Translations under genes and position numbers: made by a program | Shown: positions 1 through 64,000 of the stretch, piece after piece | How positions within the stretch are numbered: position 1 is the stretch's first letter | Layout: every line of letters begins with the position of its first letter | Source of the DNA: Actinomycetes bacterium | GTDB lineage: Bacteria; Actinomycetota; Acidimicrobiia; Acidimicrobiales; JAKAOS01 | NCBI GenBank assembly: GCA_021823165.1 | Contig: JAKAOS010000001.1 | Span: 4,543-68,542 of the forward strand | DNA: 64,000 bases | Direction of reading: 5' to 3' | Notes under the pieces: model-generated | Databases searched by the model: none | Told to the model about the DNA's origin: nothing | What the model saw: only the letters and a program-made list of their open reading frames with translations

Positions 1-147
1 CCTCACACTCCCGTCGGGCGGACCCGGGCGGTGCTATGGGGAGCCGAAGCGGAACGGAGTGAAGTATTTAGCGAGATTCTTTGATCTACACATGGCTGGG
101 TATAGCCTGAATTAGCGGCCTGTAGAGGCGGCTGAAAGCGGGCGAAG

Positions 148-801
148 ATGATATTCGCGAACCGATTCGATGCGGGGAAGGTTCTCGGGCAGCGGTTGGC
201 GGGCCATGTCCATCACCCCGTGGTGCTGGGACTCGTGAGAGGCGGCGTCCCGGTCGCCTACGAGGTTGCCAAGGCAACCGGTGGCGTCCTCGATGCATTT
301 GTTGCAACCAAGGTTGGCCTTCCCAGGCAGAGGGAACTGGGCATTGGAGCGGTGGCAGAGGGCCGGGTGGAGCCCGTGGTAAGCCCGGTGGTGGCTTCCT
401 TTGGTGTTTCGGAGGAACAGATGCAGGCCCTGGTTGAACAGGCCCGGGCGGAAACACAACGGCGCGCCTCTCTCTACCGAGCCGGGCGACCCCTGCCGAA
501 GCTTGCGGGCAGGGAGGTCGTCTTGGTCGACGACGGGATGGCGACAGGGGTGACGGCAGAGGCGGCTTTGCGTTCATTGCGAACCCTTGCCCCGGCCAGG
601 CTGATCCTCGCGGTGCCCGTGTGTCCAAGCGAAACCGTCCGCAGGATCGCCACCCTGGTCGACGAGGTGGTCTGTGTGCAGCTGCCAAGGGATCTTTCCT
701 CGGTCGGGTCGTGGTATGAGGACTTCTCGGCCACCTCCGACGAGGAGGTGCTCCGGCTTTTGGCCGATGCTCACCGGCGAAGCCTGGCACAGGCCAGTTA
801 A
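148..801 (+). CDS. Phosphoribosyltransferase-family protein (type I PRT fold)
   Basis: 217-aa ORF. PRPP-binding loop 'VVLVDDGMATGVTA' and N-terminal 'VVLGLVRGGVPVA' are typical of type I phosphoribosyltransferases. Confidence 0.8.
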   Translation: MIFANRFDAGKVLGQRLAGHVHHPVVLGLVRGGVPVAYEVAKATGGVLDAFVATKVGLPRQRELGIGAVAEGRVEPVVSPVVASFGVSEEQMQALVEQARAETQRRASLYRAGRPLPKLAGREVVLVDDGMATGVTAEAALRSLRTLAPARLILAVPVCPSETVRRIATLVDEVVCVQLPRDLSSVGSWYEDFSATSDEEVLRLLADAHRRSLAQAS

Positions 802-1033
802 CCGGCTCTGAGCTGGCTCAGCCCATGGGCGGCGGTGCTCCGGTGTGCATTGGCATGAGCGATCTGAACCAGGGCTCACCGGCGTTTCGGCAAGAGTTTC
901 GGAACCAATGGTGAGCGGGGTCCGGGGCACCAATGTGGCTCGAGGCGGACACTCGGTTCGGTGACTTGGCCAAAAGCGCGGCGCGGAGGGTATTTTGCTC
1001 CACCAAGCGGTGCTGATGGGCGAAGGGGAGCCG

Positions 1034-1186
1034 ATGAAGACTTTGGATCTGGTGCTGGCGCTGGTGGATGTCTTGGTGGTGCCGGGTGCAGCTTTCGTTG
1101 TGTTTGGATTTGTCATCAACAAGACCAAACGGGAAGCCCAGCAAAGATGGGATGCCAGCCAAAAGGGCACCGCCGGGGCTGGGTAA
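1034..1186 (+). CDS. Small single-pass membrane protein (hypothetical)
   Basis: Internal ATG of ORF 995..1186, preceded by 'GGGGAG' a few nt upstream. One hydrophobic helix 'LVLALVDVLVVPGAAFVVFGFVI' followed by a basic tail. No family recognised. Confidence 0.35.
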   Translation: MKTLDLVLALVDVLVVPGAAFVVFGFVINKTKREAQQRWDASQKGTAGAG

Positions 1187-1340
1187 ACCGCCGGGGCCGG
1201 CTGGGCAGTGGCCGTGAGGCGGCCGTCTCGGAGCTGTTATCATAACTTCACTCACGAAGCGGGCCTCGGCCCGGTCTCTGCGAGCGGGCCAGCGTCGTCC
1301 CGGGTCGGCAGGGTCTCGACTCTGACGGGGGATTCAACCC

Positions 1341-4300
1341 ATGGAAACTCACGCGCCCGCCAGCCTTTACGACCCAGGCTACGAACACGACGCCTGTGGT
1401 GTGGCAATGGTTGCCAATGTGAAGGGCCTACCCAGCCACGACGTTGTGGTGGCTGGGTTGGATGCTTTGGCGAACCTGGAGCATCGCGGGGCCTCGGGGG
1501 AGACCTCCGATGTGGGCGACGGAGCGGGCATCCTCATTCAGGTCCCTGATGAGTTCCTTCGTGCGACCAGCGGGATCTCGCTTCCTCCAGCGGGCGCCTA
1601 TGCCACCGGGATTGCATTCCTGCCACGCCAGAGGGCGGAGGCCGCCATGGAGGCGGTCGAGAAGCTTGCGGCGAGTGAGGACATCACGGTTTTGGGATGG
1701 CGGGAGGTTCCCGTCGACCAGAGCGTGATCGGTGACCGGGCACGGGCGATAGAGCCGGTCATGCGCCAGGTGTTCATAAGCGCCGGCAAGGCGCGGGGCC
1801 TGGAGCTGGATCGGCGAGCCTTTGTCCTTCGCAAGCGCTGTGAGCACGAGATCGACGGTCTCTACTTTCCCAGCCTGTCATCCCGGACGATGGTTTACAA
1901 AGGGATGCTGACCGCGCCCCAACTGCCACAGTTCTATTTGGATCTGAGAGAGCCCGGACTCAAAAGCGCAATCGCGCTGGTGCATTCGAGGTTTTCCACC
2001 AACACCTTCCCATCCTGGCCCCGGGCCCACCCCTACCGCCTGATCGCTCACAACGGGGAGATCAACACCCTTAGGGGCAACCGGAACTGGATGACGTCCC
2101 GAGAGCCGCTGCTGGGTGCCGAGTGCATCCCGGGGGACCTGGCAAGGGTGATGCCGATCTGCACCCCCGCCGGCAGCGACTCGGCGACCTTCGACGAAGT
2201 GCTGGAACTTTTGCATCTGGGTGGTCGGAGCATCATGCATGCGGTGCTGATGATGATCCCCGAGGCCTGGGAGCGCAACGAGGGAATGGATCCCAAGCGA
2301 CGCGCCTTTTACCGTTTTCACTCCTCGCTCATGGAGCCCTGGGACGGACCTGCGGCCATTGCCTTCACCGACGGCACCGTCGTGGGTGCAGTGCTCGACC
2401 GCAACGGGCTGCGCCCCGGGCGCTACTGGGTGACATCGGATGACCTGGTGGTGCTGGCTTCCGAGGTCGGGGTAGTGGACATTGCCCCCGAACGGGTTGT
2501 GGCCAAGGGCCGGCTCGAGCCGGGAAAGATGTTCCTGGTCGACACCGCTGCGGGACGCATCGTCGGGGACGATGAGATAAAGGCGGCCCTGGCGGCGGAA
2601 CATCCCTATGAGCAGTGGTTGGCCGAGAACGTCATTCGTTTCGAGGACCTCCCAACCCATCGGGTCCTCCTTCCCCAGCACGCTTCCCTCATTCCCCAGC
2701 ATCGGTTGTTCGGATACACCGAGGAGGCCCTCCGCCTCATCGTCGGACCGATGGCCACCGGGGCGGCCGAACCGGTTGGCTCCATGGGCAACGACGCGGC
2801 CCCGGCGGGGCTTTCCTCGCGCAACCGGTCGCTTTTCGATTACTTCACCCAGCTTTTTGCACAGGTCACAAATCCCCCCCTGGACGCCATCAGGGAGGAG
2901 ATGGTGACGGCCCTTTCCTCCACGCTCGGCCCCGAGGCCAACCTGTTGGAGCCGGGTCCCCGATCCTGTCGGCAGATAGAACTGCCATATCCGGTCATTG
3001 ACAACAATGAACTCGGCAAGTTGCTGAACCTGAACCGCCACGGTGAGACGCCTGGCTTTCACTCCTTTGCAATCGACGGGCTGTATCGGGTCGCGGGCGG
3101 GGGCAGCGCCATGGGCGAGGCCATCGATCGCATCAGGGCAGAGGTGAGCCGCGCCATCGAACAGGGTGCGAACATCATCGTTTTGTCCGACCGCCACTCA
3201 AATGAGGAGCTGGCACCCATCCCGTCGCTTCTTTTGACTGCCGCAGTGCACCACCACCTGATAAGGGAGCGCACCCGGTCCAAGGTTGGCCTGGTCGTAG
3301 AGGCCGGCGACGCATATGAGGTGCATCACTTCGCGCTGTTGATCGGGTATGGGGCCTCTGCGGTCAACCCCTATCTCGCCCTGGACACGGTCATGTCGAT
3401 GTCCCGTTCGGGAGCCTTGGGAGACCTGGACGAGGCCACCGCCCTGCGTCGCTACATCAAGGCCGCGGGTAAGGGCATCCTCAAGGTGATGTCCAAGATG
3501 GGCATTTCCACCATCGCCTCCTACCGCGGTGCACAGGTATTCGAGGCACTGGGGTTGTCCCAGGAGCTGGTCGATGAGTACTTCAGTGGGACCTCCAGCC
3601 GCCTCGGCGGTGTCGGCCTGGAGGTACTGGCGGAGGAGGTGGCGTATCGGCATGGCCTTGGCTGGCCCAAGCGCCCCTCGGAGTTGGCCCACCGCGCAAG
3701 GGAGATCGGCGGCGAATACCAGTGGCGCCGGGAGGGGGAGTACCACCTGTTCAACCCCGACACCGTCTACCGGCTCCAGCACTCCACCCGCACCGGGCGT
3801 TACGAGGTCTTCAAGGAATACACCAAGGCCATAGACGATCAGTCGCTCCAGTTGGCGACATTGCGCGGGCTGTTGTCGTTGCGCAAAGGTGTGCTTGCAC
3901 CGGTGCCGATCGAGGAGGTGGAGCCGGTCTCTTCGATCGTGAAGCGGTTTTCCACCGGGGCGATGTCCTATGGCTCGATATCCAAAGAGGCACACGAGAC
4001 CCTCGCCATTGCGATGAACCGGCTGGGGGCCAAGTCGAACACCGGAGAAGGTGGCGAGGACCCCGACCGTTTCCTTCCCGACCCCAACGGCGACCTTCGC
4101 CGTAGTGCCATCAAGCAGGTGGCGTCGGGACGCTTCGGTGTCACCAGCCATTACCTGGTGAACGCGGACGACATCCAGATCAAGATGGCCCAGGGCGCCA
4201 AGCCCGGCGAGGGGGGCCAACTGCCGGGCCACAAGGTCTATCCCTGGATCGCAGCGACCCGGCACTCCACGCCCGGGGTGGGCCTCATATCCCCCCCGCC

Positions 4301-5861
4301 CCATCACGACATCTACTCCATTGAAGACCTGGCCCAGCTCATCTACGACCTCAAGTGCGCGAACCCTGCGGCACGGGTGCATGTGAAACTGGTATCCGAG
4401 GTTGGGGTGGGCACCATCGCCGCCGGGGTGGCCAAGGCCAAGGCGGACGTGGTTTTGATCTCCGGGCACGACGGGGGGACCGGTGCTGCGCCCCTCGGCT
4501 CGATCAAGCACGCCGGGACGGCATGGGAGCTGGGGCTTGCAGAGACTCAGCAGACCCTGCGGCTCAATGGCTTGCGGGATAGGGTCGTGGTGCAGGCCGA
4601 CGGCCAGATGAAAACCGGCAGGGACGTGGTCATTGCAGCCCTTTTGGGCGCCGAGGAGTATGGCTTTGCAACGGCTCCGTTGGTCGTATCGGGGTGCATC
4701 ATGATGCGGGTCTGCCACTTGGACACCTGCCCGGTTGGCATAGCGACCCAGAACCCGTCTCTGCGTGAGCGCTTCACGGGCAAGGCCGAGTTCGTGGTGA
4801 ACTTCTTCGAGTTCATCGCCCAGGAGGTGCGGGAGTACTTGGCCAGCCTTGGCCTGCGCTCCATCGAGGAGGCGATTGGCCGCATGGACCTTTTGGAAAC
4901 CTCGGCGGCAATCGAACACTGGAAGGCCTCTTCATTGGACCTTTCCCCGATTCTTGCCGAACCGGCGGAGGTAGTTGGGACCCCTGTGCGTTGTTTGAAG
5001 ACCCAGGACCACGCCCTGGAGCGCCACATAGACAGGCGCATCATCGAACAGGCCGGAGCGGCCCTGGAGCGTGCCGAGAGGGTCCGGATCACCGAGACCA
5101 TCAAGAACACGGACCGAGCGGTGGGCACCCTGTTGGGATCGGAGCTGAGCCGCAAACACGGCGGGGAAGGCCTGTCCGATGACACAATCCTGGTGTCTCT
5201 TTCGGGTTCCGCGGGCCAGAGCCTGGGGGCCTTCATGCCAAAGGGCATCACCCTCACCCTCGAGGGCGATGCAAACGACTATGTGGGCAAGGGGCTCTCC
5301 GGCGGACGGGTGGTTGTCATGCCGCCTCGAGGATCTCGCTTTGTGGCCGAGGAGCAGGTGATTGCGGGCAACGTCGTCGCCTACGGAGCCACCTCGGGAG
5401 AGATATTCCTTCGGGGCAGGGTGGGGGAGCGCCTGTGTGTGCGCAACTCGGGTGCCACCGTGGTCGTGGAGGGCGCCGGTGATCATGGTTGTGAGTACAT
5501 GACGGGCGGCCGAGTGGTGGTCCTGGGATCGGTGGGGCGCAACTTTGCGGCCGGCATGTCGGGGGGAGTGGCCTACATCTTTGATGAAGATGGCGCAGCG
5601 GCCCGGGTGAACACCGAAACGGTGGACCTCGACCCCCTGGAGGACCTGGATGTCAAATGGTTGGCGGAGATCCTGGGACGGCATTCAGATCTGACCGGGT
5701 CCGAGGTTGCTGCCAGGCTGTTGGCCGACTGGGAGAGATCACTGGAGCGTTTTGTGAAGGTCATGCCCAAGGACTACAAGAGGGTGATGCGAGCAGCCGC
5801 CGAGGCAGAGGAGAGGGGCATGCCCGTAGAGGATGCGATCATGGCGGCTTCCCGTGGCTGA
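1341..5861 (+). CDS. gltB: Glutamate synthase large subunit
   Basis: 1506-aa ORF. Ntn-amidotransferase N-terminus '[13 protein letters not shown]', central FMN domain, and C-terminal GXGXG beta-helix ('[17 protein letters not shown]'). 8-nt overlap with gltD. Confidence 0.97.
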
Positions 5862-7302
5862 TCCCCGCGGCTTTATCAAGCATCGGCGCCAGCTTCCTCA
5901 GCGCCGTGCCGTCTCGGAGCGGGTGAAGGACTGGAGCGATGTCTATGAAAGGCTCCCGGTCGTCGAGATGGAGATCCAGGCGTCCCGCTGCATGGACTGC
6001 GGGATTCCCTTCTGTCACCAGGGGTGCCCCCTTGGCAACCTGATCCCCGAGTGGAACGACCTCGTCTACCGTTCCCGCTGGAAGCAGGCATCGGACCGTC
6101 TGGCCGCTACGAACAACTTCCCCGACTTCACCGGGAGGCTGTGCCCCGCTCCCTGCGAGCCGGCATGCGTGCTGGGTATTGGCGACGATCCGGTGACCAT
6201 CAAACAGGTCGAGTTCGAGATTGCCGAACGGGCATTCGAGAATGGCTGGGTGGAGCCCAAAATGCCCAGCGTCCGCACGGGACGCTCGGTTGCGGTCGTT
6301 GGTTCGGGCCCCGCAGGACTTGCCGCGGCCCAGCAGCTGACTCGCGCGGGTCATCATGTGGTGGTATTCGAAAGAGCCGACCGCATCGGTGGCCTGTTGC
6401 GGTATGGGATCCCCGACTTCAAACTCGAAAAGCGCTACCTGGATCGCCGGCTGGCTCAGATGGAGGCCGAGGGAACCGAGTTCCGTCCCGGCGTCACCAT
6501 AGGTAGCGACGTGGACGGAAACACGCTCCGCGAGGACTTCGACGCCGTTTTGTTGGCCATGGGGTCCACCATTGCCAGGGACCTCCCTGCCCCGGGAAGG
6601 GAACTGGCCGGGATCCACCAGGCAATGGAGTATCTCGAAGCATCCAACCGGGCCGGGACGGGAGATTTCGCCACAAGTCCCATCCATGCCGCCGGCCGCC
6701 GGGTGGTGGTCATAGGCGGTGGGGACACCGGTGCCGACTGCATCGGGACCGCCCATCGCCAAGGTGCGGCATCGGTGGTCCAGCTGGAGATAATGCCGCG
6801 TCCGCCCCTGGAGCGGGATCCATCTACGCCCTGGCCGCTCTGGCCCCTCATGTTGAGGACCTCCCCGGCGCACGAAGAGGGTGGCGAGCGGCTGTTTGCG
6901 GTGAGCACCGAGCGCTTCTTGGCCGATGAGTCAGGTCGGCTGCGTGCGCTATCGGTGGTCGAGGTGGCCCTTACGACTGAGGGCGGCAGGCCGAGTTTTG
7001 CAAAAGTGGAAGGCAGCGAGTTCGAGATTCCGACAGACCTGGTCCTTTTGGCCATGGGATTCGTGGGACCCGAAAGAGACGGCGTGGTGGGCGAGTTGGG
7101 CCTCGAACTCGATCCCCGAGGCAACGTGGTTAGAAATGACGAGTGGATGACCAGCACCGAGGGCGTATTCAGCTGCGGAGACATGTCCAGGGGCCAAAGC
7201 CTGGTGGTCTGGGCCATAGCCGAAGGTCGTTCTGCGGCGGCGGCGGTGGACCGGTGGCTGATGGGAGAGACCGCCCTGCCGGCTCCCCTGAAGGCCCGCT
7301 AG
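5854..7302 (+). CDS. gltD: Glutamate synthase small subunit (NADPH)
   Basis: Cys clusters '[17 protein letters not shown]' and '[10 protein letters not shown]'. Rossmann motifs '[14 protein letters not shown]' and '[13 protein letters not shown]'. Start set at GTG 5854 (GTGGCTGA overlap with the gltB stop); the track's ATG at 5833 is the alternative. Confidence 0.93.
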
Positions 7303-7580
7303 GTAAGGCCAACTGGGCTCGGATAGTTCTGCGACGGCTGCGGTATGGGTGGCACCGAGGGACTCTGGGGTGTCTGCAATGCCGGTCTTTCGCCACGGTG
7401 GCCACCGGTCCAATGTCCGGCCTGGCTGGCTTGGTCATGGGTCCTGACAATGGCTTTTGCGGGTCCGGGAATAGCGCAGCTGGGCAATTGGTTTGGAATC
7501 ATGACCGGTCAGTAGAGCACCGGGCCGGGTGGAATCCGGAAGTCTCCGGTTGACGGTCTTCGATTGCAAGGAGCGATGCA

Positions 7581-7985
7581 GTGGCAACTGTGGCCCTGAC
7601 AGAGGAAAACTTCGAGTCCATCGTCAATGACGAATCCTTCGTTCTCATTGACTTCTGGGCCGGTTGGTGCGGTCCGTGCAAGATGTTCGCTCCGGTGTTC
7701 GAGCAGGCCTCCGACAAGTACCCCGACATCACCTTTGCCAAGGTGGACACCGAGGACCAGCCCGGGCTGGCCGGTGCCTTTGGCATCCAGTCCATTCCCA
7801 CCCTTGCGGTGCTTCGTGAGCGGGTGGTGCTGCACTCCCAGGCGGGTGCGCTTCCCGCAGCTGCCCTGGAGCAGTTGATTGAGGCGGCATCGGCCGTGGA
7901 CATGGCAGAGGTGCACTCCCAGATCGAGGAGCGTTCCGCCGCCGAGGCGGGCAATGGCCAGTCAGGGGCTCACGACCACCACTGA
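7581..7985 (+). CDS. trxA: Thioredoxin with short C-terminal extension
   Basis: 134-aa ORF with the active site 'WAGWCGPCK' and the thioredoxin fold pattern 'IPTLAV'. Confidence 0.9.
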   Translation: MATVALTEENFESIVNDESFVLIDFWAGWCGPCKMFAPVFEQASDKYPDITFAKVDTEDQPGLAGAFGIQSIPTLAVLRERVVLHSQAGALPAAALEQLIEAASAVDMAEVHSQIEERSAAEAGNGQSGAHDHH

Positions 7986-7990
7986 CGGGT

Positions 7991-8012
7991 CGCCACCGGG
8001 TGACCGGTGGCG
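7991..8012 (+). terminator. Hairpin just after the thioredoxin stop (candidate terminator)
   Basis: 9-bp GC stem CGCCACCGG/CCGGTGGCG with a GTGA loop, 6 nt after the stop. The following T-tract is weak. Confidence 0.4.
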
Positions 8013-8099
8013 GTGAAGTTCCTTTGGGTCCCAACCGTGGCTCGTGGTGAAAGCCCAGATAGAAGGCCAAAGGATGGGCTGGCCGGAGCCAGGTTGGCC

Positions 8100-9431
8100 C
8101 TAGGCCAGTGCGATCCGACCCTCTATCTTTTCCAAGCCAGCTAGGCATCCCGGATCCCCGATGGCAACGGCTGCAAACTCCGATGGTGCAAGCAGATCCT
8201 GGGCCGTGGCGTTCACCTCTGCGGTCTCCAGGTCGGCAATGCGGCGGGGATGCTGGCTCAGGTACTCCATTCCCACACCCTGGCAGGACAAGGCCTCCAG
8301 AATCGAGGCCAGGCCCGCTTGGGTGGCGGTGGAGAAGGCGAATGTGCCGAGCGCGTATCGCTTGGCAAAGTCAATCTCCTCATCCCCAAATCCTGTGGTG
8401 CATGCCCTGCCCAGCTCGTAGCGCAGCTCTACGAAGGAAGCTGCGGTCACCTCGTTGGCCACATCGAGGGAGATCAACATCCGGCTGCCCGAGGGGAAGT
8501 GCTGGATCTCGCTGCGGGGGCTGTAGGTGTAGCCCCGCTTCTCCCGGAGATTGTCGACCAGCCGGGAGGCAAACATCCCCCCAAAGGCGAGGTTCGCAAT
8601 TGACGCGGCGGCCGAGCCCGGATCGCTGCGCCTCGGGGCGAGGCGCCCGAAGCGGATGTTGGTCTGCACCGCGGGCATGCGCTCGTGCCACACAAGGGCT
8701 CCGGGGGCAACCGGAGGGAGCGGCCTGATCGGCTCCACCGGCTGGCCCGGGGCGTCGCACCAGCTTCCCAGGCCCGCACCCAGGGACGAAAGCGCCTTGT
8801 CCGGGCTCAGGTCACTTACCACAACGGCGACGGCATTGGCCGGTGTGAGCAGATCGGCGTGCAGATGCGCCAGGGTGGGTCCAGCAATCCGTGAAAGTGT
8901 GCTGGGGGCGGGGAGCCCGGTGGCAAGGGGGTGGTTGCCATGAAGCCGGCGGGCGATGGTTTCTTTTGCAATGGTGGAGGGCTGGCTCTTGGCGATCACC
9001 AGCTCGTCTGCAAGCCGGGCGCGATCCGCCCGGACGGCCTTGGCGGGATAGGCGGCACCCTGGAGAACCTCGGAGATGAGCCCGGCCATGGCCTCCAGGT
9101 TTTGCGATAGCACCGATGCCCTCACCGACAGCCATCCGTCTCGCAACGCCAGTTCAAGGCTTCCGCCGAGGATGTCTATGGCGGCGGCCAAAGCGGTGCG
9201 ATCCATCTTTTTGGTTCCGGCCAGAGCCGATTCGGAGAGCAGCATCGCTCCCTGGGGCTTTGTTGCATCCGAGCTACGCAGTGCGAAGGCGAGGCGGATG
9301 TGGGCCATAGGCACGCCGGGCCGGCGTGCTGCGACGGCCCGGAGGGATCCGAGGTTGGCAGAGGACAACTCCGGAGCGGAGGGGACCACGGCCTCCCCGG
9401 GAAGTGGGCGGGGGATTTGGGTGTCGCTCAT
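8100..9431 (-). CDS. M16 (pitrilysin) family peptidase, non-catalytic-type subunit
   Basis: 443-aa ORF with M16 C-terminal-type architecture and no HxxEH motif. ATGA start/stop overlap with the upstream M16 gene at 9428-9431. Confidence 0.8.
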   Translation of the reverse strand: MSDTQIPRPLPGEAVVPSAPELSSANLGSLRAVAARRPGVPMAHIRLAFALRSSDATKPQGAMLLSESALAGTKKMDRTALAAAIDILGGSLELALRDGWLSVRASVLSQNLEAMAGLISEVLQGAAYPAKAVRADRARLADELVIAKSQPSTIAKETIARRLHGNHPLATGLPAPSTLSRIAGPTLAHLHADLLTPANAVAVVVSDLSPDKALSSLGAGLGSWCDAPGQPVEPIRPLPPVAPGALVWHERMPAVQTNIRFGRLAPRRSDPGSAAASIANLAFGGMFASRLVDNLREKRGYTYSPRSEIQHFPSGSRMLISLDVANEVTAASFVELRYELGRACTTGFGDEEIDFAKRYALGTFAFSTATQAGLASILEALSCQGVGMEYLSQHPRRIADLETAEVNATAQDLLAPSEFAAVAIGDPGCLAGLEKIEGRIALA

Positions 9432-10720
9432 TGCCGGGCCGGCTCCAGTTCCAAGATTGCGCGGGTGTTGGGCGCCAGAGCCGCCGCGGCCGCCTGAACC
9501 TGAGCGGCAGTCACCTGTTCGATGAGGCCGGGCAGCTTTCCGACCAAAGATGGGTCGCCATGGATCAACTCGGCGTCTGCCATAGCAAGGGTGCGCTCCA
9601 GGACCTGGTCCATGGTGGACCAGTAGGAGGCGGAGGCCTTTGCGACCGCCCGGGCGAGTTCCTGGGCCGTGGGCCCCGAGGCGGCCAGCTTGCCCAGCTC
9701 GTCGTCCAGGGCCACCAGTAGCTCATCGGTGCTGGTGGTGCCGGGGTGAAAGAGCAAGACCTGAAAGAGAATGGGATCCCGCATGGAAAAGGCGTCGCCG
9801 AAGGTGCCGAGATAGCAAGAGACGTCGGTGACGCTCCGGTCCTGGTGCACCAGCCGCTTCCGCAGCCGGGAAGCGTCCCCATCGGCCAGGATGGAGGCAG
9901 CCACGGCGTATGCAAGCATCTCTTCGGGCTGTTTGACCGGGTCTGGGGCGCGGTAGGCGACGGCCACGGCTGGGGTCGGGGCCAGGGGGTCGGAAATGGT
10001 GGCCCGCCGTTCTTTGGTGATGGGCGGTTCGGAAAAAGATGGCCTGGGTGGAGCCTCGCGGGGCTCGATGTGGCCGAAAAAGCGCCTTGCCAAAGAGAAG
10101 GCCCGCTCCGCCTCGCAGTCGCCGCCTATCGCCAGGACTGCATTGGAGGGGGTATAGAAGCGCCGGTAGAAGTCGGCGGCATCATCCAGGGTCGCATCCT
10201 CCAGGTGGCTGAAATCCCCATATCCGTTGTGGGCGTTTGGGTAGGTGTCGAATGCGACCGGCGGCAGGCTGATCCATGGAAAGCCCCCGTAGGGGCGGTT
10301 CATCACGTTGACCCGGATTTCCTCTTTGACCACGGCAACCTGGTTGGCGAGATTCTCCTCGTTGAGCGCGAGGGAACTCATCCGGTCCGCCTCGAGCCAC
10401 AGAGCCAGGTCCAGGCCGTTGGATGGCAGGGCCTCGAAGTAAGAGGTCAGATCCGGCCGGGTGTGGCCATTCATGACACCCCCGGCACCCTCGACCAGGC
10501 GAGGATGTTCGGCCTTTGCAACATTGGCCGAGCCCTGGAACATGAGGTGTTCGAAGAGGTGGGCAAAGCCGGTCCTGGATTCGGGCTCGGAGCGGAACCC
10601 GACGTCGTAGACGACTGCCACCGCGCAAAGCGGCGTCGAATGATCGGGGGCGGCAATGACCCGCAGACCGTTGTCCAGGACGGTGGTGGAGATTTCCAGT
10701 GAAAAAGCGGAGGAGGTCAT
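9428..10720 (-). CDS. M16 family zinc peptidase, catalytic-type subunit
   Basis: Inverted zinc motif 'HLFEHLMFQG' (HxxEH). Start moved to the internal ATG ('MTSSAFSLE...') to avoid running into the upstream gene. Confidence 0.88.
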   Translation of the reverse strand: MTSSAFSLEISTTVLDNGLRVIAAPDHSTPLCAVAVVYDVGFRSEPESRTGFAHLFEHLMFQGSANVAKAEHPRLVEGAGGVMNGHTRPDLTSYFEALPSNGLDLALWLEADRMSSLALNEENLANQVAVVKEEIRVNVMNRPYGGFPWISLPPVAFDTYPNAHNGYGDFSHLEDATLDDAADFYRRFYTPSNAVLAIGGDCEAERAFSLARRFFGHIEPREAPPRPSFSEPPITKERRATISDPLAPTPAVAVAYRAPDPVKQPEEMLAYAVAASILADGDASRLRKRLVHQDRSVTDVSCYLGTFGDAFSMRDPILFQVLLFHPGTTSTDELLVALDDELGKLAASGPTAQELARAVAKASASYWSTMDQVLERTLAMADAELIHGDPSLVGKLPGLIEQVTAAQVQAAAAALAPNTRAILELEPARQ

Positions 10721-10757
10721 TGGCTCCGCCAACCTAGCGCGCCCAGTGCGACTGCGC

Positions 10758-11510
10758 TCATCTGCGTGCGGATTGCTCTGGCCATCCCGGCTCCTGTGGC
10801 AGTTGGTCTTCGAGATCCCCCAGGTGTGCGGTGTCATTGAAGCTGCGTACGAACCACCTCTTGCCCCAAACCACCAGTTCGGAGATGGACCCGTTGTCCG
10901 CCCCTATGAAGGAGAACGGCTCGGCCCGGGTTGCAATCGACAGCGCCTGGCCGATGGTCCCGGCATGGGTGAACACGGCGACGGTTTGGTCGGGGTGGGC
11001 ATCGGCTATGCGTTGAATGGCGGCGGAGACCCTCTCGGAAAAGGCTTCGTCGGCTTCCGCCCCGGGGATCACGTCCCAGCGCTGGCGCGAAAAGAGCTCG
11101 ACGGCAAGGGGATCTCCCTCTGCAACCTTTTGGCGGTATATGCCGCCCTCCCAGTCACCGAGGCAGACCTCCCTGAGATCGGGGTCGATGTGGGGTTCTA
11201 TATCCAGCGATTCGATCAGGGGTGCCGCGGTCTCGGCTGCCCGGCGGAAGCCGGAGAGGTATATGGCCTGGGGGCCCATTCTCCCAAGCCGCCTACAGGC
11301 CCGTTCGGCCTGGGCTCGGCCCAGGTCGGCCAGGCCCGGATCACCCTGGCCGGCGAGAAGTCTCACCGCAATGCCGGGTACCACGGGTTCGGATTCCCCG
11401 TGGCGGACCAGGAGGAGCCTCGCGGATCCGGGCGGCGGTCGGAACTGGTGCTGGCGCAGTGCTTTGGCCCCTGGCCCCCCGGCATCATCGTGCATCTGTT
11501 GTTCGGCCAC
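10758..11510 (-). CDS. Histidine phosphatase (phosphoglycerate mutase-like) family protein
   Basis: 'LLLVRHGES' RHG catalytic motif and a downstream 'FTHAGTIG' second His. Confidence 0.85.
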   Translation of the reverse strand: MAEQQMHDDAGGPGAKALRQHQFRPPPGSARLLLVRHGESEPVVPGIAVRLLAGQGDPGLADLGRAQAERACRRLGRMGPQAIYLSGFRRAAETAAPLIESLDIEPHIDPDLREVCLGDWEGGIYRQKVAEGDPLAVELFSRQRWDVIPGAEADEAFSERVSAAIQRIADAHPDQTVAVFTHAGTIGQALSIATRAEPFSFIGADNGSISELVVWGKRWFVRSFNDTAHLGDLEDQLPQEPGWPEQSARR

Positions 11511-11578
11511 GCCAAGACGCTATCGAAAAGTGCTGGGCTTTGCCCCGGAGCCCCGATGGTCTTGGGAAGATGGAGGCC

Positions 11579-11675
11579 GCAACTACAGCTGGCAACTGCA
11601 GGGGGCAACTGCAGGGGGGAAAGGTGAGCTTCTGTAGGGGGGAAAGGTGAGCTTCTGTAGGGGCGGCAACTGAGC
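11579..11675. repeat. Intergenic micro-tandem repeats
   Basis: Perfect 23-bp tandem duplication GGGGGGAAAGGTGAGCTTCTGTA at 11614-11636 and 11637-11659. 13-bp tandem GCAACTGCAGGGG at 11592-11604 and 11605-11617. Related GCAACT(A/G) copies flank them. Confidence 0.9.
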
Positions 11676-11701
11676 GGGAGCCAGGCAACAAGCCGGATTC
11701 C

Positions 11702-12862
11702 TCAGCCGGGGTAGGTGGCCGAGGAGGAGTTGTGGTTGTTCCTCCTGTGGCCCCACATCGCAGCCCTGGCCAAAAGCGCCGGGCCCGAAATAACCCCCAC
11801 CGGCGTGCTTCCATCGGGGGCAAGCACGACCGCCCAGGGGCTTTGTGACTGAAATCGGACCACGACGTCGGATGCGGGATCGTCCTCCATCACAAGGGGA
11901 ACCTCTTCAATGGGCCAGGACAGGTCGATGACCCGGAAGCGGGAACGCTCCGCCTTGGGGAGGGCATAGAGCTGTTCCAGCCCCACGACGCCCGCCAATC
12001 CTCCTCCCCACCTCTCCACCGGGAGGGCGGGCCGGGCCGGGCCGGCAAGGCCATCTTCCATCACGGCCTCGACGGTGAGCCAACCGGGTATGGCAATGGG
12101 GGTCGGGATCATCACGTCGGCGGCGGTGAGGCCGAACAGGGCGCTTTCCGTCCGGGCCCTTCCTCCCTCAACTGCAGCGCCCGACGCGATCATCCAGCCG
12201 GTCAAAGCGATCCAGAGGCCGGCCAGGAAGCCATACAGGGAAGCCAATGCCCCTGTGATCACCATTGCCCAACCTATGACCTGGCCCGACCTTGCGGCGA
12301 CCGCGGCGGCACGAAGCTGCTTGCCGGTGAGCTTCCAGACCAAAGCATGAAGCAGGTGTCCCCCGTCTAAGGGGCTTGCCGGTAGCAGATTCAATAGCGC
12401 CAAAAGAATGTTCATGGCGCCCAGCCATGCAAGTGAACCCGCCAGGAGAGACACCACGTGAAGCGCCGAAAGACCAATCGAGGTAGCTGCGGCTACTACT
12501 CCGATGCCGAGGCTCGTAAGTGGGCCGGAGGCAGAGATGAGGGTCTCGGCGCGTGCCGTCTCCGGTTCTTTTTCGAGCTTGGTTACCCCGCCCAACATCC
12601 ATAGGCTTATGCGTTCGGGCCTGATGTGCTGGCTGCGAGCGACCGTTGCATGTGCCAGTTCGTGCGCGGCCACCGTCGCCATGAACCCGACCGCCGTTAA
12701 GGCTCCGGCCAGCCCGTACTCCCACTTGGCATGCCTGGGGGCCAAATGGGGCAGGACGCCGTAGGCCAAGCCCATGCCTACCAGGGCCGTGATGACGAAG
12801 AAGGACCAGCTGGCATCGATCTCGATGCCCCTTATTCGGCCAAGTCGGACGCTGGTTCTCAC
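11702..12862 (-). CDS. M50 (site-2 protease) family metalloprotease with C-terminal CBS-like pair
   Basis: 'AAHELAHA' HExxH within a multi-TM N-terminal half, with a soluble CBS-like C-terminal half. Confidence 0.85.
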   Translation of the reverse strand: MRTSVRLGRIRGIEIDASWSFFVITALVGMGLAYGVLPHLAPRHAKWEYGLAGALTAVGFMATVAAHELAHATVARSQHIRPERISLWMLGGVTKLEKEPETARAETLISASGPLTSLGIGVVAAATSIGLSALHVVSLLAGSLAWLGAMNILLALLNLLPASPLDGGHLLHALVWKLTGKQLRAAAVAARSGQVIGWAMVITGALASLYGFLAGLWIALTGWMIASGAAVEGGRARTESALFGLTAADVMIPTPIAIPGWLTVEAVMEDGLAGPARPALPVERWGGGLAGVVGLEQLYALPKAERSRFRVIDLSWPIEEVPLVMEDDPASDVVVRFQSQSPWAVVLAPDGSTPVGVISGPALLARAAMWGHRRNNHNSSSATYPG

Positions 12863-13085
12863 GATTCCTCAGTCCCAGGCTACTGCCGTCAGCTGCATCG
12901 GACCACTGCAGCCCGTTGGTTCCAACAGCAATCCTTTTAGCTAAAACGCCCTTCACCGCCCGGGCATTCCTTACCGGCCCGGGCGCCAGGGCTGATTGCA
13001 GCGTTGAACCGGACAGTTGTGCCAGATGGGTTGCGAGGACCCTGGTTGTGCCGGTGGGCTTCGGCACTGGCTAGCGTGGCGAGCC

Positions 13086-15176
13086 ATGAACATCTGGCCC
13101 GGAAGCCCCTATCCGCTGGGTGCCATATTCGATGGGGCCGGGACCAACTTCTCGCTCTTCTCCGAATCGGCCGAAGGGGTAGAACTCTGCCTCTTCGAAG
13201 ACGGGGAGGAACGCCGGGTGGAGCTGTCCGAGGCGGACGCCTACTGCTTTCACGGCTACCTGCCAAACGTGGGGCCTGGGACCCGTTACGGCTACAGGGT
13301 GCATGGGCCCTGGGACCCCGCCGCCGGCCAGCGGCACAATGCGGCGAAGTTGCTCCTCGATCCTTATGCGCGGGCGATATCGGGCGATATCAGGTGGAAC
13401 CCGGCCGTCTACGGATACGAGTTTGGCGAGCCCGAGCGGGCCAATCACTCCGACAGCGCCCCCTTCATGCCGCGCTCCATTGTCACCAGCCCCTACTTCG
13501 ATTGGGGCGATGACCGCCCGCCGCGGGTACCACTGGCAGATACGGTCATCTACGAAGTTCATGTGAAAGGCTTCACACATACCCACCCCGGAATCCCCGA
13601 GGAGTTAAGGGGTACATATGCGGGCCTGGCCAGCCCGGCGGCGATCGAGTGGCTCAAAAAGCTCGGGGTCACCTCGGTGGAACTGATGCCCGTGCATCAT
13701 TTCGTGCACGACGAGCGCCTGGTGCGTCTGGGGTTGCAGAACTACTGGGGTTACAACTCCATCGGTTACTTCGCCCCCCATGGCGGGTATGCCACTTCCG
13801 CAGCGGGATCCCAGGTCCAAGAGTTCAAAGCCATGGTGCGCACCCTGCACGAAGAGGGCTTCGAAGTTCTGTTGGACGTCGTCTACAACCACACCGCCGA
13901 AGGCAACCACCTGGGTCCCACCCTTTGTTTCAAGGGCATCGACAACGCCTCTTATTACCGACTGGAGGAGGACCGCCGCTACTACCGGGACTACACCGGC
14001 ACGGGCAACAGCCTGAACATGCGGTCCCCACATGTGTTGCAGTTGATAATGGACTCGCTGCGCTACTGGGTGGAGGAGTGCCACGTCGACGGTTTCCGCT
14101 TCGACCTTGCGGCCACCCTGGCCAGGGAGTTGCATGACGTGGACCGGCTGTCGGCGTTCTTCGACCTCATCCAGCAGGACCCGGTCGTATCCAGGGTGAA
14201 GTTGATTGCCGAGCCCTGGGACGTCGGCGAAGGGGGATACCAGGTCGGGAACTTCCCGCCTCTGTGGTCGGAGTGGAACGGCAAGTACAGAGACGCCGTA
14301 AGGGATTACTGGCGGGGCAATGAGTCGACCCTGGGCGAGATGGGCTACCGCCTGACGGGCAGTTCGGACCTGTATGGACAGACCGGCCGGCGACCCTTTG
14401 CGAGTGTGAACTTCGTCACCTGCCACGACGGGTTCACCCTGGCGGACCTGGTTTCCTACAACGACAAGCACAACGAGGCCAACGGGGAGGAAAACCGGGA
14501 CGGTTCACCTGATAACCGAGCCTGGAACTGCGGGGCAGAGGGATTCAGCGACGACCCGGCCATTACTTCGTTGCGCCGCCGCCAGCAGCGGAACTTCCTT
14601 ACCACCCTGATGCTCTCCCAGGGGATACCGATGTTGCTGGGCGGCGATGAGATGGGGCGCACCCAGGGGGGCAACAACAACGCATACTGCCAGGACAACG
14701 AGGTCTCGTGGTTCGACTGGGAGAACATCGACGACCAACTCGTAGCCTTCACCCGTGAACTGGTGGCTCTGCGAAGGGCACACCCGGTCTTCCGCCGTAG
14801 GCGCTTCTTCCAGGGCCGGGTGCTTTATGGCGAGGGCGCCTACGACATAGCGTGGTTCGGCCCGGACGGCACCCCGATGTCGGGCGATGACTGGTCCAAG
14901 GCGCACGAGAGGAGCCTGGGCATGCTGCTCAACGGCGATGCGATCCCAGACCCGGGATCGAGAGGGGAAAGGGTCACCGACGAGACCTTTTTGGTCCTTG
15001 CCAACTCCGAGGCGGAAGTTGTCCGCTTCAGGTTGCCGCCCAAGTCCTGGGCACCGGCCTGGGTACAGGTCCTGGACACTGCTGCCCAAAAGCCCTTCGG
15101 CAGCGCCCAGAGGCGGGTCGCGGGCGGGACGGTGGTGCTGGAGGCCCGGTCGATGAAGGTATTCCGGAAAGCCTGA
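13086..15176 (+). CDS. glgX: Glycogen debranching enzyme
   Basis: GH13 motifs 'LLDVVYNHT', 'GFRFDLA', 'IAEPWD' and 'FVTCHDGF'. Start set at the internal ATG 'MNIWPGSPYPLGA', a typical GlgX N-terminus. Confidence 0.93.
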   Translation: MNIWPGSPYPLGAIFDGAGTNFSLFSESAEGVELCLFEDGEERRVELSEADAYCFHGYLPNVGPGTRYGYRVHGPWDPAAGQRHNAAKLLLDPYARAISGDIRWNPAVYGYEFGEPERANHSDSAPFMPRSIVTSPYFDWGDDRPPRVPLADTVIYEVHVKGFTHTHPGIPEELRGTYAGLASPAAIEWLKKLGVTSVELMPVHHFVHDERLVRLGLQNYWGYNSIGYFAPHGGYATSAAGSQVQEFKAMVRTLHEEGFEVLLDVVYNHTAEGNHLGPTLCFKGIDNASYYRLEEDRRYYRDYTGTGNSLNMRSPHVLQLIMDSLRYWVEECHVDGFRFDLAATLARELHDVDRLSAFFDLIQQDPVVSRVKLIAEPWDVGEGGYQVGNFPPLWSEWNGKYRDAVRDYWRGNESTLGEMGYRLTGSSDLYGQTGRRPFASVNFVTCHDGFTLADLVSYNDKHNEANGEENRDGSPDNRAWNCGAEGFSDDPAITSLRRRQQRNFLTTLMLSQGIPMLLGGDEMGRTQGGNNNAYCQDNEVSWFDWENIDDQLVAFTRELVALRRAHPVFRRRRFFQGRVLYGEGAYDIAWFGPDGTPMSGDDWSKAHERSLGMLLNGDAIPDPGSRGERVTDETFLVLANSEAEVVRFRLPPKSWAPAWVQVLDTAAQKPFGSAQRRVAGGTVVLEARSMKVFRKA

Positions 15177-17966
15177 ATGGTCGGCCCGGCCGTACCGACC
15201 GCCACCTACCGGATCCAGCTCCGGCCCGGATTCGGCTTTGCCGAAGTGGCACGCCTGGCGCCCTATCTCCGCGCCCTGGGGGTGTCTCATCTGTATTTGT
15301 CCCCCGTGATGGAGGCGGTCTCAAACAGCCAGCACGGCTACGACGTGGTGGATCCCACCAGGGTGAGAGAGGAACTCGGCGGCCCGGAGGGCTTTTCTGA
15401 GCTTTGTTCGGCCCTGGGCAAGGCCGGGATCGCCCAGATCATCGACATCGTGCCCAATCACATGGCCATCGGGGTCCCAGAGAACCGCTGGTGGTGGGAC
15501 GTCTTGGAGAACGGCCCCTCGAGCCTCTACGCCTCCTATTTCGACGTGGACTGGGATCGGGGTCCTCACAACCGCATTCAGCTGCCCATGCTCGCCGAGA
15601 GGTATGGGGACATGGTCCGCCAGGCCCGGCTTCATCCGCGCCTTGTAAGTGGCGCCTTCCTGCTCCGCCACGAGTCCTGGGAACTGCCCTTGGCGCCCCC
15701 CTCGGTGGCCGATGTGGTGGCTGCGGCCGCATCGGATCTGGAGGAAGCTGCGGCTGTGGAGCTTTCTGCCATTGCCACCGCATTGGCCAGGTTGTCGCCA
15801 TCGTGGGTCACCGATACCGATGCGGTGCGGGAGCGGCACCTTGCCAAGGACAGGCTCCGCGGCCGGCTTGCCGGCCTCTGCAACCAGCACCCGGCCGTAA
15901 CGGAGGCCATCGAGGCGAGATTGGAGTCCATCCGGGAGGACCCCGCCGAGTTGGACAGGCTCCTGGAGGCCCAGAACTACCGCCTGTCTCACTGGCGCAG
16001 TGCGAGTGATGAGCTGGACTACCGGAGATTCTTTGACATCGGGACCCTCATAGGGGTGCGGGTGGAGGATGAACTGGTATTCGCCGACAGCCACTCCCTG
16101 GTGTTGGAGTGGCTGGGCAGCGGGCGCATCGACGGCGTACGCATCGATCACGTAGACGGCCTTGCAGACCCCACCACCTATCTTCACCGGCTTCGCGAGG
16201 CGGGGGAGCGGGCATGGGTGGTGGTGGAAAAGATCCTCGGCCCCGGTGAAGCCCTTCCCGAGCAGTGGCCGGTGTCGGGGACCACGGGTTATGAGGTCGC
16301 GGCCGCAATCACAAGGGTGTTCATCGACCCCGCAGGCGAGGAGCCCCTGAGCAACCTGTGGGCCGAGATCTCCGGGGACGATAGAGACTTCGAGGCCTAT
16401 GCCCATGTGGCAAAACACGAGGTCCTGGGTGCCGCGCTGCGGCCGGATTTGTCGAGGGTGGCCCGGCGCCTGGCCGACCTTGCCCGTTCCGAACTTCGCT
16501 GGCGGGACTACACCTTTGCCGAACTTTCCAAGGCATGCGAGGAGGTGCTTGCATGCCTTGGCATCTACAGGACCTACGTGCCCAGCCATGGCGATGCCTC
16601 CGAACGAGACACCGCACGCATAGACGCGGCCCTTGGCGAGGCCGCTCGGCGCCTGGCAGGGGCCGATGATGGCACTTGGGAACTGATCCGGTGCGTGGCA
16701 TTGGGAAGGGAGCCCTTTTCGGGGGAACGGGGATCTGAGGTGCGGCGGCGCTTTCAGCAACTCTCGGGTGCCGTTGCCGCCAAGGCCGTGGAGGATTGCG
16801 CCTTCTATCGCCATAGCCGCCTGGTTGCATTGAATGAGGTGGGAGCGGACCCGGGCTCTTTTGGGCTGGATTTGGGGAGCTTCCATGCCGCTGCATCGGC
16901 TTGGCAGCGATGGCCCTTTGCGATGGTGTGCAGCTCCACTCACGACACCAAGCGTTCCGAGGACGTACGTGCCCGGATCGGGGTGCTTTCAGAGGCCGCC
17001 GGGCCCTGGGCCAGCACCACCAGGCGCTGGCTTTCCAGCCTGACGAGGCACTGGCGGGGAGCCGATGCCGACCCTGGGATGCAGTACCTGTTCCTCCAGA
17101 GCCTGGTTGGGGTCTTCTCCCCGCTGCAGTCCGGCGGCGAATACCGCAGTGAGCTGGCAAGCAGGCTCTCGGCTTACATGCTGAAGGCCGCCAGGGAGGC
17201 AAAGCTGCGCACGTCCTGGATAGATCAGGACGCTTCCTATGAGGCGGCACTGGAGTCCTATGTGGCCGAATGCCTCTGGGACGAGGCGTTCATGGCGGAT
17301 TGCGCCGGGTTGGTCGCATCCTGCCTCGGGGAGGCCGGATGGCTGACATCGCTGGGTATGACCGCGGCAAAGATGTCTCTCCCCGGTGTGCCCGACACCT
17401 ACCAGGGATGCGAGGTATGGGACGACTCCCTTGTAGATCCCGACAACCGCCGAGCTGTGGATTTTGCGGCCCGACAGGCTCTGTTGGAAAGCCTTGGCGA
17501 ACAAAGCTTGGGCCAGTTGTGGGAGGACCCCGAAACACTGGCCTCCGGCGCACCGAAGCTGGCGGTGATCTCGCGTCTGGCGAGCCTGCGCAAGCGGCGT
17601 GCCGACTGCTTTGGTGACTCCGCGCAGTACCTGCCGGTGCGGGCGGTGGGGGATGGGGCCCAAAACCTGCTCTGCTACGCCAGGGTGGGCAGCGGGCCGG
17701 GGAGGATTGTGGTGGTGCTTCCTCGCCTGGTGCTCTCTGCCCTGAGCCGCTCTGAGGCCTATGTGGAGGGGATCGATGGCTGGCCGAGCATGCGGATCGG
17801 GACGATGGCCAGGGCCGTGGCTCAGTCCCTGGCCTCCACGGTCATTGACATTCCTGGAGGCCAGTACCGGGACGTGCTCAGCAACAGGATGATTGAGGGT
17901 GGTCGGGTAGAGGCATCTGGGGTATGGGGTGAGTTTCCGATGTGTGTATTGGAGGCAATCCCTTGA
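15177..17966 (+). CDS. treY: Malto-oligosyltrehalose synthase
   Basis: 929-aa ORF with 'SHLYLSPV', 'IDIVPNHMA' and 'DGVRIDHVDGL'. It starts immediately after the glgX stop. Confidence 0.92.
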   Translation: MVGPAVPTATYRIQLRPGFGFAEVARLAPYLRALGVSHLYLSPVMEAVSNSQHGYDVVDPTRVREELGGPEGFSELCSALGKAGIAQIIDIVPNHMAIGVPENRWWWDVLENGPSSLYASYFDVDWDRGPHNRIQLPMLAERYGDMVRQARLHPRLVSGAFLLRHESWELPLAPPSVADVVAAAASDLEEAAAVELSAIATALARLSPSWVTDTDAVRERHLAKDRLRGRLAGLCNQHPAVTEAIEARLESIREDPAELDRLLEAQNYRLSHWRSASDELDYRRFFDIGTLIGVRVEDELVFADSHSLVLEWLGSGRIDGVRIDHVDGLADPTTYLHRLREAGERAWVVVEKILGPGEALPEQWPVSGTTGYEVAAAITRVFIDPAGEEPLSNLWAEISGDDRDFEAYAHVAKHEVLGAALRPDLSRVARRLADLARSELRWRDYTFAELSKACEEVLACLGIYRTYVPSHGDASERDTARIDAALGEAARRLAGADDGTWELIRCVALGREPFSGERGSEVRRRFQQLSGAVAAKAVEDCAFYRHSRLVALNEVGADPGSFGLDLGSFHAAASAWQRWPFAMVCSSTHDTKRSEDVRARIGVLSEAAGPWASTTRRWLSSLTRHWRGADADPGMQYLFLQSLVGVFSPLQSGGEYRSELASRLSAYMLKAAREAKLRTSWIDQDASYEAALESYVAECLWDEAFMADCAGLVASCLGEAGWLTSLGMTAAKMSLPGVPDTYQGCEVWDDSLVDPDNRRAVDFAARQALLESLGEQSLGQLWEDPETLASGAPKLAVISRLASLRKRRADCFGDSAQYLPVRAVGDGAQNLLCYARVGSGPGRIVVVLPRLVLSALSRSEAYVEGIDGWPSMRIGTMARAVAQSLASTVIDIPGGQYRDVLSNRMIEGGRVEASGVWGEFPMCVLEAIP

Positions 17967-19768
17967 GTCATCTGTTCTCGGTGTGGGCACCGTCGGCGGA
18001 GTCGGTGGAGGTAGTCATTGAGCTGGCTTCCGGTGACCTGCAGCGTTCAGCGATGAATCCGGTGCAACAGGACCCCTCGGCGCGCTGGCACAGAGGCCCC
18101 ACCCGAGGGGGTTGGTGGGCCGGCCAGGTCGAAGATGCGGGGGTGGCAACCCGCTACTGGTTCAGCCTCGACGGCGGGCCGTTGCTGCCCGATCCTCGTT
18201 CAACAAGTCAGCCCGAGGGGCCTCACGGACCCTCTGAGGTGACCGACACCAGGGGCTTTGGATGGACCGATGAGTCCTGGCGCGGCCTGTATTTGCCCTC
18301 CTCGGCCATCTACGAATGCCATGTCGGGACCTTTTCACCAAGCGGCGACTTTGCCGGTGTCGCCGACCGGCTCGGGCACCTTTCGGATTTGGGTGTGGAT
18401 GTATTGGAACTGATGCCGGTGGCGGAGTTCCCCGGCCTGCGGGGTTGGGGATACGACGGGGTCGACCTGTATGCCCCCCATCACCGCTATGGCGGTCCGG
18501 TCGGCCTGGCGGGGCTGGTGGATGCGGCCCATGGTCGTGGGATAGGTGTGTTTTTAGACGTCGTCTATAACCACCTGGGCCCCGACGGCAACTATCTGAG
18601 CGCCTTCGGCCCCTACTTCACCGACCGCCACAGCACCCCCTGGGGGGCTGGGTTGAATCTCGACGGCCCCTACAGCGACGGAGTGCGGGCCTTTTTGATC
18701 GAGAACGCCCTTTATTGGCTGGAGGAGTATCACTTAGACGGCTTGCGGTTGGACGCAGTGCACGCCATCTACGACTCCTCGGCGGCACACTTCCTCGAGG
18801 AACTCTCCACGGCGGTGGCGGAACTCGGGGCCCGGCTCGGGCGGAAGCTGTGGTTGGTGGCCGAGTCGGACCTCAATGACCCATGGGTGGTGCGCCCGGT
18901 CGAAGCGGCCGGTCTTGGTATGGACGCGCAGTGGAGCGACGACTTCCACCACGCGCTCTGGGCCGCCCTTACCGGCGAGAGGGCCGGCTATTACCGCGAT
19001 TTTGGCGACCTGGGCGATCTGGCGGCCTGCTTCGAGGGGGCCTTTGCCCGCCCCGGCGCCTTCTCCGGTTTCAGGGGCCGACGCCATGGGCGTGCCGTTG
19101 GGGATTTGGCTCCGTGGAGATTCTTGGCCTATGTGCAGAATCATGATCAGGTGGGCAACCGCGCAAAGGGTGAACGGATGGGATCTCTGCTCACGCCCAG
19201 GCGGCAGAAGGTCGCCCTCGGCGTGGTCTTGTGCAGCCCCTTTGTGCCGTTGTTGTTCCAGGGGGAGGAGTGGGGGGCCACCACTCCCTTCCTCTATTTC
19301 ACCGACCACACCGACCCTGGCCTGGCAGAGGCGGTGTCGATGGGCAGGCGGAGGGAGTTTGCCGCCTTTGGGTGGCAGCCCGAGGAGGTGCCCGACCCAC
19401 AGGACCCTGGGAGCTTTGCCGCATCGGTGTTGGATTGGTCCCAATCCAACCAAGCCGTTGGGAGAGAACTCCAGGACTGGGTGCGCCAGCTCCTGGCCCT
19501 ACGGCGCAGCGAGGCATTTCAGCCCACATCCCACTTTGAAGACATCACCGCCACCGCAGACGGCTCGGTCCTGATCGTCAGGAGGGCTCGGAGCATGATG
19601 GTGGCCAACTTCTCCCAGGAACGGGCATGTGTCTCTTTCGATACCCCGCTGGAAGGTGATGGTGGCTGGGAGGTGGCTGCCGCTTGTGGTGGGGTTGGCA
19701 TCGAGGAGGATCGCCTGTGTATCGATGGAGAGTCCTTTGCTTTTGTCTGGATGGCCACCCGACGATGA
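17963..19768 (+). CDS. treZ: Malto-oligosyltrehalose trehalohydrolase
   Basis: 'FLDVVYNHLGPDGNY', 'GLRLDAVHA', 'LVAESDLND' and 'YVQNHDQVGNR'. TTG start in a TTGA overlap with the treY stop; the track's start at 17942 is the alternative. Confidence 0.92.
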   Translation: MSHLFSVWAPSAESVEVVIELASGDLQRSAMNPVQQDPSARWHRGPTRGGWWAGQVEDAGVATRYWFSLDGGPLLPDPRSTSQPEGPHGPSEVTDTRGFGWTDESWRGLYLPSSAIYECHVGTFSPSGDFAGVADRLGHLSDLGVDVLELMPVAEFPGLRGWGYDGVDLYAPHHRYGGPVGLAGLVDAAHGRGIGVFLDVVYNHLGPDGNYLSAFGPYFTDRHSTPWGAGLNLDGPYSDGVRAFLIENALYWLEEYHLDGLRLDAVHAIYDSSAAHFLEELSTAVAELGARLGRKLWLVAESDLNDPWVVRPVEAAGLGMDAQWSDDFHHALWAALTGERAGYYRDFGDLGDLAACFEGAFARPGAFSGFRGRRHGRAVGDLAPWRFLAYVQNHDQVGNRAKGERMGSLLTPRRQKVALGVVLCSPFVPLLFQGEEWGATTPFLYFTDHTDPGLAEAVSMGRRREFAAFGWQPEEVPDPQDPGSFAASVLDWSQSNQAVGRELQDWVRQLLALRRSEAFQPTSHFEDITATADGSVLIVRRARSMMVANFSQERACVSFDTPLEGDGGWEVAAACGGVGIEEDRLCIDGESFAFVWMATRR

Positions 19769-19826
19769 CGGGGATGTCGCTGAAGCCACAGAGGCGGCCG
19801 GCTTCGCCTGGAGGGGTGACAGGCGG

Positions 19827-20156
19827 TTGAGCACAAAGGTGGCAGTCATCGTGGTGACCTCGGACTCCCGTGAGGAGCTGAACTCGCTCTGCGAGGTGCT
19901 GCTGGCTGGCCGGCTCGTGGCGTGTGCACAGATTTCTGGGCCCATCTCCAGCCGTTACTGGTGGGCGGGCCGGCTCGAGAACGCCCAGGAATGGGTGGCG
20001 ACCCTCAAGACCACGCCGGGGATGGCGGAGCAGGTGAGCAGCTCCATAGCCGCCAGCCACAGCTATGAGGTGCCGGAAATTCTCCTCCACGAGGTGTCGG
20101 CCGCCCCCAGCTACGCAGCGTGGGTCCAAGCCGAGGTCTCGGCAAAGGGCGATTGA
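19827..20156 (+). CDS. cutA: Divalent-cation tolerance protein CutA
   Basis: The C-terminal ~109 aa of ORF 19629..20156 match the CutA pattern ('VAVIVVTS...LLAGRLVACAQI...YWW...EW'). The start is uncertain: TTG 19827 or GTG 19839. Confidence 0.72.
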   Translation: MSTKVAVIVVTSDSREELNSLCEVLLAGRLVACAQISGPISSRYWWAGRLENAQEWVATLKTTPGMAEQVSSSIAASHSYEVPEILLHEVSAAPSYAAWVQAEVSAKGD

Positions 20157-20206
20157 ACCATGCAACACATGGGGGATTTGGGCGCTGGGGCGATACACTC
20201 CGCCGG

Positions 20207-21337
20207 GTGCGTTTCGCTGTGCCTCAAGAACCCAAGGGAGAACGACGCGTAGCGCTGGTTCCCTCATCGGTGAAGACCCTCCTGGAGAGCGGATTTAGCG
20301 TTGCGGTGCAGCCCGGCGCGGGGGTCGATGCAGGCTTTTCGGACCAGGACTACGAAGAGGCGGGAGCCAGCATCGAAGAGGAGCCGTGGCGGGGTGCAGA
20401 CTTTCTGGCCTCTCTGCGTGCCCCCGCTCCCGAATGGCTCGGGTTGCTCAATCCCGGGGCCGTGGTCGTGGGCCTTTTCAGTCCCGCGATGGAGCCCGAC
20501 CTGGCGGTAGGCGCCGCGGAGGCCGGGGTTTCGCTTTTCAGCCTGGAGCTTTTGCCCCGCATCACCCGGGCCCAGTCCATGGACGCCCTTTCCTCCCAGG
20601 CGACGGTGACCGGCTATTGGGGGACTCTGGTTGCCGCGACCCGACTGCCACGGTTCTTCCCCATGCTCATGACTGCGGCTGGCACCATTCCCCCGGCACG
20701 GGTCCTGGTGATCGGGGCCGGTGTGGCGGGCCTTCAGGCGATTGCCACCGCCAGGCGACTCGGGGCGGCGGTGGTCGGCCATGACGTCAGGCCGGTGTCC
20801 CAGACCGAGGTCGAGAGCCTCGGGGCGAAGTTCTTGTCCCTGGAGGCTGGTGATGTCACCGAGGGGAGCGGGGGATATGCAGCTTCCCAGCCCGCAGAGG
20901 TTCAGCGGCGCCAGCGTGAGGTGCTGGCCCCGGCGATCGAGAACTCCGACGTGGTCATCACCACTGCCGCAATCCCCGGAAGAAGGGCACCGGTGATCGT
21001 CACCTCGGAGATGGTCCAGTCCATGCGGACCGGTTCTGTCGTTGTGGACTTGGCGGCCGACACCGGGGGCAACTGCGAACTTACCCAGGTCGGCAAGGAA
21101 GTGAGGGTCCCCGGCGGTGCGGTGGTTATCGGGGTGCGCAATCCCCCCGGGGGGATGCCGATGCATGCATCCCAGCTTTACTCCCGCAACATCGTCACCT
21201 TCGCCCAGGCGGTATTGAGCGAGGGGAAGATTTCCCTGGACCTAACCGATGAGGTTCTCGAGGCATCCTGCGTCGTCTACGGCGGCGAGATACGGCACCA
21301 GCCAACTGCGGATCGCGTTGGCTTGGCCGGAGCGTGA
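20207..21337 (+). CDS. pntAA: NAD(P) transhydrogenase subunit alpha part 1
   Basis: AlaDH/PNT N-terminal and NAD domains, with Rossmann 'VLVIGAGVAGLQAIATARRLGA'. GTG start at 'VRFAVPQE'. Confidence 0.88.
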   Translation: MRFAVPQEPKGERRVALVPSSVKTLLESGFSVAVQPGAGVDAGFSDQDYEEAGASIEEEPWRGADFLASLRAPAPEWLGLLNPGAVVVGLFSPAMEPDLAVGAAEAGVSLFSLELLPRITRAQSMDALSSQATVTGYWGTLVAATRLPRFFPMLMTAAGTIPPARVLVIGAGVAGLQAIATARRLGAAVVGHDVRPVSQTEVESLGAKFLSLEAGDVTEGSGGYAASQPAEVQRRQREVLAPAIENSDVVITTAAIPGRRAPVIVTSEMVQSMRTGSVVVDLAADTGGNCELTQVGKEVRVPGGAVVIGVRNPPGGMPMHASQLYSRNIVTFAQAVLSEGKISLDLTDEVLEASCVVYGGEIRHQPTADRVGLAGA

Positions 21338-21404
21338 TATTCCCCCGCCACCCCCGCCAGCACACGTTGGGTGGCAACAGCTCTAGAGACTGGAGGTCTT
21401 GGCA

Positions 21405-21707
21405 ATGAGCGCCTTGACGCTTCTCACCATCTTCGTGCTAGCGGTGTTCGTCGGCTTCGAGGTGATCTCGAAGGTGCCGAGCATCCTGCACACCCCCCTC
21501 ATGTCGGGGAGCAACGCAATACACGGCATCATCCTGGTCGGGGCGATGCTGGTGCTGGGCGAGTCACACGGGGTCACCCAGGAAACCCTCGGCTTCATAG
21601 CGGTGGTTTTTGCGACCTTGAATGTGGTGGGCGGCTTTGTCGTGACCGACCGGATGCTCGAGATGTTCAAGGGCAAGAAACCACGCCGAGCCAAGGAGGC
21701 GTCGTGA
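21405..21707 (+). CDS. pntAB: NAD(P) transhydrogenase subunit alpha part 2 (membrane)
   Basis: 100-aa protein with 3 TM helices and the ending 'VVTDRMLEMFK'. GGAGG lies 8 nt upstream of ATG 21405. Confidence 0.85.
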   Translation: MSALTLLTIFVLAVFVGFEVISKVPSILHTPLMSGSNAIHGIILVGAMLVLGESHGVTQETLGFIAVVFATLNVVGGFVVTDRMLEMFKGKKPRRAKEAS

Positions 21708-23077
21708 CCGGCGGTATTGGCTTTGCATACCTGGTGACCGCAGTGGGCTTCATCTTGGCCTTGAAGGGACTGAGTTCCCCCAGGACGGCCAGGCAGGGAA
21801 ACCTCATCGGTGCGGCGGGCATGGCTTTGGCCTTTGGTTACACCCTGGCCGTAAAGGGGGCGTCACATGCCATTCTTTTGGTCGTCGCTCTGGCGATAGG
21901 GGTGGCTTTAGGGGTGCCTGCGGCCCGCAAGGTGAAGATGACCGCCATGCCCCAGATGGTTGCGCTCTTCAACGGCGTGGGTGGTGGGGCCGCCGCCCTG
22001 GTGGCACTGGATGACTTCTCGATCTCGGCACACAGCCACCTCGGATCGCTCTGGGCGGTCCTCTTCGACGTCGTGATCGGCGCAGTCTCCTTTTCGGGGA
22101 GCGCGATTGCCTTCGCGAAGCTCCAAGAACTCATGCCCGGCCGGCCCATCACCTATCCCGCCCAGCAGCCGGTCAATGCGGCCATAGCCGCAGTGATCGT
22201 GGTATCGGCCGTGGCTACGTTCTTCGGTGGCGGTGCGCTGACCCTGGCCATAGCCACTTTGGGGTCGCTGGTGCTCGGCGTGGCCTTTGTGCTGCCGATC
22301 GGGGGAGCGGATGCCCCGGTGGTGATCTCGCTGCTCAACTCCTTTACCGGCCTTGCCGTGGCCGCCTCGGGCTTTGTGCTCAGCAACACCGTGCTCATCG
22401 TGGGAGGGACCCTGGTTGGGGCATCGGGGACCATCCTCACCCGGATGATGAGTCAGGCCATGGGGCGCTCGCTACCCAACATTCTCTTCAGCGCCTTCGG
22501 ATCGGCCAGCACCACTGCGGCAGGCAAGGCCGGTGGTGAGGACAGGCCGGTGCGCACCGGGTCGCCAGAGGATATTGCGACCATGCTCTCCTATGCCGAA
22601 CAGGTCATGATCGTCCCCGGTTACGGCCTTGCGGTCGCACAGGCCCAGCACACGATCCGGGAACTTGCCAACGCATTGGCACAGCGGGGGGTGCGGGTCA
22701 TCTTCGCCATTCATCCCGTTGCCGGCCGGATGCCGGGACACATGAACGTGCTGTTGGCCGAGGCCGACGTCCCCTATGAGCAGCTGAAGGAGATGGACGA
22801 GGCGAACTCGACCATGTCCCTTACCGACGTGGCTCTGGTGGTCGGGGCCAACGACGTCGTGAACCCTGCCGCCCGGGACGCAAAGGGCAGCCCCATATAC
22901 GGCATGCCAATTATCTCAGTTGACCAGGCCAAAGCTGTGGTCTTCCTCAAGCGGAGCATGCGGCCTGGCTTTGCCGGGATCGATAACGAACTCCTCTACA
23001 ATCCAAAGACCACTCTTCTTTTTGGCGACGCCAAGGAATCCCTTTCGAAACTCGTCGCCGCGGTAAAGAACACCTAG
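21704..23077 (+). CDS. pntB: NAD(P) transhydrogenase subunit beta
   Basis: GTGA overlap with the pntAB stop. Multi-TM N-terminus and a dIII NADP(H) domain with 'GYGLAVAQAQH', 'AIHPVAGRMPGHMNVLLAEA' and 'VVGANDVVNPAA'. Confidence 0.9.
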   Translation: MTGGIGFAYLVTAVGFILALKGLSSPRTARQGNLIGAAGMALAFGYTLAVKGASHAILLVVALAIGVALGVPAARKVKMTAMPQMVALFNGVGGGAAALVALDDFSISAHSHLGSLWAVLFDVVIGAVSFSGSAIAFAKLQELMPGRPITYPAQQPVNAAIAAVIVVSAVATFFGGGALTLAIATLGSLVLGVAFVLPIGGADAPVVISLLNSFTGLAVAASGFVLSNTVLIVGGTLVGASGTILTRMMSQAMGRSLPNILFSAFGSASTTAAGKAGGEDRPVRTGSPEDIATMLSYAEQVMIVPGYGLAVAQAQHTIRELANALAQRGVRVIFAIHPVAGRMPGHMNVLLAEADVPYEQLKEMDEANSTMSLTDVALVVGANDVVNPAARDAKGSPIYGMPIISVDQAKAVVFLKRSMRPGFAGIDNELLYNPKTTLLFGDAKESLSKLVAAVKNT

Positions 23078-23088
23078 CCAGGAGGCGC

Positions 23089-25752
23089 ATGTCGCACAAC
23101 TCGTTCGGAGCGCAGGGCACTCTCGATGCGGGCGGTGCTTCCTATCGGATCTACCGGCTCCAAGCGGCCGGAGCCGATCTCGACTCCATGCCATTTGCCC
23201 TGAAGGTCCTGGCAGAGAACCTTCTCCGGCACGAGGATGGCATAAGCGTCCGGCCCGAGGACATAGCAGCGCTCTTGGGGTGGCAGGGCCGCCCCGCAGG
23301 CGATGCGGAGGTCGCCTTCCGGCCGGCGAGGGTGTTGATGCAGGACTTCACCGGAGTACCCGCGGTGGCGGATCTGGCGGCGATGAGGGACGCAGTCGCA
23401 GCCCTCGGCAAAAACCCCGCCTCCATTTCTCCCAAGATTCCCGTCGACCTCGTTATCGATCACTCGGTGGTTGCCGAGCGGTCGGGCGCGGTGGATGCTT
23501 TCCGCTACAACGCAGCCGTGGAGTTCGAGCACAACCGGGAGCGCTACCATCTGCTCCGCTGGGCGCAGCAGGCATTCGAGGGTTTCTCGGTCGTGCCGCC
23601 CGACACCGGCATCTGCCACCAGGTGAACCTGGAGTATCTCTCCAAGGTGGTCTTTGTCTCCGATGCCGGGGTTGCCTATCCCGACACATTGGTGGGGACC
23701 GACTCCCATACCACCATGGTCAATGGCCTGGGTGTGTTGGGATGGGGCGTAGGCGGGATCGAGGCCGAGGCGGCGATGCTCGGCCAGCCGCTTTCGATGA
23801 CCCTGCCAGAGGTGGTGGGCGTGAGGCTCTCGGGTGAGTTGCCGGCTGGGGCCACCGCCACCGACTTGGTCCTAACCATTGCCGAGCGACTGCGTTCTGT
23901 GGGTGTGGTGGGACGCCTGGTTGAGTTCTTTGGGCCCGCACTTTCATCGGTGCCCCTCGAGACCCGGGCGACCATCGGCAACATGTCCCCCGAGTATGGC
24001 TCCACCTGTGCCTTGTTCCCCGTGGACCAAGAGACCCTGCGGTATCTGGCCTTCACCGGGAGAAGCCCCTCCCAGGTTTCACTCGTCGAGGCCTACTGCA
24101 AGGAACAGGGCATGTTCCACTATGGCGGAGAGAGCCCGGATCCCTCCTACAGCCACGTCGTGGACCTGGATCTCTCTGTAGTGAGGCCCTCCATTTCGGG
24201 GCCCTCCAGGCCCCAGGACCGGGTGGACCTTGCAAGTGCGCCCGGCGCCTTTGCAACGGCCCTCGGCCGCCAGGCGGCTCCGGCGGGGCCGGAGACAGAT
24301 GCAGGGTCACAACAAGAACTCGCCGCCGACCGGCTTGGGGAGCTGAAGGACGGATCTGTGGTGCTGGCAGCCATAACCAGCTGCACCAATACCTCTAATC
24401 CCGAGGTCATGGTGGCGGCTGGGCTGTTGGCAAAGGCCGCCAGGGCCGCTGGGCTTTCCTCCAAGCCCTGGGTGAAGACCTCGCTTGCTCCCGGATCCAA
24501 GGTCGTAACGGAGTACTTGGAACGCTCGGGGCTCATGGAGCCGCTGGGGGAGTTGGGATTTGACCTAGTCGGATATGGCTGCACCACCTGCATCGGGAAC
24601 TCCGGGCCGTTGTTGGAGGGGGTCTCCGAAAGGGTGCGAGCCAATGCCCTCTCGGTGAGTGCGGTTCTTTCGGGTAACCGGAACTTCGAGGGCCGCATTC
24701 ATCCCGACGTGAGGATGAACTGGCTGGCCTCTCCGCCGCTTGTCGTCGCCTATGCCATTGCAGGTTCGATGGAGGTCAATCTTGCAGAGGATCCCCTCGG
24801 CACCACCGTCGATGGCCGGGAGGTCTACCTGAAGGATCTGTGGCCCAGTTCACAAGAGATTGCCGAGGTGATTCGGGCCGACATCCGCCCAGAGATGTTC
24901 TCCTCGGTCTACTCCTCCCTCTACCAGGGAGATCCCGCCTGGTCCTCGCTTGCAGAGGGAGAGGGTGTGCGCTTTGTCTGGGAAGACGACTCCACCTATG
25001 TAAAGCGTCCTCCCTTTGTGGGAGCAGAGGGCCAGATGGCCCAAGTCCAAGCTCCGCTGGCGGGACTGCGGGCCCTGGCTGTACTGGGCGACAGTGTGAC
25101 CACGGACCACATCTCGCCTGCCGGAGCCATTCCGGCAGACAGTCCTGCGGGTGAATACCTGGCCGCACACGGAGTGGCGAAAAAGGAGTTCAACTCCTAT
25201 GGTGCGCGGCGCGGAAATCACGAAGTCATGATGAGGGGCACCTTTGCCAACCTCAGGCTGCGCAACGCAATGGCGGAGGGGACCGAGGGAGGCTTTACGA
25301 CCCATCTTGGGACCGGCGAGGTGGTGACCATCTTCGAGGCCTCCCGTCGCTATCGCCAACAGGGCATTGGCCTGGTGGTGTTGGCTGGAAGGGAGTATGG
25401 ATCGGGTTCCTCCCGGGACTGGGCCGCAAAGGGCCCACTACTGCTCGGGGTGAGGGCGGTAATTGCCGAAAGCTTCGAGCGCATCCACCGGTCCAACTTG
25501 GTCGGCATGGGAATCCTGCCGCTGCAGTTCCTGCCCGGGGATAGCGTTGGCTCCCTCGGGCTCACCGGCAAAGAGGTATTCGACATAGCCGGGATGGAGG
25601 CCCTGGGCGAGGGCGAGGTTCCCCAGCGCGTCCTGGTGCGGGCCGATGGCAGGGAGTTTTTTGCCCAGCCACGGCTGGACACGCCCCAGGAGGTCTCCTA
25701 CTTCCTGGCGGGCGGCATTCTCCCATTTGTGCTGGAGGAGATGGTCTCCTGA
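23089..25752 (+). CDS. acnA: Aconitate hydratase A
   Basis: 887-aa ORF with 'GTDSHTTM', 'ITSCTNTSNP', 'GCTTCIGNSGP' and 'GSSRDWAAKG'. Confidence 0.96.
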   Translation: MSHNSFGAQGTLDAGGASYRIYRLQAAGADLDSMPFALKVLAENLLRHEDGISVRPEDIAALLGWQGRPAGDAEVAFRPARVLMQDFTGVPAVADLAAMRDAVAALGKNPASISPKIPVDLVIDHSVVAERSGAVDAFRYNAAVEFEHNRERYHLLRWAQQAFEGFSVVPPDTGICHQVNLEYLSKVVFVSDAGVAYPDTLVGTDSHTTMVNGLGVLGWGVGGIEAEAAMLGQPLSMTLPEVVGVRLSGELPAGATATDLVLTIAERLRSVGVVGRLVEFFGPALSSVPLETRATIGNMSPEYGSTCALFPVDQETLRYLAFTGRSPSQVSLVEAYCKEQGMFHYGGESPDPSYSHVVDLDLSVVRPSISGPSRPQDRVDLASAPGAFATALGRQAAPAGPETDAGSQQELAADRLGELKDGSVVLAAITSCTNTSNPEVMVAAGLLAKAARAAGLSSKPWVKTSLAPGSKVVTEYLERSGLMEPLGELGFDLVGYGCTTCIGNSGPLLEGVSERVRANALSVSAVLSGNRNFEGRIHPDVRMNWLASPPLVVAYAIAGSMEVNLAEDPLGTTVDGREVYLKDLWPSSQEIAEVIRADIRPEMFSSVYSSLYQGDPAWSSLAEGEGVRFVWEDDSTYVKRPPFVGAEGQMAQVQAPLAGLRALAVLGDSVTTDHISPAGAIPADSPAGEYLAAHGVAKKEFNSYGARRGNHEVMMRGTFANLRLRNAMAEGTEGGFTTHLGTGEVVTIFEASRRYRQQGIGLVVLAGREYGSGSSRDWAAKGPLLLGVRAVIAESFERIHRSNLVGMGILPLQFLPGDSVGSLGLTGKEVFDIAGMEALGEGEVPQRVLVRADGREFFAQPRLDTPQEVSYFLAGGILPFVLEEMVS

Positions 25753-25812
25753 GGACACCGGTGCCAACCACCTTTGAGCTGTAGGTGCAAAGGTGACTCA
25801 GTCCCCTCCGCT

Positions 25813-27930
25813 TCAGCCTGCGGCGATAGCTGCCCAGCTGCCACCGGCCTTGGAGGCTGACGGCGATCCCTGCCAGGAGGCATCTCCGAAGTTGTAGACG
25901 TTGCCCGCCTGGGTGACCAGCCAGTAGCCAGCACCGTCAGAGGTCCCAGATACGTCGACCACGGGTGAGGGGATGGTGGTTCCCGACAGGGACCCGTACC
26001 ACTTGGCATCCCCGAAGTTGTAGACGTTGCCCGCCTGGGTGACCAGCCAGTAGCCAGCACCGTCGGGTGTGGAGGCCGCGGCCACCACCTGGGATGGGAG
26101 GGTAATACCAGCGCCCGGCCCATACGAGGTGGCATCACCGTAGGCGTAGGTGGCTCCCGAGGCTGCCACAAGGAGATAGCCCGCGCCGTCGTGGCTGGGC
26201 AGTACCGCCGTTATGGGTGAGGGGATGGTGGTTCCCGACAGGGACCCGTACCACTTGGCATCTCCGAAGTTGTAGACGTTGCCCGCCTGGGTGACCAGCC
26301 AGTAGCCAGCACCGTCGGGTGTGGCTCCTGCGGCGGCGACGGGAGCGGCCAGCTTGACACCGGCCAGGGACCCGAACCACTTGGCATCGCCGAAGTTGTA
26401 GACGTTGCCCGCCTGGGTTATGAGCCAGTAGCCCTGGTGTGTGGGTGTGGGCACCATGGCCACCACCGGCGAAGCCAGCTTCGTCCCGGCCGGGGGGCCG
26501 TAGGAGGTGTCGGCGCCATAGGCGTTGACCGGGCCCGAGGAGGATGCCACGTCATAGCCCGCAGTACCACTCGGTTGCAGTGGTGCGTTGTAGGCGACCG
26601 AGGAGATGGTGAAGTAGTTGGATTTCAGGCCCATGTCCCACATGAACTGATTCCCCGTGATGCTCACCGAGGTGGCCTGACCCGAGGAGGAAAGCCCGGA
26701 AATGCTCATCTGCAGCACCCTCCCGCCCCAGTCCCCATAACCGTTTCTCGAGGTGATGGTGACGGAGGAAACCTGGGCAAACTGGGGCCAGGCCTGTTCG
26801 ATCTGGGAGGCAGTTATGGTCACGGACCAGTTGTGGTAGGGGTTGCAGCCCGAGGAGTTGCAGACCGCGTCGCCGGCGTCTGGCACCGCCGGGAAGGGTC
26901 CGCCTGCGGTATAGCCGCCGGTTGAGGCGGAATACATCGCCGATGCAATCGCTCCCCCGGAGTTGTAAAGAACGACGCCGGAGGTGTCATTGACCGCAGC
27001 GGTCGCCTGGGAGTACTCCTGGGACATGCCCAGGTACTCCTGGCAGTAGGTGGAGTCGCAGATGTCGGCATAGCCGAGGGAACCCAGGCGGGCCTCGGCG
27101 TAGGAGCGTGCGGCCACGGCCTGGGCCTCCAGCGCCTGGAATCCCCAGGGCTGGGACTGCGGGCCAGCCGGGCCGAGGTTGCCCCAGGAGCCCGGCATCT
27201 CCGATGGCACCACGCCGGCGAGGTATTCATTGAGGGGGAGCACGTTCACGGTGCGTGGAGAGCCGTTGTAGCTAGCGGCCTGGATCTCGCCGCGATAGGG
27301 GGTGGTGCCGCCGTTGTTGTTGCACAAGGTGAGCACCTGGGAAACAGAGGCGGTCGGAGATTGGCTGGCAGGTATGGCGACGGCCTGTGTGGTGGAGTAG
27401 GTGGCCGATGAGACTGCAGACCATGGGCCCGAACATGACGAAGAGCGGGCGAGGGACCACGACCCCGAGCTGTTCAGGCTGAGCATTGCCACCTGGTTTG
27501 CCGAGAACGCCACGCCTGCAACGCTGAATGAGCTTTGTGAGGTGATCCGGATGGGATTGTTGTCATTCCAGGTCAATACCACTCGGATGTTGGGGTTGGG
27601 AGTGGGCATTGTCCCAAGGGTTGTCCCGCCGTAGTAGTGGGAAAGGATGTTCTGATAGGTCCAGGGCGAGCCCATGAGGGCATATCCGATTGCCCCATAT
27701 TGGCCCATGCCGATGCCGTGGCCGTAGCCGTGGCCGGAGAGAGTGATCGAGGAGACGGTGCTTTGCGCCGAGGCAGGGGTGACTGCGAATACTGCGGTAG
27801 CTCCCGCCGCCAGTGCCGATGCGCCAGCCAGTCGGGCAAAGGCCAGCCTGAAGGCCCCCCTGGGTGTCTTGCTGAAGAACCGCCTAGGGCGGAGGCGTCC
27901 TCGCATCAAGCCATCTCGCCGTGTTCGCAT
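25813..27930 (-). CDS. Secreted SpoIID/LytB-domain protein with six C-terminal ~42-aa repeats
   Basis: Tat-like signal 'RPRRFFSK...ASA'. SpoIID signature 'GHGYGHGIGMGQYGA'. C-terminal repeats 'GAGYWLVTQAGNVYNFGDAKWYGSL'. Confidence 0.85.
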   Translation of the reverse strand: MRTRRDGLMRGRLRPRRFFSKTPRGAFRLAFARLAGASALAAGATAVFAVTPASAQSTVSSITLSGHGYGHGIGMGQYGAIGYALMGSPWTYQNILSHYYGGTTLGTMPTPNPNIRVVLTWNDNNPIRITSQSSFSVAGVAFSANQVAMLSLNSSGSWSLARSSSCSGPWSAVSSATYSTTQAVAIPASQSPTASVSQVLTLCNNNGGTTPYRGEIQAASYNGSPRTVNVLPLNEYLAGVVPSEMPGSWGNLGPAGPQSQPWGFQALEAQAVAARSYAEARLGSLGYADICDSTYCQEYLGMSQEYSQATAAVNDTSGVVLYNSGGAIASAMYSASTGGYTAGGPFPAVPDAGDAVCNSSGCNPYHNWSVTITASQIEQAWPQFAQVSSVTITSRNGYGDWGGRVLQMSISGLSSSGQATSVSITGNQFMWDMGLKSNYFTISSVAYNAPLQPSGTAGYDVASSSGPVNAYGADTSYGPPAGTKLASPVVAMVPTPTHQGYWLITQAGNVYNFGDAKWFGSLAGVKLAAPVAAAGATPDGAGYWLVTQAGNVYNFGDAKWYGSLSGTTIPSPITAVLPSHDGAGYLLVAASGATYAYGDATSYGPGAGITLPSQVVAAASTPDGAGYWLVTQAGNVYNFGDAKWYGSLSGTTIPSPVVDVSGTSDGAGYWLVTQAGNVYNFGDASWQGSPSASKAGGSWAAIAAG
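25861..26577 (-). repeat. Intragenic 126-nt (42-codon) tandem repeat array inside the SpoIID-domain gene
   Basis: Six protein repeats. At the DNA level, 25963-26072 and 26215-26324 are 110 bp with a single mismatch. Shorter copies sit around 25885 and 26390. Confidence 0.9.
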
Positions 27931-28272
27931 CGCATTGTTATCGGCAACGCCCTTCTTTGGCTGAACTTGTTAGACCTTCACGCAAAGTCGGATTCGGCAT
28001 CTCGTGCCCTCTACGGCCATACATGACTACCAGCTACGCACTGTCTCGGGCAAGACGGAGCGTGTCGATTGCAACACACAGAGCGCGCATCTGGGGTCCG
28101 ATGGTCTGTTCAAAGAAGCGCTGCAGGGTCCCCCGCCGCCCCTGGGACAGCGCTGCAGCGGCCGTGTGAAAGCTGCGGGGTCGCCACCCAGGGCTCAGGA
28201 GTCCTTATGGGACCCGCCGGCCGTCTTTATTTCCAGAGTCCTGCCTGGAGAGAGATGCCTTGAGATGCATCT

Positions 28273-29970
28273 CTAGTGAAGCCTGGATCTCCTGTTGCCG
28301 GGCGTGCTGTGTCGCTGCAATGAGGTCCAAGGGGAGGCGCCCGTATCCAGGGTTTTTTCGGAGTTGGACTGAGAGGGTGCCAGCCACCGTGCGACTGCGA
28401 TGCTGGCCAGTGCGAACCAAGCCATGAGCAGTGGTCCGAAGATCGCCGGCTGCCATCCATTTTTCACATGCAAAAAGAAGTCGAAGGGGCCATTGAGTCC
28501 GACTGCAAAACGGCGGTAGAAGGCGGCAAAGGAGATGATGTTGGCCAGGGCCGTCCCATACAGCACCGCTCTGGTCACCGCACCCGCCGCCTCTGGACCC
28601 ATTGGTTCGCGTCTCTTGGAGCGCTGAGCGGCCGCCAGGGCGGCCATGGCTACCAGGGGCACCGAGACCGTGAGGGGAAGTGCATCCCTGCCCTGCATGA
28701 AGATGCCGTCGGTTCGGGCATGGGAGACGATCATGGCGGTTGGCACCAAGAAGCTGGCAAGTAGGGCTACAAGCATGCCGAGGCGGTGGCGGAGGTCGGC
28801 CATTGCCCAGGCATAGAAGAAGATGGCACCAACTGCCCCGATCCAGATGAGGTAGACGAAGCTGGGCATGAAGCCATCCAGCCAGCCGGTAACCCCGATC
28901 ATTTCGTTGACAATCGACCCGACGTGTTCAGCAGCGAGCGCGAACACCTGGATAAAAGAGGCCGCTGCCGGCGGCTTGGGTGCCACCGATGTTATCGCCG
29001 TGGCACGGGCCAGCACCGTCCAGCCAAGGCTCAGCGTGCATGCAGCGACCACCAGATAGACATAACGGCGCACAATGGGCGAGCGGATCAACTGATGCCT
29101 GCGGTTGCGGGAGGCCATCACAACCAAAAAGACGCCCATGATTGCCACCCATAGTGGGGATGGTGCCCTGGTGAGGCCGAGTACCGCTGCGCTGGCTCCC
29201 GTGGCCCGGACCAGGGTCGGGGAGATCGCACCGGGTGAATCCCAAATCAGGATGAGCCCCGAGGTCCAAGCCGCAATCGAGGCAGATATCTCCAGGCCGC
29301 TCGGATTGATCACGGCGATCAATGACATGACCGTGGGCGTGATTGTTACCCCCAGTCCCGCCGCCCAAAGCCGGGTGCTCCCAAAGCACATCGCCACCGC
29401 TATCGCCAGTCCCAAGAAGATGGAGTCCAAAGCGTCACTCGCCAGGCGCATCAGGTGCACACCAACAAGGTTCGGAAACAAAAGGCTCGGCCAGCCGACC
29501 AGTGCGTAATACAAAGGCGGGTAGCGGCCCACGTAGGTCGGGACCGTGATGGTATTGCCCCTGTAGGGATAGGGGGAGCGACAGTGTGGCGGCAGAGGGG
29601 TGTATGCCCAGCAGGGGGCCTTGCAGCCTGCGGGTATGGCGCCGTGGGTGGCAAAGCATGGCGGGCTTATCGTTGGCCGCCCGAGGCGCAGGGGCAGCTT
29701 CACCAACACCGTCGCTGCAGGCTGGCCCTTCATGGGAGCACCGATCAGCTGCCCCCTTACCAAAGACGCCGCCCTTACCATCTGGGCGGGTTCATCTGGG
29801 CCACCGAAAAGCGGGATAACGGAACTCCAAGAAGCACCGAGCAGGAAGATCAGCACCGTGGCAAGCAACCATTTGGGTATAAATCCCGGCCTGGAATGGC
29901 CCAATGCGGTGGAGATGGGCACGGGCCGTGGGGCATGGCCCCCCGGGCTGGTGTCCTCACCGGGCTGCAC
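28273..29970 (-). CDS. Polytopic membrane protein, DUF2142/GT-C-like (putative envelope glycosyltransferase)
   Basis: 565-aa ORF with at least 10 hydrophobic segments. The 'GGPDEPAQMVRA' motif after TM1 resembles the PDExxH-type motif I associate with DUF2142. Function is uncertain. Confidence 0.6.
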   Translation of the reverse strand: MQPGEDTSPGGHAPRPVPISTALGHSRPGFIPKWLLATVLIFLLGASWSSVIPLFGGPDEPAQMVRAASLVRGQLIGAPMKGQPAATVLVKLPLRLGRPTISPPCFATHGAIPAGCKAPCWAYTPLPPHCRSPYPYRGNTITVPTYVGRYPPLYYALVGWPSLLFPNLVGVHLMRLASDALDSIFLGLAIAVAMCFGSTRLWAAGLGVTITPTVMSLIAVINPSGLEISASIAAWTSGLILIWDSPGAISPTLVRATGASAAVLGLTRAPSPLWVAIMGVFLVVMASRNRRHQLIRSPIVRRYVYLVVAACTLSLGWTVLARATAITSVAPKPPAAASFIQVFALAAEHVGSIVNEMIGVTGWLDGFMPSFVYLIWIGAVGAIFFYAWAMADLRHRLGMLVALLASFLVPTAMIVSHARTDGIFMQGRDALPLTVSVPLVAMAALAAAQRSKRREPMGPEAAGAVTRAVLYGTALANIISFAAFYRRFAVGLNGPFDFFLHVKNGWQPAIFGPLLMAWFALASIAVARWLAPSQSNSEKTLDTGASPWTSLQRHSTPGNRRSRLH

Positions 29971-30199
29971 GCAGCGATGTTAGCCCAGGCGGCGATCTTT
30001 GCCGGTGCGGGCCTCAAGGACCGATAACCATCGCTCCCGGTCTTGTACTCACCGCCCGAGGCTGGCTTGGGCCAGTAGCGACGCTTCGCAGCTGGTGATC
30101 GCCGTCGGTGATGCCAAATTTGCTCGACAGGCCCCCATGGCTCGCCTAGGAAGCCTTTCCAGCCGGGTGCTGCGGCGTTGTTGTTCCTTCTGCAGTGCT

Positions 30200-30216
30200 C
30201 CTGTGAAGTTCACAGG
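30200..30216. promoter_or_regulatory. 17-bp perfect palindrome CCTGTGAA-G-TTCACAGG (candidate operator)
   Basis: Read directly from the sequence. It lies in the 456-bp divergent region between the membrane-protein gene and the aldolase-CMD-MarR genes. Confidence 0.25.
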
Positions 30217-30426
30217 TGTCTATCGGAGGTTTTGGACCACGGCCCCCCAGCACCAAAACAGAACCTGGAATCGATGCGGGCCGGCGTTGAGCGGCCAACT
30301 CCGAAGCGTTGGTTGGGCCGGGGAATGCAGAGCGCACCCGTCCTGTTGGGATAGTCGTAAGTATTCCTACGGTCTGGTTGAGTGCTTTCCCCGACCGGCG
30401 GGTATCACGATGCCGAGGAGGCAGCA

Positions 30427-31092
30427 ATGAGTGAACTAAGTCATCGATCTGACCGCGATGCGATCATCGCCGCAGTCCAGCGGTTGTTCGAAGCCGGGGT
30501 GATGTCGGCCAGTGGGCATGCAAATCTGTCCGCCCGGGTCTCTCCGGATCTGATCCTGCTTACGACCCAGGGTTTTGTGAGAGATCTGCAGGCATCCTCG
30601 CTTGCTTTGGTCGAGGTTTCGGGCAAGGTGGTCGAGGGAGAGGTGGACCCGACCAACCAAGAGATCATCGACATGCACACCGCCGTCTACCGCCTACGGC
30701 CCGAGGTGGGTGGCATCGTGCATACCCACAGCCCCAACCTTTTGGCATATGCCATGGCTAATCGCCCGCTCCCGAGCAGGTATGAGGCACTCAGGCGTTT
30801 CGGCCAGGCAAGCGACATCCCGGTGGTGCCCTGGGCCCCCAGGGGGACCGAGCGGTCGGTTGGTGCCATCGTGGAGGCGTTGGAGGCGGATCCCGGCACC
30901 AAGGCGGTGCTGTTGGGCAACCACGGGGTGCTCAGCTTTGGCCCAGACCCCGTCACCGCAGCAATGGTGGTGGTAGTGGCCGAGGAGGCCGCAGACGCGG
31001 AGCTGGCGGCACAGGCTTTGGGGGGAGCCCGGTCCCTGCCGGAGGGGGCATCGGAGGAGATCCGGGCCGGAATGTCACGGTTTGCCAAATGA
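30427..31092 (+). CDS. Class II aldolase/adducin-family protein
   Basis: 'GHANLSARV' and 'IVHTHSPNLLAYA' metal-binding His pattern. GAGGAGG lies upstream of ATG 30427. Confidence 0.85.
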   Translation: MSELSHRSDRDAIIAAVQRLFEAGVMSASGHANLSARVSPDLILLTTQGFVRDLQASSLALVEVSGKVVEGEVDPTNQEIIDMHTAVYRLRPEVGGIVHTHSPNLLAYAMANRPLPSRYEALRRFGQASDIPVVPWAPRGTERSVGAIVEALEADPGTKAVLLGNHGVLSFGPDPVTAAMVVVVAEEAADAELAAQALGGARSLPEGASEEIRAGMSRFAK

Positions 31093-31466
31093 GTGCCGAA
31101 AAGGCGGAAAAACAGGACATCTCCGGCCGCTATGAGGCCACCTTTGGAGTGCTCCCGCCCAGCGTCGCGGCGCGAATGGCTTTGTCCGAGGCGGCCGGTC
31201 GCAGTGCGGCGACCGAGGCCATAGAGAACCTTCGGGGGGTCTTATTGGCCAAAAACGCACTCGGAGCCAAGGTGCAGCAGTTGGTGCACTTTGCTCAGTT
31301 GCTGGCCCTGGGTGCCAAAGAGCCGGCGCGACTTCACGCTGCGGCGGCCGCAAGGGCGGGGGCAACTCTTGAAGAACTGGTGGGGGTTGCCGAGACATCG
31401 TTGATAACGGCGGGCATGCCCGCATATGCCATGGCCATGGAGCTGATCGGGGAGGTCGTTGCCTAA
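31089..31466 (+). CDS. Carboxymuconolactone decarboxylase (AhpD-like) family protein
   Basis: 125-aa all-helical ORF with a CMD-like core 'KVQQLVHFAQLLALGA'. ATGA overlap with the aldolase gene. Confidence 0.7.
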   Translation: MSAEKAEKQDISGRYEATFGVLPPSVAARMALSEAAGRSAATEAIENLRGVLLAKNALGAKVQQLVHFAQLLALGAKEPARLHAAAAARAGATLEELVGVAETSLITAGMPAYAMAMELIGEVVA

Positions 31467-31469
31467 TCG

Positions 31470-31961
31470 GTGGGTCCCTCGATTCAGCTCGGGCGGCAGG
31501 GTGCCGAAGAGGAACTTGTGAGTGCTTTGCTGCGAGACGGCTTGGGGTTTCGCTTTGGTCGCGTCCGGCGGCTTTTGAGAGACGGCTGGGCTGCACAGAT
31601 TTCGGATCTCGGTGTCACCCCGGTGCAGGCCATGCTCCTGCGTGCAGTGACCGAGCAGCCGGGATCGGGCCTGAGACAGATTGGCCGTTATCTCCACATT
31701 GATCCAATGAGTGCGAAGCGGATCCTGGATGGACTGGAGGCAAAAGGCCTGGTCAGCTCCAGCCAGGATCCCGCCGACCGGCGGGTCCGCCGCTTCGAGG
31801 CCACCGCATCGGGGCGGCTTCTCTCCGATCAGCTGGCCAAGCGGTCCCAGAAGTGGGACCAGTGGCTCGCCTCGCAACTGGGTGACCCTTTGCGCCAGCA
31901 CTTCTCGGATGGCATAAAGCGCCTTCAGGACGCATTGGAGCGCTCATCGGGACGGGGCTGA
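31470..31961 (+). CDS. MarR-family transcriptional regulator
   Basis: Winged-helix segment 'VTPVQAMLLRAVTEQPGSGLRQIGRYLHIDPMSAKRILDGLEAKGLVSSSQDPADRR'. Confidence 0.85.
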   Translation: MGPSIQLGRQGAEEELVSALLRDGLGFRFGRVRRLLRDGWAAQISDLGVTPVQAMLLRAVTEQPGSGLRQIGRYLHIDPMSAKRILDGLEAKGLVSSSQDPADRRVRRFEATASGRLLSDQLAKRSQKWDQWLASQLGDPLRQHFSDGIKRLQDALERSSGRG

Positions 31962-31971
31962 ATACAAAGGT

Positions 31972-32003
31972 CCGACACCGGCGCTCCAGGGCGCCGGTGT
32001 CGG
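31972..32003. terminator. Bidirectional hairpin terminator between convergent MarR and OYE genes
   Basis: 13-bp perfect stem CCGACACCGGCGC/GCGCCGGTGTCGG with a 6-nt loop, flanked by ATACA...TGTAT. Confidence 0.65.
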
Positions 32004-32019
32004 GGCTGTATTGGCCCTC

Positions 32020-33096
32020 TCAGTCCCAAGAGGTTGGGATTCTCCCATACTGCATCGGCCATTCGGGTGCTTCGCCGAGAACCTGGCGTGCCCTGCGGGG
32101 CCAGTAGGGGTCGGCAAGCATGGACCTGGCCAAAAACACCGCATCGGCCGATTGGTCCGCCAGGATTGCCTCGGCCTGGTCTGCATCTGTGATCATCCCC
32201 ACGGCAGCCGTGAGGGCCTTGGCCTCTTTGCGGACAGAGGCGGCAAAGGGAACCTGATACCCGGGACGGGCGGGTATCGCCACATCGGGCACCAACCCGC
32301 CCGAAGAGCAGTCGATGAGGTCGGCCCCGGCGGCTATTGCCAGGGCGGAGACCTCTATGGCCTCGGGGAGGCTGAAGCCGCCCCGGTCATCTGCCCAGTC
32401 CGTAGCCGATATCCGGACAAACAGCGGCAGGGACTCGGGCCAGACCTCTCGGACATCGGCAATGACCTCTGTAACCAGGCGCGACCGGTTTGCCAGGTCG
32501 CCTCCGTAGCGGTCGGTGCGCCGGTTGGAGAGGGGGGACAAAAAGCTGTGGAGCAGATATCCATGCGCGGCATGGATCTCCAGGACCTCGAAGCCCGCCT
32601 GGAGCGCAAGGGAGGCCGATCGGACAAAATCGGATCGCACCTTGGCGATGCCCTGTTCATCGAGTTCTACTGGGGTTGGATTGGAGCCAAAGGCGACGGT
32701 GGAGGGGGCAACGGTGCTCCAGGCGCCCTCGGCGCCAGAGAGGGCAGCGCCGCCCTCCCAGGGGGCGTGACATGATGCCTTGCGCCCGGCATGTCCAATC
32801 TGAATACCGGGCACCGAGCCCTGGGAGCGGATGAACCGGGTGATCGCAGAGAACTCTCCGGCCTGCTGGCCATTCCAAAGCCCCAGGTCACCTGGGCTGA
32901 TACGGCCCTCTGCACTTACCGCGGTCGCCTCGGCCATCACCAGGCCTGCTCCACCCACCGCACGGGAGCCCAAATGCACCAGGTGCCATTGGTTGGGGAT
33001 CCCATCGACCGCGGAGTACTGACACATCGGCGATACCCAGACCCGATTGGGGAACGTAGTCGAACGGATTGAAAGAGGGGAAAATAAAAGGCTCAC
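32020..33096 (-). CDS. NADH:flavin oxidoreductase, Old Yellow Enzyme (YqjM-type)
   Basis: 'NRVWVSPMCQYS', 'HAAHGYLLHSFLSPLSNRRTD' and 'GGDL'. Confidence 0.9.
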   Translation of the reverse strand: MSLLFSPLSIRSTTFPNRVWVSPMCQYSAVDGIPNQWHLVHLGSRAVGGAGLVMAEATAVSAEGRISPGDLGLWNGQQAGEFSAITRFIRSQGSVPGIQIGHAGRKASCHAPWEGGAALSGAEGAWSTVAPSTVAFGSNPTPVELDEQGIAKVRSDFVRSASLALQAGFEVLEIHAAHGYLLHSFLSPLSNRRTDRYGGDLANRSRLVTEVIADVREVWPESLPLFVRISATDWADDRGGFSLPEAIEVSALAIAAGADLIDCSSGGLVPDVAIPARPGYQVPFAASVRKEAKALTAAVGMITDADQAEAILADQSADAVFLARSMLADPYWPRRARQVLGEAPEWPMQYGRIPTSWD

Positions 33097-33137
33097 AGCT
33101 AGTTGAACGATTCAGGCCGGCTGTGTGTTCCGCGTCC

Positions 33138-34076
33138 TTATCCCCAAAGCCGAAGCATGATGCGTCCCACCTCGGTGTGTGCCCGGGTTGCCCTGATGGC
33201 CTGGGAGGCATCCTCCAGGGCCATTGTCGGCCCGCTGGGGATCCACATGCGCCCTGCAGCGATCTCCACCAGGGCTCGCTTTATGGCGTCTTTGATCCGC
33301 GCCGGGTCCTCTGCCATGCCCCCATATCCACGCCAGGTGATGTTGTTGCGGTAGATGGAGCGGAGATCGATCCTTGCCTCTGGGCCGGCGGAGGTGCCAT
33401 AGGAGACCAGGCGACCAAATGGGCTGAGCCGGCCCAGGGCCGCCGAGGTCCAATCGGCACCCAGGGCGTCGATGACCACCGAGAAGGGCCCGATCCGGCC
33501 CACCTGGGAGACAAAGGAGGCTGGGTCGCTCGCCACGAGGGGATCCGCCCCCGCCCGCTCCACGGCAACAGCCTTGTCGGGGTTGGTTGTCTGGCCGGTT
33601 ACGTGGATTCCTGTGCCGCTGAGCAGGCTGCAGATAGCGAGCCCTACGGCGCCCGAGGATCCCAGGACCAGCACCCGCTCCCCGGGCTTTGCATCCGCCA
33701 GATCCAGCCCGACTCGGATTGCGGTTGCTCCCGTGACACCACAGGTGGCGGCGGTCTCTGGCGCAATCCCCGGTGGGACCTCCACCAACGCATCAGCCGG
33801 GGCGACGCAGTACTCCGCCCAGGTGCCGTGCCGGACGGTCCCAATGCCGTGGCCGAACACCACGACATCACTGCCCTGGTACTCCCCAACCCCCTCCACG
33901 CCAAGCACCCTGGGATAGGGGGCCCCGGATCCCACCAGGCCCGCCTCGACGTAGGTGTCGAGGGGGTTCACCGCACCAAGGCGCATCCGGATGAGGCATT
34001 CACCGGGGCCGGGGGGAGGGAGGGAAACCGAAGCGATCTCCAACTGTCCCGGTGACGCCACGAGCGCCGCTTTCAT
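33138..34076 (-). CDS. Zinc-type alcohol dehydrogenase / quinone oxidoreductase (MDR family)
   Basis: GroES-like N-terminus 'MKAALV...GPGECLIRM' and Rossmann 'VLVLGSSGAVGLAICSLL'. Start set at the internal ATG. Confidence 0.85.
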   Translation of the reverse strand: MKAALVASPGQLEIASVSLPPPGPGECLIRMRLGAVNPLDTYVEAGLVGSGAPYPRVLGVEGVGEYQGSDVVVFGHGIGTVRHGTWAEYCVAPADALVEVPPGIAPETAATCGVTGATAIRVGLDLADAKPGERVLVLGSSGAVGLAICSLLSGTGIHVTGQTTNPDKAVAVERAGADPLVASDPASFVSQVGRIGPFSVVIDALGADWTSAALGRLSPFGRLVSYGTSAGPEARIDLRSIYRNNITWRGYGGMAEDPARIKDAIKRALVEIAAGRMWIPSGPTMALEDASQAIRATRAHTEVGRIMLRLWG

Positions 34077-34206
34077 CCGAGGGCCTCCTGGGGCTTGTGC
34101 CACGCTGGGACTTTAGCACCGGCTCTTTCAGAGCCAGCCGCGACGCCCGAGTCGACAGAGGGCAAGGTCAGAACCGCTGTGTTGGGGCATCTGGGGATCG
34201 CTGCAT

Positions 34207-34241
34207 ACAACATGCCCCCGGCCGAGCCGGGGGCATGTTGT
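34207..34241 (-). terminator. Strong hairpin downstream of the MFS gene
   Basis: 15-bp perfect stem ACAACATGCCCCCGG/CCGGGGGCATGTTGT with a 5-nt loop, about 60 nt after the MFS stop. Confidence 0.6.
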
Positions 34242-34303
34242 CCTGAAGTGTTGGTTGTTTCCCTATGGCATTTGCCGAGTGCTCCGGCTTGACCAAGGTT
34301 GGC

Positions 34304-35767
34304 CTAAATTGCCGCGGGACGGTGCCCGGCCGTGCCGTGGTGGTGAGTAGCGGCCTCTGCACGCTCGACCGCGCTGTGCATCTGCTCCAGGGTTGGCTGC
34401 CGGCACAGGAAGTAGACCACGACCGCCGCCAGTGCCCCGAGTGCGGCACCGAAGAGGAAGCCTCTCTCCCAGTGGAAGGTGGCGGTCCCATAGAGGGTGC
34501 CGGTCATGATCAGAGCGGCAAGTCCACCTGCAAAGCTGCCCCCCAGTGCCTTGAAGGCATAGATGGAGCCGTAGTTGATGGCGTTGTTGTTCTCCCCGTA
34601 GTAGTCCGAGACAATCGCTGCGGTCATTGGGAAGTTGGCCCCCGACAGCCCACCGGAGATGACTGCAAAGACTGCAAAGAGCACTGGCTGGTGTGCAAAA
34701 CCCGCCGCCAGGGTGGCCAGCTGGAAGACCACGTTCCCGCTGTAGGCGACGGTCATTGTCTTGCGCCGCCCGATGTATTCCGACAAAAGCCCATAGAACG
34801 GCCGGAAGATCCCATCGGTCAGGGAGAACCCCGCCACACCCGCAACAGCTGCCACCGTCCCCAGATGCATGGCTTCGGCAAAGGGGAAGTAGTAGGCGAC
34901 TCCGAACAGCGAGCATCCCACATACAACGCGAACTGGATGCCCAGCCACTTGGCCTGGGGTGTGTACCAGGTCTCTCTCAGGTTGTAGTGGTGCAGAGCC
35001 GGAGGGTTGGAAATGAGGTCCCTGGCGGTCCTGCGGTTCTTGGCCCAGTTGAGCGGGTCGACACTTGCAGGCCACCAGTTCTTGGGAGGGTCCTTCATGA
35101 AGGCACCGGCAAGGGCTATGCCCACCGTCATGATGATCCCCTGGACGATGATGAAGTTCTTCACCTGGGCAACGGAAAGCGGGATTGCACCCGAACTGGT
35201 GCTGAGGGCGCCAATTGCGATGATGAAGGGCACCGAGCCGTATGCCCAGCCACCGTTCACAAAGCCTGTCCGCCATCCTTTGCGCTCTGGATACCACTTG
35301 GCGACGATGTTTATGGCACTGGAATAGACCATGCCCGAACCGATGCCGCCGAGCACTGCGTATCCGAGATACGCAGTCCAGATGGTGGTGGACTCGGCGG
35401 TGATGCCGTAGGCGACGATTCCACAGACCAGGCCACCCAGCATCGTTGCCCAGCGGACAGGCAGGACGCCGCGGTTTCGCAGATACCCCGTCCCGATCTG
35501 GACGAAGGATTCAAAGATGACGAAAAATGAAAACAGCCAGAATGTTGGGGCTGTGCCCCAGTGGTGGGCGGAGGACAACGATCCCGAAAGTGCCCCCCAC
35601 GTATACTCCAAAAGCCCGGCCAGACACATTGCAAGCCAGGCGGCCAAGATGACGATGGCCCTTGGGAAACCGAGGATGTCCACGGGTCTTTCCCCGACCC
35701 GGAAGACTCGCCCGGTCGATCCGACAACCTCTCGGTAGCCGGAGACGGTGCCGTCTGATGCGGCCAT
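34304..35767 (-). CDS. MFS transporter, oxalate/formate antiporter (OFA) family
   Basis: 487-aa ORF with 12 predicted TM segments. The OFA-like loop 'AKWYPERKGWRTGFVNGGWAYGS' fits the family's KWFP(D/E)RRG pattern. Confidence 0.8.
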   Translation of the reverse strand: MAASDGTVSGYREVVGSTGRVFRVGERPVDILGFPRAIVILAAWLAMCLAGLLEYTWGALSGSLSSAHHWGTAPTFWLFSFFVIFESFVQIGTGYLRNRGVLPVRWATMLGGLVCGIVAYGITAESTTIWTAYLGYAVLGGIGSGMVYSSAINIVAKWYPERKGWRTGFVNGGWAYGSVPFIIAIGALSTSSGAIPLSVAQVKNFIIVQGIIMTVGIALAGAFMKDPPKNWWPASVDPLNWAKNRRTARDLISNPPALHHYNLRETWYTPQAKWLGIQFALYVGCSLFGVAYYFPFAEAMHLGTVAAVAGVAGFSLTDGIFRPFYGLLSEYIGRRKTMTVAYSGNVVFQLATLAAGFAHQPVLFAVFAVISGGLSGANFPMTAAIVSDYYGENNNAINYGSIYAFKALGGSFAGGLAALIMTGTLYGTATFHWERGFLFGAALGALAAVVVYFLCRQPTLEQMHSAVERAEAATHHHGTAGHRPAAI

Positions 35768-36184
35768 TTGCTCCCCCTAGTTTTGACTGCCCCTGCACGG
35801 TGGACCCTGCAGTGGGCCTGGTTTATCCATTCAGCCCAGCCGAGGCGGGGCCTTGTTAGTCCTGGGGACGATCCGAAAGCCAACCGGCTCATCGAGATCT
35901 GACCCTTCCAAGCGGCCTGGGCGGACCGGGGGGCAATGCCCGCCCAGCCGGTCACCGCGGTGGCGACCGGTTTGAAGTGATGGGGAGAAGGACGGCGAAG
36001 GTCTGCGCGGGACCACCCCGTTTGAACCGAGCCCTTCCAGCTACCAGACGGGCCGCAACGATGCATTCCATTTGGTCTCCCGCATGCTCAGCTTGTGACG
36101 GAGCTCAGCCTAACACAGGCGCCAAGACGCGCAAGGGTAAAGATGTGCGATGGGTCCCAATTCAGAGCGAGACAAAAAAAACTC

Positions 36185-36212
36185 TTGACTGGTATACCAG
36201 CGGCGATACGAT
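36185..36212 (+). promoter_or_regulatory. Candidate promoter TTGACT-N16-TACGAT overlapped by the perfect palindrome CTGGTATACCAG (36189-36200)
   Basis: Read directly from the sequence. It sits in an unusually AT-rich stretch (about 36120-36340) of the 705-bp divergent region. The palindrome core TGGTATACCA fits a GntR-type GT-Nx-AC operator. Confidence 0.3.
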
Positions 36213-36472
36213 TGATGCGTCCGAAGGAGAAAAGGCCATTGACGCAGTCAACAGTGATTTGCAGAAGCGGAAAGTGAAAGCGTCGGTGGCTGCAGGAAAT
36301 GCATTGATGTTAGAGGTAGAGATCGTGGTGCTTTAGGGGTGGAGCCGGAAGGCACTGTGCAAAGTCGCAGGTAGCTGTCGTAAAGGCCTCTTGAGGAGCG
36401 GACGGGCGGCCCCAGGAGTAGGGCTTTGATGACGGATCTACATTTTCGCGCTCTCGGGGAGGATGATGCCTG

Positions 36473-37543
36473 ATGGCTGTCGGATCGGTCGACGTTACAT
36501 ACCGAGGCATTTTTCAAAAGTCGCTTGCGAGCGTAATCACAAAGGCGCTGGTAAAAGCCGCCAGGCACGAACACAAGATTGGCGGGACGGTACAGCGCTA
36601 CAGCGATTCGCCAGAGCGCAATGGGATTCCCGCAAAGCAGTTTGCTGTCATTGCAGATGAGGAGACGTCGCTCCGGGTGGAGATGGCCAAATATGAGCCC
36701 GACACCGTGGTGGCGACCTGTGTGTTGGATGACACCCTGGTGAAGGGGTTGGAATCCTGGGCGTGGTATGGGGTGCAGGCGGTAAATGCCAGCCTCAGCC
36801 CCGGTGGAGTCCTTTTGGTCGTGTCCGAGCGACCCATCGAAGAACTGGCGGATTGGATGCCCAGGGCTGATTTCGATTGGCGACTTGCGGTGCTGTCGCG
36901 CAAGACGAGTTTCGCAGGCCTCTGGGTCTACAACGACGACGGTACGGACATGGAGGTTCTCGGCGCACTCTCCAGGGTGACGGGGGGCCTTGTCGCCCTG
37001 GAGAGCCTTGTCGCCACAGCCGCTGCAGGCTCCGATGCCGCCCGGCGGGCGGAGTTGTTGGAGAGTGGCTTTTCTTCGGTACAGGTGGCACCAATTAGCG
37101 CGGGGGTGGGGCGGGAATGGCCCTATGAGACCCCCGCTCTTCCCGCGTGGGACGAGATGGGAGAGGGCGTAGCGATAAGGGGCGTTCCCAAAGGCGAGCG
37201 GAACATGCTGTTCCAGAAGTTCACGACCCGGACCGCGAGGCCCGTTGTGGACTTCGATCGCTGCGTTCGTTGCCAGATCTGCTACACCGTTTGTCCCGAC
37301 GAAGCCTTCGACCCGACACCCTCGGGGCATTACGCGGTCGATTACGGCCACTGTTGCGGTTGTGGCATATGTGCAAATGCCTGCCCGGTGGAGGGCTGCA
37401 TAGAGATGGTGGATGAGCTGGCATTCTCCGACAACTCCGATCTCCACCGCATCTACGAGGCCGATCCCGAGGGCTATGGGAATCTGCGCCAGGCGGCCCT
37501 GGCTACGGCGGGTGGGCCGGTCCGGCATTACGGGATCTTCTGA
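36473..37543 (+). CDS. 2-oxoacid:ferredoxin oxidoreductase gamma-delta fusion subunit (domains III+V)
   Basis: The N-terminal ~240 aa are gamma-like, but the 'GRGGQG' loop is replaced by 'YRGIFQKS'. The C-terminus carries two ferredoxin motifs, 'CVRCQICYTVCP' and 'CCGCGICANACP'. GGGGAGGA lies ~10 nt upstream. Confidence 0.85.
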   Translation: MAVGSVDVTYRGIFQKSLASVITKALVKAARHEHKIGGTVQRYSDSPERNGIPAKQFAVIADEETSLRVEMAKYEPDTVVATCVLDDTLVKGLESWAWYGVQAVNASLSPGGVLLVVSERPIEELADWMPRADFDWRLAVLSRKTSFAGLWVYNDDGTDMEVLGALSRVTGGLVALESLVATAAAGSDAARRAELLESGFSSVQVAPISAGVGREWPYETPALPAWDEMGEGVAIRGVPKGERNMLFQKFTTRTARPVVDFDRCVRCQICYTVCPDEAFDPTPSGHYAVDYGHCCGCGICANACPVEGCIEMVDELAFSDNSDLHRIYEADPEGYGNLRQAALATAGGPVRHYGIF

Positions 37544-37555
37544 GGAGTTGGTCAT

Positions 37556-38827
37556 ATGACAACTATCGAAAAGCCGGTTTCGACCCCGGGCCCGGCAGGC
37601 GGAGGGCCCGGGTACCAAGAGGAGATCCTGACCGGTTGTGATGCAGTCGCCCAGAGCCTTCGGCTCTTGGACGTCGATGTGCTGGCTGGCTATCCCATAA
37701 GGCCCTACGACGCGGTGATGGCGACGGTGGCCAAGATGATCGCTAACGGCGAGATGGACGCCGAGTTCATCATCGCCGACTCCGAGCATTCCCAGTTCGA
37801 GATTGGCAAGCACGCCTCTTTGGTGGGAGCCAGGAGCTTCATCGGGTCATCGGGTGTGGGATGGATGTATGGCATGGAGGCACTGGTGGTGACCTCCTCA
37901 CTCCGGCTCCCGGTTGTGGCCCTGGTCGGCAACCGGGCTCTGGATGATCCCGGGGCCTTTGGCGTCGAACACAACGATGCGCTCATGGTGCGGGACACGG
38001 GTTGGCTGCTCTACTGGGTCGAGACCGCCCAGGAGGCCTTGGACATGACACTCATGGCCTACAGGGTGGCCGAGGATCATAGGGTGATGTTGCCCTGCGC
38101 CCTTTCCATGGATGGGGCGTTTCTGACCCACTCCCAGCACGTGGTCCAGGTTCCCGGTAAGGCTGCGGTGGAGCGCTTTGTGCCCCAATACGACCTGGGG
38201 GACCGCAGGCTACACCCCGACAATCCCATCTCGGTGGCCCCCCAGTTCAACGAGGACTGGGTCATGGAGGCCCGGCGCCAGAGCGACGCTGCGATGCGGA
38301 GAGTGCCGGGGGTGATAGAGGAGGCCGCAGCTGAGTTCAAAGAGGTGTTCGGGCGGGGGCCCGAGGATCCATTCGTCGAGGCTTACATGATGCAGGATGC
38401 CGAATACGCGCTGGTGGGTATGGGCACGGTCGGCATGGTTGGCAAGGTCGCCGTCGACCAGATGCGCGCGCAGGGAAAGAAGGTCGGCTTTTTGCGTGTG
38501 AAGTGGTTCCGCCCCTTCCCCGCATCTCGCCTGCGGTCCCTGCTCGGCGGACTGAAGGGCATAGGTGTCATAGACCGGGACTACTCCTTTGGCTCCAATG
38601 CTTGGGGAGGCGTCCTCTACACCGAGGTTGCGGCCGCTCTTTATGCATCTGGGAGCCGTCCGGTGGTGGTCCCCTTCATAGCGGGGCTCGGGGGCAGGGA
38701 GGTTTCGGTGCAGAACATGGTCGAGATACAAGGTGTTGTCGAACAACACATCGCATCGCAGCCGGCCGAGGTCGACTGCCACTGGATAGGCGTTCGCGAA
38801 CATGTTGGCAAGGGGGGTGAGCGGTGA
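37556..38827 (+). CDS. 2-oxoacid:ferredoxin oxidoreductase alpha subunit (oxalate-oxidoreductase-like)
   Basis: PorA-type domains I+II with 'SEHSQFEIGKHASLVGARSF' and 'RLPVVALVGNRAL'. It reads 'GYPIRP' instead of the usual 'YPITP'. Confidence 0.88.
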   Translation: MTTIEKPVSTPGPAGGGPGYQEEILTGCDAVAQSLRLLDVDVLAGYPIRPYDAVMATVAKMIANGEMDAEFIIADSEHSQFEIGKHASLVGARSFIGSSGVGWMYGMEALVVTSSLRLPVVALVGNRALDDPGAFGVEHNDALMVRDTGWLLYWVETAQEALDMTLMAYRVAEDHRVMLPCALSMDGAFLTHSQHVVQVPGKAAVERFVPQYDLGDRRLHPDNPISVAPQFNEDWVMEARRQSDAAMRRVPGVIEEAAAEFKEVFGRGPEDPFVEAYMMQDAEYALVGMGTVGMVGKVAVDQMRAQGKKVGFLRVKWFRPFPASRLRSLLGGLKGIGVIDRDYSFGSNAWGGVLYTEVAAALYASGSRPVVVPFIAGLGGREVSVQNMVEIQGVVEQHIASQPAEVDCHWIGVREHVGKGGER

Positions 38828-39876
38828 TGGCGACAGTCGCGGAGGCATTGGCGGACCTGTCGGTCGGGCGGCGGCTGAAGGTGCTGCCGCTCGAGGAGCT
38901 GTACACCTCGGGGCACCGGACCTGCCAGGGTTGTGAGTCGGCCCTCGTTATGAGGTATATGGCCAAGGTGGCAGGGCCGCGTACGGTGGTGACGGGCACC
39001 ACGGGGTGTATGTATGTGGCCAACACCAGCTACAACTCGACCCCCTGGGTGGTGCCCTGGGCACACACCCAGTTGGGAGCGGCGGGTTCCTCGGCCCTGG
39101 GCACTGCGGCGGGCCTGGAGGCGCTCATGCGCAAGGGCAAGATCCCCAGGGAGAAGATCAATGTGATCGCCTTCTGCAGCGACGGAGGCGGCGGTGACAT
39201 GGGGCTGTCGGGAATCTCTGCGGCAATGCAGGACACCCGTTACAACCTTTTGATCCTGCTCTATGACAACGAGTCCTACGCCAACACCGACATCCAGGCC
39301 TCCGGCATGACCCCCTGGGGTGCGGTCACCTCCTTTACCCCTTCGGGCACCAAGAAAAAGATCAGTCAGCACCGCTGGAAGAAGAACGTGCCCGCATTGC
39401 TCATGGCAGGGCACCCCCAGGGCCGCTATTTCGCCTCGGCCTCCTCGGGGTTCGGAATGGACCTCATGGAAAAGGTCCGCATCGCGCTGGACGTTGGAGG
39501 CCCCACATTCGTCCAGACCCACGACCCCTGCCCCAAAGGCTGGGACTTCGATCCCCGGCGCTCCCATGAGTTGGCCATCTTGGCCGTGGAGTGCGGGATA
39601 ACGGTGCTTTGGGACTTCCTGGAGGGTGAGCTTCGCTACCAGGGCGTCACCCGCCAGTTGGTGGAAGGCGCGCTGAAACGTCGCCCGGTGGCAGAGTATT
39701 TGCAGATCCAGGGCCGTTTTGCCCACTTCGGCGACGAGGAGATCGACTACTTCCAATCCCAGATCGACGAGATGTGGGAGCAGTGGCTGCTTCCGGGTGT
39801 GCTGCCGGCCACCGCCATACCCCAGGAGTTGGAACTTGGCACGGCCGCTGGCCGGGGGAGGTCGGAGGATGTCTGA
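38824..39876 (+). CDS. 2-oxoacid:ferredoxin oxidoreductase beta subunit (TPP / [4Fe-4S])
   Basis: Cluster Cys residues 'HRTCQGC', 'TTGCMYV' and 'HDPCPKGW'. TPP-Mg motif 'CSDGGGGDMG...YDNESYANTDIQ'. GTGA overlap with alpha. Confidence 0.88.
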   Translation: MMATVAEALADLSVGRRLKVLPLEELYTSGHRTCQGCESALVMRYMAKVAGPRTVVTGTTGCMYVANTSYNSTPWVVPWAHTQLGAAGSSALGTAAGLEALMRKGKIPREKINVIAFCSDGGGGDMGLSGISAAMQDTRYNLLILLYDNESYANTDIQASGMTPWGAVTSFTPSGTKKKISQHRWKKNVPALLMAGHPQGRYFASASSGFGMDLMEKVRIALDVGGPTFVQTHDPCPKGWDFDPRRSHELAILAVECGITVLWDFLEGELRYQGVTRQLVEGALKRRPVAEYLQIQGRFAHFGDEEIDYFQSQIDEMWEQWLLPGVLPATAIPQELELGTAAGRGRSEDV

Positions 39877-41101
39877 GCTGTTGGCAGTTGGCCGGATCAC
39901 AGACCTTGACGCCCTCGGCCCCGCCGAGACACTGGAGTCCTATGTCGGGCGCGGTGGTTATGAGGGGTTGCGCAGGGCGTTGTCGATGGAACCCGAACAG
40001 ATCACCGCCCAAGTGGACCAGGCCGGCGTCGTCGGCCGGGGGGGAGCGGGATTCCCCGCCGCGGCCAAATGGCGCATGGCTGCGGCCAATCCCGGCCCTC
40101 GTTACCTGGTGGTAAACGGAGCCGAAGGCGAACCCGGCTCCTACAAGGACCGCCATCTGATGGCCCGGGCGCCGCACCAGGTGTTGGAGGGCATCGCCAT
40201 AGCCTCCAGGGCGATAGGTGCAACCACGGCGGTTGTGTATGTAAACAGGCTTTTTGCAAAAGCGGGAGCCGCCCTGGAGGCGGCCGCTGGGGAACTGGGT
40301 TCCAGTGATTTGGCAAAGGCCCTCCCGAAGCTCTCGGTTCGGGTGGAGCACCATGTCTACATTGCGGGCGAGGAGACCGCGCTGCTTGCCGCCCTCATCG
40401 GCCGGCCGCCCTGGCCCTGGCCAAAGCCCCCCTATCCCGCCGAGCGCGGGCTGTATGGATCACCCACGGTGGTGAACAATGTCGAGACTCTGGCACATGT
40501 CTCGGCGGTGCTGCGTCTCGGGCCGGCCTGGTATCAAAACCAACGCCCCATTCTTTTCTCCGTCACCGGGGATGTCTCCACTCCGGTCGTGGTCGAGTCG
40601 AGCCTCGGGGTGAGCCTGGAATCGCTTTTGTCCCAGGCGGGGGGAGTGATGAGGGGCGACGAGGTAGCGGGGGTGCTGCCTGGGGGTTACTCCCTGCCGT
40701 GGTTGGGGGCCGACCAGTTGGGACTCGCCATGGATCCAGTGGCCCTGGCCGAGGCTGGCACCGGGCTCGGGGCTTCGATCATCGTGGTCGGACGGCGCCG
40801 GGGGCTTGGTTCTGCAGCGGCGGCCATTGCGGCATTTTTCGCCCGGGAAACCTGCGGCACCTGCCCAATCTGTGTCACCGGCACCGCGCGTCTGGCCGAG
40901 GCCATGGCGGCGGGAGTCGACAGTGGCTTGGTGCCAGAGAGGGCGGAGGCGGTCGAAAGCCTGGCTGCGGAGCACCGCCACCGGGGTATCTGCACCCTGT
41001 TGGACACAGCAGCGGCCATGGCCCAGAGCGCAGCGCCGAGGCTGGTTTCCCATGGTCGCAGGGCTGGCGCATTTACTCCCATGGCAACAAAGCAAAGCTG
41101 A
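39869..41101 (+). CDS. NuoF-like NAD(H)-binding FMN/[4Fe-4S] flavoprotein (orphan, no NuoE/G nearby)
   Basis: 'GRGGAGFPAAAKW', 'NGAEGEPGSYKDRHLM' and 'ETCGTCPIC...GICTLLD'. ATG 39869 overlaps the beta-subunit stop by 8 nt. Confidence 0.85.
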   Translation: MSELLAVGRITDLDALGPAETLESYVGRGGYEGLRRALSMEPEQITAQVDQAGVVGRGGAGFPAAAKWRMAAANPGPRYLVVNGAEGEPGSYKDRHLMARAPHQVLEGIAIASRAIGATTAVVYVNRLFAKAGAALEAAAGELGSSDLAKALPKLSVRVEHHVYIAGEETALLAALIGRPPWPWPKPPYPAERGLYGSPTVVNNVETLAHVSAVLRLGPAWYQNQRPILFSVTGDVSTPVVVESSLGVSLESLLSQAGGVMRGDEVAGVLPGGYSLPWLGADQLGLAMDPVALAEAGTGLGASIIVVGRRRGLGSAAAAIAAFFARETCGTCPICVTGTARLAEAMAAGVDSGLVPERAEAVESLAAEHRHRGICTLLDTAAAMAQSAAPRLVSHGRRAGAFTPMATKQS

Positions 41102-41163
41102 GCAGGCCCAGGTCGCCGTCTTGGCCAGTGGGCTTGGTAGGTGCCGGTACTAGATTGGCCCAG

Positions 41164-42345
41164 ATGTCTCGGTCCTCATCCCAGCAAGTAGCGGTCATCG
41201 GGGCGGGCGTGATCGGTCTGTCCGTCGCCTGGGAGTTGGCCACATCGGGTCTCGGGGTGACAGTTGTTGACCCCGCTCCCGGTTCTGGAGCTTCGGGGGT
41301 GGCCGCCGGAATGCTCGCGGCGGTCACCGAGGCTCACTTCACCGAACCCGATCTGGCGGGGGCGAACGTGTTGTCCCTGTCGCTGTGGCCGGGATATGCA
41401 TCCAGGCTGGAGGCCGCTTCGGGGATGGTGGTCGGCTTGGAGAGGGCCGGAACTCTGGTGGTGGCCGGTGATCCCTCAGACCGGGATGCCCTGGCGCAGC
41501 TGGGCCGTTTTGTGAACTCCATCGGCCTTGAGGCCGAGTGGATCGGGGCCAGGGAACTTCGCAGGCGAGAACCGCTACTGTCGCCGAATCTCACCGGGGC
41601 CCTTTTTGCTCCCGGCGACTACAGCGTCAACAACCGATCCCTTCATGCTGCGTTGCTGGCGGCGTGCAAGACGGCGGGAGTGGACTTTGTGCAGGAGGCT
41701 GCATCGGGGGTCGCCACATCGGATGCCACGGCGATAGGTGTCACCATCTCCGGCGGGGAGCTGATCGCTGCGGAGTGGGTTGTGGTTGCGGCCGGGGCCT
41801 GGACCGCGGGGATATCGGGCCTGCCCCTTTCGCTGACCTCCGCTCTGCGGCCGATAAAGGGCCACATCCTGCGGTTGTCGCCCACCGAACGGGCCGGCCC
41901 TCTTCCTCTTTTGTCCCACACGGTGCGGGGATTGGTCAACGGCCGCCCGGTCTATTTGGTTCCCCGCGCGGACCGAGAGTTGGTCCTGGGGGCCACCAGC
42001 GAGGAACGCGGCTTTGATTTGCGCAAAGAGGCAGGGAGCGTCGGGGACCTGTTGCAGGACGCCAGGGCCGTGCTGCCGGCCATAGATCACTGCGAACTGA
42101 CCGAGATCGGGGTGGGGTTGCGGCCGGGGTCCTTCGACAACGCTCCGGTGGTGGGCAGGGTGGGACCCAGGGGACTGGTGGCGGCCTGCGGGCATTACCG
42201 CAACGGCATCCTCCTAGCGCCCCTCACCGCCGAGTTGGTTGCCGACGAGATCCTCGGGAACAGCCGCCACAGCATCCCATCCTTTTTGCCCTCCCGGCTG
42301 GTCGAGCGAAAGAATCCAGCACTCCAGGAGGGGGGCCTTGGCTGA
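41164..42345 (+). CDS. thiO: Glycine oxidase
   Basis: 'VAVIGAGVIGLSVAWELA' FAD motif. It sits in thiO-thiS-thiG-thiD order. Start set at the internal ATG of ORF 40699..42345. Confidence 0.85.
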   Translation: MSRSSSQQVAVIGAGVIGLSVAWELATSGLGVTVVDPAPGSGASGVAAGMLAAVTEAHFTEPDLAGANVLSLSLWPGYASRLEAASGMVVGLERAGTLVVAGDPSDRDALAQLGRFVNSIGLEAEWIGARELRRREPLLSPNLTGALFAPGDYSVNNRSLHAALLAACKTAGVDFVQEAASGVATSDATAIGVTISGGELIAAEWVVVAAGAWTAGISGLPLSLTSALRPIKGHILRLSPTERAGPLPLLSHTVRGLVNGRPVYLVPRADRELVLGATSEERGFDLRKEAGSVGDLLQDARAVLPAIDHCELTEIGVGLRPGSFDNAPVVGRVGPRGLVAACGHYRNGILLAPLTAELVADEILGNSRHSIPSFLPSRLVERKNPALQEGGLG

Positions 42346-42373
42346 ACCGAGCGCGGATAGGGGTGGATCAGAG

Positions 42374-44293
<1,920 letters not shown>

Positions 44294-44697
44294 AAACAAC
44301 GGTCCGGGGGTGATGACAGCACCCGTTTGGCCGCGATGCCACCCCTGGGTTGGTGCATGGTTGTAAACGAAGCCGGTCCCTGAAGCGAACCCTTGGGCAC
44401 CCAGGTGCCGCGATCCCGCCCCTGTCGTCATGTTCCCAAAGGCGTCTATTGCCTCGCCGGTATCGAGTCTCTTGGGCACCTGTACTGGGCACATGGCCCA
44501 GCTGCCGAGGCGGAGCGCTCGGGCCCCATTGGCTGGGAGCCCGATCTGGGGCCGTCTCGGGCGGTGGTGGCGGGGAGTAGATGGACACGCGGCGTTAACA
44601 GGGGAGAAATGATGCGTTTCCTTGGAGGAACCAAAGTTGCTGATGTGATGGTCCCGAGGAGGGGCCAGCGGATGTCAACCGTTTCCCAGGAGAGGTC

Positions 44698-46083
44698 ATG
44701 TCAGCCAGCGATCCCGCAGCTTCTGTCAACCCGGTTCCCACCACTGCAGAGGAACTCGCCGCGGCCGTAGAACGTGACGGGGTGGAGTTCATGCTCGCGA
44801 TGTTTGTGGACATGCATGGAAAACCCTGTGCCAAACTGATTCCCGCCTCATCGGTGGAAGAGACCGCCAAATCTGGTGCGGGCTTTGCGGGCTTTGCGGC
44901 CGGCGCACTGGGCCAGACCCCGGCCGATCCCGACCTTGCGGCCATTCCCGATCCCCGTTCCTACACGGTGCTGCCGTGGAAGCCGGAGGTGGCCGTGGTC
45001 CAGTGCGACCCGACGGTGGGGGGAGAACCCTGGCCCTTTGCCCCCAGGGTGATCCTGGGCAGGCGCCTTGCCGCTTTGGCGGAGCGTTCGATGACTCTCA
45101 TGTGCGGAGCGGAGGCGGAGTACTTCTTGGTGCGCCGTTCGCCCGAGGGAGAGGTGATCCTCGCCGACGACCAGGACAGCGCAGCCTCCCCCTGTTACGA
45201 CGTTCGCGGCCTCATGCGGATGTATGACCACCTTGCTGCGGTGTCGCGGCATCTGAACTCTTTGGGTTGGGGCAACTACGCAAACGACCACGAGGATGCC
45301 AACGGGCAGTTCGAACAGAACTTTCGGTATGCAGATGCCATGACGACCGCGGACAGGCTCGTGCTCTTCCGATACCTGGTCCACTCCCTGGCCGAGGAGG
45401 CGGGCATGGAGGCGACCTTCATGCCCAAACCATTTTCGAACCTGACCGGCAACGGCTTGCACGTTCATTTGAGCCTTTGGTCCCACCAGGGCGATGAGCT
45501 CTTCGTGGATCCCGATGACCCCCGGGGCCTCGGGGTTTCTGGTCTTGGCTATCAGTTCATTGCAGGAATGCTGCAGCATGCTCGCTCCGCCGCCGCCATT
45601 ACCTGCCCCACGGTGAACTCCTACAAGCGCATGGGGGCCGGCCCTCCCCTGTCCGGTGCCACATGGGCACCTGCATATGTCGCCTATGGGGGCAACAACA
45701 GAACACACATGTTGCGGATCCCCGAACCCGGCCGGGTCGAGAACCGGGCGGTGGATGGGCTGGCAAATCCCTATCTCGCCTTTGCCGTGCTCCTGGAGGC
45801 CGGCCTCGACGGAGTCGACAGGGGACTGGACCCCGGGGAGCCGAATACCGCGAACCTCTTCGAGGCTGGCGTTGCAGACAAGGCGGGGCTTGGCTCCCTC
45901 CCCCCGACGCTGCTGCATGCCGCCGATGAACTGGTGAAAGACGACGTGCTGCGTTCCGCCCTCGGCAAGACCCCCCGCGGGGAGTACATCGACTACTACG
46001 CAGAGCTCAAGCGGCAGGAGTTCTTTGCGTATCACTCTCAGGTCAGTTCATGGGAGATCGATACCTATCTTTCCCGGGTCTGA
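44698..46083 (+). CDS. Glutamine synthetase-family protein, gamma-glutamyl-amine (GmaS/PuuA-like) synthetase candidate
   Basis: 461-aa GS catalytic-domain pattern with 'GAEAEYFL', 'HEDANGQFEQNF', 'ATFMPKP', 'GNGLHVHLSLW' and 'NRTHMLRIP'. Confidence 0.88.
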   Translation: MSASDPAASVNPVPTTAEELAAAVERDGVEFMLAMFVDMHGKPCAKLIPASSVEETAKSGAGFAGFAAGALGQTPADPDLAAIPDPRSYTVLPWKPEVAVVQCDPTVGGEPWPFAPRVILGRRLAALAERSMTLMCGAEAEYFLVRRSPEGEVILADDQDSAASPCYDVRGLMRMYDHLAAVSRHLNSLGWGNYANDHEDANGQFEQNFRYADAMTTADRLVLFRYLVHSLAEEAGMEATFMPKPFSNLTGNGLHVHLSLWSHQGDELFVDPDDPRGLGVSGLGYQFIAGMLQHARSAAAITCPTVNSYKRMGAGPPLSGATWAPAYVAYGGNNRTHMLRIPEPGRVENRAVDGLANPYLAFAVLLEAGLDGVDRGLDPGEPNTANLFEAGVADKAGLGSLPPTLLHAADELVKDDVLRSALGKTPRGEYIDYYAELKRQEFFAYHSQVSSWEIDTYLSRV

Positions 46084-46167
46084 GTTGTCTCTAAAGAAAC
46101 GAAGTAGTATGCTAGGAAACATTGCTGGCTCGGATCAGGGGATCGCCAGCCGATCGAGGAGGCGCCT

Positions 46168-47070
46168 ATGTGCGGAATAGCCTGCCTGTTGCTGAAGGAC
46201 GACTCACTGCAAAGTCGTCTTGGTGAGCTGATGGTTCCCATGGTGCAGGCCATGGAGGAGAGGGGAGCAGACTCGGCGGGTATTGCGATCTTCGGCCCCG
46301 GGGAACCCGCAGGTCTTCGCTTCTCCCTTTTAGCCAAACCGGGTGTCAACTGGGAGGACCTGGCGGCAGATCTTGCCGGTGAAGTCGGCGCCGATGTCAC
46401 CCTGGGCCGTAGGGCAGGGGCGAATGGGACCATTGCGACTCTGTTATGTGACTCCGATCCCCTTGTTTTCTCCAAGGCCCTCGAGGCTGTGGTGCCCAGC
46501 GTGGCTCTTTTGGGCTGGGGCCGTTCGGTGGAGGTGCTGAAGGCCACCGGGGCACCCAGCCAGATGTGCGAGGAGTACGGCATTGGGAACCTGGCCGGCC
46601 ACATCGGCCTGGCGCATACCCGTATGGCTACGGAGTCCGCAGTGACCGCAGAGCATTCCCATCCCTTTGTCCCCAGCCAGGACCTGGCGATTGTCCACAA
46701 TGGGAGCTTTTCAAACCACGCGACCGTCCGAAGAAGGCTGGAGGCGGAGGGCATCAGACTCGACACCGACAACGACTCAGAGGTGGCCGCCCGCTTTTTG
46801 GCCCTGCGCCTGGGCGAGGGGGACTCCCTTGATGGAGCGGTTCGGCACCTGACTGTGGAGATGGACGGCTTTTTCACCCTCGTGGTCGCCACCGCAGATG
46901 AGATATCGGTCGTGCGGGACGCCTTTTCCTGCAAGCCCGCAGTGGTTGCCGAAACCGAAGATTACGTAGCGGTCGCCTCGGAGTACAGGGCTCTGGCGAC
47001 ACTTCCCGGAATCGAGTTGGCAAAGGTGTTCGAGCCGCAGCCCGAGGAGGTCTACACGTGGTCACGCTGA
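46168..47070 (+). CDS. Class-II glutamine amidotransferase-like protein (GltB N-domain homolog; MgsA/GlxB-like)
   Basis: Ntn start 'MCGIACLLLK' and 'GLAHTRMATES'. Confidence 0.85.
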   Translation: MCGIACLLLKDDSLQSRLGELMVPMVQAMEERGADSAGIAIFGPGEPAGLRFSLLAKPGVNWEDLAADLAGEVGADVTLGRRAGANGTIATLLCDSDPLVFSKALEAVVPSVALLGWGRSVEVLKATGAPSQMCEEYGIGNLAGHIGLAHTRMATESAVTAEHSHPFVPSQDLAIVHNGSFSNHATVRRRLEAEGIRLDTDNDSEVAARFLALRLGEGDSLDGAVRHLTVEMDGFFTLVVATADEISVVRDAFSCKPAVVAETEDYVAVASEYRALATLPGIELAKVFEPQPEEVYTWSR

Positions 47071-47750
47071 ACTGCGAGGGTGTGGGCACAAGGGAGATCA
47101 ACAGAACTCTCCAGTCCCTCCCCGAGGGTGCAACGGCGGTGCTGGAGGCCCCAGGTGGCCGCCACAACCTGGTGGTCGGCGTATCGGAGCCGATAAAAGT
47201 CCAGGTGATGGGCAACGCGGGTTACTACCTGGGTGGCCTGTGCGGCTCCAAGGACGCAACGGGTCTCGAAATCAGGGTGAAGGGGTTCACTGGCTGGGGA
47301 ACCGGTGAGAACCTGATGGGCGGCACCATCGTGGTGGAGGGCAGTGTCTCTCAGAGCACCGGCGCCTCGGCCAGGGGTGGGCTGATTGTGGTGGAGGGTG
47401 ACGCATCGCTGCGCACGGGCATCTCGCTCAAGGGGGCCACCATCGCCGTCGCAGGAGACAGCGGGGCGATGACGGGCTTCATGGCCCAGGCCGGGACCAT
47501 CCTCATTGGCGGGGACGCCGGGCACGCCCTTGGGGACTCATTGTTCGAAGCGGTCATCTATGTGGCGGGGCGTATTCGCTCCCTGGGCGCCGACGCCCGG
47601 ATAGAGGACCTGACAGAGGAGGACGTTGCTGCGGTGAAGAACCTCGTGGAAAAGGCGGGATTCGACCATATCTCGCCCGGCGATGTGACAAGGGTTGCAT
47701 CTGCCAAGCAGCTTTACCACTTCCGCTCCGAGCACCGGGGGATCTACTGA
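47058..47750 (+). CDS. GXGXG-motif protein (GltB C-domain homolog; MgsB/GlxC-like)
   Basis: Beta-helix repeats 'GNAGYYLGG', 'MGGTIVVEGS', 'RGGLIVVEGD' and 'GTILIGGDAG'. 13-nt overlap with the upstream gene. Confidence 0.85.
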   Translation: MVTLNCEGVGTREINRTLQSLPEGATAVLEAPGGRHNLVVGVSEPIKVQVMGNAGYYLGGLCGSKDATGLEIRVKGFTGWGTGENLMGGTIVVEGSVSQSTGASARGGLIVVEGDASLRTGISLKGATIAVAGDSGAMTGFMAQAGTILIGGDAGHALGDSLFEAVIYVAGRIRSLGADARIEDLTEEDVAAVKNLVEKAGFDHISPGDVTRVASAKQLYHFRSEHRGIY

Positions 47751-49096
47751 TGAAAACCGCTCCCGAACCGCACAACCACAGCTTCCCCAAAGAGGTGATC
47801 GGCCGGATACACGAAATGGCCGAGAGCGGAAACTACGTGATCCGGGGCCTGGGGGCGAGGCGGCGCCTGCCAAGCTTCGATGACCTGAGCTTTCTCACCG
47901 CGTCCGCTTCCCGATACCCCCTCGAGGGCTATCGGGAGCAGTGCAGCACCCAGACGGTGCTGGGGGCACGCAATGGTGCCAAGCCCATCGTGTTGGACAT
48001 ACCAATCACCATTGCCGGCATGAGCTTTGGCGCCCTGTCGGCCTCGGCTAAAGAGGCCCTGGGTAGGGCGGCGAGTGCGGTTGGGACGTCTACCACCACA
48101 GGCGATGGCGGCATGACCCCAGAGGAGCGCAAGGCATCGGCCAAACTCGTCTACCAGTTGCTCCCCTCCCGCTACGGCTTCGATCCGGGGGATCTCCGCC
48201 AGGCCGATGCGGTGGAGATCGTGATCGGCCAGGGTGCCAAGCCCGGAGGCGGTGGCCTCCTTCTGGGCCAGAAGGTCGACGAGAGGGTGGCCTCGATGCG
48301 GACTTTGCCCGCCGGGATCGACCAGCGCTCCGCCAGCCGGCACCCCGATTGGGTCGGCCCCGATGACCTGCAAATCAAGATCGAGGAGCTCCGGGAGGCC
48401 ACTGGGGGTGAGATCCCGGTTTATGTGAAGATTGGTGCCACCAGGGTTACCCACGACGTCAAGCTGGCGATAGCTGCTGGAGCCGACGTCGTTGTGGTCG
48501 ATGGAATGCAGGGCGGAACAGCCGCCACCCAGGAGGTCTTTATCGAGCACGCCGGGATCCCGACCCTCCCCGCGGTTCGTTTGGCCGCCGAGGCCATTGC
48601 CGATGCCAATGTCGATGGCGAGGTTCAGCTGATTGTCTCGGGAGGAATCCGCTCCGGCGCGGATGTCGCCAAGGCACTAGCCCTGGGCGCCGATGCGGTC
48701 TCTCTTGGTGTCGCATCCTTGGTGGCATTGGGTTGCAATCGCGGGCACTACCAAAGCCCACTGGGCAAGCTTGTGGACCTCGAGGCCGACTACAGGGCGA
48801 TTGGCACCAGGCCGGGGGAGTGCGCCCACTGCCACACCGGGCTCTGCCCGGTCGGTATTGCAACCCAGGAGCCGGCCCTTGAGCAACGATTGGACGTGGA
48901 GGCGGCCGCGGAGCATGTTGCCAACTTCCTGCGCGCCACCACCATGGAGGTGACCGCCATTGCCAGGGCATGTGGGAAATCCGACGTGCATCACCTGGAG
49001 CCGGAGGATTTGGTGGCCCTGAGCATCGAGGCCGCTGCGATGGCGAGGGTTCCACTGGCAGGCACCGACTGGATCCCGGGAATGGGTAGGCCGTGA
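47750..49096 (+). CDS. FMN-binding glutamate-synthase-family protein (GltB central-domain homolog; MgsC/GlxD-like)
   Basis: 'GAKPGGGGLLLG', 'VVVVDGMQGGTAA', 'VSGGIRSGADVAKALALGADAV' and '[13 protein letters not shown]'. TGATG junction with the upstream gene. Confidence 0.88.
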   Translation: MKTAPEPHNHSFPKEVIGRIHEMAESGNYVIRGLGARRRLPSFDDLSFLTASASRYPLEGYREQCSTQTVLGARNGAKPIVLDIPITIAGMSFGALSASAKEALGRAASAVGTSTTTGDGGMTPEERKASAKLVYQLLPSRYGFDPGDLRQADAVEIVIGQGAKPGGGGLLLGQKVDERVASMRTLPAGIDQRSASRHPDWVGPDDLQIKIEELREATGGEIPVYVKIGATRVTHDVKLAIAAGADVVVVDGMQGGTAATQEVFIEHAGIPTLPAVRLAAEAIADANVDGEVQLIVSGGIRSGADVAKALALGADAVSLGVASLVALGCNRGHYQSPLGKLVDLEADYRAIGTRPGECAHCHTGLCPVGIATQEPALEQRLDVEAAAEHVANFLRATTMEVTAIARACGKSDVHHLEPEDLVALSIEAAAMARVPLAGTDWIPGMGRP

Positions 49097-49129
49097 CCGG
49101 CACGAACCTGAGAAACAATCCTTATAAGT

Positions 49130-50317
49130 GTGGTTGCCGTGGCTGAACAAGATCGGGCAGTGATCATCGTCGGCGGGGGCATAGAGGGCCTTTCGATCGC
49201 CCGGGCGCTCGCCGCCCGGGGCGTCGGGCCGGTGACCCTTTTGGAGCGGGCCCACTTGGCTTCGGGCATGACCAGCAAGTCAAGTGGGGTAGTGCGGTGC
49301 CACTACGGGGTGGAATCCCTTGCTGCGATGGCTTGGCGTTCCGTCGGCATCCTGGAGGACTTGGGCATGGCGGCGGGATTTCGCCAGGTCGGCTATGTCG
49401 TTGGAGTTGGCGAGCAAAACACCGTTGCCCTCAAGGCAAATGTGGCCACACAGCAGGCACTCGGCATAGAAGTGGAGCTCATAGACCACGGCAAGGCAGC
49501 CGAGCTGTGGCCCCATGCCAAACTCGACGACTTCGCCGGCTTCGCCTACGAACCCCGCGGCGGTTACGGCGACGGCTACCAGACGGCGCAGAGCTTTGCA
49601 TCCCAGGCAAAGGATCTGGGCGCCGAACTGCGGCGGAAGACAGCTGTGGAGTCCCTTGTTCACTCCGCCGGGGAGATCACCGGTGTCGCCTTGGCAGACG
49701 GCAGCGTCATCAGGGCGCCAAAGGTGGTGGTTGCGGCCGGCATGCATAGCTCGGCACTCATGCAACCTTTGGGTATCGCGGTACCCCTCCGAGCGCAGTT
49801 GGCGCCCATCTTCCTGGTGGACCCCGGGCAGAGAACCGGAGCCATCCCGGTTCTTTCGGACTTGGTTTCTCTGCAGTATGTAAGGCCCGACGGAGCGGGC
49901 TCGCTGCTCATGGGTGGGAGCGACCACAACAACCCCACCTGGGTGGACCCAGACCGCTACCCGACGGGGCCCACGTGGGCCCACATGTCTGATGCCCTAT
50001 CCAAATTCGAATACCGCTTCCCAAAACTCACCGGAGCGTCCGTAGTCTCCTCCTACACCGGCTATTACGACGTAACCCCCGACTACAACCCGGTCATATC
50101 AGCCACCCCAATTGCGGGTCTGTATCTGGCGGCTGGATTCAGTGGTCATGGTTACAAGATCTCGCCGGCCGTAGGGGAGCTTATGGCGGATTTGATCTGT
50201 TGTGGGGAAAGCCAGTATCCCGGCATTGATCACAAAGATTTCCAGCTCCAACGCTTTGTTGAGAAACGACCGTTGCTGAGCCCGCACCCCTACGTGGGTG
50301 CCGGCGAGATGCGCTGA
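49130..50317 (+). CDS. FAD-dependent oxidoreductase (DAO / sarcosine-oxidase-beta-like)
   Basis: 'VIIVGGGIEGLSIARALAARG' and a C-terminal 'GFSGHGYKISPAVG'. Confidence 0.85.
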   Translation: MVAVAEQDRAVIIVGGGIEGLSIARALAARGVGPVTLLERAHLASGMTSKSSGVVRCHYGVESLAAMAWRSVGILEDLGMAAGFRQVGYVVGVGEQNTVALKANVATQQALGIEVELIDHGKAAELWPHAKLDDFAGFAYEPRGGYGDGYQTAQSFASQAKDLGAELRRKTAVESLVHSAGEITGVALADGSVIRAPKVVVAAGMHSSALMQPLGIAVPLRAQLAPIFLVDPGQRTGAIPVLSDLVSLQYVRPDGAGSLLMGGSDHNNPTWVDPDRYPTGPTWAHMSDALSKFEYRFPKLTGASVVSSYTGYYDVTPDYNPVISATPIAGLYLAAGFSGHGYKISPAVGELMADLICCGESQYPGIDHKDFQLQRFVEKRPLLSPHPYVGAGEMR

Positions 50318-50390
50318 GGGGGCCGAGGCGTGAAGGTGGGTGAGCTTGGGTCCTGTGCCAGAGACCCGGTCGCAGTTAGCATCTGTTGGC

Positions 50391-51062
50391 ATGGCCAAAG
50401 ACCTGGACAAGGGGAACCGCCGCCGCGTGCCCGAGGAAGGGGAGATCGAGCAGGAAACGGGGGAGGGGTCCTCCTCCGACCCCGAAGCTGGCGAAGCAAC
50501 AATGAAACAGCTCGGCTGGGTAATCGGGCACCACGTGCAGGCACGCAGGACCGAACTCGGCCAGACCGTCAGCCAGGTAGCGGACCGTGCGGGGATATCC
50601 AAGGGGATGCTCTCCAAGATAGAAAACGCCCATACCTCTCCCAGCCTGAGTACCCTTGCCCGCATCGCTGCGGCACTGGACATGCCACTTACTGCTCTTT
50701 TCCGTGGACTGGCGGAAGAAAGGGACGCCGTCTTTGTGAAGGCGGGGGCGGGCCCGGAGATAATCCGCCAGGGCACCAGGGCCGGACATCACTATCGCCT
50801 GCTGGGCAGCCTGCGCGGCCAGGAGCACAAGGTGGAGCCACTTCTGGTAACCCTGGAGGAACCCGCCGAGGTCTTTCCCCTGTTCCAACACAACGGCGTG
50901 GAGATCCTCTACATGCTCCAGGGCGTAATGGATTATGGCTATGGGACCCAGCACTACAGGATGTGCCCGGGCGACACCCTGCAGTTCGAGGGCGACATCA
51001 CCCATGGACCCAGCGCACTGGTCGAGTTACCGATCCGGTTTCTTTCGATCACGATCTTCTGA
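50391..51062 (+). CDS. XRE-HTH plus cupin transcriptional regulator (PuuR-like architecture)
   Basis: HTH 'LGQTVSQVADRAGISKGMLSKIENAHTSPSLSTLARIAAAL' and a C-terminal cupin 'GVEILYMLQG...PGDTLQFEGDITHG'. The start is ambiguous: 50340, 50391 or 50502. Confidence 0.8.
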   Translation: MAKDLDKGNRRRVPEEGEIEQETGEGSSSDPEAGEATMKQLGWVIGHHVQARRTELGQTVSQVADRAGISKGMLSKIENAHTSPSLSTLARIAAALDMPLTALFRGLAEERDAVFVKAGAGPEIIRQGTRAGHHYRLLGSLRGQEHKVEPLLVTLEEPAEVFPLFQHNGVEILYMLQGVMDYGYGTQHYRMCPGDTLQFEGDITHGPSALVELPIRFLSITIF

Positions 51063-51198
51063 GCGAACACCGCCCGGCTTCAACCAGAGCGGGCCGAGCT
51101 GCTCAACCCCGGGCGTTGGCAAACGCTTCACGCCCGCTGAGGGGTCAACTTTGTTTACCCGCGCTCAACCATCACGAAACAAAGCTGAAATCTTAAAT

Positions 51199-51219
51199 AA
51201 ATAGCCTATAGGTAAATAG
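51199..51219. promoter_or_regulatory. AAATAG-CCTATAGG-T-AAATAG element in an AT-rich spacer (candidate operator/promoter)
   Basis: 8-bp perfect palindrome CCTATAGG (51205-51212) flanked by direct AAATAG repeats, ~130 nt upstream of the DUF3445 gene. The row 51181-51240 hand-counts to 19/60 GC. Confidence 0.2.
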
Positions 51220-51341
51220 ATGACACAAGGTCAAACCGTTCTATGAGGCCTACATACTTCACGGCTATTACAGCCTGAGCTGCCGAGTTCTGAATTTGGC
51301 ATTGCGGCCAGGAAGGTTGCTGTTCCACAACGCTCGGGCCG

Positions 51342-52343
51342 GTGTTTGAGGCGACCCGTTCACGACAGGCGAAAGATCCTCCATTGACGATTTCCCAAAG
51401 CTTTCCTTTCCCTTTCGATTCCGACGAATATCGATACAGCATCAATTTGCGGCGGTCCGATGAGGCTCCGGTCGTGGTTGACGACTGGTATCTGGCCGAG
51501 ATAACCGAGCGCCGGTCCCTCCTCGACGAAGCGCACAGCCGCTGTTTCCAGGCCGAACCATGGACGATGCAGGCGCAGTGGGAGGTGCTCAGCTTGTGCC
51601 TCGCCGCCCTGGCGACCCAGGCGCCGGAGCACTTCAGGCTGGATATTCACGGGGAACGATGCGAGTTCGAGAATCGCCTTTCCGGAGAAATCCTCCGTTT
51701 CCGCATGTGGGATGACATGACCCTGGATTGCCAGCCCCTGGACCTCGCCGGCAGACACGTGCAGGAGGACCTCATACTCCTTGCCCAGAGGGAGGACGAC
51801 CTCTTCCTCGATGCCGGATCGGTGTGCTTCCCCGCCAACTGGTCCTTCCCCTTCGACGCAGGCATGAGCTACACCCAGATCCACTCCCCGGTCCCTTACT
51901 TCGGCAAACATTTGGCACCCAAGGCTCAGGCGTTTTTGGAGCGGATCCAGGCCTACGAGCAGTGGCAGCGCCTGAACTGGACCATGACGGTTAAGAGACG
52001 GTTGGATACCTCGGCGGAGAAGTACCACATCTGGCAGCCTGACTCTTTGGGTCTCGATCTCGACAACGTGGGTCGGCTTGTGCATTTGCGGGTCGAGGTC
52101 CAAAAGTTCGTCCGGCTTCCGGTGAGCAACCTCCTTTTGTTCACCATCCATACCTATATGCAGCCACTCGAAGAAATCGTGGGGAATCCAGAGTGGACCA
52201 GCCGGCTGGAGGCGGTGATGGCAAGCCTCCCAGACACCGTCGCAGAGTATAAAGAAATTGCACATTACAAGGATTTAGTTATCCAATACTGTGCAAAGCA
52301 AAGCTATCCCAGTGCCAAAGAGCTGGTCAGCAGGTCCAACTAA
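51342..52343 (+). CDS. DUF3445 / haem-dependent oxidative N-demethylase alpha-subunit-like protein
   Basis: 333-aa ORF. The N-terminal 'FPFPFDSDEYRYSINL' and overall length fit my recollection of DUF3445, and a PDR-type reductase lies in the same operon. The family call is from memory only. Confidence 0.7.
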   Translation: MFEATRSRQAKDPPLTISQSFPFPFDSDEYRYSINLRRSDEAPVVVDDWYLAEITERRSLLDEAHSRCFQAEPWTMQAQWEVLSLCLAALATQAPEHFRLDIHGERCEFENRLSGEILRFRMWDDMTLDCQPLDLAGRHVQEDLILLAQREDDLFLDAGSVCFPANWSFPFDAGMSYTQIHSPVPYFGKHLAPKAQAFLERIQAYEQWQRLNWTMTVKRRLDTSAEKYHIWQPDSLGLDLDNVGRLVHLRVEVQKFVRLPVSNLLLFTIHTYMQPLEEIVGNPEWTSRLEAVMASLPDTVAEYKEIAHYKDLVIQYCAKQSYPSAKELVSRSN

Positions 52344-52425
52344 CACTCCGAGGCGGACTAACACCTCGGGCCGAGTCAACACCTTGGATCCAACTTACAC
52401 CTCGGATCCAACTTACACCTCAGTA
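52336..52425 (+). repeat. Five tandem copies of an 18-nt unit (consensus CCAACTNACACCTCGGAT)
   Basis: Units at 52336, 52354, 52372, 52390 and 52408. The last two share 15 of 18 positions within the unit frame; shifted by 4 nt (52386-52403 and 52404-52421), the two copies are identical over 18 nt. The array starts over the stop codon of the DUF3445 gene. Confidence 0.9.
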
Positions 52426-52479
52426 GGTCTATCAGAACCAAGTGAACCAATCCCCATGTCATTACTAAGAAAGGAGCAG

Positions 52480-52872
52480 ATGATGGAAACCAGCACCATA
52501 GTTGAGGCACCAGGCATAACGCTGCTAAAGGCGGGAACTCTTGGCTTGCATGAACTCGAGGACCGGATGGGCATTCCCGGGTTGCGGTCGCAGATTGCCG
52601 ACATACCGGTGAGCCTGGGGGAGTTACCGCTGACAGCCGGGCGCTTTGCCATGCAGAAGTCCGTCGACTTTCCCTACGTGTATACGTATCTGGAAGTCAA
52701 GGTTGTGGTTACGGGCAAGATCATTGTCCGCGACGAAGCAGGCACGCGTTATGTCGGGGAGCCCGGCGATATCTTTATTTTCCGGCCCACGACCACCGTC
52801 ATATTTGACAAGGAAAGTGACGGCACCGCGGTGTATGTGGGGCATCGCATTCAGGACCCGGACTTTAGCTAG
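52480..52872 (+). CDS. Cupin-domain protein (EutQ-like)
   Basis: AAGGAG (52471-52476) precedes ATGATG. Cupin core 'YTYLEVKVVVTGKIIVRDEAGTRYVGEPGDIFIFRP'. Confidence 0.7.
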   Translation: MMETSTIVEAPGITLLKAGTLGLHELEDRMGIPGLRSQIADIPVSLGELPLTAGRFAMQKSVDFPYVYTYLEVKVVVTGKIIVRDEAGTRYVGEPGDIFIFRPTTTVIFDKESDGTAVYVGHRIQDPDFS

Positions 52873-52898
52873 ATCGTCGCCGGCCAGAGGATTCAGAC

Positions 52899-53474
52899 AT
52901 GACTCGCGATCTGACAACGGGGGAGACCCTGGCTGGACGGATTGAAAAGGTCCAGTTTCAGGCCGAAGAACCTCTGATTGTTTGTTTTTCGGACAGACTC
53001 GGAGGTTCTTCGGAACAGTTGCGCTCTGGCGGGCTGAGCCTGGGTGGGTCTTTGGCCACCGTGGGTTTGGCAGATCTAGATTGGCGCAGCTGTGCCGAAT
53101 CCATAGAGCCGGTGGCTGAAGCCCTTGGCCGCCTTGTCATGGGGACGAGGCTGATCTTGGCAACGGGGCCCGACTGGGCCTGCCTGCTGGAGGAGGCCGC
53201 CATGGTCGGCGGGTTCGATCTGGGAATGATCGAACGGAGCGAAGAGGGCGATTCTTCCCTTCGGATCTACTGCGCGCCATGTTCCTCAGTGGTTTGCCAA
53301 ACAGAGTTGGCCAAGGGCCAAAGGCGGTTGCAGTGCATATCGTGTGGATCCTGGATCGAGGTGTCTGGCCACTACTCCCGGCGTTTACGGGCCTATTTGG
53401 CCGTGGGCGTTCCCATGTTGGTAGATGAGAGACAAGCGTTGGTGGCGGGCCCGAAGTCCATGGCAAAGACGTGA
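52899..53474 (+). CDS. DmmA-like protein: degenerate FNR-type NAD domain plus C-terminal CxxC-X17-CxxC ribbon
   Basis: 'GTRLILATGPDWACLLEEAAMVGG' resembles the GP-containing NAD-domain end of ferredoxin reductases. It also has 'CAPC...CISC'. The family name is recalled, not verified. Confidence 0.55.
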   Translation: MTRDLTTGETLAGRIEKVQFQAEEPLIVCFSDRLGGSSEQLRSGGLSLGGSLATVGLADLDWRSCAESIEPVAEALGRLVMGTRLILATGPDWACLLEEAAMVGGFDLGMIERSEEGDSSLRIYCAPCSSVVCQTELAKGQRRLQCISCGSWIEVSGHYSRRLRAYLAVGVPMLVDERQALVAGPKSMAKT

Positions 53475-54439
53475 GGGCAAATCGGCCAGCCACCCAACGG
53501 CTCCGCATCGTAGGCCTGGGGAGCGAAGGTTCTGTTGTAAGGCTTGTGCATCTGGAGAGGGTGGGCAAAGAGCCCGTGGCGGCATTCGGCCCAGGTGCCC
53601 ACATAACAACCGAACTGCCCACCGACCAGGGAGTGCTTCGCCGGTCGTATTCCTTGACGGGGGATCCGAGGGCCACCAAGACGTACTCCATAGCCGTTGC
53701 CCGCTCTACTGCATCCGACGGTGGTGCCGCGTTTTGGCATCGGAGGGCTCGCGTCGGTGACGTCATCGAGGCGAGTTTGCCCCGCAACCAGTTTTCCCTG
53801 GCCCCAAAGGCCACCCATCACATTTTCTTGGCGGGCGGGATTGGCATCACGCCGTTTATCCCAATGCTATATCAGCTGCGCCAACAGAAGCGTTCGGCAG
53901 AACTGCACTATATGGCTCGCACCAAACAAGAAGCGGCCTTTAGGTCTCTGCTGGAACGCGAGTTCGGCGACCAGACCACGATCTACTTCACAAGGGAGGG
54001 CGCAAGCGACAGGTTTGATGCCGCGGGACTTAAGAAGGCTCCGATAGGTTCCCATCTCTATCTCTGTGGGCCACGAGGAATGGTTGACGCCTATCGGCTA
54101 AAGGCATTCGAGGTCGGGTTCCCAGATACCAGGGTGCATCGAGAACTGTTTCAAGCCGGCCAAGCCGGGACGGGTAAAGCATTTACGGCTCATCTTGCCA
54201 AGAGCAACAAAACTATTGCCGTCGGTGAGAAAGAAACATTGCTCGATGCAATCGAACGGGAGGGGGTTGAGATCCCGAGTTCGTGCAGGATCGGCGGATG
54301 CGGAAGCTGCCTCGTAGAGGTGCTGGAGGGAGCGCCGGATCATCGGGATGACTACTTCTCTAAGGGCGATAGGAGCGATCAGCAGATTCTTCCGTGCGTA
54401 TCCCGCACGTCGGGTGATTTGTTGGTTCTCAATATCTGA
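53471..54439 (+). CDS. PDR/VanB-type oxidoreductase (flavin + NAD(P)H + plant-type 2Fe-2S)
   Basis: 'RRSYSL', 'LAGGIGITPF', 'LYLCGPRGM' and a C-terminal 'CRIGGCGSCLVEV...LPCVS'. GTGA overlap with the upstream gene. Confidence 0.88.
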   Translation: MRANRPATQRLRIVGLGSEGSVVRLVHLERVGKEPVAAFGPGAHITTELPTDQGVLRRSYSLTGDPRATKTYSIAVARSTASDGGAAFWHRRARVGDVIEASLPRNQFSLAPKATHHIFLAGGIGITPFIPMLYQLRQQKRSAELHYMARTKQEAAFRSLLEREFGDQTTIYFTREGASDRFDAAGLKKAPIGSHLYLCGPRGMVDAYRLKAFEVGFPDTRVHRELFQAGQAGTGKAFTAHLAKSNKTIAVGEKETLLDAIEREGVEIPSSCRIGGCGSCLVEVLEGAPDHRDDYFSKGDRSDQQILPCVSRTSGDLLVLNI

Positions 54440-54589
54440 ATAGCACTTCATTTCAATCTCACCAGCCACGTTAGGAACTGAAACGAGTGGACCGGTGGTT
54501 TGTATCGGTCAGATCCCCATGGGAACTGACATTTAGACGTAACTGATATCCGACAGGTGGCTCAGTAATTATCGAGAGGGTGATATGCC

Positions 54590-56056
54590 ATGATGGAAAG
54601 CGAACTCCTCCGAGAACGGGAGGAAAAGGAGCATTATAAACGAACGCTTGTCAAAAGCGTGCGTTGGTATGACGGGGTGATCCTCATAGGCTTCGGCGTG
54701 CCTGGTCTGCTGTATCCGAGCGTGGGTTCCTCCGTGGTCGCCCTGGGGGCACTTGGGGCGGCTGTGGTCTGGGCCCTGTCGGCAATAATCGGTAAGTTCC
54801 AGGCCAACATGGTCTCGGAAGTAGCCGCGATGTTCCCCGAAAAAAGCGGCGGCATCGGGATATTGGCATCCGAGGGAATCAGCAGGTATGGCAAGCCTTT
54901 TGGTGCGCTGGCGGCCTTTGCCTACTGGTTCGGTTGGACCATTGTCATGGCCATCAACGGCGTGTTGGTGGGCGACTACATCAAGGCGACGATCTGGCCA
55001 TCGGCCTCGCCCGAGTTGCTGGGCACCGTGATGCTGGTGCTGCTCTACCTCTTCAACGTCTATGGCCTCAAGCCCGGCGTCTGGGCGGGGTATGCACTTG
55101 GGGTGGCCACGGTTGTCCCGATGGGGCTGATGATCGTCGGGGCGTTCTTCGGAGGGTCCTTCCACTGGGGTCATCTGGCCCAGGTCGCCCTACCCAATCA
55201 CATCGGCTGGACGTCGATGAAGGGATTGGGAGTGGTGCTTACGTGGATGTTCATTGTGGGGTGGAGCGCATATGGCACAGAGGCGGCGGCCACTCTCGCT
55301 CCGGAATACCACGACACCGTCCGGGATACGCCCAAGGCGCTGCGGGGTTCGGCGACCATAAGCATGGCCTTTTACGTGCTGATGCCCCTTGCGGCCGTCG
55401 GCGTACTCGGCATTAGCCAGATCCAGAAGAGCCCCTATACCGCATTTGCTCCCATGCTGGACAAGATCCTGGGCCCCGCTGCGGGTGGGGTGGTGATCAT
55501 AACGGTGCTGGCGTCTTTGGTGCTGTCGGCAAACCTGGCCACCATCGGTGGGTCCCGCACGCTTTACCAGGCGGCAAGGGATCGTCACATCCTTACGATC
55601 TTTGGGTACGTAAACAAGCGGGGGATCCCCGCCGCGGGCATGACGCTGGACCTGATCGTCAATGTTGCCTTCATCTGGGCACTGAAGAACCCCATTGCGA
55701 TCCTGGTTGCCTCCAACGTCGGCTACTTCGTGGCATGGATCTTGATGCTCGTATCCTTCGTGCTGCTGCGCAGGGACCGTAAGGACGTTGCGAGGCCGAT
55801 CAAGCTGAAGCCGGCGTGGGTCGGTGGAGGGGTGCTGCTGATCGCTTTGAACACCGTGTTCCTTATCGTGGGTGCGCCCTCCTATGGCGCCGGGCCCCTC
55901 CTGTTGGGTGTGGGCGTCCTGGCCCTGTCGATTGTGATGTGGGCGGTGCGCAACTACTTCGAGGAGCCTCGGAGAATGAAGCGGGCCACCCGGGTGCAGT
56001 GGGATACTCCCGATTCGGAGATCAACATCGAAGACGCCGGAGCCGAGGCCTCGTGA
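54590..56056 (+). CDS. APC-superfamily amino acid/amine permease
   Basis: 488-aa ORF with ~12 TM segments and APC-like segments 'VSEVAAMFPEKSGGIG' and 'FAYWFGW'. Confidence 0.85.
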   Translation: MMESELLREREEKEHYKRTLVKSVRWYDGVILIGFGVPGLLYPSVGSSVVALGALGAAVVWALSAIIGKFQANMVSEVAAMFPEKSGGIGILASEGISRYGKPFGALAAFAYWFGWTIVMAINGVLVGDYIKATIWPSASPELLGTVMLVLLYLFNVYGLKPGVWAGYALGVATVVPMGLMIVGAFFGGSFHWGHLAQVALPNHIGWTSMKGLGVVLTWMFIVGWSAYGTEAAATLAPEYHDTVRDTPKALRGSATISMAFYVLMPLAAVGVLGISQIQKSPYTAFAPMLDKILGPAAGGVVIITVLASLVLSANLATIGGSRTLYQAARDRHILTIFGYVNKRGIPAAGMTLDLIVNVAFIWALKNPIAILVASNVGYFVAWILMLVSFVLLRRDRKDVARPIKLKPAWVGGGVLLIALNTVFLIVGAPSYGAGPLLLGVGVLALSIVMWAVRNYFEEPRRMKRATRVQWDTPDSEINIEDAGAEAS

Positions 56057-57246
56057 ACAGAGCCGTGGTTGGGTCTTTGGATGATGTCCGAAGGGTCTGT
56101 CACGAAGTTGGCCAGGAGGTTCTGGAACCCGCAAGGGCCGAGACCGACGCCGGGGTTTATCCCCGGCGCGGCTTGGCCGCCCTGGCCTCGGTCGGGATGG
56201 GGGCCATAACGGTAGGGGAGGAGTATGGGGGGCTTGGCCTTTCATACGAAGCCTTTACCGCAGCCGTAGAGGTGATTGCCTCCTACTGCGCGTCCACGGC
56301 GATGGTCTATGTGATGCACACCGGAGCCGTGGAAAGGGTCAAGCTGGCGGGCAGCGACTCCCAGAAGGCGACGTATCTGGCTGGGGCCTCGGAGGGTCGG
56401 ATCGGTTCGCTGGCATTCAGCGAGCCAGGCACCGGGGGCCACTTCTGGTACTGCACGAGCCAGGCCGCCCGCGATGGCGACGGCTACGTGTTGGTCGCAG
56501 ACAAGTCCTTTGTCACCTCTGCCGGTGAGGCGGACTGGTATGTGATGCAGACCCGTTCGCCCGACTCCGATGCTCCCGAAAACATGTCCTACTTCTTGAT
56601 AGATGGTGGCTCACCGGGCATCAATACTCCCTTTCCCTGGGACGCTTTGGGCCTGCGGGGCAACTCATCGGGGCCGATGCGCTTTGAGGATGTGAGGGTG
56701 AAAGAGGAGGCGGTGCTCGGGAACCACGGCGATGCCGCCTACTGGAATGACAACGCAGTCGATCCGGTGTTCCTCTTGGGCTCCAGCGCCTGTTGGTTGG
56801 GCATCGCTACCGGTGCCTTTGAACGGGCGGTGGAGCACACCAAACGCACGGTGCACAAGGACTTCAATCACAGCATCGGCGAGTACCAGGTGGTGCGCTC
56901 CTATGTGGCAGACATGTCGGTAAAGGTGGCGGCGGCCAGGGCCCTGACCTACGAGGTTGCCAGGGCCCTGGATGGCTTCGATCGCGCCGGCCAACCCTTG
57001 GGGTCCGACCTGGAGGCTTTGTGGCGACTGAAGATCCTTACCTCCAAAACCGTAATAGAGGTCACCAACCTGGCCCTTCAGGTGTCCGGTGGCCGCGGCT
57101 ACCGCCGGGGCGCCATCGAGCAGGCCTACAGGGACGGCCGGGCGGGGGCGATCATGGGGCCCACCAACGAGATGTGTGCCGAGTGGATTGCCAAGACGGC
57201 CCTGGATATGCCCCTTGGCTACTGGTATGAGGGCAAGGACGTCTAA
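56053..57246 (+). CDS. Acyl-CoA-dehydrogenase-fold flavoprotein lacking the canonical C-terminal catalytic Glu
   Basis: ACAD pattern with 'GLSYEAF', 'GSLAFSEPGTGG', 'KSFVTSAG' and 'LQVSGGRGY'. The 'IYEGT' position reads 'IMGPT'. GTGA overlap with the permease stop. Confidence 0.85.
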   Translation: MNRAVVGSLDDVRRVCHEVGQEVLEPARAETDAGVYPRRGLAALASVGMGAITVGEEYGGLGLSYEAFTAAVEVIASYCASTAMVYVMHTGAVERVKLAGSDSQKATYLAGASEGRIGSLAFSEPGTGGHFWYCTSQAARDGDGYVLVADKSFVTSAGEADWYVMQTRSPDSDAPENMSYFLIDGGSPGINTPFPWDALGLRGNSSGPMRFEDVRVKEEAVLGNHGDAAYWNDNAVDPVFLLGSSACWLGIATGAFERAVEHTKRTVHKDFNHSIGEYQVVRSYVADMSVKVAAARALTYEVARALDGFDRAGQPLGSDLEALWRLKILTSKTVIEVTNLALQVSGGRGYRRGAIEQAYRDGRAGAIMGPTNEMCAEWIAKTALDMPLGYWYEGKDV

Positions 57247-57264
57247 AGGTGAAAGACACCTAGG

Positions 57265-57969
57265 GTGTCCAAAGACCCAGGCGCCAATCCAGTTGTGCCC
57301 AAAGGGAACCGATGGGCCGCCGATGGTGGCTTTGTGGACCTGACTCGCCCGGTGACCGAGGACATGGCCACATATCCCGGCGAACCTCCGGTAATGCTTC
57401 GCAGGTTGTACAACGGCCCCTTTGTCTCTTTCGAGATCTCTCTGTCCTCGCATGCCGGAACCAGCCTCGACACGCCGCTGCATGTGCAGCCCGATGGGGG
57501 AAAGAGCCTGGGCGCCTACGAAGTTTCCCGCTTCATCCTGGCTGCCACGGTCGCGCATCTGGATTTGGGCATGGACGAGGTGATCGACAAAGCCGCCATC
57601 TCGGGGGCACTCATGGGTGGCGCCGGTGCTGGGAGCCGGCCGGGGCGGTGTTTGTTGATCGATACCGGATGGGCCCGGCATTGGGGATCCCCCCGGTATT
57701 GGCGGCACCCATTTCTGGGACAGGATGCCGCCATGGCGATTGCCGAAAGCGATATTTCCCTGGTCGGCATCGACACCCCCAACGTCGATTCGACCATGCA
57801 AAACAAAAGCGTGGTCCACCGTGTGCTTTTGGGGGCCGACGTGTTGGTGGTGGAGAATCTTTGCAACCTGGACCTCTTGGACGGCAGCGGCCGGTCCTGG
57901 ACCCTTGCCTGCCTGCCGCTGTCGGTGCCATCCGCCGATGGCTCACCGGTCAGGGCGGTGGCCTGGTGA
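57265..57969 (+). CDS. Cyclase-family protein (kynurenine-formamidase-like fold)
   Basis: 'SSHAGTSLDTPLH' is a variant of HxGTHxDxPxH. Also 'IDTGW', 'LVGIDTPNVD' and 'VVENLCNLD'. Confidence 0.8.
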   Translation: MSKDPGANPVVPKGNRWAADGGFVDLTRPVTEDMATYPGEPPVMLRRLYNGPFVSFEISLSSHAGTSLDTPLHVQPDGGKSLGAYEVSRFILAATVAHLDLGMDEVIDKAAISGALMGGAGAGSRPGRCLLIDTGWARHWGSPRYWRHPFLGQDAAMAIAESDISLVGIDTPNVDSTMQNKSVVHRVLLGADVLVVENLCNLDLLDGSGRSWTLACLPLSVPSADGSPVRAVAW

Positions 57970-58008
57970 GGCGGCCATAGCCGCCCACCTGGTGAGCGGA
58001 ACCAGGGC

Positions 58009-59112
58009 TCAGGCGGGCGCGAGCGGGGTCTTGTCGGGTGGCGAGGTGGGGGTCTGGCGAGCGGGGACCTCGTCGTTCAGGGCATCGATCAGCTGGCGGA
58101 GCCGGCCATAGTGGTGGCGGTCGAAGCGAAGGGCCACCCGCTCCAGGTCGAGGTGGTCACCCTCGGCTCGCTCCGGCGCCATGGCGTGAACCAGATGGAT
58201 GCCGCGATGGTCGCAGATCTCGGCAAAGCGTTCCGAAAGCTCTGCAAGCCTTTCTGGCCCGGGGGCCTTGCGCAACCTGATGACCAACTGGTTCCCCACG
58301 AAGCGGGAGGAGTGGTAGTTGCGGTAGAAGGAGAGGAGTTCGGTTGCAGCCATATCCACGCTGTCGGTTATGCGGTAGAGGGAGAGGTCCTCTTTGGACA
58401 CGAGGCCTCTTGCAACCAGTTCCTCTTCCACCCAATGCTGCCAGCGGTGCCAGTAGGTGCCGCCGGGGACATCGACCAACACGATTGGAGCCGGTTGCGA
58501 CTTGCCGGTTTGTGTCAGGGTAAGGAGTTCGAAGGCCTCGTCCTGGGTGCCGAATCCGCCGGGGAGTATTGCAAAGCCGTCAGTTTCCTTCATCAACATG
58601 AGCTTGCGGGTGAAGAAGTATTTCATCTCCACAAGCTTGGGGTCCTCGGCTATGACCGAGTTTGCACCCTGTTCGGCGGGTAGGCGGATGTTGATGCCGA
58701 AGGACCGTTCCCGGCCCGCTCCTTCCAACCCGGCGGCCATGATCCCCGGCCCGGCCCCGGTTATGACCATCCATCCCTGTGCGGCAAGCCGCGCGGCAAG
58801 TTCTTTGGCTTGCGCGTAAAGCGGGTCCTCGGGAAGGGTCCGGGCAGAGCCGAACATGGTGACCTTGGGGATGCTGCGGTAGGGGGCGAAGACGCGGTTG
58901 GCCTCGCCCATCTCTGTGATCGCGGCCCGGATGATTTTCAGATCCAACCGCTCTGTCGGCTGGGAGGCCAGGCCGAGGGCCACGGCAATGATGTCCGCCA
59001 AGAGGTCCCGGTGCTGGGTGGCTCCAACCGAATCCAACAGGCTGCCAACGGCGGCGGCGGTCTGTGGGTCCAGGGAGTTGGCCGGCCTGGGGCGCTCCTC
59101 GATGCCGCTCAA
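58009..59112 (-). CDS. LOG-family (TIGR00730-type, PpnN-like long form) nucleotide nucleosidase candidate
   Basis: 'VTMFGSAR', 'VITGAGPGIMAAG' and 'ILPGGFGTQDEAFE' (PGGxGTxxE). TTGA overlap with the fbiC stop. Confidence 0.82.
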   Translation of the reverse strand: MSGIEERPRPANSLDPQTAAAVGSLLDSVGATQHRDLLADIIAVALGLASQPTERLDLKIIRAAITEMGEANRVFAPYRSIPKVTMFGSARTLPEDPLYAQAKELAARLAAQGWMVITGAGPGIMAAGLEGAGRERSFGINIRLPAEQGANSVIAEDPKLVEMKYFFTRKLMLMKETDGFAILPGGFGTQDEAFELLTLTQTGKSQPAPIVLVDVPGGTYWHRWQHWVEEELVARGLVSKEDLSLYRITDSVDMAATELLSFYRNYHSSRFVGNQLVIRLRKAPGPERLAELSERFAEICDHRGIHLVHAMAPERAEGDHLDLERVALRFDRHHYGRLRQLIDALNDEVPARQTPTSPPDKTPLAPA

Positions 59113-61430
59113 GCTGCCAAGGGCGCAATGCGCCCATACAACGTTGTCCGCTGCGACAAGGTCCTCCCCAGGGGTTCCACGAGCGAAGCGAAGGCCGCTG
59201 CGTCCATGGCCCGGCCGTGAGAGGCTCCGGCTGCGCGGGAGATGTTCTCATCCATGAGCGTCCCGCCCAGGTCGTTGCACCCCGACAAAAGAAGCTGGCG
59301 GACTCCCTTCACGCCGGTCTTTACCCAACTGGCCTGGATGTTCGGAATGTATTTGTCATAAGCGATCCGACCGACGGCGTGCATGAGCACCACCTCCCGG
59401 AACGTCGGTCCCCTCCGGGACCTCCCTTTCAGGAATATAGGCGCCCCCATGTGCACAAAGGGGAGTGGGACGAACTCGGTGAAGCCGCCGGTCTCTTTTT
59501 GCAAGTCCCGGGTGGCCAGGATGTGCCGGGCCCAATGGCGGGGGTTCTCGACGGCCCCGAACATGATGGTGACGTTTGATTTGAGGCCGATGCGATGCGC
59601 CTGTCGGTGCACCTCCAGCCAGGTATCGGTGTCTATCTTGTCCGGGCAGAGCACCGCTCGGACCTCGTCATCCAGGATCTCGGCTGCCGTTCCGGGAAGG
59701 GACCGGAGGCCCGCATCGGCAAGCCTTTGCAGATAGGAGGGGAGTCCTTCGCCCAGGCGGCGTGCGCCTTCCCATACCTCCAGGGCCGTAAAGCCATGGA
59801 TGTGGATGTCCCGAGATACCTCTCGGACGGCCTTTATCACCGAAAGGTAGTGCTGCCCATCGAAGCTGGGGTGGATTCCGCCCTGGAGGCATACCTCGGT
59901 GGCTCCCGCCTCCACGGCCGCTGCGACCTTGTCCGCCACGTCGCTCAGTGACATGAGATAGGGAGCCTCTCGGTTCCCCAGGGAGCGTGGGCCACGGGAG
60001 AAGGCGCAGAAGGAGCAGCCGAAGGTGCAGACGTTGGTGTAGTTGATGTTCCGGTTTGCCACCCAGGTGATCTCGTCGCCCACCCGTTGGCGGCGGAGGG
60101 AGTCGGCATATGCCGCAACCGCAGCCACATCTGGCCCCCTGGCGCCGAACAGGGCGATGATGTCGGCTTCCTCTGGTTCTTTTCCCTCGGCCAGTTCGGA
60201 TATGGTCCGGCCGACCAAGGGATCCAGCGGCGGAGCGGGGGAAGAGGAACGGACCAGCACGGGGGGGTCTGCGCCTCCGCCGGCCACCCATGGGTCTTCT
60301 CTGGCAAGCCCCGAGGCGTCGGAGGAGGCAAGGACGAGCCTCGCCATCCCCGGTGCCTCCCAACGGGCCAGGTCGGAGAGGTGGGAGGGGTGGACTGGTA
60401 GGCGTGGCACCAGTATGTGGCCTGCAGCATTCGAAAGATTTGCAAGCCGCTCCAGTTCTGGCCAGGGACGCTCGGGATTGACGTGATCGAGGGTCAGGGG
60501 AGAAACCCCTCCCCAGTCGTCGATCCCGGCGGCCAACAGCCTCGCTGGGTCCGCCACAAGATTGGGCGGCGCTTGGACATGGATTTCGCGGGGCAACAAA
60601 AGACGGGCGATGGAGACCGCCCGGAGGTGTTCGTCCAGCCCGGCTGGAGGGTTACGCCACATGGCGGTGCCGGCCTTGGGCAGGAAGTTCTGCACTATGA
60701 CCTCCTGCACCTGGCCATAGAGGCGGTGGCTTTCGGCAATGGCCCAGAGGGCGTGGCAGCGGTCCTGCTCGTTCTCCCCGATTCCCACGAGGATGCCGGT
60801 GGTAAAGGGGATCTGCAACCTGCCCGCGGCCTGCAGCGTGGCCAGGCGGCGAGAAGGATCCTTGTCGGGGCTGGCAGTGTGACAGGGGAGATCGGGTCGG
60901 AGGGACTCGATCATGGCTCCCTGGGAAACCGTCACGTCCCGCAGGGTGGCCAGGTCGTCCTCGCTCAGGGCGCCTGCATTGGAATGACAGAGCAGGCCGG
61001 ACTCCCTGGAGATCAGTTTGCAGGCCTGGACCAGGTATTCGACGGTGGAGGAGTATCCATGGTCCTCGAGCCACCGCCGGGCGGCGGGGTAGCGCTCCTC
61101 GGGAGCCTCCCCCAGGGTCAGCAGGGCCTCTTGGCATCCGGCTTTGCTAGCGGTGCCGGCCAGGCCACTCAGCTGTTCGGGAGACATGTAGATGTCCTGG
61201 AGCCTCGAGGGAGGCTTGGCAAAGGTGCAGTAGCCGCAGCGGTCCCGGCAGGCCATGGTGAGGGGGAAAAAGGCCTTGGGCGAGTAGGTGACCACCCTGC
61301 CGTAGGTGGCGTCGCGCACCAGAGATGCCGCCTGGTTCAGCACCTCGGTGCTTGTGGCACAAAGCCTGGAAAAATCCTCGGGTCCGACTTTGCCGGCGAG
61401 GGATGCTTCTGCCAGTGCGGCCGGTGTCAT
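59109..61430 (-). CDS. fbiC: FO synthase (bifunctional CofG/CofH), F420 chromophore biosynthesis
   Basis: Two radical-SAM motifs, 'CRDRCGYCTF' and 'CTFGCSFCAF'. ~773 aa when started at the internal ATG, which forms an ATGA overlap with the pgl stop (61427-61430). Confidence 0.92.
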   Translation of the reverse strand: MTPAALAEASLAGKVGPEDFSRLCATSTEVLNQAASLVRDATYGRVVTYSPKAFFPLTMACRDRCGYCTFAKPPSRLQDIYMSPEQLSGLAGTASKAGCQEALLTLGEAPEERYPAARRWLEDHGYSSTVEYLVQACKLISRESGLLCHSNAGALSEDDLATLRDVTVSQGAMIESLRPDLPCHTASPDKDPSRRLATLQAAGRLQIPFTTGILVGIGENEQDRCHALWAIAESHRLYGQVQEVIVQNFLPKAGTAMWRNPPAGLDEHLRAVSIARLLLPREIHVQAPPNLVADPARLLAAGIDDWGGVSPLTLDHVNPERPWPELERLANLSNAAGHILVPRLPVHPSHLSDLARWEAPGMARLVLASSDASGLAREDPWVAGGGADPPVLVRSSSPAPPLDPLVGRTISELAEGKEPEEADIIALFGARGPDVAAVAAYADSLRRQRVGDEITWVANRNINYTNVCTFGCSFCAFSRGPRSLGNREAPYLMSLSDVADKVAAAVEAGATEVCLQGGIHPSFDGQHYLSVIKAVREVSRDIHIHGFTALEVWEGARRLGEGLPSYLQRLADAGLRSLPGTAAEILDDEVRAVLCPDKIDTDTWLEVHRQAHRIGLKSNVTIMFGAVENPRHWARHILATRDLQKETGGFTEFVPLPFVHMGAPIFLKGRSRRGPTFREVVLMHAVGRIAYDKYIPNIQASWVKTGVKGVRQLLLSGCNDLGGTLMDENISRAAGASHGRAMDAAAFASLVEPLGRTLSQRTTLYGRIAPLAA

Positions 61431-62143
61431 GCTGCCCACGGGGCGGCTTGGTGATCGACTATCCAAAGCACTTGTCCACCCTGGACCCGGGATGCAGGCA
61501 GATCAGCCCCGTCTTTGATGGCTGCCAGCGCGTTGGCCTTGGAGGCTCCTGCGACCGTCAGCACCACCAGTTTCGCCTGCCGGATCCCAGAGAAGGTCAG
61601 AGTCATGCGGGGGAGGGGGTTGTTGGCCCTCGGGTCGGAGTTGTTGGCCACAAGTTGGGAATCGGGCAACTCCAGAGCCTGGGAGCCAGGGAACAGCGAT
61701 GCGGTATGACCATCGGGGCCGACGCCCAGGTGGACCACGTCGAGGCCCCCCAAAGATGCAACGGTCTCGCCATAGGCCTCGGCCGCCCCCTGCCCACAGG
61801 GGGTTGCACCCTCGCCCTTGACCATGGGCAACACCGAAGCGGCGGCCGAGAGGATCCTCGGCATCGCGTGTGAGGCGAGGCGGTAGTTGGAGGCCTCATC
61901 TGTCAAAGGGACACACCGTTCATCCCCCCAGAGCAAATTGACATTGGACCAGTCGATCGAAGCCGACCCGAACCGGCGCTCCAGCTCTGCATAGCAGGCC
62001 GCTGCTGTGGAACCCCCCGATAAAGCGACGTTGAAGGCTCGCCCACTGCGTCGGGCATAGGCGACCTCCATGGCATCTGCAAAGGCTGCCGCTACGTCCT
62101 CTGCGACCATCAGCTCGCCAGCCACTCCTTCTGCCCAGCTCAT
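61427..62143 (-). CDS. pgl: 6-phosphogluconolactonase
   Basis: 'ALSGGST', 'LLWGDERCV' and 'HLGVGPDGHTASLFPG'. Start set at ATG 62143, 25 nt after the opcA stop. Confidence 0.85.
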   Translation of the reverse strand: MSWAEGVAGELMVAEDVAAAFADAMEVAYARRSGRAFNVALSGGSTAAACYAELERRFGSASIDWSNVNLLWGDERCVPLTDEASNYRLASHAMPRILSAAASVLPMVKGEGATPCGQGAAEAYGETVASLGGLDVVHLGVGPDGHTASLFPGSQALELPDSQLVANNSDPRANNPLPRMTLTFSGIRQAKLVVLTVAGASKANALAAIKDGADLPASRVQGGQVLWIVDHQAAPWAA

Positions 62144-62168
62144 CGGCGTCGAGGGCGAACAACGGGGC

Positions 62169-63200
62169 TCACCGGCCTCCTCCCAGGAAATCAGCCGCCC
62201 AACGAAGGGCTTGGAGGTAGGAGGGTTCGGGATCGAGGGCGGACAGGGCATTGGCAAGTGACCAGGTGAGACCGTGCATCGGGAGGGGCTGGGCCAGACA
62301 GAGCTTGGATTCCCCACCGATTTTCGCCTCGGCCGACACCACGTCCTCTGCGCTTCTCCACACCGAGAACTGTGCGGCAGACCCGTCCTTTTCACAGCTG
62401 AGCCGCATGCTGGCGTGCTGTGCTTGGGTGATGGTGAAGGCGTCTTTGCCCAGAGACAGCTTCGATCCCAGCCAACCCGCGAGCAAAAGCCCAGGGCCCC
62501 GGTTGGCTCGCACCTCCACCTGGGTGCAGGCCGCCCCATAGGCCCGTTCCTCTGCTCCATCAAATAGCGCGGTCATCAGTTGTCGCCAGAGCCGGAGCCG
62601 GAGCCAGGAAAGATCCAGCACCCTTTGAGTGCTTGCCAGATCCACAAGGGCCGCTACGTCCTGGGCTTCGACGGTGGGGGTGCCCAAAGGCAAAGAGGGC
62701 CGGGATGCGAAGCGGATGTCTGTGATGACGGCATCGGCAGAGACGGCGAGGGGGTCGTTGGGGCTGGGAAGGACTCCTGGATACCAAGCCACCAGGGGCA
62801 GCCCCGACAGGACCAGGGGCGCTACGACCGAATCCAGGTGTCCCGCAGGGCGTCCCCTCACGGTGAGACAGATGTCCTCCCACCACAGATGATGTCCCTC
62901 TACCGAAGAACGGTGGAGGGACACGCTTGCATCGAGGCGGTCATCTCCCTCGGGGATGACATGTATCGAGATCGACCGGCCGGGATGGCGGGCGCCGAGT
63001 TCCCTCATGGCGGCCGAGGTGCGCTCCAGGGTGCGCATGTGGTGTGCCACCGCGACGAGGTTGACCACGCTGGTGCGAGTGGCCGTGCCCGCCCGTTCGG
63101 CCCGGAGCCGGCCGGCGGCGGCCTCGATCTCCTCCACCGTGGTGTCCCGTTCCGACCAGGTGCAGATGACCTCGCTCGGCTGCTGGTCGACCATGCTCAT
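62169..63200 (-). CDS. opcA: Glucose-6-phosphate dehydrogenase assembly protein OpcA
   Basis: 343-aa protein in the zwf-opcA-pgl context. 'TRTSVVNLVAV' and 'PGRSISI' are OpcA-like. ATGA overlap with the zwf stop. Confidence 0.82.
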   Translation of the reverse strand: MSMVDQQPSEVICTWSERDTTVEEIEAAAGRLRAERAGTATRTSVVNLVAVAHHMRTLERTSAAMRELGARHPGRSISIHVIPEGDDRLDASVSLHRSSVEGHHLWWEDICLTVRGRPAGHLDSVVAPLVLSGLPLVAWYPGVLPSPNDPLAVSADAVITDIRFASRPSLPLGTPTVEAQDVAALVDLASTQRVLDLSWLRLRLWRQLMTALFDGAEERAYGAACTQVEVRANRGPGLLLAGWLGSKLSLGKDAFTITQAQHASMRLSCEKDGSAAQFSVWRSAEDVVSAEAKIGGESKLCLAQPLPMHGLTWSLANALSALDPEPSYLQALRWAADFLGGGR

Positions 63201-64000
63201 AGAATTCCCCAGATGCGTCCCTCGGAACGCAATAGTGCCTCGGCCTCGGGCGGGCCCCAGGTCCCAGCCACATAACGAGCCAGGGGAAAGGCGGGATCTG
63301 CATAGGATTCGAGCACCGGATCCACCACCTGCCAGGCATGGCGGACCTCGTCGGAGCGGATGAAGAGCGTGGGATCCCCGACCATGGCATCCAGCAGCAG
63401 CCTCTCGTAGGCATCGGGAGTCTCTTCCAAAAATGCCCCGCCGTAGGAGAAGTCCATCGACACCGTCCGGAGACGGAACTCCTGGCCGGGGACCTTGGCC
63501 CCAAAGCGCAAAGTTATGCCCTCGTCGGGCTGTATCCGCAGAACCAGGGCGTTGGCTCCCAGCTGGGAGGCGTTGGAGCCAACGAAGGGGAGATGGGGAA
63601 CGCGTTGGAACTGCATTGCCACCTCGGTGAAACGCCGGGGCAGCCGCTTGCCGGTCCTCACATACAGGGGCACCCCGGACCAGCGCCAGTTGTCCACCAG
63701 CAGCTTCATGGCAAAGAAGGTTTCCGTTTTGGACTGGGGGCTCACGCCCTCTTCTTCTCTGTAGCCGGGGACCTCTTTGCCTCCCACCCACCCCCGGTCA
63801 TACTGGGCACGCACGACGCTGGTGGCGACCTGGGCGGGAGTGGGGATCTCCATCGAGCGCAGCACCTTCATCTTCTCGTCCCGGATGCTCTCGGCGTCGC
63901 CCCCAGGCGGCTCCATGAGGGTGAGGGTGAGCACCTGCATCACGTGGTTCTGCACTATGTCCCGCAATGCGCCGGCGGTCTCATAAAAGCCGCCGCGGTG
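63197..64000 (-). CDS. zwf: Glucose-6-phosphate dehydrogenase (5'-truncated by window edge)
   Basis: The frame stays open to position 64000. It contains the conserved G6PD motif 'RDIVQNHVMQVL', and the C-terminal domain runs to the stop at 63197. Confidence 0.9.
   Translation of the reverse strand, partial: HRGGFYETAGALRDIVQNHVMQVLTLTLMEPPGGDAESIRDEKMKVLRSMEIPTPAQVATSVVRAQYDRGWVGGKEVPGYREEEGVSPQSKTETFFAMKLLVDNWRWSGVPLYVRTGKRLPRRFTEVAMQFQRVPHLPFVGSNASQLGANALVLRIQPDEGITLRFGAKVPGQEFRLRTVSMDFSYGGAFLEETPDAYERLLLDAMVGDPTLFIRSDEVRHAWQVVDPVLESYADPAFPLARYVAGTWGPPEAEALLRSEGRIWGIL

Follow-up and report, generated by a model that had tools for sequence, protein, structure and literature searches.

Four close-set genes on the + strand at 36473-41101 of the window (the whole 64,000-nt stretch of actinomycete DNA analysed here) may encode a four-subunit, CoA-independent oxalate:NAD(P)+ oxidoreductase belonging to an inducible oxalate-catabolic module, a reading to which we assign a probability of roughly 45%. 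The sequences point to oxalate as the substrate, to a reaction that does without CoA and to NAD(P)+ as the compound reduced. If this reading is true, electrons from oxalate would go straight to NAD(P)+ via a complex-I-type flavoprotein, an arrangement undescribed for the 2-oxoacid:ferredoxin oxidoreductase (OFOR) family; no published OFOR-NuoF system was found in the literature. The same overall interpretation had been offered in a preliminary description of the locus and is partly supported, each of its computationally testable predictions having come out in its favour.

Table 1. Genes and candidate regulatory sites of the locus, with positions in the window.
Feature	Position	Strand	Properties
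OFA-family MFS transporter, candidate oxalate importer	34304..35767	-	487 aa; Pfam MFS_1 E 9e-32
Sigma-70-like promoter candidate for the four-gene operon	36185..36212	+	TTGACT-16 nt-TACGAT
Perfect 12-bp palindrome CTGGTATACCAG, candidate GntR/FCD (FadR-type) operator	36189..36200		Within promoter spacer
Gamma+delta fusion subunit, domains III+V	36473..37543	+	356 aa; two [4Fe-4S] motifs, without CoA P-loop
Alpha subunit, domains I+II	37556..38827	+	423 aa; YPIRP; Pfam POR_N E 9e-54, PFOR_II E 6e-31
Beta subunit, domain VI	38824..39876	+	350 aa; Pfam TPP_enzyme_C; TPP-binding, proximal [4Fe-4S] cluster
NuoF-like flavoprotein	39869..41101	+	410 aa; Pfam Complex1_51K E 5e-42, NADH_4Fe-4S E 1e-12

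The cluster encodes the three chains of an OFOR (gamma-delta, alpha and beta) and a NuoF-type protein, with an OFA-type MFS gene divergent to it (Table 1). All the features previously listed for the locus were recovered in place, including the 12-nt gap between gamma-delta and alpha, the 4-nt GTGA overlap between alpha and beta (which starts with GTG at 38824 or, alternatively, ATG at 38827) and the 8-nt overlap between beta and the NuoF-like gene, and the translations contain every motif reported (CxxCxxCxxxCP twice, GYPIRP, GNR, YRGIFQKS, GRGGAGFP and CGTCPIC...C). The Pfam and PDB matches of the window proteins are far above chance level. No NuoE or NuoG homologue was present among the window ORFs scanned with Pfam, and neither the window nor loci L004-L027 have a ferredoxin gene within or adjoining the operon. 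The host is an uncultured soil actinobacterium that looks aerobic.

Of the characterised enzymes, the oxalate oxidoreductase (OOR) of Moorella thermoacetica (EC 1.2.7.10; PDB 5C4I, 5EXD, 5EXE; NCBIfam NF045790-NF045792) is the nearest to all three OFOR chains and ranks first for each in both NCBIfam and PDB. For the alpha subunit, 42% identical to its OOR counterpart, the top PDB match was 5c4i_A (E 8e-91, 308 bits, against 211 bits for the PFOR alpha of M. acetivorans), and the NCBIfam scores were 352 bits for OxalOxredalpha (cut-off 500) and 336 bits for PorA_Arch. The phmmer alignment runs without gaps from residues 25-127 of the query to 7-109 of OOR and places Arg49 on Arg31alpha and Arg127 on Arg109alpha, as the preliminary description had proposed. 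The equivalents of OOR Arg31alpha, Arg109alpha, Phe117alpha and Asn143beta are conserved in the window chains. Arg31, in the YPIRP motif, is described as the binding site for the negative charge of oxalate (PMC5020499), and it replaces the Thr of every other OFOR examined (Thr in 72 of 103 sampled sequences). Where OOR has TLDPPGDFGEEH, the window protein has the loop ALDDPGAFGVEH, (nearly) invariant among the 120 nearest homologues. In all 120, Ala stands at the position of Asp116alpha of the OOR switch loop, a residue to which an important part in the 'bait and switch' mechanism of OOR is ascribed (PMC5020499); Pro113 is replaced by Asp. In a neighbor-joining tree of alpha subunits the YPIRP sequences, including Moorella OOR, were monophyletic (81 of 100 bootstraps) and the window clade was recovered in 100 of 100, so that the alpha subunit falls outside the Por and Vor clades, the outcome on which the earlier interpretation had depended. 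Judged by its 42% identity, by scores of all three chains below the NCBIfam equivalog cut-offs and by the replacement of Asp116alpha by Ala, the window OFOR is a sister clade of OOR and not its orthologue.

The remaining two chains gave a similar picture. The gamma-delta fusion carries two CxxCxxCxxxCP motifs (CVRCQICYTVCP and CCGCGICANACP), and its best NCBIfam match is OxalOxreddelta, which it covers at full length (residues 6-320 to profile 15-316; 97 bits, cut-off 230), with E 4e-16 to PDB 5c4i_B. Its AF2 model (pLDDT 85.5) matched OOR delta chains best (E 5e-21 to 1e-18, target-normalised TM 0.71-0.82; about 4e-10 for PFOR), and thus both the sequences and the predicted gamma-delta fold agree with the proposed OOR-type partition of domains (III+V, I+II, VI). 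The loss of the Gly-rich loop of the gamma domain was borne out: the canonical HGRGGQG (L030 gamma) is YRGIFQK in the window and ARGVVMN in OOR. In PFOR this domain III P-loop has been described as the CoA-binding element (PMC8091585), and OOR is the sole OFOR without a CoA requirement (PMC12337175); the window OFOR would likewise work independently of CoA. Domain III further contains a clade-specific insertion of 9 residues (ESWAWYG) that is absent in OOR. The beta subunit scored 318 bits with OxalOxredbeta (cut-off 590) and 256 bits with PorB (E 1e-78 to PDB 5c4i_C), and its CxxC...C...C cysteines, the DGG...N Mg/TPP motif and the YANT Asn (OOR Asn143beta) are aligned and conserved.

The NuoF-like protein, with the motifs GRGGAGFP, GAEGEPGSYKDR and CGTCPIC...C, reached 286 bits with TIGR01959 (cut-off 559), and its best PDB match was Aquifex NuoF (221 bits). 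Among 111 family members GRGGA, NxAEGEPG, YxAGEE and four cysteines (329, 332, 335, 375) are (nearly) invariant, and we propose that the protein has an FMN site, an NAD(P)H site and one N3-type [4Fe-4S] cluster, and that it serves as fourth subunit and electron exit. Actinomycetota and Dormibacterota MAGs contribute 12 further genome loci with the order gamma-delta, alpha, beta, F (L028, one of these, is binned as Bacillota yet near-identical to a Dormibacterota locus). The 8-nt beta/F overlap, (A/G)TGnCTGA, and a GGAGG Shine-Dalgarno sequence within beta are identical in all 12 and in L045, the one metagenome junction at which the overlap was read; all 13 informative metagenome contigs have beta immediately 5' of F. 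A low-GC (50%-GC) lineage, L052, has the identical gene order with an F protein merely 49% identical; there a 67-nt spacer with a strong hairpin lies between beta and F, a small ferredoxin gene is nearby and a malic enzyme gene is directly 3' of F. The partnership noticed earlier is therefore conserved in every informative relative surveyed (12 genome loci, 13 metagenome loci and L052). The further claim that the NuoF-like protein replaces free ferredoxin stands as one of two options, because the wider family has stand-alone members in unrelated contexts: relatives of 49-53% identity are solitary in Hydrogenisulfobacillus, an Actinomycetia MAG and a Firmicutes MAG, so the family needs no fixed OFOR partner. 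Conversely, the equivalent OFOR occurs without a NuoF-like gene in a large sister group with alpha subunits of 58-70% identity, cultured Rubrobacter among its members, which indicates that the OFOR is able to function without that gene. A precedent for contact between a NuoF module and delta is HydB (7p5h_B), in which a delta-homologous ferredoxin domain (residues 569-624) comes after the NuoF module (residues 151-537). From these comparisons we infer the physical association of the NuoF-like protein with the OFOR, the direction of electron flow and the choice of nucleotide.

The MFS protein matched TIGR00890 (oxalate/formate antiport family) best in NCBIfam (155 bits, cut-off 375) and OxlT in PDB (8hpj, E 1.3e-21). 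In OxlT, Arg272 and Lys355 each form a salt bridge with one oxalate carboxylate; both are kept in the window protein (the R in DGIFRPFYG and K406), as are Tyr35 and Tyr124, whereas Gln34 and Gln66 are replaced by Glu, Asn268 by Asp and Trp324 by Ser. The OFA-type partner of the preliminary description recurs across relatives: orthologues (54-73% identity) are directly 3' of the NuoF-like gene in L016, L019, L021, L026, L035, L041, L044 and L045, and three distant MFS types (26-41% mutual identity) adjoining the clusters all have the Arg272/Lys355 pair. The lactate transporter SfMCT has Cys in place of the Lys.

The candidate promoter is the only promoter-like site in 35600-41500, a count (1 found, 1.0 expected) that is not above chance. 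Upstream of gamma-delta, a CTTGAC(G) box followed by a GGTATAC-type motif occurs in L015, L018, L020, L022, L026 and L027, GGTATAC(C)-type repeats in L009, L019 and L024, and TGGT-N2-3-ACCA palindromes in L031 (TGGTATACCA), L023 (TGGTCCGACCA) and L051 of Rubrobacter naiadicus (TGGTCATACCA). GntR/FCD genes flank the cluster in L004, L007, L009, L010, L016, L018, L026, L027, L032, L048 and L051; no GntR homologue is present in the window, the palindrome of which may be the operator of such a regulator.

As we envisage the system, the OFA-type MFS would bring oxalate into the cell, and the OOR-like thiamine-diphosphate enzyme (alpha, beta, gamma-delta) would hold it between Arg49alpha and Arg127alpha and oxidise it to two CO2, coenzyme A not being used. 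The two electrons would exit singly along a path from the beta cluster to the two delta clusters, bypass free ferredoxin and reach the [4Fe-4S] cluster of the co-translated NuoF-like fourth subunit, the FMN of which would gather both and reduce NAD(P)+ (net: oxalate + NAD(P)+ + H+ -> 2 CO2 + NAD(P)H). A GntR/FCD regulator whose gene lies elsewhere in the genome probably represses the operon by binding to the TGGTATACCA palindrome in the promoter. OFORs are often oxygen-sensitive, which, given the aerobic look of the host, counts against this reading.

It is fairly unlikely that an enzyme of the same architecture and NAD(P)+ coupling, an OOR sister with its own specificity, acts on another small acid (glyoxylate, mesoxalate, hydroxypyruvate, oxaloacetate, oxamate or pyruvate). 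The changes at Asp116alpha and Pro113 across the clade, the distance from the OOR models, the insertion in domain III and the altered MFS pocket (Trp324, Gln34 and Gln66) would fit such a specificity, and hints at other acids that speak against oxalate come from lactate/glycolate-type (LctP-type) permeases and a GlcD-like oxidase near the NuoF-less loci L009 and L010 and from the malic enzyme gene of L052. However, the YPIRP Arg31, accommodating the extra negative charge of oxalate, stands where other examined OFORs have Thr, the missing CoA P-loop would leave acyl-TPP from an ordinary 2-oxoacid without an acceptor, and the dibasic Arg/Lys site for a C2 dicarboxylate is kept in all linked MFS types. 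We regard as unlikely an OOR-like enzyme that reduces free ferredoxin as in Moorella, in which case the NuoF-like protein would be no subunit but a soluble ferredoxin:NAD(P)+ oxidoreductase in its own right, made alongside the enzyme to recycle that ferredoxin; the solitary NuoF-like genes, the common NuoF-less versions of the OFOR and the spaced beta/F junction and nearby ferredoxin gene of L052 are in line with it, but the strictly kept overlap with its internal Shine-Dalgarno sequence is typical of subunits made in a fixed ratio, the operons of the window and L004-L027 have no ferredoxin gene in or beside them, and no ferredoxin-binding surface of its own is known for the NuoF module of complex I. 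The public annotation of homologues ('pyruvate ferredoxin oxidoreductase' and 'NADH-quinone oxidoreductase subunit F') would make the enzyme an ordinary pyruvate:ferredoxin oxidoreductase whose neighbours, a surplus gene for a complex I subunit and that of a transporter unrelated to it, lie there by chance. The closeness of the PorA_Arch and OOR alpha scores agrees with this, but it is very improbable in view of YPIRP in place of YPITP, the absent CoA P-loop, the OOR-type chain partition, fold and tree position, a gene order kept in more than 25 loci of several phyla, the lack of NuoE/NuoG nearby and a NuoF-like score half of the TIGR01959 cut-off.

Among known systems, Moorella OOR, which every window OFOR chain matches best in sequence and fold, shares with the window its three chains (alpha I+II, delta III+V, beta VI), the active-site residues described above and the lost P-loop, and the two are sister clades in the alpha tree. 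The window differs, apart from the substitutions and the insertion, in a gamma-delta C-terminal tail of ~36 residues and in the fourth, NuoF-like gene; the electron acceptor of Moorella OOR is ferredoxin, and Moorella is an anaerobic acetogen whereas the window clade comprises aerobic-looking soil Actinomycetota and Dormibacterota. An OFOR core with a flavoprotein and a pyridine nucleotide as final acceptor, as proposed here, is found in the NADH-dependent phenylglyoxylate dehydrogenase PadEFGHI (NCBIfam NF045763-NF045766), although the window proteins matched the Pad models weakly (258, 155 and 47 bits; cut-offs 700, 700 and 150). Other NAD(P)-linked OFORs with a flavoprotein are the 2-oxoglutarate:NADP+ oxidoreductase KorABC (Azoarcus evansii) and the PFOR-CPR fusion PNO (Euglena, Cryptosporidium); the flavoproteins of Pad, KorABC and PNO are of the GltD, FNR or cytochrome-P450-reductase type and not of the NuoF type, and these enzymes are CoA-dependent and use other substrates. 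The NuoF-like protein has the fold of the NuoF (Nqo1, complex I 51-kDa subunit), HydB, HoxF and FdsB modules, with which it shares the GRGGAGF FMN loop and the four N3-cluster cysteines, but it lacks a NuoE/NuoG partner, an N-terminal thioredoxin-like domain and a C-terminal ferredoxin domain, and its signature is NGAEGEPG/YIAGEE in contrast to NADESEPG/YICGEE of NuoF. The transporter, like the oxalate:formate antiporter OxlT of Oxalobacter formigenes (PDB 8HPK, 8HPJ), is an OFA-family MFS protein that also keeps aromatics at 150, 328 and 352; it differs further by Val in place of Gln63 and scores far under the OxlT and OFA model cut-offs, and because conversion of oxalate to 2 CO2 would leave no formate to exchange, symport seems likelier than antiport.

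The four genes and the divergent MFS gene that the preliminary description had located in this window were found at the positions it gave (see the table), with the spacing it had read (a 12-nt gap, then overlaps of 4 nt and 8 nt), and every motif it had quoted was recovered in the translations. The Pfam E-values over the five proteins range from 1e-10 to 1e-54. In public annotation these genes are named pyruvate ferredoxin oxidoreductase, 4Fe-4S protein, and SLBB-domain protein or NuoF. The window sequence is also matched by a contig of the MAG GCA_027320565.1 and by two ENA assemblies. Its other genes include gltBD, treXYZ, pntAB, aconitase and a fused fbiC, and by this gene content the host looks like an aerobic actinobacterium.

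Coordinates, strand and Pfam domains of the putative oxidoreductase operon and the divergent transporter gene
Feature	Position	Strand	Domains
gamma-delta	36473-37543	+	Pfam 4Fe-4S dicluster domains; Fer4_21, PorD_KorD matches
alpha	37556-38827	+	Pfam POR_N, PFOR_II
beta	38824-39876	+	Pfam TPP_enzyme_C
NuoF-like protein F	39869-41101	+	Pfam Complex1_51K, SLBB, NADH_4Fe-4S
MFS transporter	34304-35767	-	Pfam MFS_1

About 63 nt 3' of the NuoF-like gene, thiO, thiS, thiG and thiD follow on the plus strand (41165-44293), an adjacency seen in this genome only (loci L001-L003). Because a consensus scan detected no plus-strand terminator in the gap between F and thiO, and Rfam detected no TPP riboswitch in the gap before thiO (E up to 5), these thiazole and pyrimidine-kinase genes may be co-transcribed with the operon of a TPP-dependent enzyme. 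The stretch 44698-53474 (+) holds a methylated-amine utilisation cluster (a gmaS-like, i.e., glutamine-synthetase-like, gene, then GATase_6/7, GXGXG and Glu_synthase genes resembling mgsABC, and a DAO flavoprotein gene; also an HTH-cupin regulator, a haem-dependent oxidative N-demethylase alpha-like gene and a DmmA-like gene), which suggests a host using C1 and C2 compounds.

The three core chains have the hallmarks of the 2-oxoacid:ferredoxin oxidoreductase (OFOR) superfamily: alpha matches POR_N (domain I, E 9e-54) and PFOR_II (domain II, E 6e-31) in Pfam, beta has the TPP/Mg site and four cysteines for the proximal [4Fe-4S] cluster, and the ferredoxin-like delta domain contains two CxxCxxCxxxCP motifs, all 8 cysteines of which are invariant across 32 homologues. 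The best NCBIfam model for all three chains is the subunit of Moorella thermoacetica oxalate oxidoreductase (OOR, EC 1.2.7.10): 97 bits for gamma-delta against the OOR delta model (a full-length alignment), 352 bits for alpha versus 336 for archaeal PorA, and 318 bits for beta versus 256 for PorB, all of them short of the OOR equivalog cut-offs (NF045790, NF045791 and NF045792; 230, 500 and 590 bits, respectively, for the three chains). Among PDB entries, alpha scored 308 bits with OOR versus 211 with Methanosarcina acetivorans PFOR, beta 268 versus 185, and the best match of gamma-delta was OOR delta (E 4e-16). The OOR-like chain partition, alpha (I+II), delta (III+V) and beta (VI), is borne out by the full-length OxalOxreddelta alignment and by an AlphaFold2 model of gamma-delta (32-sequence alignment, pLDDT 85.5), the fold of which matches OOR delta chains over the whole length (E 5e-21 to 1e-18, target-normalised TM 0.71-0.82), compared with E-values of about 4e-10 for PFORs and 1e-9 for isolated PorC subunits.

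The reported loss of the GRGGQG loop from the gamma domain was likewise confirmed: the window reads YRGIFQK and OOR reads ARGVVMN, versus HGRGGQG in the canonical gamma subunit of locus L030. In PFOR, CoA is bound by this P-loop of domain III (PMC8091585), and OOR is the one OFOR that does not need CoA (PMC12337175). Domain III of the window protein also carries a 9-residue insertion, (G)xESWAWYG, at gamma-delta residues about 92-100 (around 36746-36772); it is absent from OOR and canonical PorC, and in 32 type-B homologues 4 of its residues are invariant and 4 more at least 90% conserved. The conserved C-terminal ...GGPIPHYGIY of gamma-delta was examined as a docking site that only the NuoF-linked clade would have, and this idea was rejected: the sequence has a partial counterpart in NuoF-less relatives and is therefore not diagnostic.

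Arg49 and Arg127 of alpha had been proposed as the substrate arginines of OOR, and since the alignment of the two alpha chains is ungapped over the relevant stretch, Arg49 corresponds to Arg31alpha of YPIRP and Arg127 to Arg109alpha. PMC5020499 describes the YPIRP motif as unique to OOR, where Arg31alpha binds the negatively charged substrate and, together with Asp116alpha, drives a ‘bait and switch’ mechanism. The Arg31alpha equivalent, replacing the Thr of YPITP, is invariant in 120 homologues; the Arg109alpha equivalent, the carboxylate anchor, is invariant in the 120 nearest homologues as well and does not discriminate OOR, because other OFORs share it. That of Phe117 is also invariant in these 120 alpha sequences (58-100% identity, many phyla). 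The switch-loop Asp116alpha, present in the Moorella-type clade (OOR and the protein representatives P0250 and P0297), is Ala134 in the window and Ala in 120/120 of the nearest homologues, and the position of OOR Pro113 is Asp131 in the window and always Asp in the same 120. Asp131 might stand in for Asp116; with Asp116 turned to Ala and an Asp moved to position 113, these enzymes would provide a natural test of the ‘bait and switch’ mechanism. The beta segments CQGC...GC...PCPKGW and SDGGGGD...YDNESYANT align with OOR beta, which shares the cysteines, the Mg/TPP motif and, in YANT, the Asn equivalent to Asn143beta.

To place the alpha subunit, 1.8 billion 50%-identity representatives were searched, the matches were aligned, and a neighbour-joining tree was built with 99 alpha sequences. 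In this simple tree, the comparison set of which consists of the best-scoring alpha-type relatives (mostly Por/Vor-like, with distant KorA/IOR-type chains outside the sample), alpha groups with OOR and not with Por/Vor, and the sequences sharing Arg31 are monophyletic in 81/100 bootstraps. Within the Arg31 group, the Moorella-type lineage (loop ADRTLDPPGDFGxEH, 100/100) and the window-type lineage (loop GNRALDDPGAFGVEH, 100/100) form separate sister lineages; a third is represented by P0248 (FPIRPY, ...DDPGNF..., loop GNRALDDPGNFAMEW), and P0364 is one more, divergent Arg31 sequence. The rest of the tree mostly reads YPITP with unrelated loops. P0248, a 50%-identity representative, is equally distant from the Moorella and window types, with about 44% identity to each. 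Given the 42% alpha identity to OOR, the tree placement and the Ala at Asp116, the window enzyme is assigned to an OOR-like sister clade and is not an orthologue of the characterised OOR. The clade ranges over Actinomycetota, Dormibacterota, Chloroflexota, Bacillota, Alphaproteobacteria, Nitrospinota and Rubrobacter.

The fourth protein, F, is, judged from its sequence, a genuine NuoF homologue that is NuoF-like and not a complex I subunit. Its best PDB match is Aquifex NuoF (221 bits), and it has the FMN loop (GRGGAGFP) and the four cysteines of an N3-type cluster (C329, C332, C335 and C375). With TIGR01959 it scores 286 bits, where the cut-off is 558.65, and extensions resembling NuoE or ferredoxin are absent; in agreement with the preliminary description, the ORFs scanned in the 64 kb included no NuoE or NuoG partner. 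Across 111 family members there is little or no variation in the FMN-loop core GRGGA, in NxAEGEPG (in contrast to the canonical NuoF signature NADESEPG), in YxAGEE or in the four cysteines. Members at least 56% identical form one clade; more distant relatives (49-53%) are solitary genes in unrelated neighbourhoods of Hydrogenisulfobacillus, an Actinomycetia MAG and a Firmicutes MAG. A stand-alone NuoF-like family of about 400 aa, encoded by solitary genes in these three groups (P0190, P0197 and P0218 at loci L012, L013 and L014), shows NGAEGEPG / YIAGEE and all four cluster cysteines, and its genes twice adjoin small flavin or pyridine-nucleotide reductases. In the single HydB chain 7p5h_B, residues 151-537 match F and residues 569-624 match the delta domain, so a NuoF module with a delta-type ferredoxin domain directly after it is a known arrangement.

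Twelve other genome loci, in which alpha is at least 74% identical, share the order gamma-delta, alpha, beta, F. They come from MAGs of Actinomycetota and Dormibacterota; one of the contigs, although binned as Bacillota, is near-identical to a Dormibacterota locus. In 12/12, F overlaps the end of beta by exactly 8 nt, (A/G)TGnCTGA, with GGAGG inside beta. A metagenome scan with F as query returned 17 loci, with beta directly 5' in 13 of the 13 that have upstream sequence; several of these duplicate genome loci. The same four genes occur in L052, a locus of a 50%-GC lineage, with F only 49% identical. At that locus (3439-12419) a 34-nt perfect hairpin lies in the spacer separating beta from F, a malic enzyme gene starts 22 nt after F and is followed by an OFA-type MFS gene, a LysR regulator takes the place of GntR, and a small ferredoxin gene is transcribed divergently. 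The malic enzyme may serve to use up the CO2 and NAD(P)H that are formed, or may hint at another substrate. In the Actinomycetes MAG locus L021, gamma-delta (7454-8524) is apparently frameshifted mid-gene, with alpha, beta, F and MFS intact; either misassembly or a pseudogene could explain this.

F is missing from a sister subclade in which alpha is 58-70% identical and only gamma-delta, alpha and beta are present; its members include Alphaproteobacteria, Bacillota, Chloroflexota and Clostridia MAGs and the cultured Rubrobacter naiadicus and R. calidifluminis. The two Rubrobacter species, aerobic thermophiles with gamma-delta, alpha, beta and MFS and no F (R. naiadicus: L051, GCA_028617085.1, 9001-14225), show YPIRPY and GNRALDDPGAFGVEH, a GntR/FCD gene nearby and the operator-like palindrome TTGGTCATACCAA, and would offer a tractable system for substrate testing.

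The divergent MFS gene encodes an OFA-family member with scores below the family cut-offs (TIGR00890, 155/375 bits; TIGR04259, 125/335 bits). Its best structural relative is OxlT, the oxalate:formate antiporter of Oxalobacter formigenes. Arg272 (TM8) and Lys355 (TM11) are the dibasic substrate site of OxlT, each in a salt bridge with one carboxylate of oxalate, and Tyr35 and Tyr124 hydrogen-bond to the carboxyl groups (PMC10070484). All four residues are conserved in the window MFS, and aromatics are kept at OxlT positions 150, 328 and 352; the lactate transporter SfMCT, by contrast, has Cys at the Lys355 position. Other residues of the OxlT pocket differ: Gln34, Gln63, Gln66, Asn268 and Trp324 are changed (Gln34 to Glu, Gln66 to Glu, Asn268 to Asp and Trp324 to Ser). 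In eight other loci the gene immediately 3' of F encodes an orthologue of the window MFS (54-73% identity), and the Arg/Lys pair is kept in every cluster-linked MFS examined with that position present on the contig, including the distant types of L004/L009, L051 and L052 (26-41% identity to the window MFS).

The sole sigma-70-like site in 35600-41500 is TTGACT-16-TACGAT (36185-36212), and its spacer contains the perfect palindrome CTGGTATACCAG (36189-36200). A GntR/FCD regulator gene flanks the cluster in at least 11 loci; no GntR homologue was found in the window, so the assignment of the palindrome as a candidate operator rests on other genomes. Related TGGT-N2-3-ACCA or GGTATAC elements occur 5' of gamma-delta in several of these, including Rubrobacter; a strict TGGT-N2-4-ACCA search retrieved the palindrome in 4/20 upstream regions (Rubrobacter counted), and looser GGTATAC-type motifs occur in other upstream regions. 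The actinobacterial loci L015, L018, L020, L022, L026 and L027 share a near-identical promoter-operator block 5' of gamma-delta, CTTGACG...GTATCCTGCCGACGGTATACAAT; a short upstream ORF or long leader then precedes gamma-delta in L015, L026 and L027, and in L018, L020 and L022 the same Shine-Dalgarno sequence and ATG start gamma-delta itself. Rfam gave no match in the whole window at gathering thresholds and, in two intergenic regions, none at permissive E-values, riboswitches included. An RNA element in the 258-nt leader from promoter to gamma-delta was rejected, its folding being no better than that of shuffles (z = -1.35). The approximately 420 nt from the MFS start codon to the operon promoter (35768-36184) are lower in G+C, with no convincing ORF and no RNA match.

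The observed homology, residue conservation and gene linkage are consistent with a scheme in which the substrate, the independence from CoA, the assembly into one complex and the reduction of the nucleotide are our inference. Oxalate would enter via the MFS, be held between Arg49 and Arg127 of the OOR-like core and be oxidised at TPP to two CO2 without CoA; electrons would pass from the beta cluster through the two delta clusters to the cluster of the NuoF-like subunit and on to FMN, and NAD(P)+ would be reduced. With the potential of the CO2/oxalate couple well below that of NAD+/NADH, such a reaction would run downhill. For this scheme as a whole, i.e., the MFS, a CoA-independent OOR-like core and a NuoF-like subunit reducing NAD(P)+ from oxalate, we estimate a probability of about 0.45. 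Oxalate is the probable substrate, and the same machine acting on a different small acid seems unlikely, even if the Asp116Ala change, the sub-threshold OOR scores, the malic enzyme of L052 and the LctP/GlcD-like neighbours in loci L009 and L010 would fit the latter.

That the NuoF-like protein takes the electrons of this enzyme in some way is, in our judgement, likely. It might do so as a free ferredoxin:NAD(P)+ oxidoreductase and not as a subunit, as its solitary relatives and the NuoF-less clusters would allow, but the invariant 8-nt overlap and the lack of a ferredoxin gene in or beside the operon speak against this, and we regard it as rather improbable. Nearly all the evidence contradicts an ordinary PFOR with chance neighbours, for which hardly any likelihood remains. 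A so far unrecognised four-subunit oxalate:NAD(P)+ oxidoreductase in uncultured, apparently aerobic soil Actinomycetota and Dormibacterota is put forward tentatively. If it exists, no earlier OFOR would have had a direct connection to a NuoF module of the complex I type, and its EC activity would be new. With this single enzyme its hosts would convert oxalate to 2 CO2 and NAD(P)H without CoA, bypassing the classical formyl-CoA transferase/oxalyl-CoA decarboxylase pathway; through the NuoF-less form, found in Rubrobacter and many other phyla, OOR-type oxalate oxidation would reach far beyond acetogens. Such a new coupling of low-potential OFOR electrons to NAD(P)+ would interest enzymologists, and the compact enzyme would be a candidate for regenerating NAD(P)H from oxalate or for reverse CO2 chemistry.

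Oxalate is a major carbon flux into soil from plants and fungi. To our knowledge, its use by bacteria is now tracked almost only via frc/oxc and cupin oxalate decarboxylase/oxidase genes. A gut-microbiome survey omitted OOR for lack of information (PMC8062136). If the clade oxidises oxalate, a widespread route would have been overlooked because its genes are annotated as ‘pyruvate ferredoxin oxidoreductase’. The locus is a candidate, open to testing, both for a new enzyme activity and for a soil oxalate sink that has been overlooked.

Among known systems, the core is related to Moorella OOR and predicted to work like it, and it differs from OOR in lacking Asp116 and in falling below the equivalog thresholds. 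No OFOR-NuoF or OOR-NuoF system was found in the literature searched; NAD(P)-linked OFORs already exist in PadEFGHI, the flavoprotein of which belongs to a family other than NuoF, and in KorABC and PNO, the flavoproteins of which likewise come from other families.

Follow-up and report, generated by a model that had tools for sequence, protein, structure and literature searches.

The window, i.e., the 64-kb stretch of DNA analyzed here, carries six ORFs on the + strand between positions 44698 and 51062 (Table 1). ORF calls and domain matches confirmed the gene order reported in the first-pass annotation, with a GS-like gene, three genes for the split domains of GltB, a 395-aa DAO-family gene, and an XRE+cupin regulator gene, all six being present where it had placed them, and independent gene callers produced the same genes on five public contigs with an identical locus. 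Overlaps of 13 nt (47058-47070) and 1 nt (47750) join mgsA to mgsB and mgsB to mgsC, respectively, and an alternative start at 50391 would give a regulator of 223 aa. The leader between thiD and gmaS gave no Rfam match at E ≤ 0.1 and showed no sigma-70-like site; its terminator-like sites did not exceed the shuffled expectation, and its repeats were only short and of low identity. As also noted before, a fused gltB co-exists at 1341-5861; its product has all four GltB domains, and gltD follows at 5833-7302.

Table 1. Predicted features of the cluster and its surroundings (window positions)
Feature	Position	Strand	Domain evidence or remark
Leader/promoter region thiD-gmaS, 404 nt, intergenic	44294..44697		
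gmaS, 461 aa	44698..46083	+	Gln-synt_C 306 bits
mgsA, 300 aa	46168..47070	+	GATase_6 69.7 bits, GATase_7 55 bits; N-terminus MCGIAC
mgsB, 230 aa	47058..47750	+	GXGXG PF01493 36.5 bits vs 32.5 cut-off
mgsC, 448 aa	47750..49096	+	Glu_synthase PF01645 305 bits
DAO-family FAD amine oxidoreductase, 395 aa	49130..50317	+	DAO Pfam 206 bits
XRE-family HTH + cupin regulator, 240 aa	50340..51062	+	HTH_3 47.3 bits, Cupin_2 31.8 bits
Intergenic, AT-richer, 279 nt	51063..51341		Inverted repeats
dmmC-like haem subunit (HODM alpha-like)	51342..52343	+	PF11927 224 bits
Small EutQ-like cupin protein	52483..52872	+	Cupin_3 21.5 bits, EutQ 20.8 bits
dmmA-like subunit	52899..53474	+	DmmA-like_C 33.7 bits
dmmB-like reductase subunit	53471..54439	+	DmmA-like_N 44.5 bits, Fer2 (2Fe-2S) 59.1 bits
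APC-family permease	54590..56056	+	AA_permease_2 145 bits
ACAD-fold flavoprotein	56053..57246	+	Acyl-CoA_dh domains
Cyclase/arylformamidase-family hydrolase	57295..57969	+	PF04199 78.9 bits

The GS-like protein scored 591.8 against TIGR03105 (cut-off 469.6), while staying under the cut-offs of the GlnA (288 < 429) and PuuA (259 < 650) models. Its best PDB matches were RhGmaS (7cql, 414.8 bits) and a "glutamate--methylamine ligase" (9qur, 389 bits), and true GS structures reached at most 237 bits. Residues K30', Y147, D177, E179, E186, N188, R312, and R317 of RhGmaS are kept, and the GS ammonium-site Asp50' and the Glu of the Glu-flap are replaced by Ala and Trp (PMC7948447). By these comparisons, the protein is of the GmaS type, neither a GlnA nor a PuuA; the possibility raised earlier that it might be a GlnA with its ammonium site intact was not borne out. 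In or near the amine pocket, Q175 of RhGmaS corresponds to Ala195, and the pair Q175A and W189F occurs in the window and in each of the 48 actinomycete GmaS orthologs; these enzymes may therefore not have the amine specificity of the marine one. The remaining pocket and catalytic residues are all conserved.

The three genes that follow are, judging from their domains and identities, those of N-methylglutamate synthase: mgsA, the subunit with a class-II Ntn amidotransferase domain and Cys2; mgsB, the GXGXG-domain subunit ("GlxC"); and mgsC, the FMN-binding glutamate-synthase-domain subunit. MgsA is 43% identical to its counterparts in the Thioclava and Methylobacterium clusters, MgsB is 41-42% identical to proteobacterial MgsB, and MgsC shares 64-65% identity with those from Thioclava, Methylobacterium, and Cupriavidus. 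The Mgs clusters used for comparison adjoin mgdABCD (Thioclava) or dmmABC (Methylobacterium).

The canonical N-methylglutamate pathway operates in hosts such as Methyloversatilis universalis, Methylocella silvestris, and Ruegeria pomeroyi, and we examined its gmaS-mgsABC-mgdABCD arrangement on a plasmid of Thioclava sp. FTW29. The window resembles it in GmaS (46% identity), MgsA (43%), MgsB (41%), MgsC (64%), and the family of the XRE+cupin regulator (51%), and a link to dimethylamine monooxygenase genes is shared with some genomes of the canonical type. However, the four sarcosine-oxidase-like MgdABCD subunits, the folate-linked purU, and the AraC/GlxA-type regulator TmaR (PMC13390433) are all absent from the window, where the position of MgdABCD is taken by one 395-aa DAO-family gene whose product shares 22% identity with MgdA. 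The regulator does not set this locus apart. It had been described as PuuR-type, and the HTH_3+cupin architecture is indeed that of PuuR from gamma-glutamyl-putrescine catabolism, but the protein fell below the cut-off of the PuuR equivalog model (39 vs 211 bits), and its real relatives are regulators adjacent to gmaS/mgs (51% identity in Thioclava, 45% in Methylobacterium, and 45% in Cupriavidus). Since canonical clusters carry the same family, the regulator is neither a special PuuR-type addition nor a mark of the variant. Homologs are present at 70 of 80 actinomycete loci; we infer a pathway regulator, and likewise its ligand.

We then considered the DAO-family protein. It is not an MgdA ortholog: it reached 122 against 529 bits on the SoxB/MgdA model, and Thioclava MgdA, with which it shares 22% identity, reached 675 there. 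In an AF2 model (pLDDT 86.4), the nearest folds were PDH1 beta (1y56_B, TM 0.84), then SoxB (TM 0.83), DMGO, MSOX, and MTOX, all of which oxidize N-substituted amino acids (proline, sarcosine, dimethylglycine, N-methyl-Trp, opines). PDH1 beta and SoxB were also the top sequence matches (170 and 140 bits), but these act as parts of hetero-oligomers with a second flavin-carrying subunit, and no partner gene is conserved in the window. MSOX and MTOX/SolA each consist of one polypeptide and demethylate N-methyl amino acids oxidatively, with release of formaldehyde. They have the two-domain fold in common with the window protein (TM 0.75-0.80), which retains their carboxylate-binding Arg and His/Lys: R56, H340, and K343, invariant in the DAO clade, which we take to correspond to R52, H345, and K348 of MSOX. 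Identity is nonetheless only 21-22%, both model cut-offs were missed (118 vs 257 bits for MTOX; 113 vs 480), a Gly aligns with the flavinylated Cys of MSOX, and the neighboring Cys of the clade is Tyr in the window.

Homologs of MgdB, MgdC, and MgdD were absent from the 64-kb window, from the 80 related loci, and from actinomycete plasmids, the sole exception being a GcvT-like ORF at one Streptomyces locus. At the locus itself, there is no GcvT/SoxA-type folate-binding partner of the flavoenzyme. Gamma-glutamylmethylamide plus water gives N-methylglutamate and ammonia, and glutamate is consumed unless N-methylglutamate is demethylated; thus, a self-contained module needs an N-methylglutamate-demethylating step. 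The best reading is that the DAO would be a single-subunit, folate-independent N-methylglutamate oxidase or dehydrogenase that replaces MgdABCD, and we infer its substrate, products, and electron acceptor in the same way. GmaS type, MgdBCD absence, and DAO synteny thus support the earlier proposal of a gamma-glutamyl/N-methylglutamate-type pathway ending in one flavoprotein. That proposal called the flavoprotein monomeric; one gene and no conserved partner subunit stand behind this, and "monomeric" goes beyond them.

To place the arrangement in a wider context, we inspected 80 species loci, selected by means of their DAO ortholog, over ±10 kb each, alongside the 64 kb of the genome itself. GmaS, MgsA, MgsB, and MgsC all lay within 10 kb of the DAO at 74 of the 80 actinomycete loci, a figure that, given the selection, shows the DAO accompanying gmaS/mgs rather than a DAO in every actinomycete gmaS cluster. 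These loci have at least nine gene orders, and contig ends cut off two of the six without the full set. In Actinomadura and Kutzneria, the genes around the DAO ortholog are instead for a Rieske oxygenase, a reductase, and another DAO, with no gmaS, so substrate range in the clade may vary. A plasmid of Ca. Mycobacterium methanotrophicum holds a compact five-gene gmaS-mgsABC-DAO module with integrases and transposases on its flanks. On two Streptomyces plasmids, an unrelated oxidase, MSOX/MTOX-like (249 bits vs the 257 cut-off), directly follows mgsC in the slot of the DAO, and in one of them, the only locus with this adjacency, an S-(hydroxymethyl)mycothiol dehydrogenase gene comes next.

Three Burkholderiaceae plasmids (Cupriavidus metallidurans BS1 p1, Paraburkholderia sprentiae WSM5005, and Burkholderia sp. 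FXe9), whose clusters appear undescribed so far, share with the window XRE-gmaS-mgsABC and a single 395-aa DAO, here from a sister clade, followed in two by an ammonium transporter; mgdABCD was absent within 11-13 kb in all three. Outside Actinomycetota, this DAO comes closest to that of the window (31-38% identity, 184 bits vs 89 for MgdA). Unlike that of the window, it belongs to an operon with ETF beta/alpha, a HutD-family protein, and ETF-ubiquinone oxidoreductase (ETF-QO), beside LysR-hutG, none of which is found in the window or the actinomycete loci. A literature search found no description of a single-flavoenzyme arrangement in the N-methylglutamate pathway. For Mycobacterium sp. 141/155, the accessible text of McTaggart et al. 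(2015; PMC5023230) proposes an actinomycete gmaS-mgsABC for methylamine oxidation, assumes Mgd for the last step, assigning it to unlinked soxBDAG-like genes, and makes no mention of an adjacent FAD oxidoreductase.

Genes at 51342-56056, missed by the first-pass annotation, encode a DmmABC-like set and a permease, beginning 279 nt past the regulator gene. The interval contains inverted repeats (e.g., 51145-51156/51177-51188, 12 nt, 92% complementary) and probably serves the dmm-permease unit as promoter/operator. Compared with their counterparts in Methylobacterium DM1, the DmmC-, DmmA-, and DmmB-like proteins are 41%, 27%, and 35% identical, the last combining a ferredoxin-reductase-like domain with 2Fe-2S; the tie to the haem-dependent oxidative N-demethylase HODM comes through Pfam family naming. 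The tblastn match of DmmC begins at 51402, which favors the 51342 start, and the DmmA-like protein scored 48.9 on the NF041259 DmmA family, below the cut-off of 60. The window differs from dimethylamine monooxygenase DmmDABC (PMC5520151) in lacking the GcvT-type folate-binding DmmD and in its order, C-cupin-A-B vs D-A-B-C, with the EutQ-like cupin gene lying between dmmC and dmmA. Both domain scores of this cupin are just below the Pfam thresholds; according to PMC5023230, EutQ-like cupins adjoin methylated-amine genes in Arthrobacter and Mycobacterium. The best NCBIfam model for the permease was that of a TMAO permease (185 bits against a cut-off of 690; next model 49), and APC permeases of 26-32% identity flank gmaS at 48 of the 80 loci; the likely substrate of import is a methylated amine or an amine oxide. 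The ACAD-fold gene overlaps the permease gene by 4 nt, its product scoring 227 vs 600 on the Rv1679/FadE16 family, and the cyclase-family protein (81.6 vs 223 on the arylformamidase model) is possibly a formamide-type hydrolase; neither gene was found outside contigs of the same organism, and their membership in the pathway is uncertain. Elsewhere, the cluster has DmmB-/DmmC-like genes in its vicinity in Nocardia, Williamsia, Rhodococcus, and Streptomyces, Dmm-like genes being near only ~7 of the 80 loci, and Amt transporters flank the cluster at 12. The substrate had been judged not deducible from sequence; however, its class can be narrowed, since a DmmABC-like monooxygenase set and a TMAO-permease-like transporter directly downstream point to methylated amines.

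Drawing on the observed gene content, family assignments, GmaS-type active site, MgdBCD absence, and conserved synteny, we consider the cluster to be probably a dimethylamine/methylamine catabolic island, in an uncultured bacterium of the Actinomycetota, that works via N-methylglutamate, with a single DAO flavoenzyme as the last step. The permease would import the substrate, and the DmmABC-like haem/flavin/FeS monooxygenase would convert dimethylamine to methylamine, which GmaS would join to glutamate at the expense of ATP to give gamma-glutamylmethylamide. The split GltB-like MgsABC would turn this into N-methylglutamate, freeing ammonia for assimilation, and the 395-aa DAO would oxidize the N-methyl C-N bond, regenerating glutamate. 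Since there is neither a GcvT/SoxA-type partner nor a DmmD, the C1 unit would be expected to leave as free formaldehyde, not as methylene-tetrahydrofolate.

An accessory role for the DAO, as an oxidase of another N-methyl amino acid such as sarcosine or as a detoxifier, with an unlinked SoxBDAG-type MgdABCD demethylating N-methylglutamate, seems unlikely to us. Such soxBDAG-like "MgdA-D" genes do lie elsewhere in the two methylamine-using gmaS-mgsABC Mycobacterium genomes, according to PMC5023230. The visible range was 64 kb of the genome itself and ±10 kb of the others, and in Actinomadura and Kutzneria the DAO ortholog lies by a Rieske oxygenase gene and not by gmaS. Yet synteny at 74 of 80 loci has survived repeated rearrangement, the module also occurs as a mobile unit of five genes between integrases, and two other single-gene flavoenzymes have independently come to fill the same slot, in Streptomyces and Burkholderiaceae. 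Furthermore, actinomycete SoxBDAG clusters are ordinarily sarcosine oxidases of creatine/betaine catabolism. It strikes us as improbable that the DAO performs or initiates the removal of four electrons from N-methylglutamate to yield N-formylglutamate, which an associated amidohydrolase would split into glutamate and formate with no free formaldehyde, although hydrolases do recur nearby. HutG adjoins the DAO-ETF operon in all three Burkholderiaceae gmaS clusters and scores above the cut-off of the N-formylglutamate deformylase equivalog model (356 vs 279 bits), a HutG-like gene below that cut-off (116 vs 279 bits) lies near DAO-ETF in P. phymatum with no gmaS nearby, an M20 carbamoylase-family amidohydrolase directly follows mgsC at 14 Nocardia/Williamsia loci, and the downstream operon in the window has its arylformamidase-family hydrolase. 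However, these are three unrelated families that could serve upstream steps, e.g., cleavage of a formamide to the amine; hydrolases of this kind are absent from the Acidimicrobiia loci, which make up the majority of the 80, and from the Ca. M. methanotrophicum module; and what follows one Streptomyces module is a formaldehyde dehydrogenase gene. Nor do we know of a DAO-family enzyme that turns an N-methyl group into N-formyl.

The cluster might also serve another primary amine (ethylamine, ethanolamine, or a small alkylamine), with the DAO dealkylating an N-alkylglutamate and the Dmm neighbors being secondary. The two pocket substitutions and the scarcity of Dmm-like genes near other loci are in line with this, as is the acceptance of ethylamine and propylamine by RhGmaS (PMC7948447). 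We hold it to be quite doubtful, given the Dmm-like genes and TMAO-permease-like transporter adjoining the cluster, the otherwise conserved GmaS pocket, the mycothiol-formaldehyde dehydrogenase after one Streptomyces module, and the same gene set in Mycobacterium strains isolated on methylamine (PMC5023230). Finally, database labels suggest ammonium assimilation by a type III GlnT and a split glutamate synthase GlxBCD, the oxidoreductase being unrelated: gmaS is labeled "type III glutamate--ammonia ligase/glnT," the NCBIfam model passed (TIGR03105) bears the same enzyme name, and RefSeq calls homologs glnT and "protein glxC." This is scarcely credible, since a crystallized, kinetically characterized GmaS carries that name in the PDB too, making the label a misnomer; in addition, Ala and Trp occupy the positions of Asp50' and the Glu-flap Glu (PMC7948447), and a complete GltB-GltD pair exists in the same window.

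The single-gene flavoenzyme arrangement recurs in many Actinomycetota species. Together, these sequence comparisons suggest that the dimethylamine/methylamine route ending in the DAO would be a variant of the known N-methylglutamate pathway.

All six open reading frames that the first-pass annotation had placed at 44698-51062 were found there on the + strand, and the 13-nt and 1-nt overlaps among the split GltB-like genes proved to be real; judging by these overlaps, mgsA, mgsB and mgsC are translationally coupled. The identical locus occurs on five public contigs, including one of NCBI MAG GCA_027320565.1, with the same gene calls. The Mgs polypeptides represent the Ntn-amidotransferase, GXGXG and FMN domains of GltB as separate proteins encoded next to gmaS, and MgsA, MgsB and MgsC are 43%, 41% and 64% identical to their Thioclava counterparts and 43%, 42% and 65% identical to those of Methylobacterium DM1. 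A fused gltB at 1341-5861 was likewise borne out, with all four GltB domains and gltD next to it, and since this fused GltB and GltD lie in the same window, the split set is not the housekeeping GOGAT. The DNA comes from an uncultured actinomycete. Window GC is ~64%, close homologs are all from Actinomycetota, and at 59109-61466 lies a fused two-radical-SAM, CofH-type gene, which we take to be the FbiC form typical of actinomycetes. The region upstream (36473-44293) is unrelated to the gene set and holds thiO-thiS-thiG-thiD together with a Nuo51-like flavoprotein gene and a set of three 2-oxoacid:ferredoxin oxidoreductase-like genes; scanning of the window from 40000 onward gave no TPP riboswitch at E<=0.1.

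Genes of the window cluster and its downstream unit, and loci of other genomes carrying an M20 amidohydrolase gene
Feature	Position	Strand	Size or model match
gmaS-type GS-family protein	44698-46083	+	461 aa
Class-II amidotransferase, begins MCGIAC (mgsA)	46168-47070	+	300 aa
GXGXG-domain protein (mgsB)	47058-47750	+	230 aa
FMN glutamate-synthase-domain protein (mgsC)	47750-49096	+	448 aa
DAO-family flavoprotein	49130-50317	+	395 aa
XRE HTH + cupin protein	50340-51062	+	240 aa
DmmC-like, PF11927 haem-subunit gene	51342-52343	+	PF11927, 224 bits
Small cupin, weakly EutQ-like	52483-52872	+	EutQ/Cupin_3 similarity sub-threshold
DmmA-like gene	52899-53474	+	DmmA-like_C; DmmA NCBIfam domain model 48.9 vs cut-off 60
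DmmB-like reductase with 2Fe-2S domain	53471-54439	+	DmmA-like_N + Fer2
APC permease	54590-56056	+	Methylocella TMAO permease, 185 bits, the sole substantial NCBIfam match; next model 49
M20-containing loci	L051, L056, L062, L065, L067-L071, L073, L076, L078, L082, L084; ~15.5-16.8 kb in most

By sequence, the window synthetase is closer to biochemically proven GmaS than to glutamine synthetase (GS), PuuA or other GS-like enzymes. Among PDB entries it matched Rhodovulum GmaS (RhGmaS; 7cql, 414.8 bits) and 9qur, a 'glutamate--methylamine ligase' (389.2 bits), compared with 236.7 bits for the best GS and 89 for PA5508 (4hpp). It passed TIGR03105, 'type III glutamate--ammonia ligase' (592 vs 470), and failed the GlnA (288, below 429) and PuuA (259, below 650) models. 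The TIGR03105 label is misleading, because in PDB that name is also given to the best match, the crystallised and kinetically characterised Rhodovulum GmaS. Residues were mapped at the positions defined in PMC7948447. The GS ammonium-site Asp50' is replaced by Ala64 (RhGmaS A48') and the Glu-flap Glu by Trp323 (W300), both in the window protein and in 48/48 orthologs. RhGmaS K30', Y147, D177, E179, E186, N188, R312 and R317 are retained in the window protein, including the catalytic Asp177, Glu186 and Arg312 as D197, E206 and R335, and the methylamine pocket (Y147, Q175, D177, E179, E186, N188, K30') is conserved at 6/7 positions, Q175 being Ala195. This change and W189 to Phe (F209) are shared by the window protein and every one of the 48 actinomycete orthologs examined, drawn from 80 loci (L006-L085) spanning 10 kb on either side of orthologs of the DAO-family flavoprotein (hereafter DAO), so that we regard both as a lineage trait; the remaining pocket and catalytic residues are all kept in these orthologs. 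The earlier view that the protein is not GlnA therefore stands, as scores and residues revealed neither grouping with GlnA nor a retained ammonium site. A type III GS working with an alternative GOGAT was rejected on the active-site residues and the full GltBD pair in the window.

The regulator had been described as PuuR-type. It does share the HTH+cupin architecture of PuuR, but the likeness ends with architecture, as the protein failed the PuuR equivalog model (NF007408; 39.1 bits vs a cut-off of 211). It is 51% identical to the HTH protein heading the Thioclava plasmid cluster, which has the canonical layout HTH-mgsABC-gmaS-GlxA-soxB/D/A/G-purU, and 45% identical to the XRE regulators adjoining the Methylobacterium and Cupriavidus clusters, and a homolog is present in 70/80 actinomycete loci. 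The regulator is therefore, on sequence grounds, a conserved cross-phylum component of gmaS/mgs clusters and no marker of the variant. We found no published characterisation of this XRE+cupin regulator; in Ruegeria, the described regulator is the AraC-type TmaR (PMC13390433). Neither the 404-nt gmaS leader nor the 40-58 kb region gave an Rfam match to a riboswitch or other RNA element at E<=0.1, a search for promoter-like sites found none, terminator-like sites were no more frequent than in shuffled sequence, and an intergenic repeat search for operators returned only short, weak repeats.

After a 279-nt gap downstream of the regulator, five further + strand genes begin. The predicted DmmC, DmmA and DmmB proteins share 41%, 27% and 35% identity with their counterparts in Methylobacterium DM1, on whose plasmid dmmABC directly adjoins mgsABC-gmaS. 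DmmABC has been established experimentally as a dimethylamine monooxygenase; the separate subunit DmmD is of the GcvT type, binds tetrahydrofolate and is not needed for activity in E. coli (PMC5520151). DmmC-, DmmA- and DmmB-like genes thus occur together in the window, whereas DmmD is missing, with no GcvT-like ORF anywhere in it. Since the Dmm-like genes and a TMAO-permease-like transporter lie directly downstream, the gene content argues that the amine is methylamine, in part made from dimethylamine. The substrate had been held not to be deducible from sequence; its class, at least, can be inferred from these downstream genes.

Over 50000-56000, which covers the regulator, dmm and permease genes, GC falls to 0.57-0.59, compared with 0.62-0.67 elsewhere in the window, and the dmm genes failed a GC3 filter that nearly all other window genes passed. 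This GC drop and filter failure suggest that the dmm-permease unit was acquired later than the gmaS-mgs-DAO unit. No homolog of the cupin gene within the unit could be detected in the other dmm-containing loci that were examined; the gene is reminiscent of EutQ-like cupins that passages of McTaggart et al. 2015 (PMC5023230) note next to methylated-amine genes. A gene for an ACAD-fold flavoprotein, whose best model match, to the Rv1679/FadE16 family, is below cut-off, has a 4-nt overlap with the stop codon of the permease gene, and an arylformamidase/cyclase-family hydrolase gene comes after it, the two together lying at 56053-57969. This pair, found only on contigs of the same organism, could serve formamide cleavage upstream of dimethylamine.

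The window DAO matched PF01266 across its full length (206 bits) and, from sequence and its AF2 model (pLDDT 86.4), is placed in the DAO / GR2 amine oxidoreductase superfamily, with a predicted N-terminal GxGxxG FAD fold and a substrate domain. It fell below the cut-offs of the SoxB/MgdA (TIGR01373; 122 vs 529), MTOX (NF008425; 118 vs 257) and MSOX-type (TIGR01377; 113 vs 480) models. The nearest protein by profile and fold search was L-proline dehydrogenase beta (1y56_B; 170 bits, TM 0.84), followed by SoxB (140 bits, TM 0.83), with dimethylglycine oxidase/dehydrogenase, MSOX, MTOX and opine dehydrogenase as further neighbours; what the nearest-fold enzymes all have in common is oxidation of the C-N bond in N-substituted amino acids. 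The positions aligned with MSOX R52, H345 and K348, which we take to be its carboxylate-binding residues, are invariant in the DAO clade (R56, H340, K343). The DAO differs from MSOX and MTOX in failing both family models and in having no Cys at the flavinylated position: the site of the 8-alpha-S-cysteinyl-FAD Cys of MSOX is Gly311. A conserved Cys of the clade gives no basis for predicting covalent flavinylation, and with it oxidase character, as this Cys is shifted by one residue from the MSOX site and the window protein has Tyr312 in its place.

The proposal that one flavoprotein stands in place of mgdABCD was supported. The DAO is a single-gene enzyme and no MgdA ortholog: it is 22% identical to Thioclava MgdA, which reaches 675 on the SoxB model. 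With Thioclava queries, tblastn found no MgdB, MgdC or MgdD in the window or the 80 loci, except for one GcvT-like ORF in a Streptomyces locus (L075), and Pfam annotation of the window contained no SoxA, SoxD, SoxG or GCV_T domain.

A one-genome-per-species scan recovered DAO relatives in 462 genomes, many of them Acidimicrobiales MAGs, of which the best 80 were analysed. These 80 are all from Actinomycetota (Acidimicrobiales MAGs, Nocardia, Mycobacterium/Mycolicibacterium, Rhodococcus, Streptomyces, Williamsia, Actinomadura and Kutzneria), and in 74/80 loci the DAO has GmaS, MgsA, MgsB and MgsC homologs all within 10 kb, with at least nine gene orders among these loci. Of the six loci without the full set, two are at contig ends, two have degraded gmaS matches and two are real exceptions. 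In these exceptions, from Actinomadura (L077, 1185-6467) and Kutzneria (L064, 20-4733), the DAO is not with gmaS/mgs; both carry a gene for the alpha subunit of a Rieske oxygenase with, next to it, a second DAO of 443-444 aa, and the Kutzneria locus also has a 2Fe-2S reductase, a set that resembles another N-demethylation-type context, such as demethylation of betaine or N-methyl amino acids.

In the high-GC loci, clustering of neighbouring ORFs caught many spurious antisense ORFs, and only real-looking representatives were scanned. In 12 loci, an Amt ammonium transporter gene is found upstream of the DAO. Divergent gmaS and mgsA are separated by a Pyridox_ox_2 (PNPOx-like) gene in 24 Acidimicrobiia loci (e.g., among L007-L061, ~6-7 kb and 12-16 kb), and many of these loci carry one or two more GS-like paralogs (26-37% identity) downstream of the regulator; a class-I glutamine amidotransferase occurs in 11 Acidimicrobiia loci. 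These extra GS-like and amidotransferase genes may represent additional gamma-glutamyl amine pathways.

While the 80 loci were chosen through the DAO, a search based on GmaS found three actinomycete plasmids. That of Ca. Mycobacterium methanotrophicum, a cave methanotrophic Mycobacterium (L086; NZ_CP097321), carries a compact five-gene gmaS-mgsABC-DAO block at 11998-17492, flanked by integrases (tyrosine recombinases) and transposases, which in its gene content looks like a mobile, self-contained module. On the plasmids of Streptomyces sp. NBC_01320 (L089, 12001-18613) and Streptomyces sp. N50 (L090, 12001-18089), mgsC is instead followed by a gene for an MSOX/MTOX-like oxidase; its score on the MTOX model is 249 vs 257, and it shares 25% identity with the window DAO. 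MgsB and MgsC of strain N50 are 70% and 81% identical to their Methylobacterium counterparts, implying transfer between phyla.

Outside Actinomycetota, the closest DAO relatives (31-38% identity, 184 bits) are on Burkholderiaceae plasmids. In Cupriavidus metallidurans (L091), Paraburkholderia sprentiae (L093) and Burkholderia sp. FXe9 (L094), the DAO adjoins XRE-gmaS-mgsABC in the conserved order DAO-ETFbeta-ETFalpha-HutD-ETF:QO, then LysR-hutG, then XRE-gmaS-mgsABC, and no mgdABCD was found in these three clusters; the last two have an ammonium transporter gene after mgsC. This arrangement suggests a module acting on an N-substituted glutamate. In P. phymatum (L092), gmaS is not nearby, and a HutG-like gene scoring below the model cut-off is close to the DAO and ETF alpha/beta genes.

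The synthase converts gamma-glutamylmethylamide and water to N-methylglutamate (NMG) and ammonia, and glutamate is lost unless NMG is demethylated. Since NMG must be demethylated and the flavoenzyme is the sole conserved candidate in the clusters, we propose it for this step: it would oxidise the N-methyl C-N bond of NMG and so regenerate glutamate. The C1 unit would be released as free formaldehyde, as expected since both the DAO and the Dmm set lack a GcvT-type partner. An S-(hydroxymethyl)mycothiol dehydrogenase gene directly after the MSOX/MTOX-like oxidase gene of L089 fits such release, and a mycothiol formaldehyde dehydrogenase as a general neighbour was sought and found at one locus only. 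As for the electron acceptor, by analogy the ETF and ETF-QO genes of the sister clade suggest a dehydrogenase, and the MSOX/MTOX analogue suggests an oxidase. More speculatively, the flavoenzyme could act with an amidohydrolase (HutG, M20 carbamoylase-type or formamidase-type) to pass the methyl group through N-formylglutamate to formate, with no free formaldehyde. HutG passes its equivalog model in 3/3 Burkholderiaceae gmaS clusters, an M20 hydantoinase/carbamoylase-family gene, whose product passes the 'allantoate amidohydrolase' model, directly follows mgsC in 14 Nocardia and Williamsia loci, and the arylformamidase-family gene lies within the window's downstream operon; however, we give this route low weight because most loci have no such hydrolase gene.

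The main uncertainty in assigning the NMG step to the DAO is whether unlinked soxBDAG-type enzymes carry it out instead. Passages of McTaggart et al. 2015 (PMC5023230) place gmaS-mgsABC in methylamine-using Mycobacterium strains and give the last step to unlinked soxBDAG-like genes; in the keyword-matched passages of that paper, we found no mention of an adjacent oxidoreductase. Every microbe that has the N-methylglutamate pathway is also said to carry mgdD (PMC5023235). Nothing was found by full-text searching for an oxidase or demethylase of methylglutamate, or for methylglutamate in combination with methylamine and electron transfer flavoprotein, and in the gmaS, N-methylglutamate and Actinobacteria literature we did not find the arrangement described, an absence that is no proof since many subscription-journal papers lie outside such a search.

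Together, the gene content identifies the locus as a variant of a known pathway, recurrent across the sampled Actinomycetota species and with a parallel in Burkholderiaceae. The first-pass reading is supported by these comparisons in amended form: the substrate class is inferable, the regulator is not distinctive and the flavoenzyme is best called single-gene rather than monomeric. Judging from the sequences, we consider it an even call that the NMG pathway exists in a second form, independent of folate, with a single-gene flavoenzyme in the place of MgdABCD, apparently replaced more than once. The replacement appears to be a PDH-beta/SoxB-like clade in Acidimicrobiia, Nocardia, Mycobacterium and relatives, the ETF-coupled sister clade in Burkholderiaceae and an MSOX/MTOX-like oxidase in Streptomyces.

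If true, this would supply a gene for a missing activity, a single-subunit N-methylglutamate oxidase/dehydrogenase, and a clean case of repeated non-orthologous replacement within one pathway; a one-gene enzyme would also be of possible use in biosensing and in engineering N-methyl amino acid metabolism. The methyl carbon would then leave as free formaldehyde, or possibly formate, and not as methylene-tetrahydrofolate. The gmaS and mgd genes serve as environmental tracers of methylamine turnover, and if one small flavoenzyme does perform the last step in Actinomycetota, calls of pathway completeness there are wrong.

Follow-up and report, generated by a model that had tools for sequence, protein, structure and literature searches.

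Introduction

The described proteobacterial pathway for TMA consists of the FMO-type TMA monooxygenase Tmm, the TMAO demethylase Tdm, and DmmDABC or the HODM system as monooxygenase for dimethylamine (DMA). The turnover of TMA, TMAO, and DMA matters for the nitrogen and carbon cycles, for emissions of amines that form aerosols, and for TMA/TMAO chemistry in the gut, but tmm, tdm, and dmmDABC do not account for all degraders. A "bottleneck" at dmm has been described (PMC5520151), and neither Tmo nor Tmd was found in methylamine-using Bacillus genomes (PMC5023230). A second relevant system is the group of two-component monooxygenases with the acyl-CoA dehydrogenase (ACAD) fold, which is established as group D (PMC10696468).

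In the present study, a permease gene, a gene for an ACAD-fold protein, and a cyclase-family gene were analyzed in a window of 64 kb, i.e., the whole stretch of DNA that was examined. The three genes are a conserved module of a transporter, a flavoenzyme, and a metal hydrolase in a methylamine-utilisation island. The ACAD-fold protein probably carries out the flavin-dependent oxidation of a methylated amine and not of a CoA thioester. Judged from comparative evidence, the chances are about even that it serves as the oxygenase in a two-component monooxygenase of the group D type, which would depend on reduced flavin and act on a small methylated amine.

Organization of the locus

The module is part of a 13-kb island that also encodes GmaS, MgsABC, a sarcosine-oxidase-like flavoprotein, and a haem-containing dimethylamine demethylase of the Dmm/HODM type (Table 1). 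The neighbors include the parts by which a DmmABC/HODM system is recognized, namely, the HODM alpha subunit (PF11927), a DmmA-like subunit, and a flavin/2Fe-2S reductase. Tmm, Tdm, and a GcvT-type DmmD were not found in the 64-kb window; DmmABC suffices for activity without DmmD (PMC5520151). A homolog of the HTH_3 + Cupin_2 regulator is also present in an island of the sister clade described below (L050). The EutQ-like cupin recurs in 22 of the 40 loci of the window's own clade, and small cupins are known as unexplained companions of methylated-amine genes (PMC5023230).

Table 1. Genes of the module and of the surrounding island, with the matches that identify them
Feature	Position	Strand	Basis
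GmaS	44698-46083	+	TIGR03105 passed, 591.8 (cut-off 469.6)
MgsA	46168-47070	+	Pfam; N-methylglutamate pathway block 44698..50317
MgsB	47058-47750	+	Pfam; N-methylglutamate pathway block
MgsC	47750-49096	+	Pfam; N-methylglutamate pathway block
Sarcosine-oxidase-beta-like DAO flavoprotein	49130-50317	+	Pfam
HTH_3 + Cupin_2 regulator	50391..51062	+	Gene call and Pfam in L006
HODM alpha/DmmB-like haem PAS subunit	51342..52343	+	PF11927, 2.8e-66; L006 gene call starts at 51474
EutQ-like small cupin, role unassigned	52483..52872	+	Weak Cupin_3/EutQ matches
DmmA-like subunit	52899..53474	+	PF22289, NF041259
PDR-type reductase, DmmC-like (flavin/NAD-binding and 2Fe-2S)	53471..54439	+	Fer2, DmmA-like_N, NAD_binding_1
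APC-family permease, 488 aa, first gene of the module	54590..56056	+	Pfam AA_permease_2, 3e-42
ACAD-fold flavoprotein, 397 aa, without catalytic Glu	56053..57246	+	Three ACAD Pfam domains
Cyclase-family (PF04199) metal-hydrolase-fold protein, His to Ser	57265..57969	+	Pfam Cyclase, 5.5e-22

As the ACAD gene starts with GTG at 56053 and the TGA stop of the permease gene ends at 56056, the two genes share the tetranucleotide GTGA (56053-56056). The reading frames and coordinates thus agree with the overlap that had been claimed in the original prediction, and the public gene call of the near-identical contig L006 has the same ACAD start. The cyclase gene had been placed 18 nt downstream of the ACAD gene, and this spacing was found between the TAA stop at 57244-57246 and the GTG at 57265, which is preceded by AAGGTGA. 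The cyclase start is ambiguous, with most gene callers choosing the GTG at 57295 (224 aa); a 234-aa form was also recorded (P0256). Close coupling was also observed in orthologs, where the cyclase and ACAD genes overlap by 8 nt (L003 and L009) or are separated by 7 nt (L138).

Active site and fold of the ACAD-fold protein

The ACAD-fold protein contains RDGRAGAIMGPTNEM, as had been stated in the original prediction. In HMMER alignments with PDB 2dvl and 5ol2, Gly369-Pro370 take the place of E-G in "YEGT". Alignment with human MCAD by MAFFT agrees with this result and gives the changes E376 to G, G377 to P, and Y375 to M. The reading of the Glu376 equivalent as Gly was borne out by both types of alignment. 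An IVD/LCAD-type alternative Glu, together with intact CoA-binding residues and activity on ordinary acyl-CoAs, had been named in advance as a finding that would speak against a non-CoA route, and the ACAD-fold protein has no Glu at the IVD-254/LCAD-261 position. Nothing in the family corresponds to the MCAD stretch K254-T255-R256, in which the IVD/LCAD-type base is positioned; the sequence there is D-P-x-F-L-L-G, and Arg256 is absent.

Both features, namely, the Gly at position 376 and the absence of the K-T-R stretch, hold across the 120 homologs listed, and the motif RDG[RK]AGxxMGP[TS]NE was present in all of them (120/120). The missing Glu, like the Ser substitution of the cyclase-family protein, is a family hallmark and more than chance. 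No paper on an ACAD-fold family with the MGPTNE hallmark was found in the literature. The family is widespread, and its members are misannotated as acyl-CoA dehydrogenases or AidB-like proteins.

The protein matches the Pfam N, M, and C domains of ACADs, and the flavin-contact positions S123, T155, and G346-G347-x-G349 are kept. The nearest PDB folds to its AF2 model (pLDDT 89) were SCAD and Bcd, with TM scores of 0.86-0.88 (Foldseek). The protein is probably not a canonical acyl-CoA dehydrogenase (EC 1.3.8.x), since the fold agrees but the Glu is missing at both known base positions. In the case of NCBIfam, all matches (22/22), CaiA among them, were far under the cut-off, the best being FadE16 with 227 against 600 bits; acryloyl-CoA reductase (AcrC) and 3SP-CoA desulfinase were also among the top-scoring families. 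The ACAD families reached 183-227 bits, compared with 76 bits for DszC and 50 bits for HsaA. In both sequence and fold, the protein resembles true short-chain ACADs more closely than it does the known group D oxygenases, which counts against the oxygenase reading. No match to Tmm (NF058570) was obtained, and any equivalence with Tmm would be functional only.

The top-scoring NCBIfam families would also suit a CoA or carrier-protein thioester enzyme whose base has moved, or an ACAD-fold enzyme without redox chemistry like 3-sulfinopropionyl-CoA desulfinase, with the placement in the island being coincidental or regulatory. Glu373, four residues past Gly369, could be such a relocated base, which counts against the oxygenase reading, and is invariant in both methylamine-linked clades. 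A thioester or non-redox enzyme is nevertheless very improbable, as no NCBIfam cut-off was reached and the protein lacks Arg256 as well as a Glu at either known base position. Moreover, those recurrent neighbor families of 32 genome loci that were identified comprised transporters, regulators, and genes for methylated amines or flavin, with no CoA-related genes among them, and the methylated-amine synteny of the ACAD family spans two phyla.

The original prediction placed the genes in an oxidation route for amines, tied to the demethylase module and not to CoA substrates or fatty-acid metabolism. All comparative tests that were run agree with it: no Glu is present at either known base position, the gene lies in a complete methylated-amine island, and the module is kept with HODM/Dmm in four other lineages. 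It is further supported by relatives that are flanked by flavin reductases and a TMAO demethylase and not by CoA-pathway genes. The probable substrate is a methylated amine at the TMA, DMA, or TMAO level.

Metal motif of the cyclase-family protein

The motif HAGTSLDTPLH aligns with HTGTHIDAPFH of the kynurenine formamidase of B. anthracis. The predicted motif and its His-to-Ser change were confirmed, but the Ser stands at the second His position of the three and not, as had been claimed, at the third, and the complete motif HxGTHxDxPxH is not present. Position 57 is occupied by Ser, and H53, D59, H63, H175, and E187 are retained, so that five of the six conserved His/Asp/Glu positions of the family remain; we take these positions to be the metal ligands of KynB. 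The protein scored 78.9 bits on PF04199 (cut-off 23.1) and 81 bits on the arylformamidase equivalog TIGR03035, which is under the cut-off of 223. The nearest folds to the AF2 model (pLDDT 91) were kynurenine formamidases (Foldseek, KynB 1.6e-18).

Ser was found in all ACAD-adjacent cyclases (5/5). In the profile search, only 8 proteins carried it, and a gap separated their scores from those of approximately 100 relatives with His; these 8 database proteins and that of L138 form the Ser-variant clade. As the nearest characterized relatives in sequence and fold are kynurenine formamidases, which cleave an N-formyl bond, and 5/6 metal-ligand positions are retained, the cyclase may be a formamidase-type hydrolase that frees DMA or methylamine (MMA) from an N-methylated formamide or amide, e.g., DMF or N-methylformamide. 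The flavoprotein would then make or consume this amide, and the nearby HODM system could take the DMA. This amide route is hardly probable, since the metal-motif substitution marks a separate small clade, the sister clade of the ACAD-fold protein pairs with a TMAO demethylase and not with amidases, and an amide-forming step is not evident.

Conservation of the module and recurrence of flavin reductases

The full set of permease, ACAD-fold protein, and Ser-variant cyclase was found in L009 (78% identity), L003 (62%), and L138 (57%), the last of which has the genes in another order within one compact cluster. The Ser-variant cyclase gene of Alkalihalobacillus (L031) is directly upstream of the ACAD gene, with no adjacent permease. 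HODM genes are present in all four lineages despite the rearrangement, and in at least nine Bacillales loci the ACAD gene is in the same cluster as an HODM/Dmm system. The permease gene is directly 5' of the ACAD gene in L003, L009, L057, and L138. The best NCBIfam match of the window permease was the TMAO permease NF053774 (185 bits; 202 bits for the far-clade permease). As 185 bits is far below the cut-off of 690, the window permease is related to the TMAO permease and not its ortholog.

StyB/HpaC/HsaB-like PF01613 proteins are encoded at +1 of the ACAD gene in L004, L056, and L063 (53-56% identity), SsuE/MsuE-like PF03358 proteins at +1/+2 in seven Bacillales loci, and PNPOx-like proteins nearby in L003 and L057. 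The reductases flanking the ACAD relatives thus belong to three different families. A flavin reductase was located within 3 kb of the ACAD gene in 11/40 loci of the window's (near) clade and PF01613 within 10 kb in 17/57 loci of the sister (far) clade. The recurrence of three unrelated NAD(P)H:flavin reductase families beside one gene is the signature of two-component oxygenases. However, tblastn detected no dedicated flavin reductase in the 64-kb window, where only the PDR-type reductase is encoded, and the conserved ACAD-type FAD-binding residues fit a tightly bound FAD; both points count against an oxygenase.

They would suit a bound-FAD amine dehydrogenase or oxidase, which would remove hydride from a C-H bond in a methyl group of TMA or DMA, giving an iminium ion and then, by hydrolysis, formaldehyde, and pass the electrons to O2 or a partner without free reduced flavin. 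The nearest folds, which are true dehydrogenases, and a stand-alone FAD synthetase gene in 15/40 near-clade loci agree with such an enzyme. It is considered improbable because of the three reductase families beside the ACAD gene, and ETF genes were not seen among the ACAD neighbors.

The far clade and a possible DMA step

The far clade has the same MGPTNE motif at approximately 40% identity. In 31/57 of its loci, a TMAO demethylase gene is directly downstream of the ACAD gene, and the encoded Tdm passes the TMAO demethylase equivalog (1196.6, cut-off 1100), while HODM was found in only 1/57. In the lineage L053-55, a bona fide Tmm (789.5 in L053, cut-off 675) is in one operon with the ACAD-fold protein and Tdm, which counts against the preferred reading. 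L057 contains both ACAD paralogs and a split Tdm. As the ACAD family is consistently located in methylated-amine islands, and beside tdm in these 31 loci, it is a concrete candidate for a missing step.

The same reduced-flavin monooxygenase chemistry may instead act on DMA, giving methylamine and formaldehyde, possibly via N,N-dimethylhydroxylamine. The cyclase (window) or Tdm (far clade) would then supply DMA from TMAO or process an N-oxygenated intermediate. With this assignment, the far-clade permease, ACAD-fold protein, Tdm, flavin reductase, and methylamine genes form a gap-free route from TMAO through DMA to MMA, in keeping with the rarity of HODM, and the Pseudonocardiales operon of permease, ACAD-fold protein, Tdm, and Tmm is complete and non-redundant. 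In L004, L084, and L108, the sole partners of the ACAD gene are a reductase, a transporter, and the methylamine pathway. In L004 and several far-clade loci, its links are limited to a reductase and genes of the methylamine pathway, and the conversion of DMA to MMA fits these loci better than that of TMA to TMAO. Moreover, dmmDABC is missing from many methylated-amine degraders (PMC5520151). However, in the five lineages of the window type and in the Bacillales loci, the ACAD gene clusters with HODM/Dmm, the characterized function of which is already the conversion of DMA to MMA, and L138 has both in one compact operon; the two paralogs of L057 also speak against this role. To our knowledge, there is little precedent for the N-demethylation of a simple secondary amine by a flavin hydroperoxide. 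Taken together, a DMA-level role is somewhat unlikely, although nearly as likely as the conversion of TMA to TMAO.

Proposed pathway

The assignment of TMA to TMAO to the ACAD-fold protein of the window is tentative and is based on parsimony, as the ACAD-fold protein, the Ser-variant cyclase, and HODM then each receive one non-redundant step in window-type clusters. TMA or TMAO would be imported by the APC permease, and TMA would be N-oxygenated to TMAO by the flavoprotein using reduced flavin and O2. TMAO may then be converted to DMA and a C1 unit by the translationally linked Ser-variant cyclase-fold metalloenzyme. Subsequently, DMA would be converted to methylamine by the adjacent haem Dmm/HODM system, and GmaS, MgsABC, and the DAO flavoprotein would complete the pathway. 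With regard to the third step, the characterized cyclase-family relatives are all hydrolases and not N-oxide lyases, which argues against a lyase role, and the Ser-variant cyclase also occurs without the ACAD-fold protein, beside an aldehyde dehydrogenase, which counts against the proposed pairing.

A broader proposal, which we consider doubtful, is that Gram-positive and related bacteria have a methylated-amine route without Tmm, and in the window lineage also without Tdm, that uses an ACAD-fold, reduced-flavin-dependent amine oxygenase family of two specialized clades. The window clade would be a TMA N-oxygenase with the Ser-variant cyclase as a new TMAO demethylase, and the sister clade in Tdm operons would provide the DMA monooxygenase that is missing where dmmDABC is absent. 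Assigning the ACAD family would improve the functional annotation of soil and wastewater metagenomes.

Comparison with known systems

The window protein shares with the group D amine N-oxygenases (the isobutylamine N-hydroxylase VlmH/IBAH and the aminosugar N-oxygenases KijD3, ORF36, and DnmZ) the three-domain ACAD fold without the catalytic Glu and a context of amines instead of CoA compounds. Some of its orthologs have a separate NAD(P)H:flavin reductase encoded next to them, as in that class. The likeness to IBAH, KijD3, ORF36, and DnmZ is one of fold and context; these enzymes belong to antibiotic biosynthesis, whereas the window protein belongs to C1-amine catabolism. It presumably acts on a tertiary or secondary methylamine instead of a primary amine, and the motif RDG[RK]AGxxMGP[TS]NE is its own hallmark. 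Neither IBAH nor KijD3/ORF36/DnmZ was recognised among the depositor names of the best 60 PDB sequence matches, most of which were named acyl-CoA dehydrogenases, and the group D families compared by score (DszC, HsaA, and HPAH-C2) were far below the ACAD families.

Short-chain ACADs, namely, human SCAD (2vig), Bcd (5ol2), and the T. thermophilus enzyme (2dvl), were the best matches, with 26-32% identity and conserved FAD contacts. Unlike them, the window protein has Gly for Glu, Pro for the next Gly, and Met for Tyr375, is without the K-T-R stretch before helix G, and has no beta-oxidation context.

With the proteobacterial TMA pathway, the window shares HODM alpha, DmmA, the reductase, GmaS, MgsABC, and a TMAO-permease-like transporter, and the sister ACAD clade directly adjoins Tdm. 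In contrast to that pathway, the ACAD-fold and cyclase-fold proteins stand where Tmm and Tdm would be expected. Finally, the cyclase has the same fold as KynB and other PF04199 hydrolases, i.e., isatin hydrolase and cyclase-phosphotriesterase (TM 0.76-0.87), but differs from KynB in the Ser at the second His of its metal motif and in its context, which is amine catabolism and not tryptophan degradation.

Gene organization of the methylated-amine island

The permease, the ACAD-fold flavoprotein (ACAD), and the PF04199-family protein (cyclase) closed a single island in which all genes were co-directional (Table), and the flanks were housekeeping genes, with ThiD on one side and LOG, FbiC, and OpcA on the other. 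The fusion of CofG and CofH in FbiC hints at a host of actinobacterial type. As had been claimed, the TGA stop of the permease overlapped the GTG start of ACAD at 56053, and the same start was used by the public gene call on L006, a near-identical MAG contig (GCA_027414495.1). The claimed spacing of the cyclase gene was also found in the sequence, its GTG at 57265, preceded by AAGGTGA, being 18 nt past the ACAD end. The start chosen by gene callers was mostly GTG 57295, which gives a protein of 224 aa, and a form of 234 aa has been recorded as well. In orthologous contigs, the cyclase and ACAD genes overlapped by 8 nt (L003 and L009) or were 7 nt apart (L138). Thus, the coupling of the two genes was tight and conserved with either window start.

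The promoter and terminator scan gave signals at or below shuffle expectation, and an Rfam search of window 44000-58300 gave no match. A GC-rich hairpin (GGCGGC-CATA-GCCGCC) without a T-tract was present immediately after the cyclase stop, where the cyclase and LOG-family genes converge, and may act like a terminator in both directions. A 288-aa ORF without a family match overlapped the regulator gene out of frame and is probably spurious. The GC content was 0.57-0.59 across window 50000-56000, which spans the regulator, the genes of the haem dimethylamine demethylase system (HODM/Dmm), and the permease, versus 0.60-0.67 elsewhere in the window; this dip suggests that the low-GC part was horizontally acquired.

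The best family for the permease was the Methylocella TMAO permease, at 185 bits far short of the 690-bit cut-off. Homologs of flavin reductase, Amt, FAD_syn, PNPOx-like proteins, and the 243-255-aa family hyp243 gave zero matches in the window, and both a GcvT-type DmmD and a dedicated flavin reductase were absent from it. Pfam analysis of ten further large window ORFs found neither TMA monooxygenase (Tmm) nor TMAO demethylase (Tdm).

Table. Coordinates of the features in the window and in related contigs
Feature	Sequence	Position	Strand	Remark
GmaS, MgsA, MgsB, MgsC, sarcosine-oxidase-beta-like flavoprotein	window	part of 44698-57969		GmaS passes TIGR03105
288-aa ORF	window	50330-51196
HTH+cupin (HTH_3+Cupin_2) regulator	window	50391-51062		gene call in L006
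HODM alpha	window	within island 44698-57969		PF11927
EutQ-like small cupin	window	52483-52872
DmmA-like subunit, PDR-type reductase	window	within island 44698-57969
Permease	window	54590-56056		downstream end of island
ACAD	window	56053-57246		downstream end of island
Cyclase	window	57265-57969		downstream end of island
Hairpin	window	57970-57985
LOG/TIGR00730 protein, fused CofG-CofH (FbiC) F420 FO synthase, 6-phosphogluconolactonase, OpcA	window	58009-63791	-	unrelated to island
Stand-alone FAD_syn gene	L001	13262-13924
hyp243	L001	16205-16936	-
hyp243	L015	9068-9835
EutQ-like cupin	L024	6048-8790
Far-clade locus	L050	8001-12301
Far-clade locus	L053	3553-10662
Middle-clade locus	L048	1750-9197
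Cluster with both ACAD clades	L057	6250-18264		metagenomic
ACAD-free Ser-variant cyclase locus	L136	6401-10106
ACAD-free Ser-variant cyclase locus	L137	6473-10539

Active site and fold of ACAD

The original prediction placed a Gly at the position of the MCAD Glu376 base, and this was upheld by two alignments. HMMER alignments to PDB 2dvl and 5ol2 paired G369-P370 with the E-G of 'YEGT', the ACAD motif, and the MAFFT alignment with human MCAD agreed with this result (Y375M, E376G, and G377P). MCAD K254-T255-R256, which contains the alternative IVD/LCAD base position and the conserved Arg256, was unmatched, the family reading D237-P-x-F-L-L-G. The motif RDG[RK]AGxxMGP[TS]NE and residues H89, H130, W132, H268, D270, and K327 were present in all 120 homologs listed, and the FAD-contact positions S123, T155, and GGxG were kept. 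Glu373, four residues after Gly369, was invariant in both amine-linked clades and missing from the third, and may be a relocated catalytic base.

No NCBIfam family reached its cut-off for ACAD; FadE16 scored 227 of 600 bits, and the group D-type models DszC and HsaA scored 76 and 50 bits. The AF2 model (pLDDT 89) was nearest to SCAD/Bcd-type ACADs (TM 0.86-0.88), and its top matches were true ACADs only. A fold match of such a model cannot by itself tell a dehydrogenase from an oxygenase.

Genomic context of ACAD relatives

Relatives were gathered from a protein search, twelve contigs, and scans of genomes (36 loci) and metagenomes (80 loci), and their neighbourhoods were mapped by tblastn with 40 reference proteins. 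Neighbours were clustered for 32 genome loci; the identifiable recurrent ones were transporters, regulators, and methylated-amine or flavin genes, and none belonged to a CoA-related family. An NJ tree divided the relatives into three clades, namely, the window's own (near), its sister (far), and a third (middle).

The near clade, whose members were 44% or more identical to the window ACAD, comprised 40 non-redundant loci from high-GC lineages and many Bacillales, including B. methanolicus PB1, Domibacillus aminovorans, Paenibacillus validus, and Sporosarcina; the 20 middle-clade loci were left out of these statistics. Within 10 kb, the neighbours were a EutQ-like cupin (22/40), hyp243 (18/40), a stand-alone FAD_syn (15/40), Amt (13/40), HODM alpha and its reductase (13/40), Mgs/GmaS of the N-methylglutamate pathway (7-9/40), an SsuE/MsuE-type FMN reductase (7/40), an OpuAC-type transporter (7/40), and a PF01613 reductase (3/40). 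Outside the cyclase-linked group, the nearest relatives (L004, L056, and L063; 53-56% identity) had a StyB/HpaC/HsaB-like flavin reductase directly 3' of ACAD, and a PNPOx-like protein took its place in L003 and L057. L138 (57% identity) carried a compact cluster of cupin, permease, ACAD, Ser-variant cyclase, DmmA, reductase, and HODM alpha.

The EutQ-like cupin often occurred in two to four paralogous copies, with four in Domibacillus aminovorans; such cupins had already been noted alongside Tmo, Tmd, and Mao genes, with no explanation for their presence there (PMC5023230). The FAD_syn gene encodes an FMN adenylyltransferase domain (PF06574, ~220 aa) and hints at a dedicated FAD supply. hyp243 had no Pfam match, and its loci with a named organism were all from Bacillales. 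Using hhalign, hyp243 and the far-clade family hyp162 showed no remote homology to cyclase, DUF1989, cupin, or PhyH. In Bacillales, hyp243 may stand in for the cyclase or Tdm as the partner.

The far-clade ACADs (57 loci; ~40% identity to the window ACAD; 461-475 aa) shared the MGPTNE-Glu motif. In 31 of the 57 loci, a TMAO demethylase equivalog (1196.6 vs 1100 cut-off) lay within 300 nt downstream of ACAD. Other neighbours were an APC permease (26/57), a PF01613 reductase (17/57), a PhyH-type oxygenase (12/57), and Mgs/GmaS (~10/57), with HODM and Tmm in one locus each; the true Tmm was an addition in one Pseudonocardiales lineage. ACAD-Tdm pairs, as in L050, L047, and L053, were accompanied by a StyB/HpaC-like flavin reductase. 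The APC permease adjoined a zinc-ribbon membrane protein in 17/57 loci, and the PhyH-type enzyme is an Fe/2OG oxygenase.

The middle clade (38-43% identity; motif RDARAxIAMGPSN; L048 and L061-L081) lacked Glu373, and methylated-amine neighbours were found in 0/20 loci. In Bradyrhizobium, its ACAD came after a luciferase-like monooxygenase and a branched-chain-type ABC transporter. L057 combined both other clades with a Tdm split into separate DUF1989 and GCV_T genes. Its genes were DUF1989, a regulator, an APC permease, near-clade ACAD, a PNPOx-like protein, stand-alone GCV_T, far-clade ACAD, and hydantoinase A/B, which is consistent with two specialised ACAD paralogs.

Ser-variant cyclase

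The cyclase had been described as carrying Ser in place of the third His of its metal motif. The substitution stood, but alignment of HAGTSLDTPLH with HTGTHIDAPFH of kynurenine formamidase showed that the second of the three His was replaced; H53, D59, H63, H175, and E187 were kept. Ser was present in all five ACAD-adjacent cyclases (window, L009, L003, L031, and L138). When 5.8 billion proteins were searched with a profile, Ser variants were the top eight matches (251-368 bits), separated by a score gap from His-bearing relatives (at most 211 bits). Two of the eight (L136 and L137) had no neighbouring ACAD and each followed an aldehyde dehydrogenase, ruling out that the variant is exclusive to ACAD partners. 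Their order was aldehyde dehydrogenase, cyclase, and transporter under sigma-54 activators, and nearby was either hydantoinase A/B (Brevibacillus fluminis) or a gene for HODM alpha. The cyclase model (pLDDT 91) matched kynurenine formamidases, Mn hydrolases, cyclase-phosphotriesterase, and isatin hydrolases, all of them hydrolases.

Proposed function

We consider ACAD somewhat more probably than otherwise a reduced-flavin-dependent oxygenase of a methylated amine, because both known catalytic base positions are empty, synteny with methylated-amine genes is kept across two phyla, NAD(P)H:flavin reductases from three unrelated families are repeatedly adjacent to it, the sister clade pairs with Tdm, and none of the recurrent neighbour families identified in the 32 genome loci was CoA-related. 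The same evidence supports and sharpens the originally predicted direction, an amine route rather than fatty-acid metabolism.

For the step in this window, TMA N-oxygenation is put forward tentatively. ACAD would convert TMA to TMAO, the cyclase TMAO to DMA, and HODM/Dmm DMA to MMA, which would enter the N-methylglutamate pathway; this order follows from assuming one non-redundant role for each gene of a window-type cluster. The least secure part of this scheme is the assignment of the cyclase as an analogue of TMAO demethylase; all its characterised relatives are hydrolases. A formamidase-type or imine/nitrone-hydrolysing enzyme releasing an aldehyde would also fit, in keeping with the variant's other context beside aldehyde dehydrogenase.

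A DMA-level role of ACAD, which we regard as nearly as probable here as TMA N-oxygenation, best explains the far clade, where TMAO import, Tdm, and then ACAD with a reductase would give a gap-free route to MMA. It also agrees with the Pseudonocardiales ACAD operon that holds a true Tmm, and with L004, L084, and L108, where the only genes linked to ACAD are those of a reductase, a transporter, and the methylamine pathway. The bona fide Tmm in the same operon (L053) rules out ACAD as a simple Tmm replacement in all clades. A methylamine-level role was rejected: in the methylated-amine islands examined, ACAD occurs together with NMG genes or Cu amine oxidase, either of which provides a methylamine pathway, and ACAD would be redundant there.

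DmmABC is the established DMA monooxygenase and is missing from many methylated-amine degraders (PMC5520151). In methylamine-using Bacillus genomes, neither Tmo nor Tmd was found, and the flavoprotein described here was not mentioned (PMC5023230). The ACAD family and the Ser-variant cyclase were not found in full-text literature on DmmDABC, HODM, two-component TMA monooxygenase, TMAO demethylase with ACAD, or ACAD-fold N-oxygenases. Judged from sequence comparison, the ACAD family is a group of uncharacterised, misannotated flavoenzymes dedicated to methylated-amine catabolism, with which the variant metal-hydrolase partner, the cyclase, co-evolves in the window lineage. The family is a variant within a known enzyme class and offers a testable claim on an open TMA/DMA pathway step. 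With a separate flavin reductase, the proposed ACAD would be built like the reduced-flavin-dependent monooxygenases of group D (PMC10696468).
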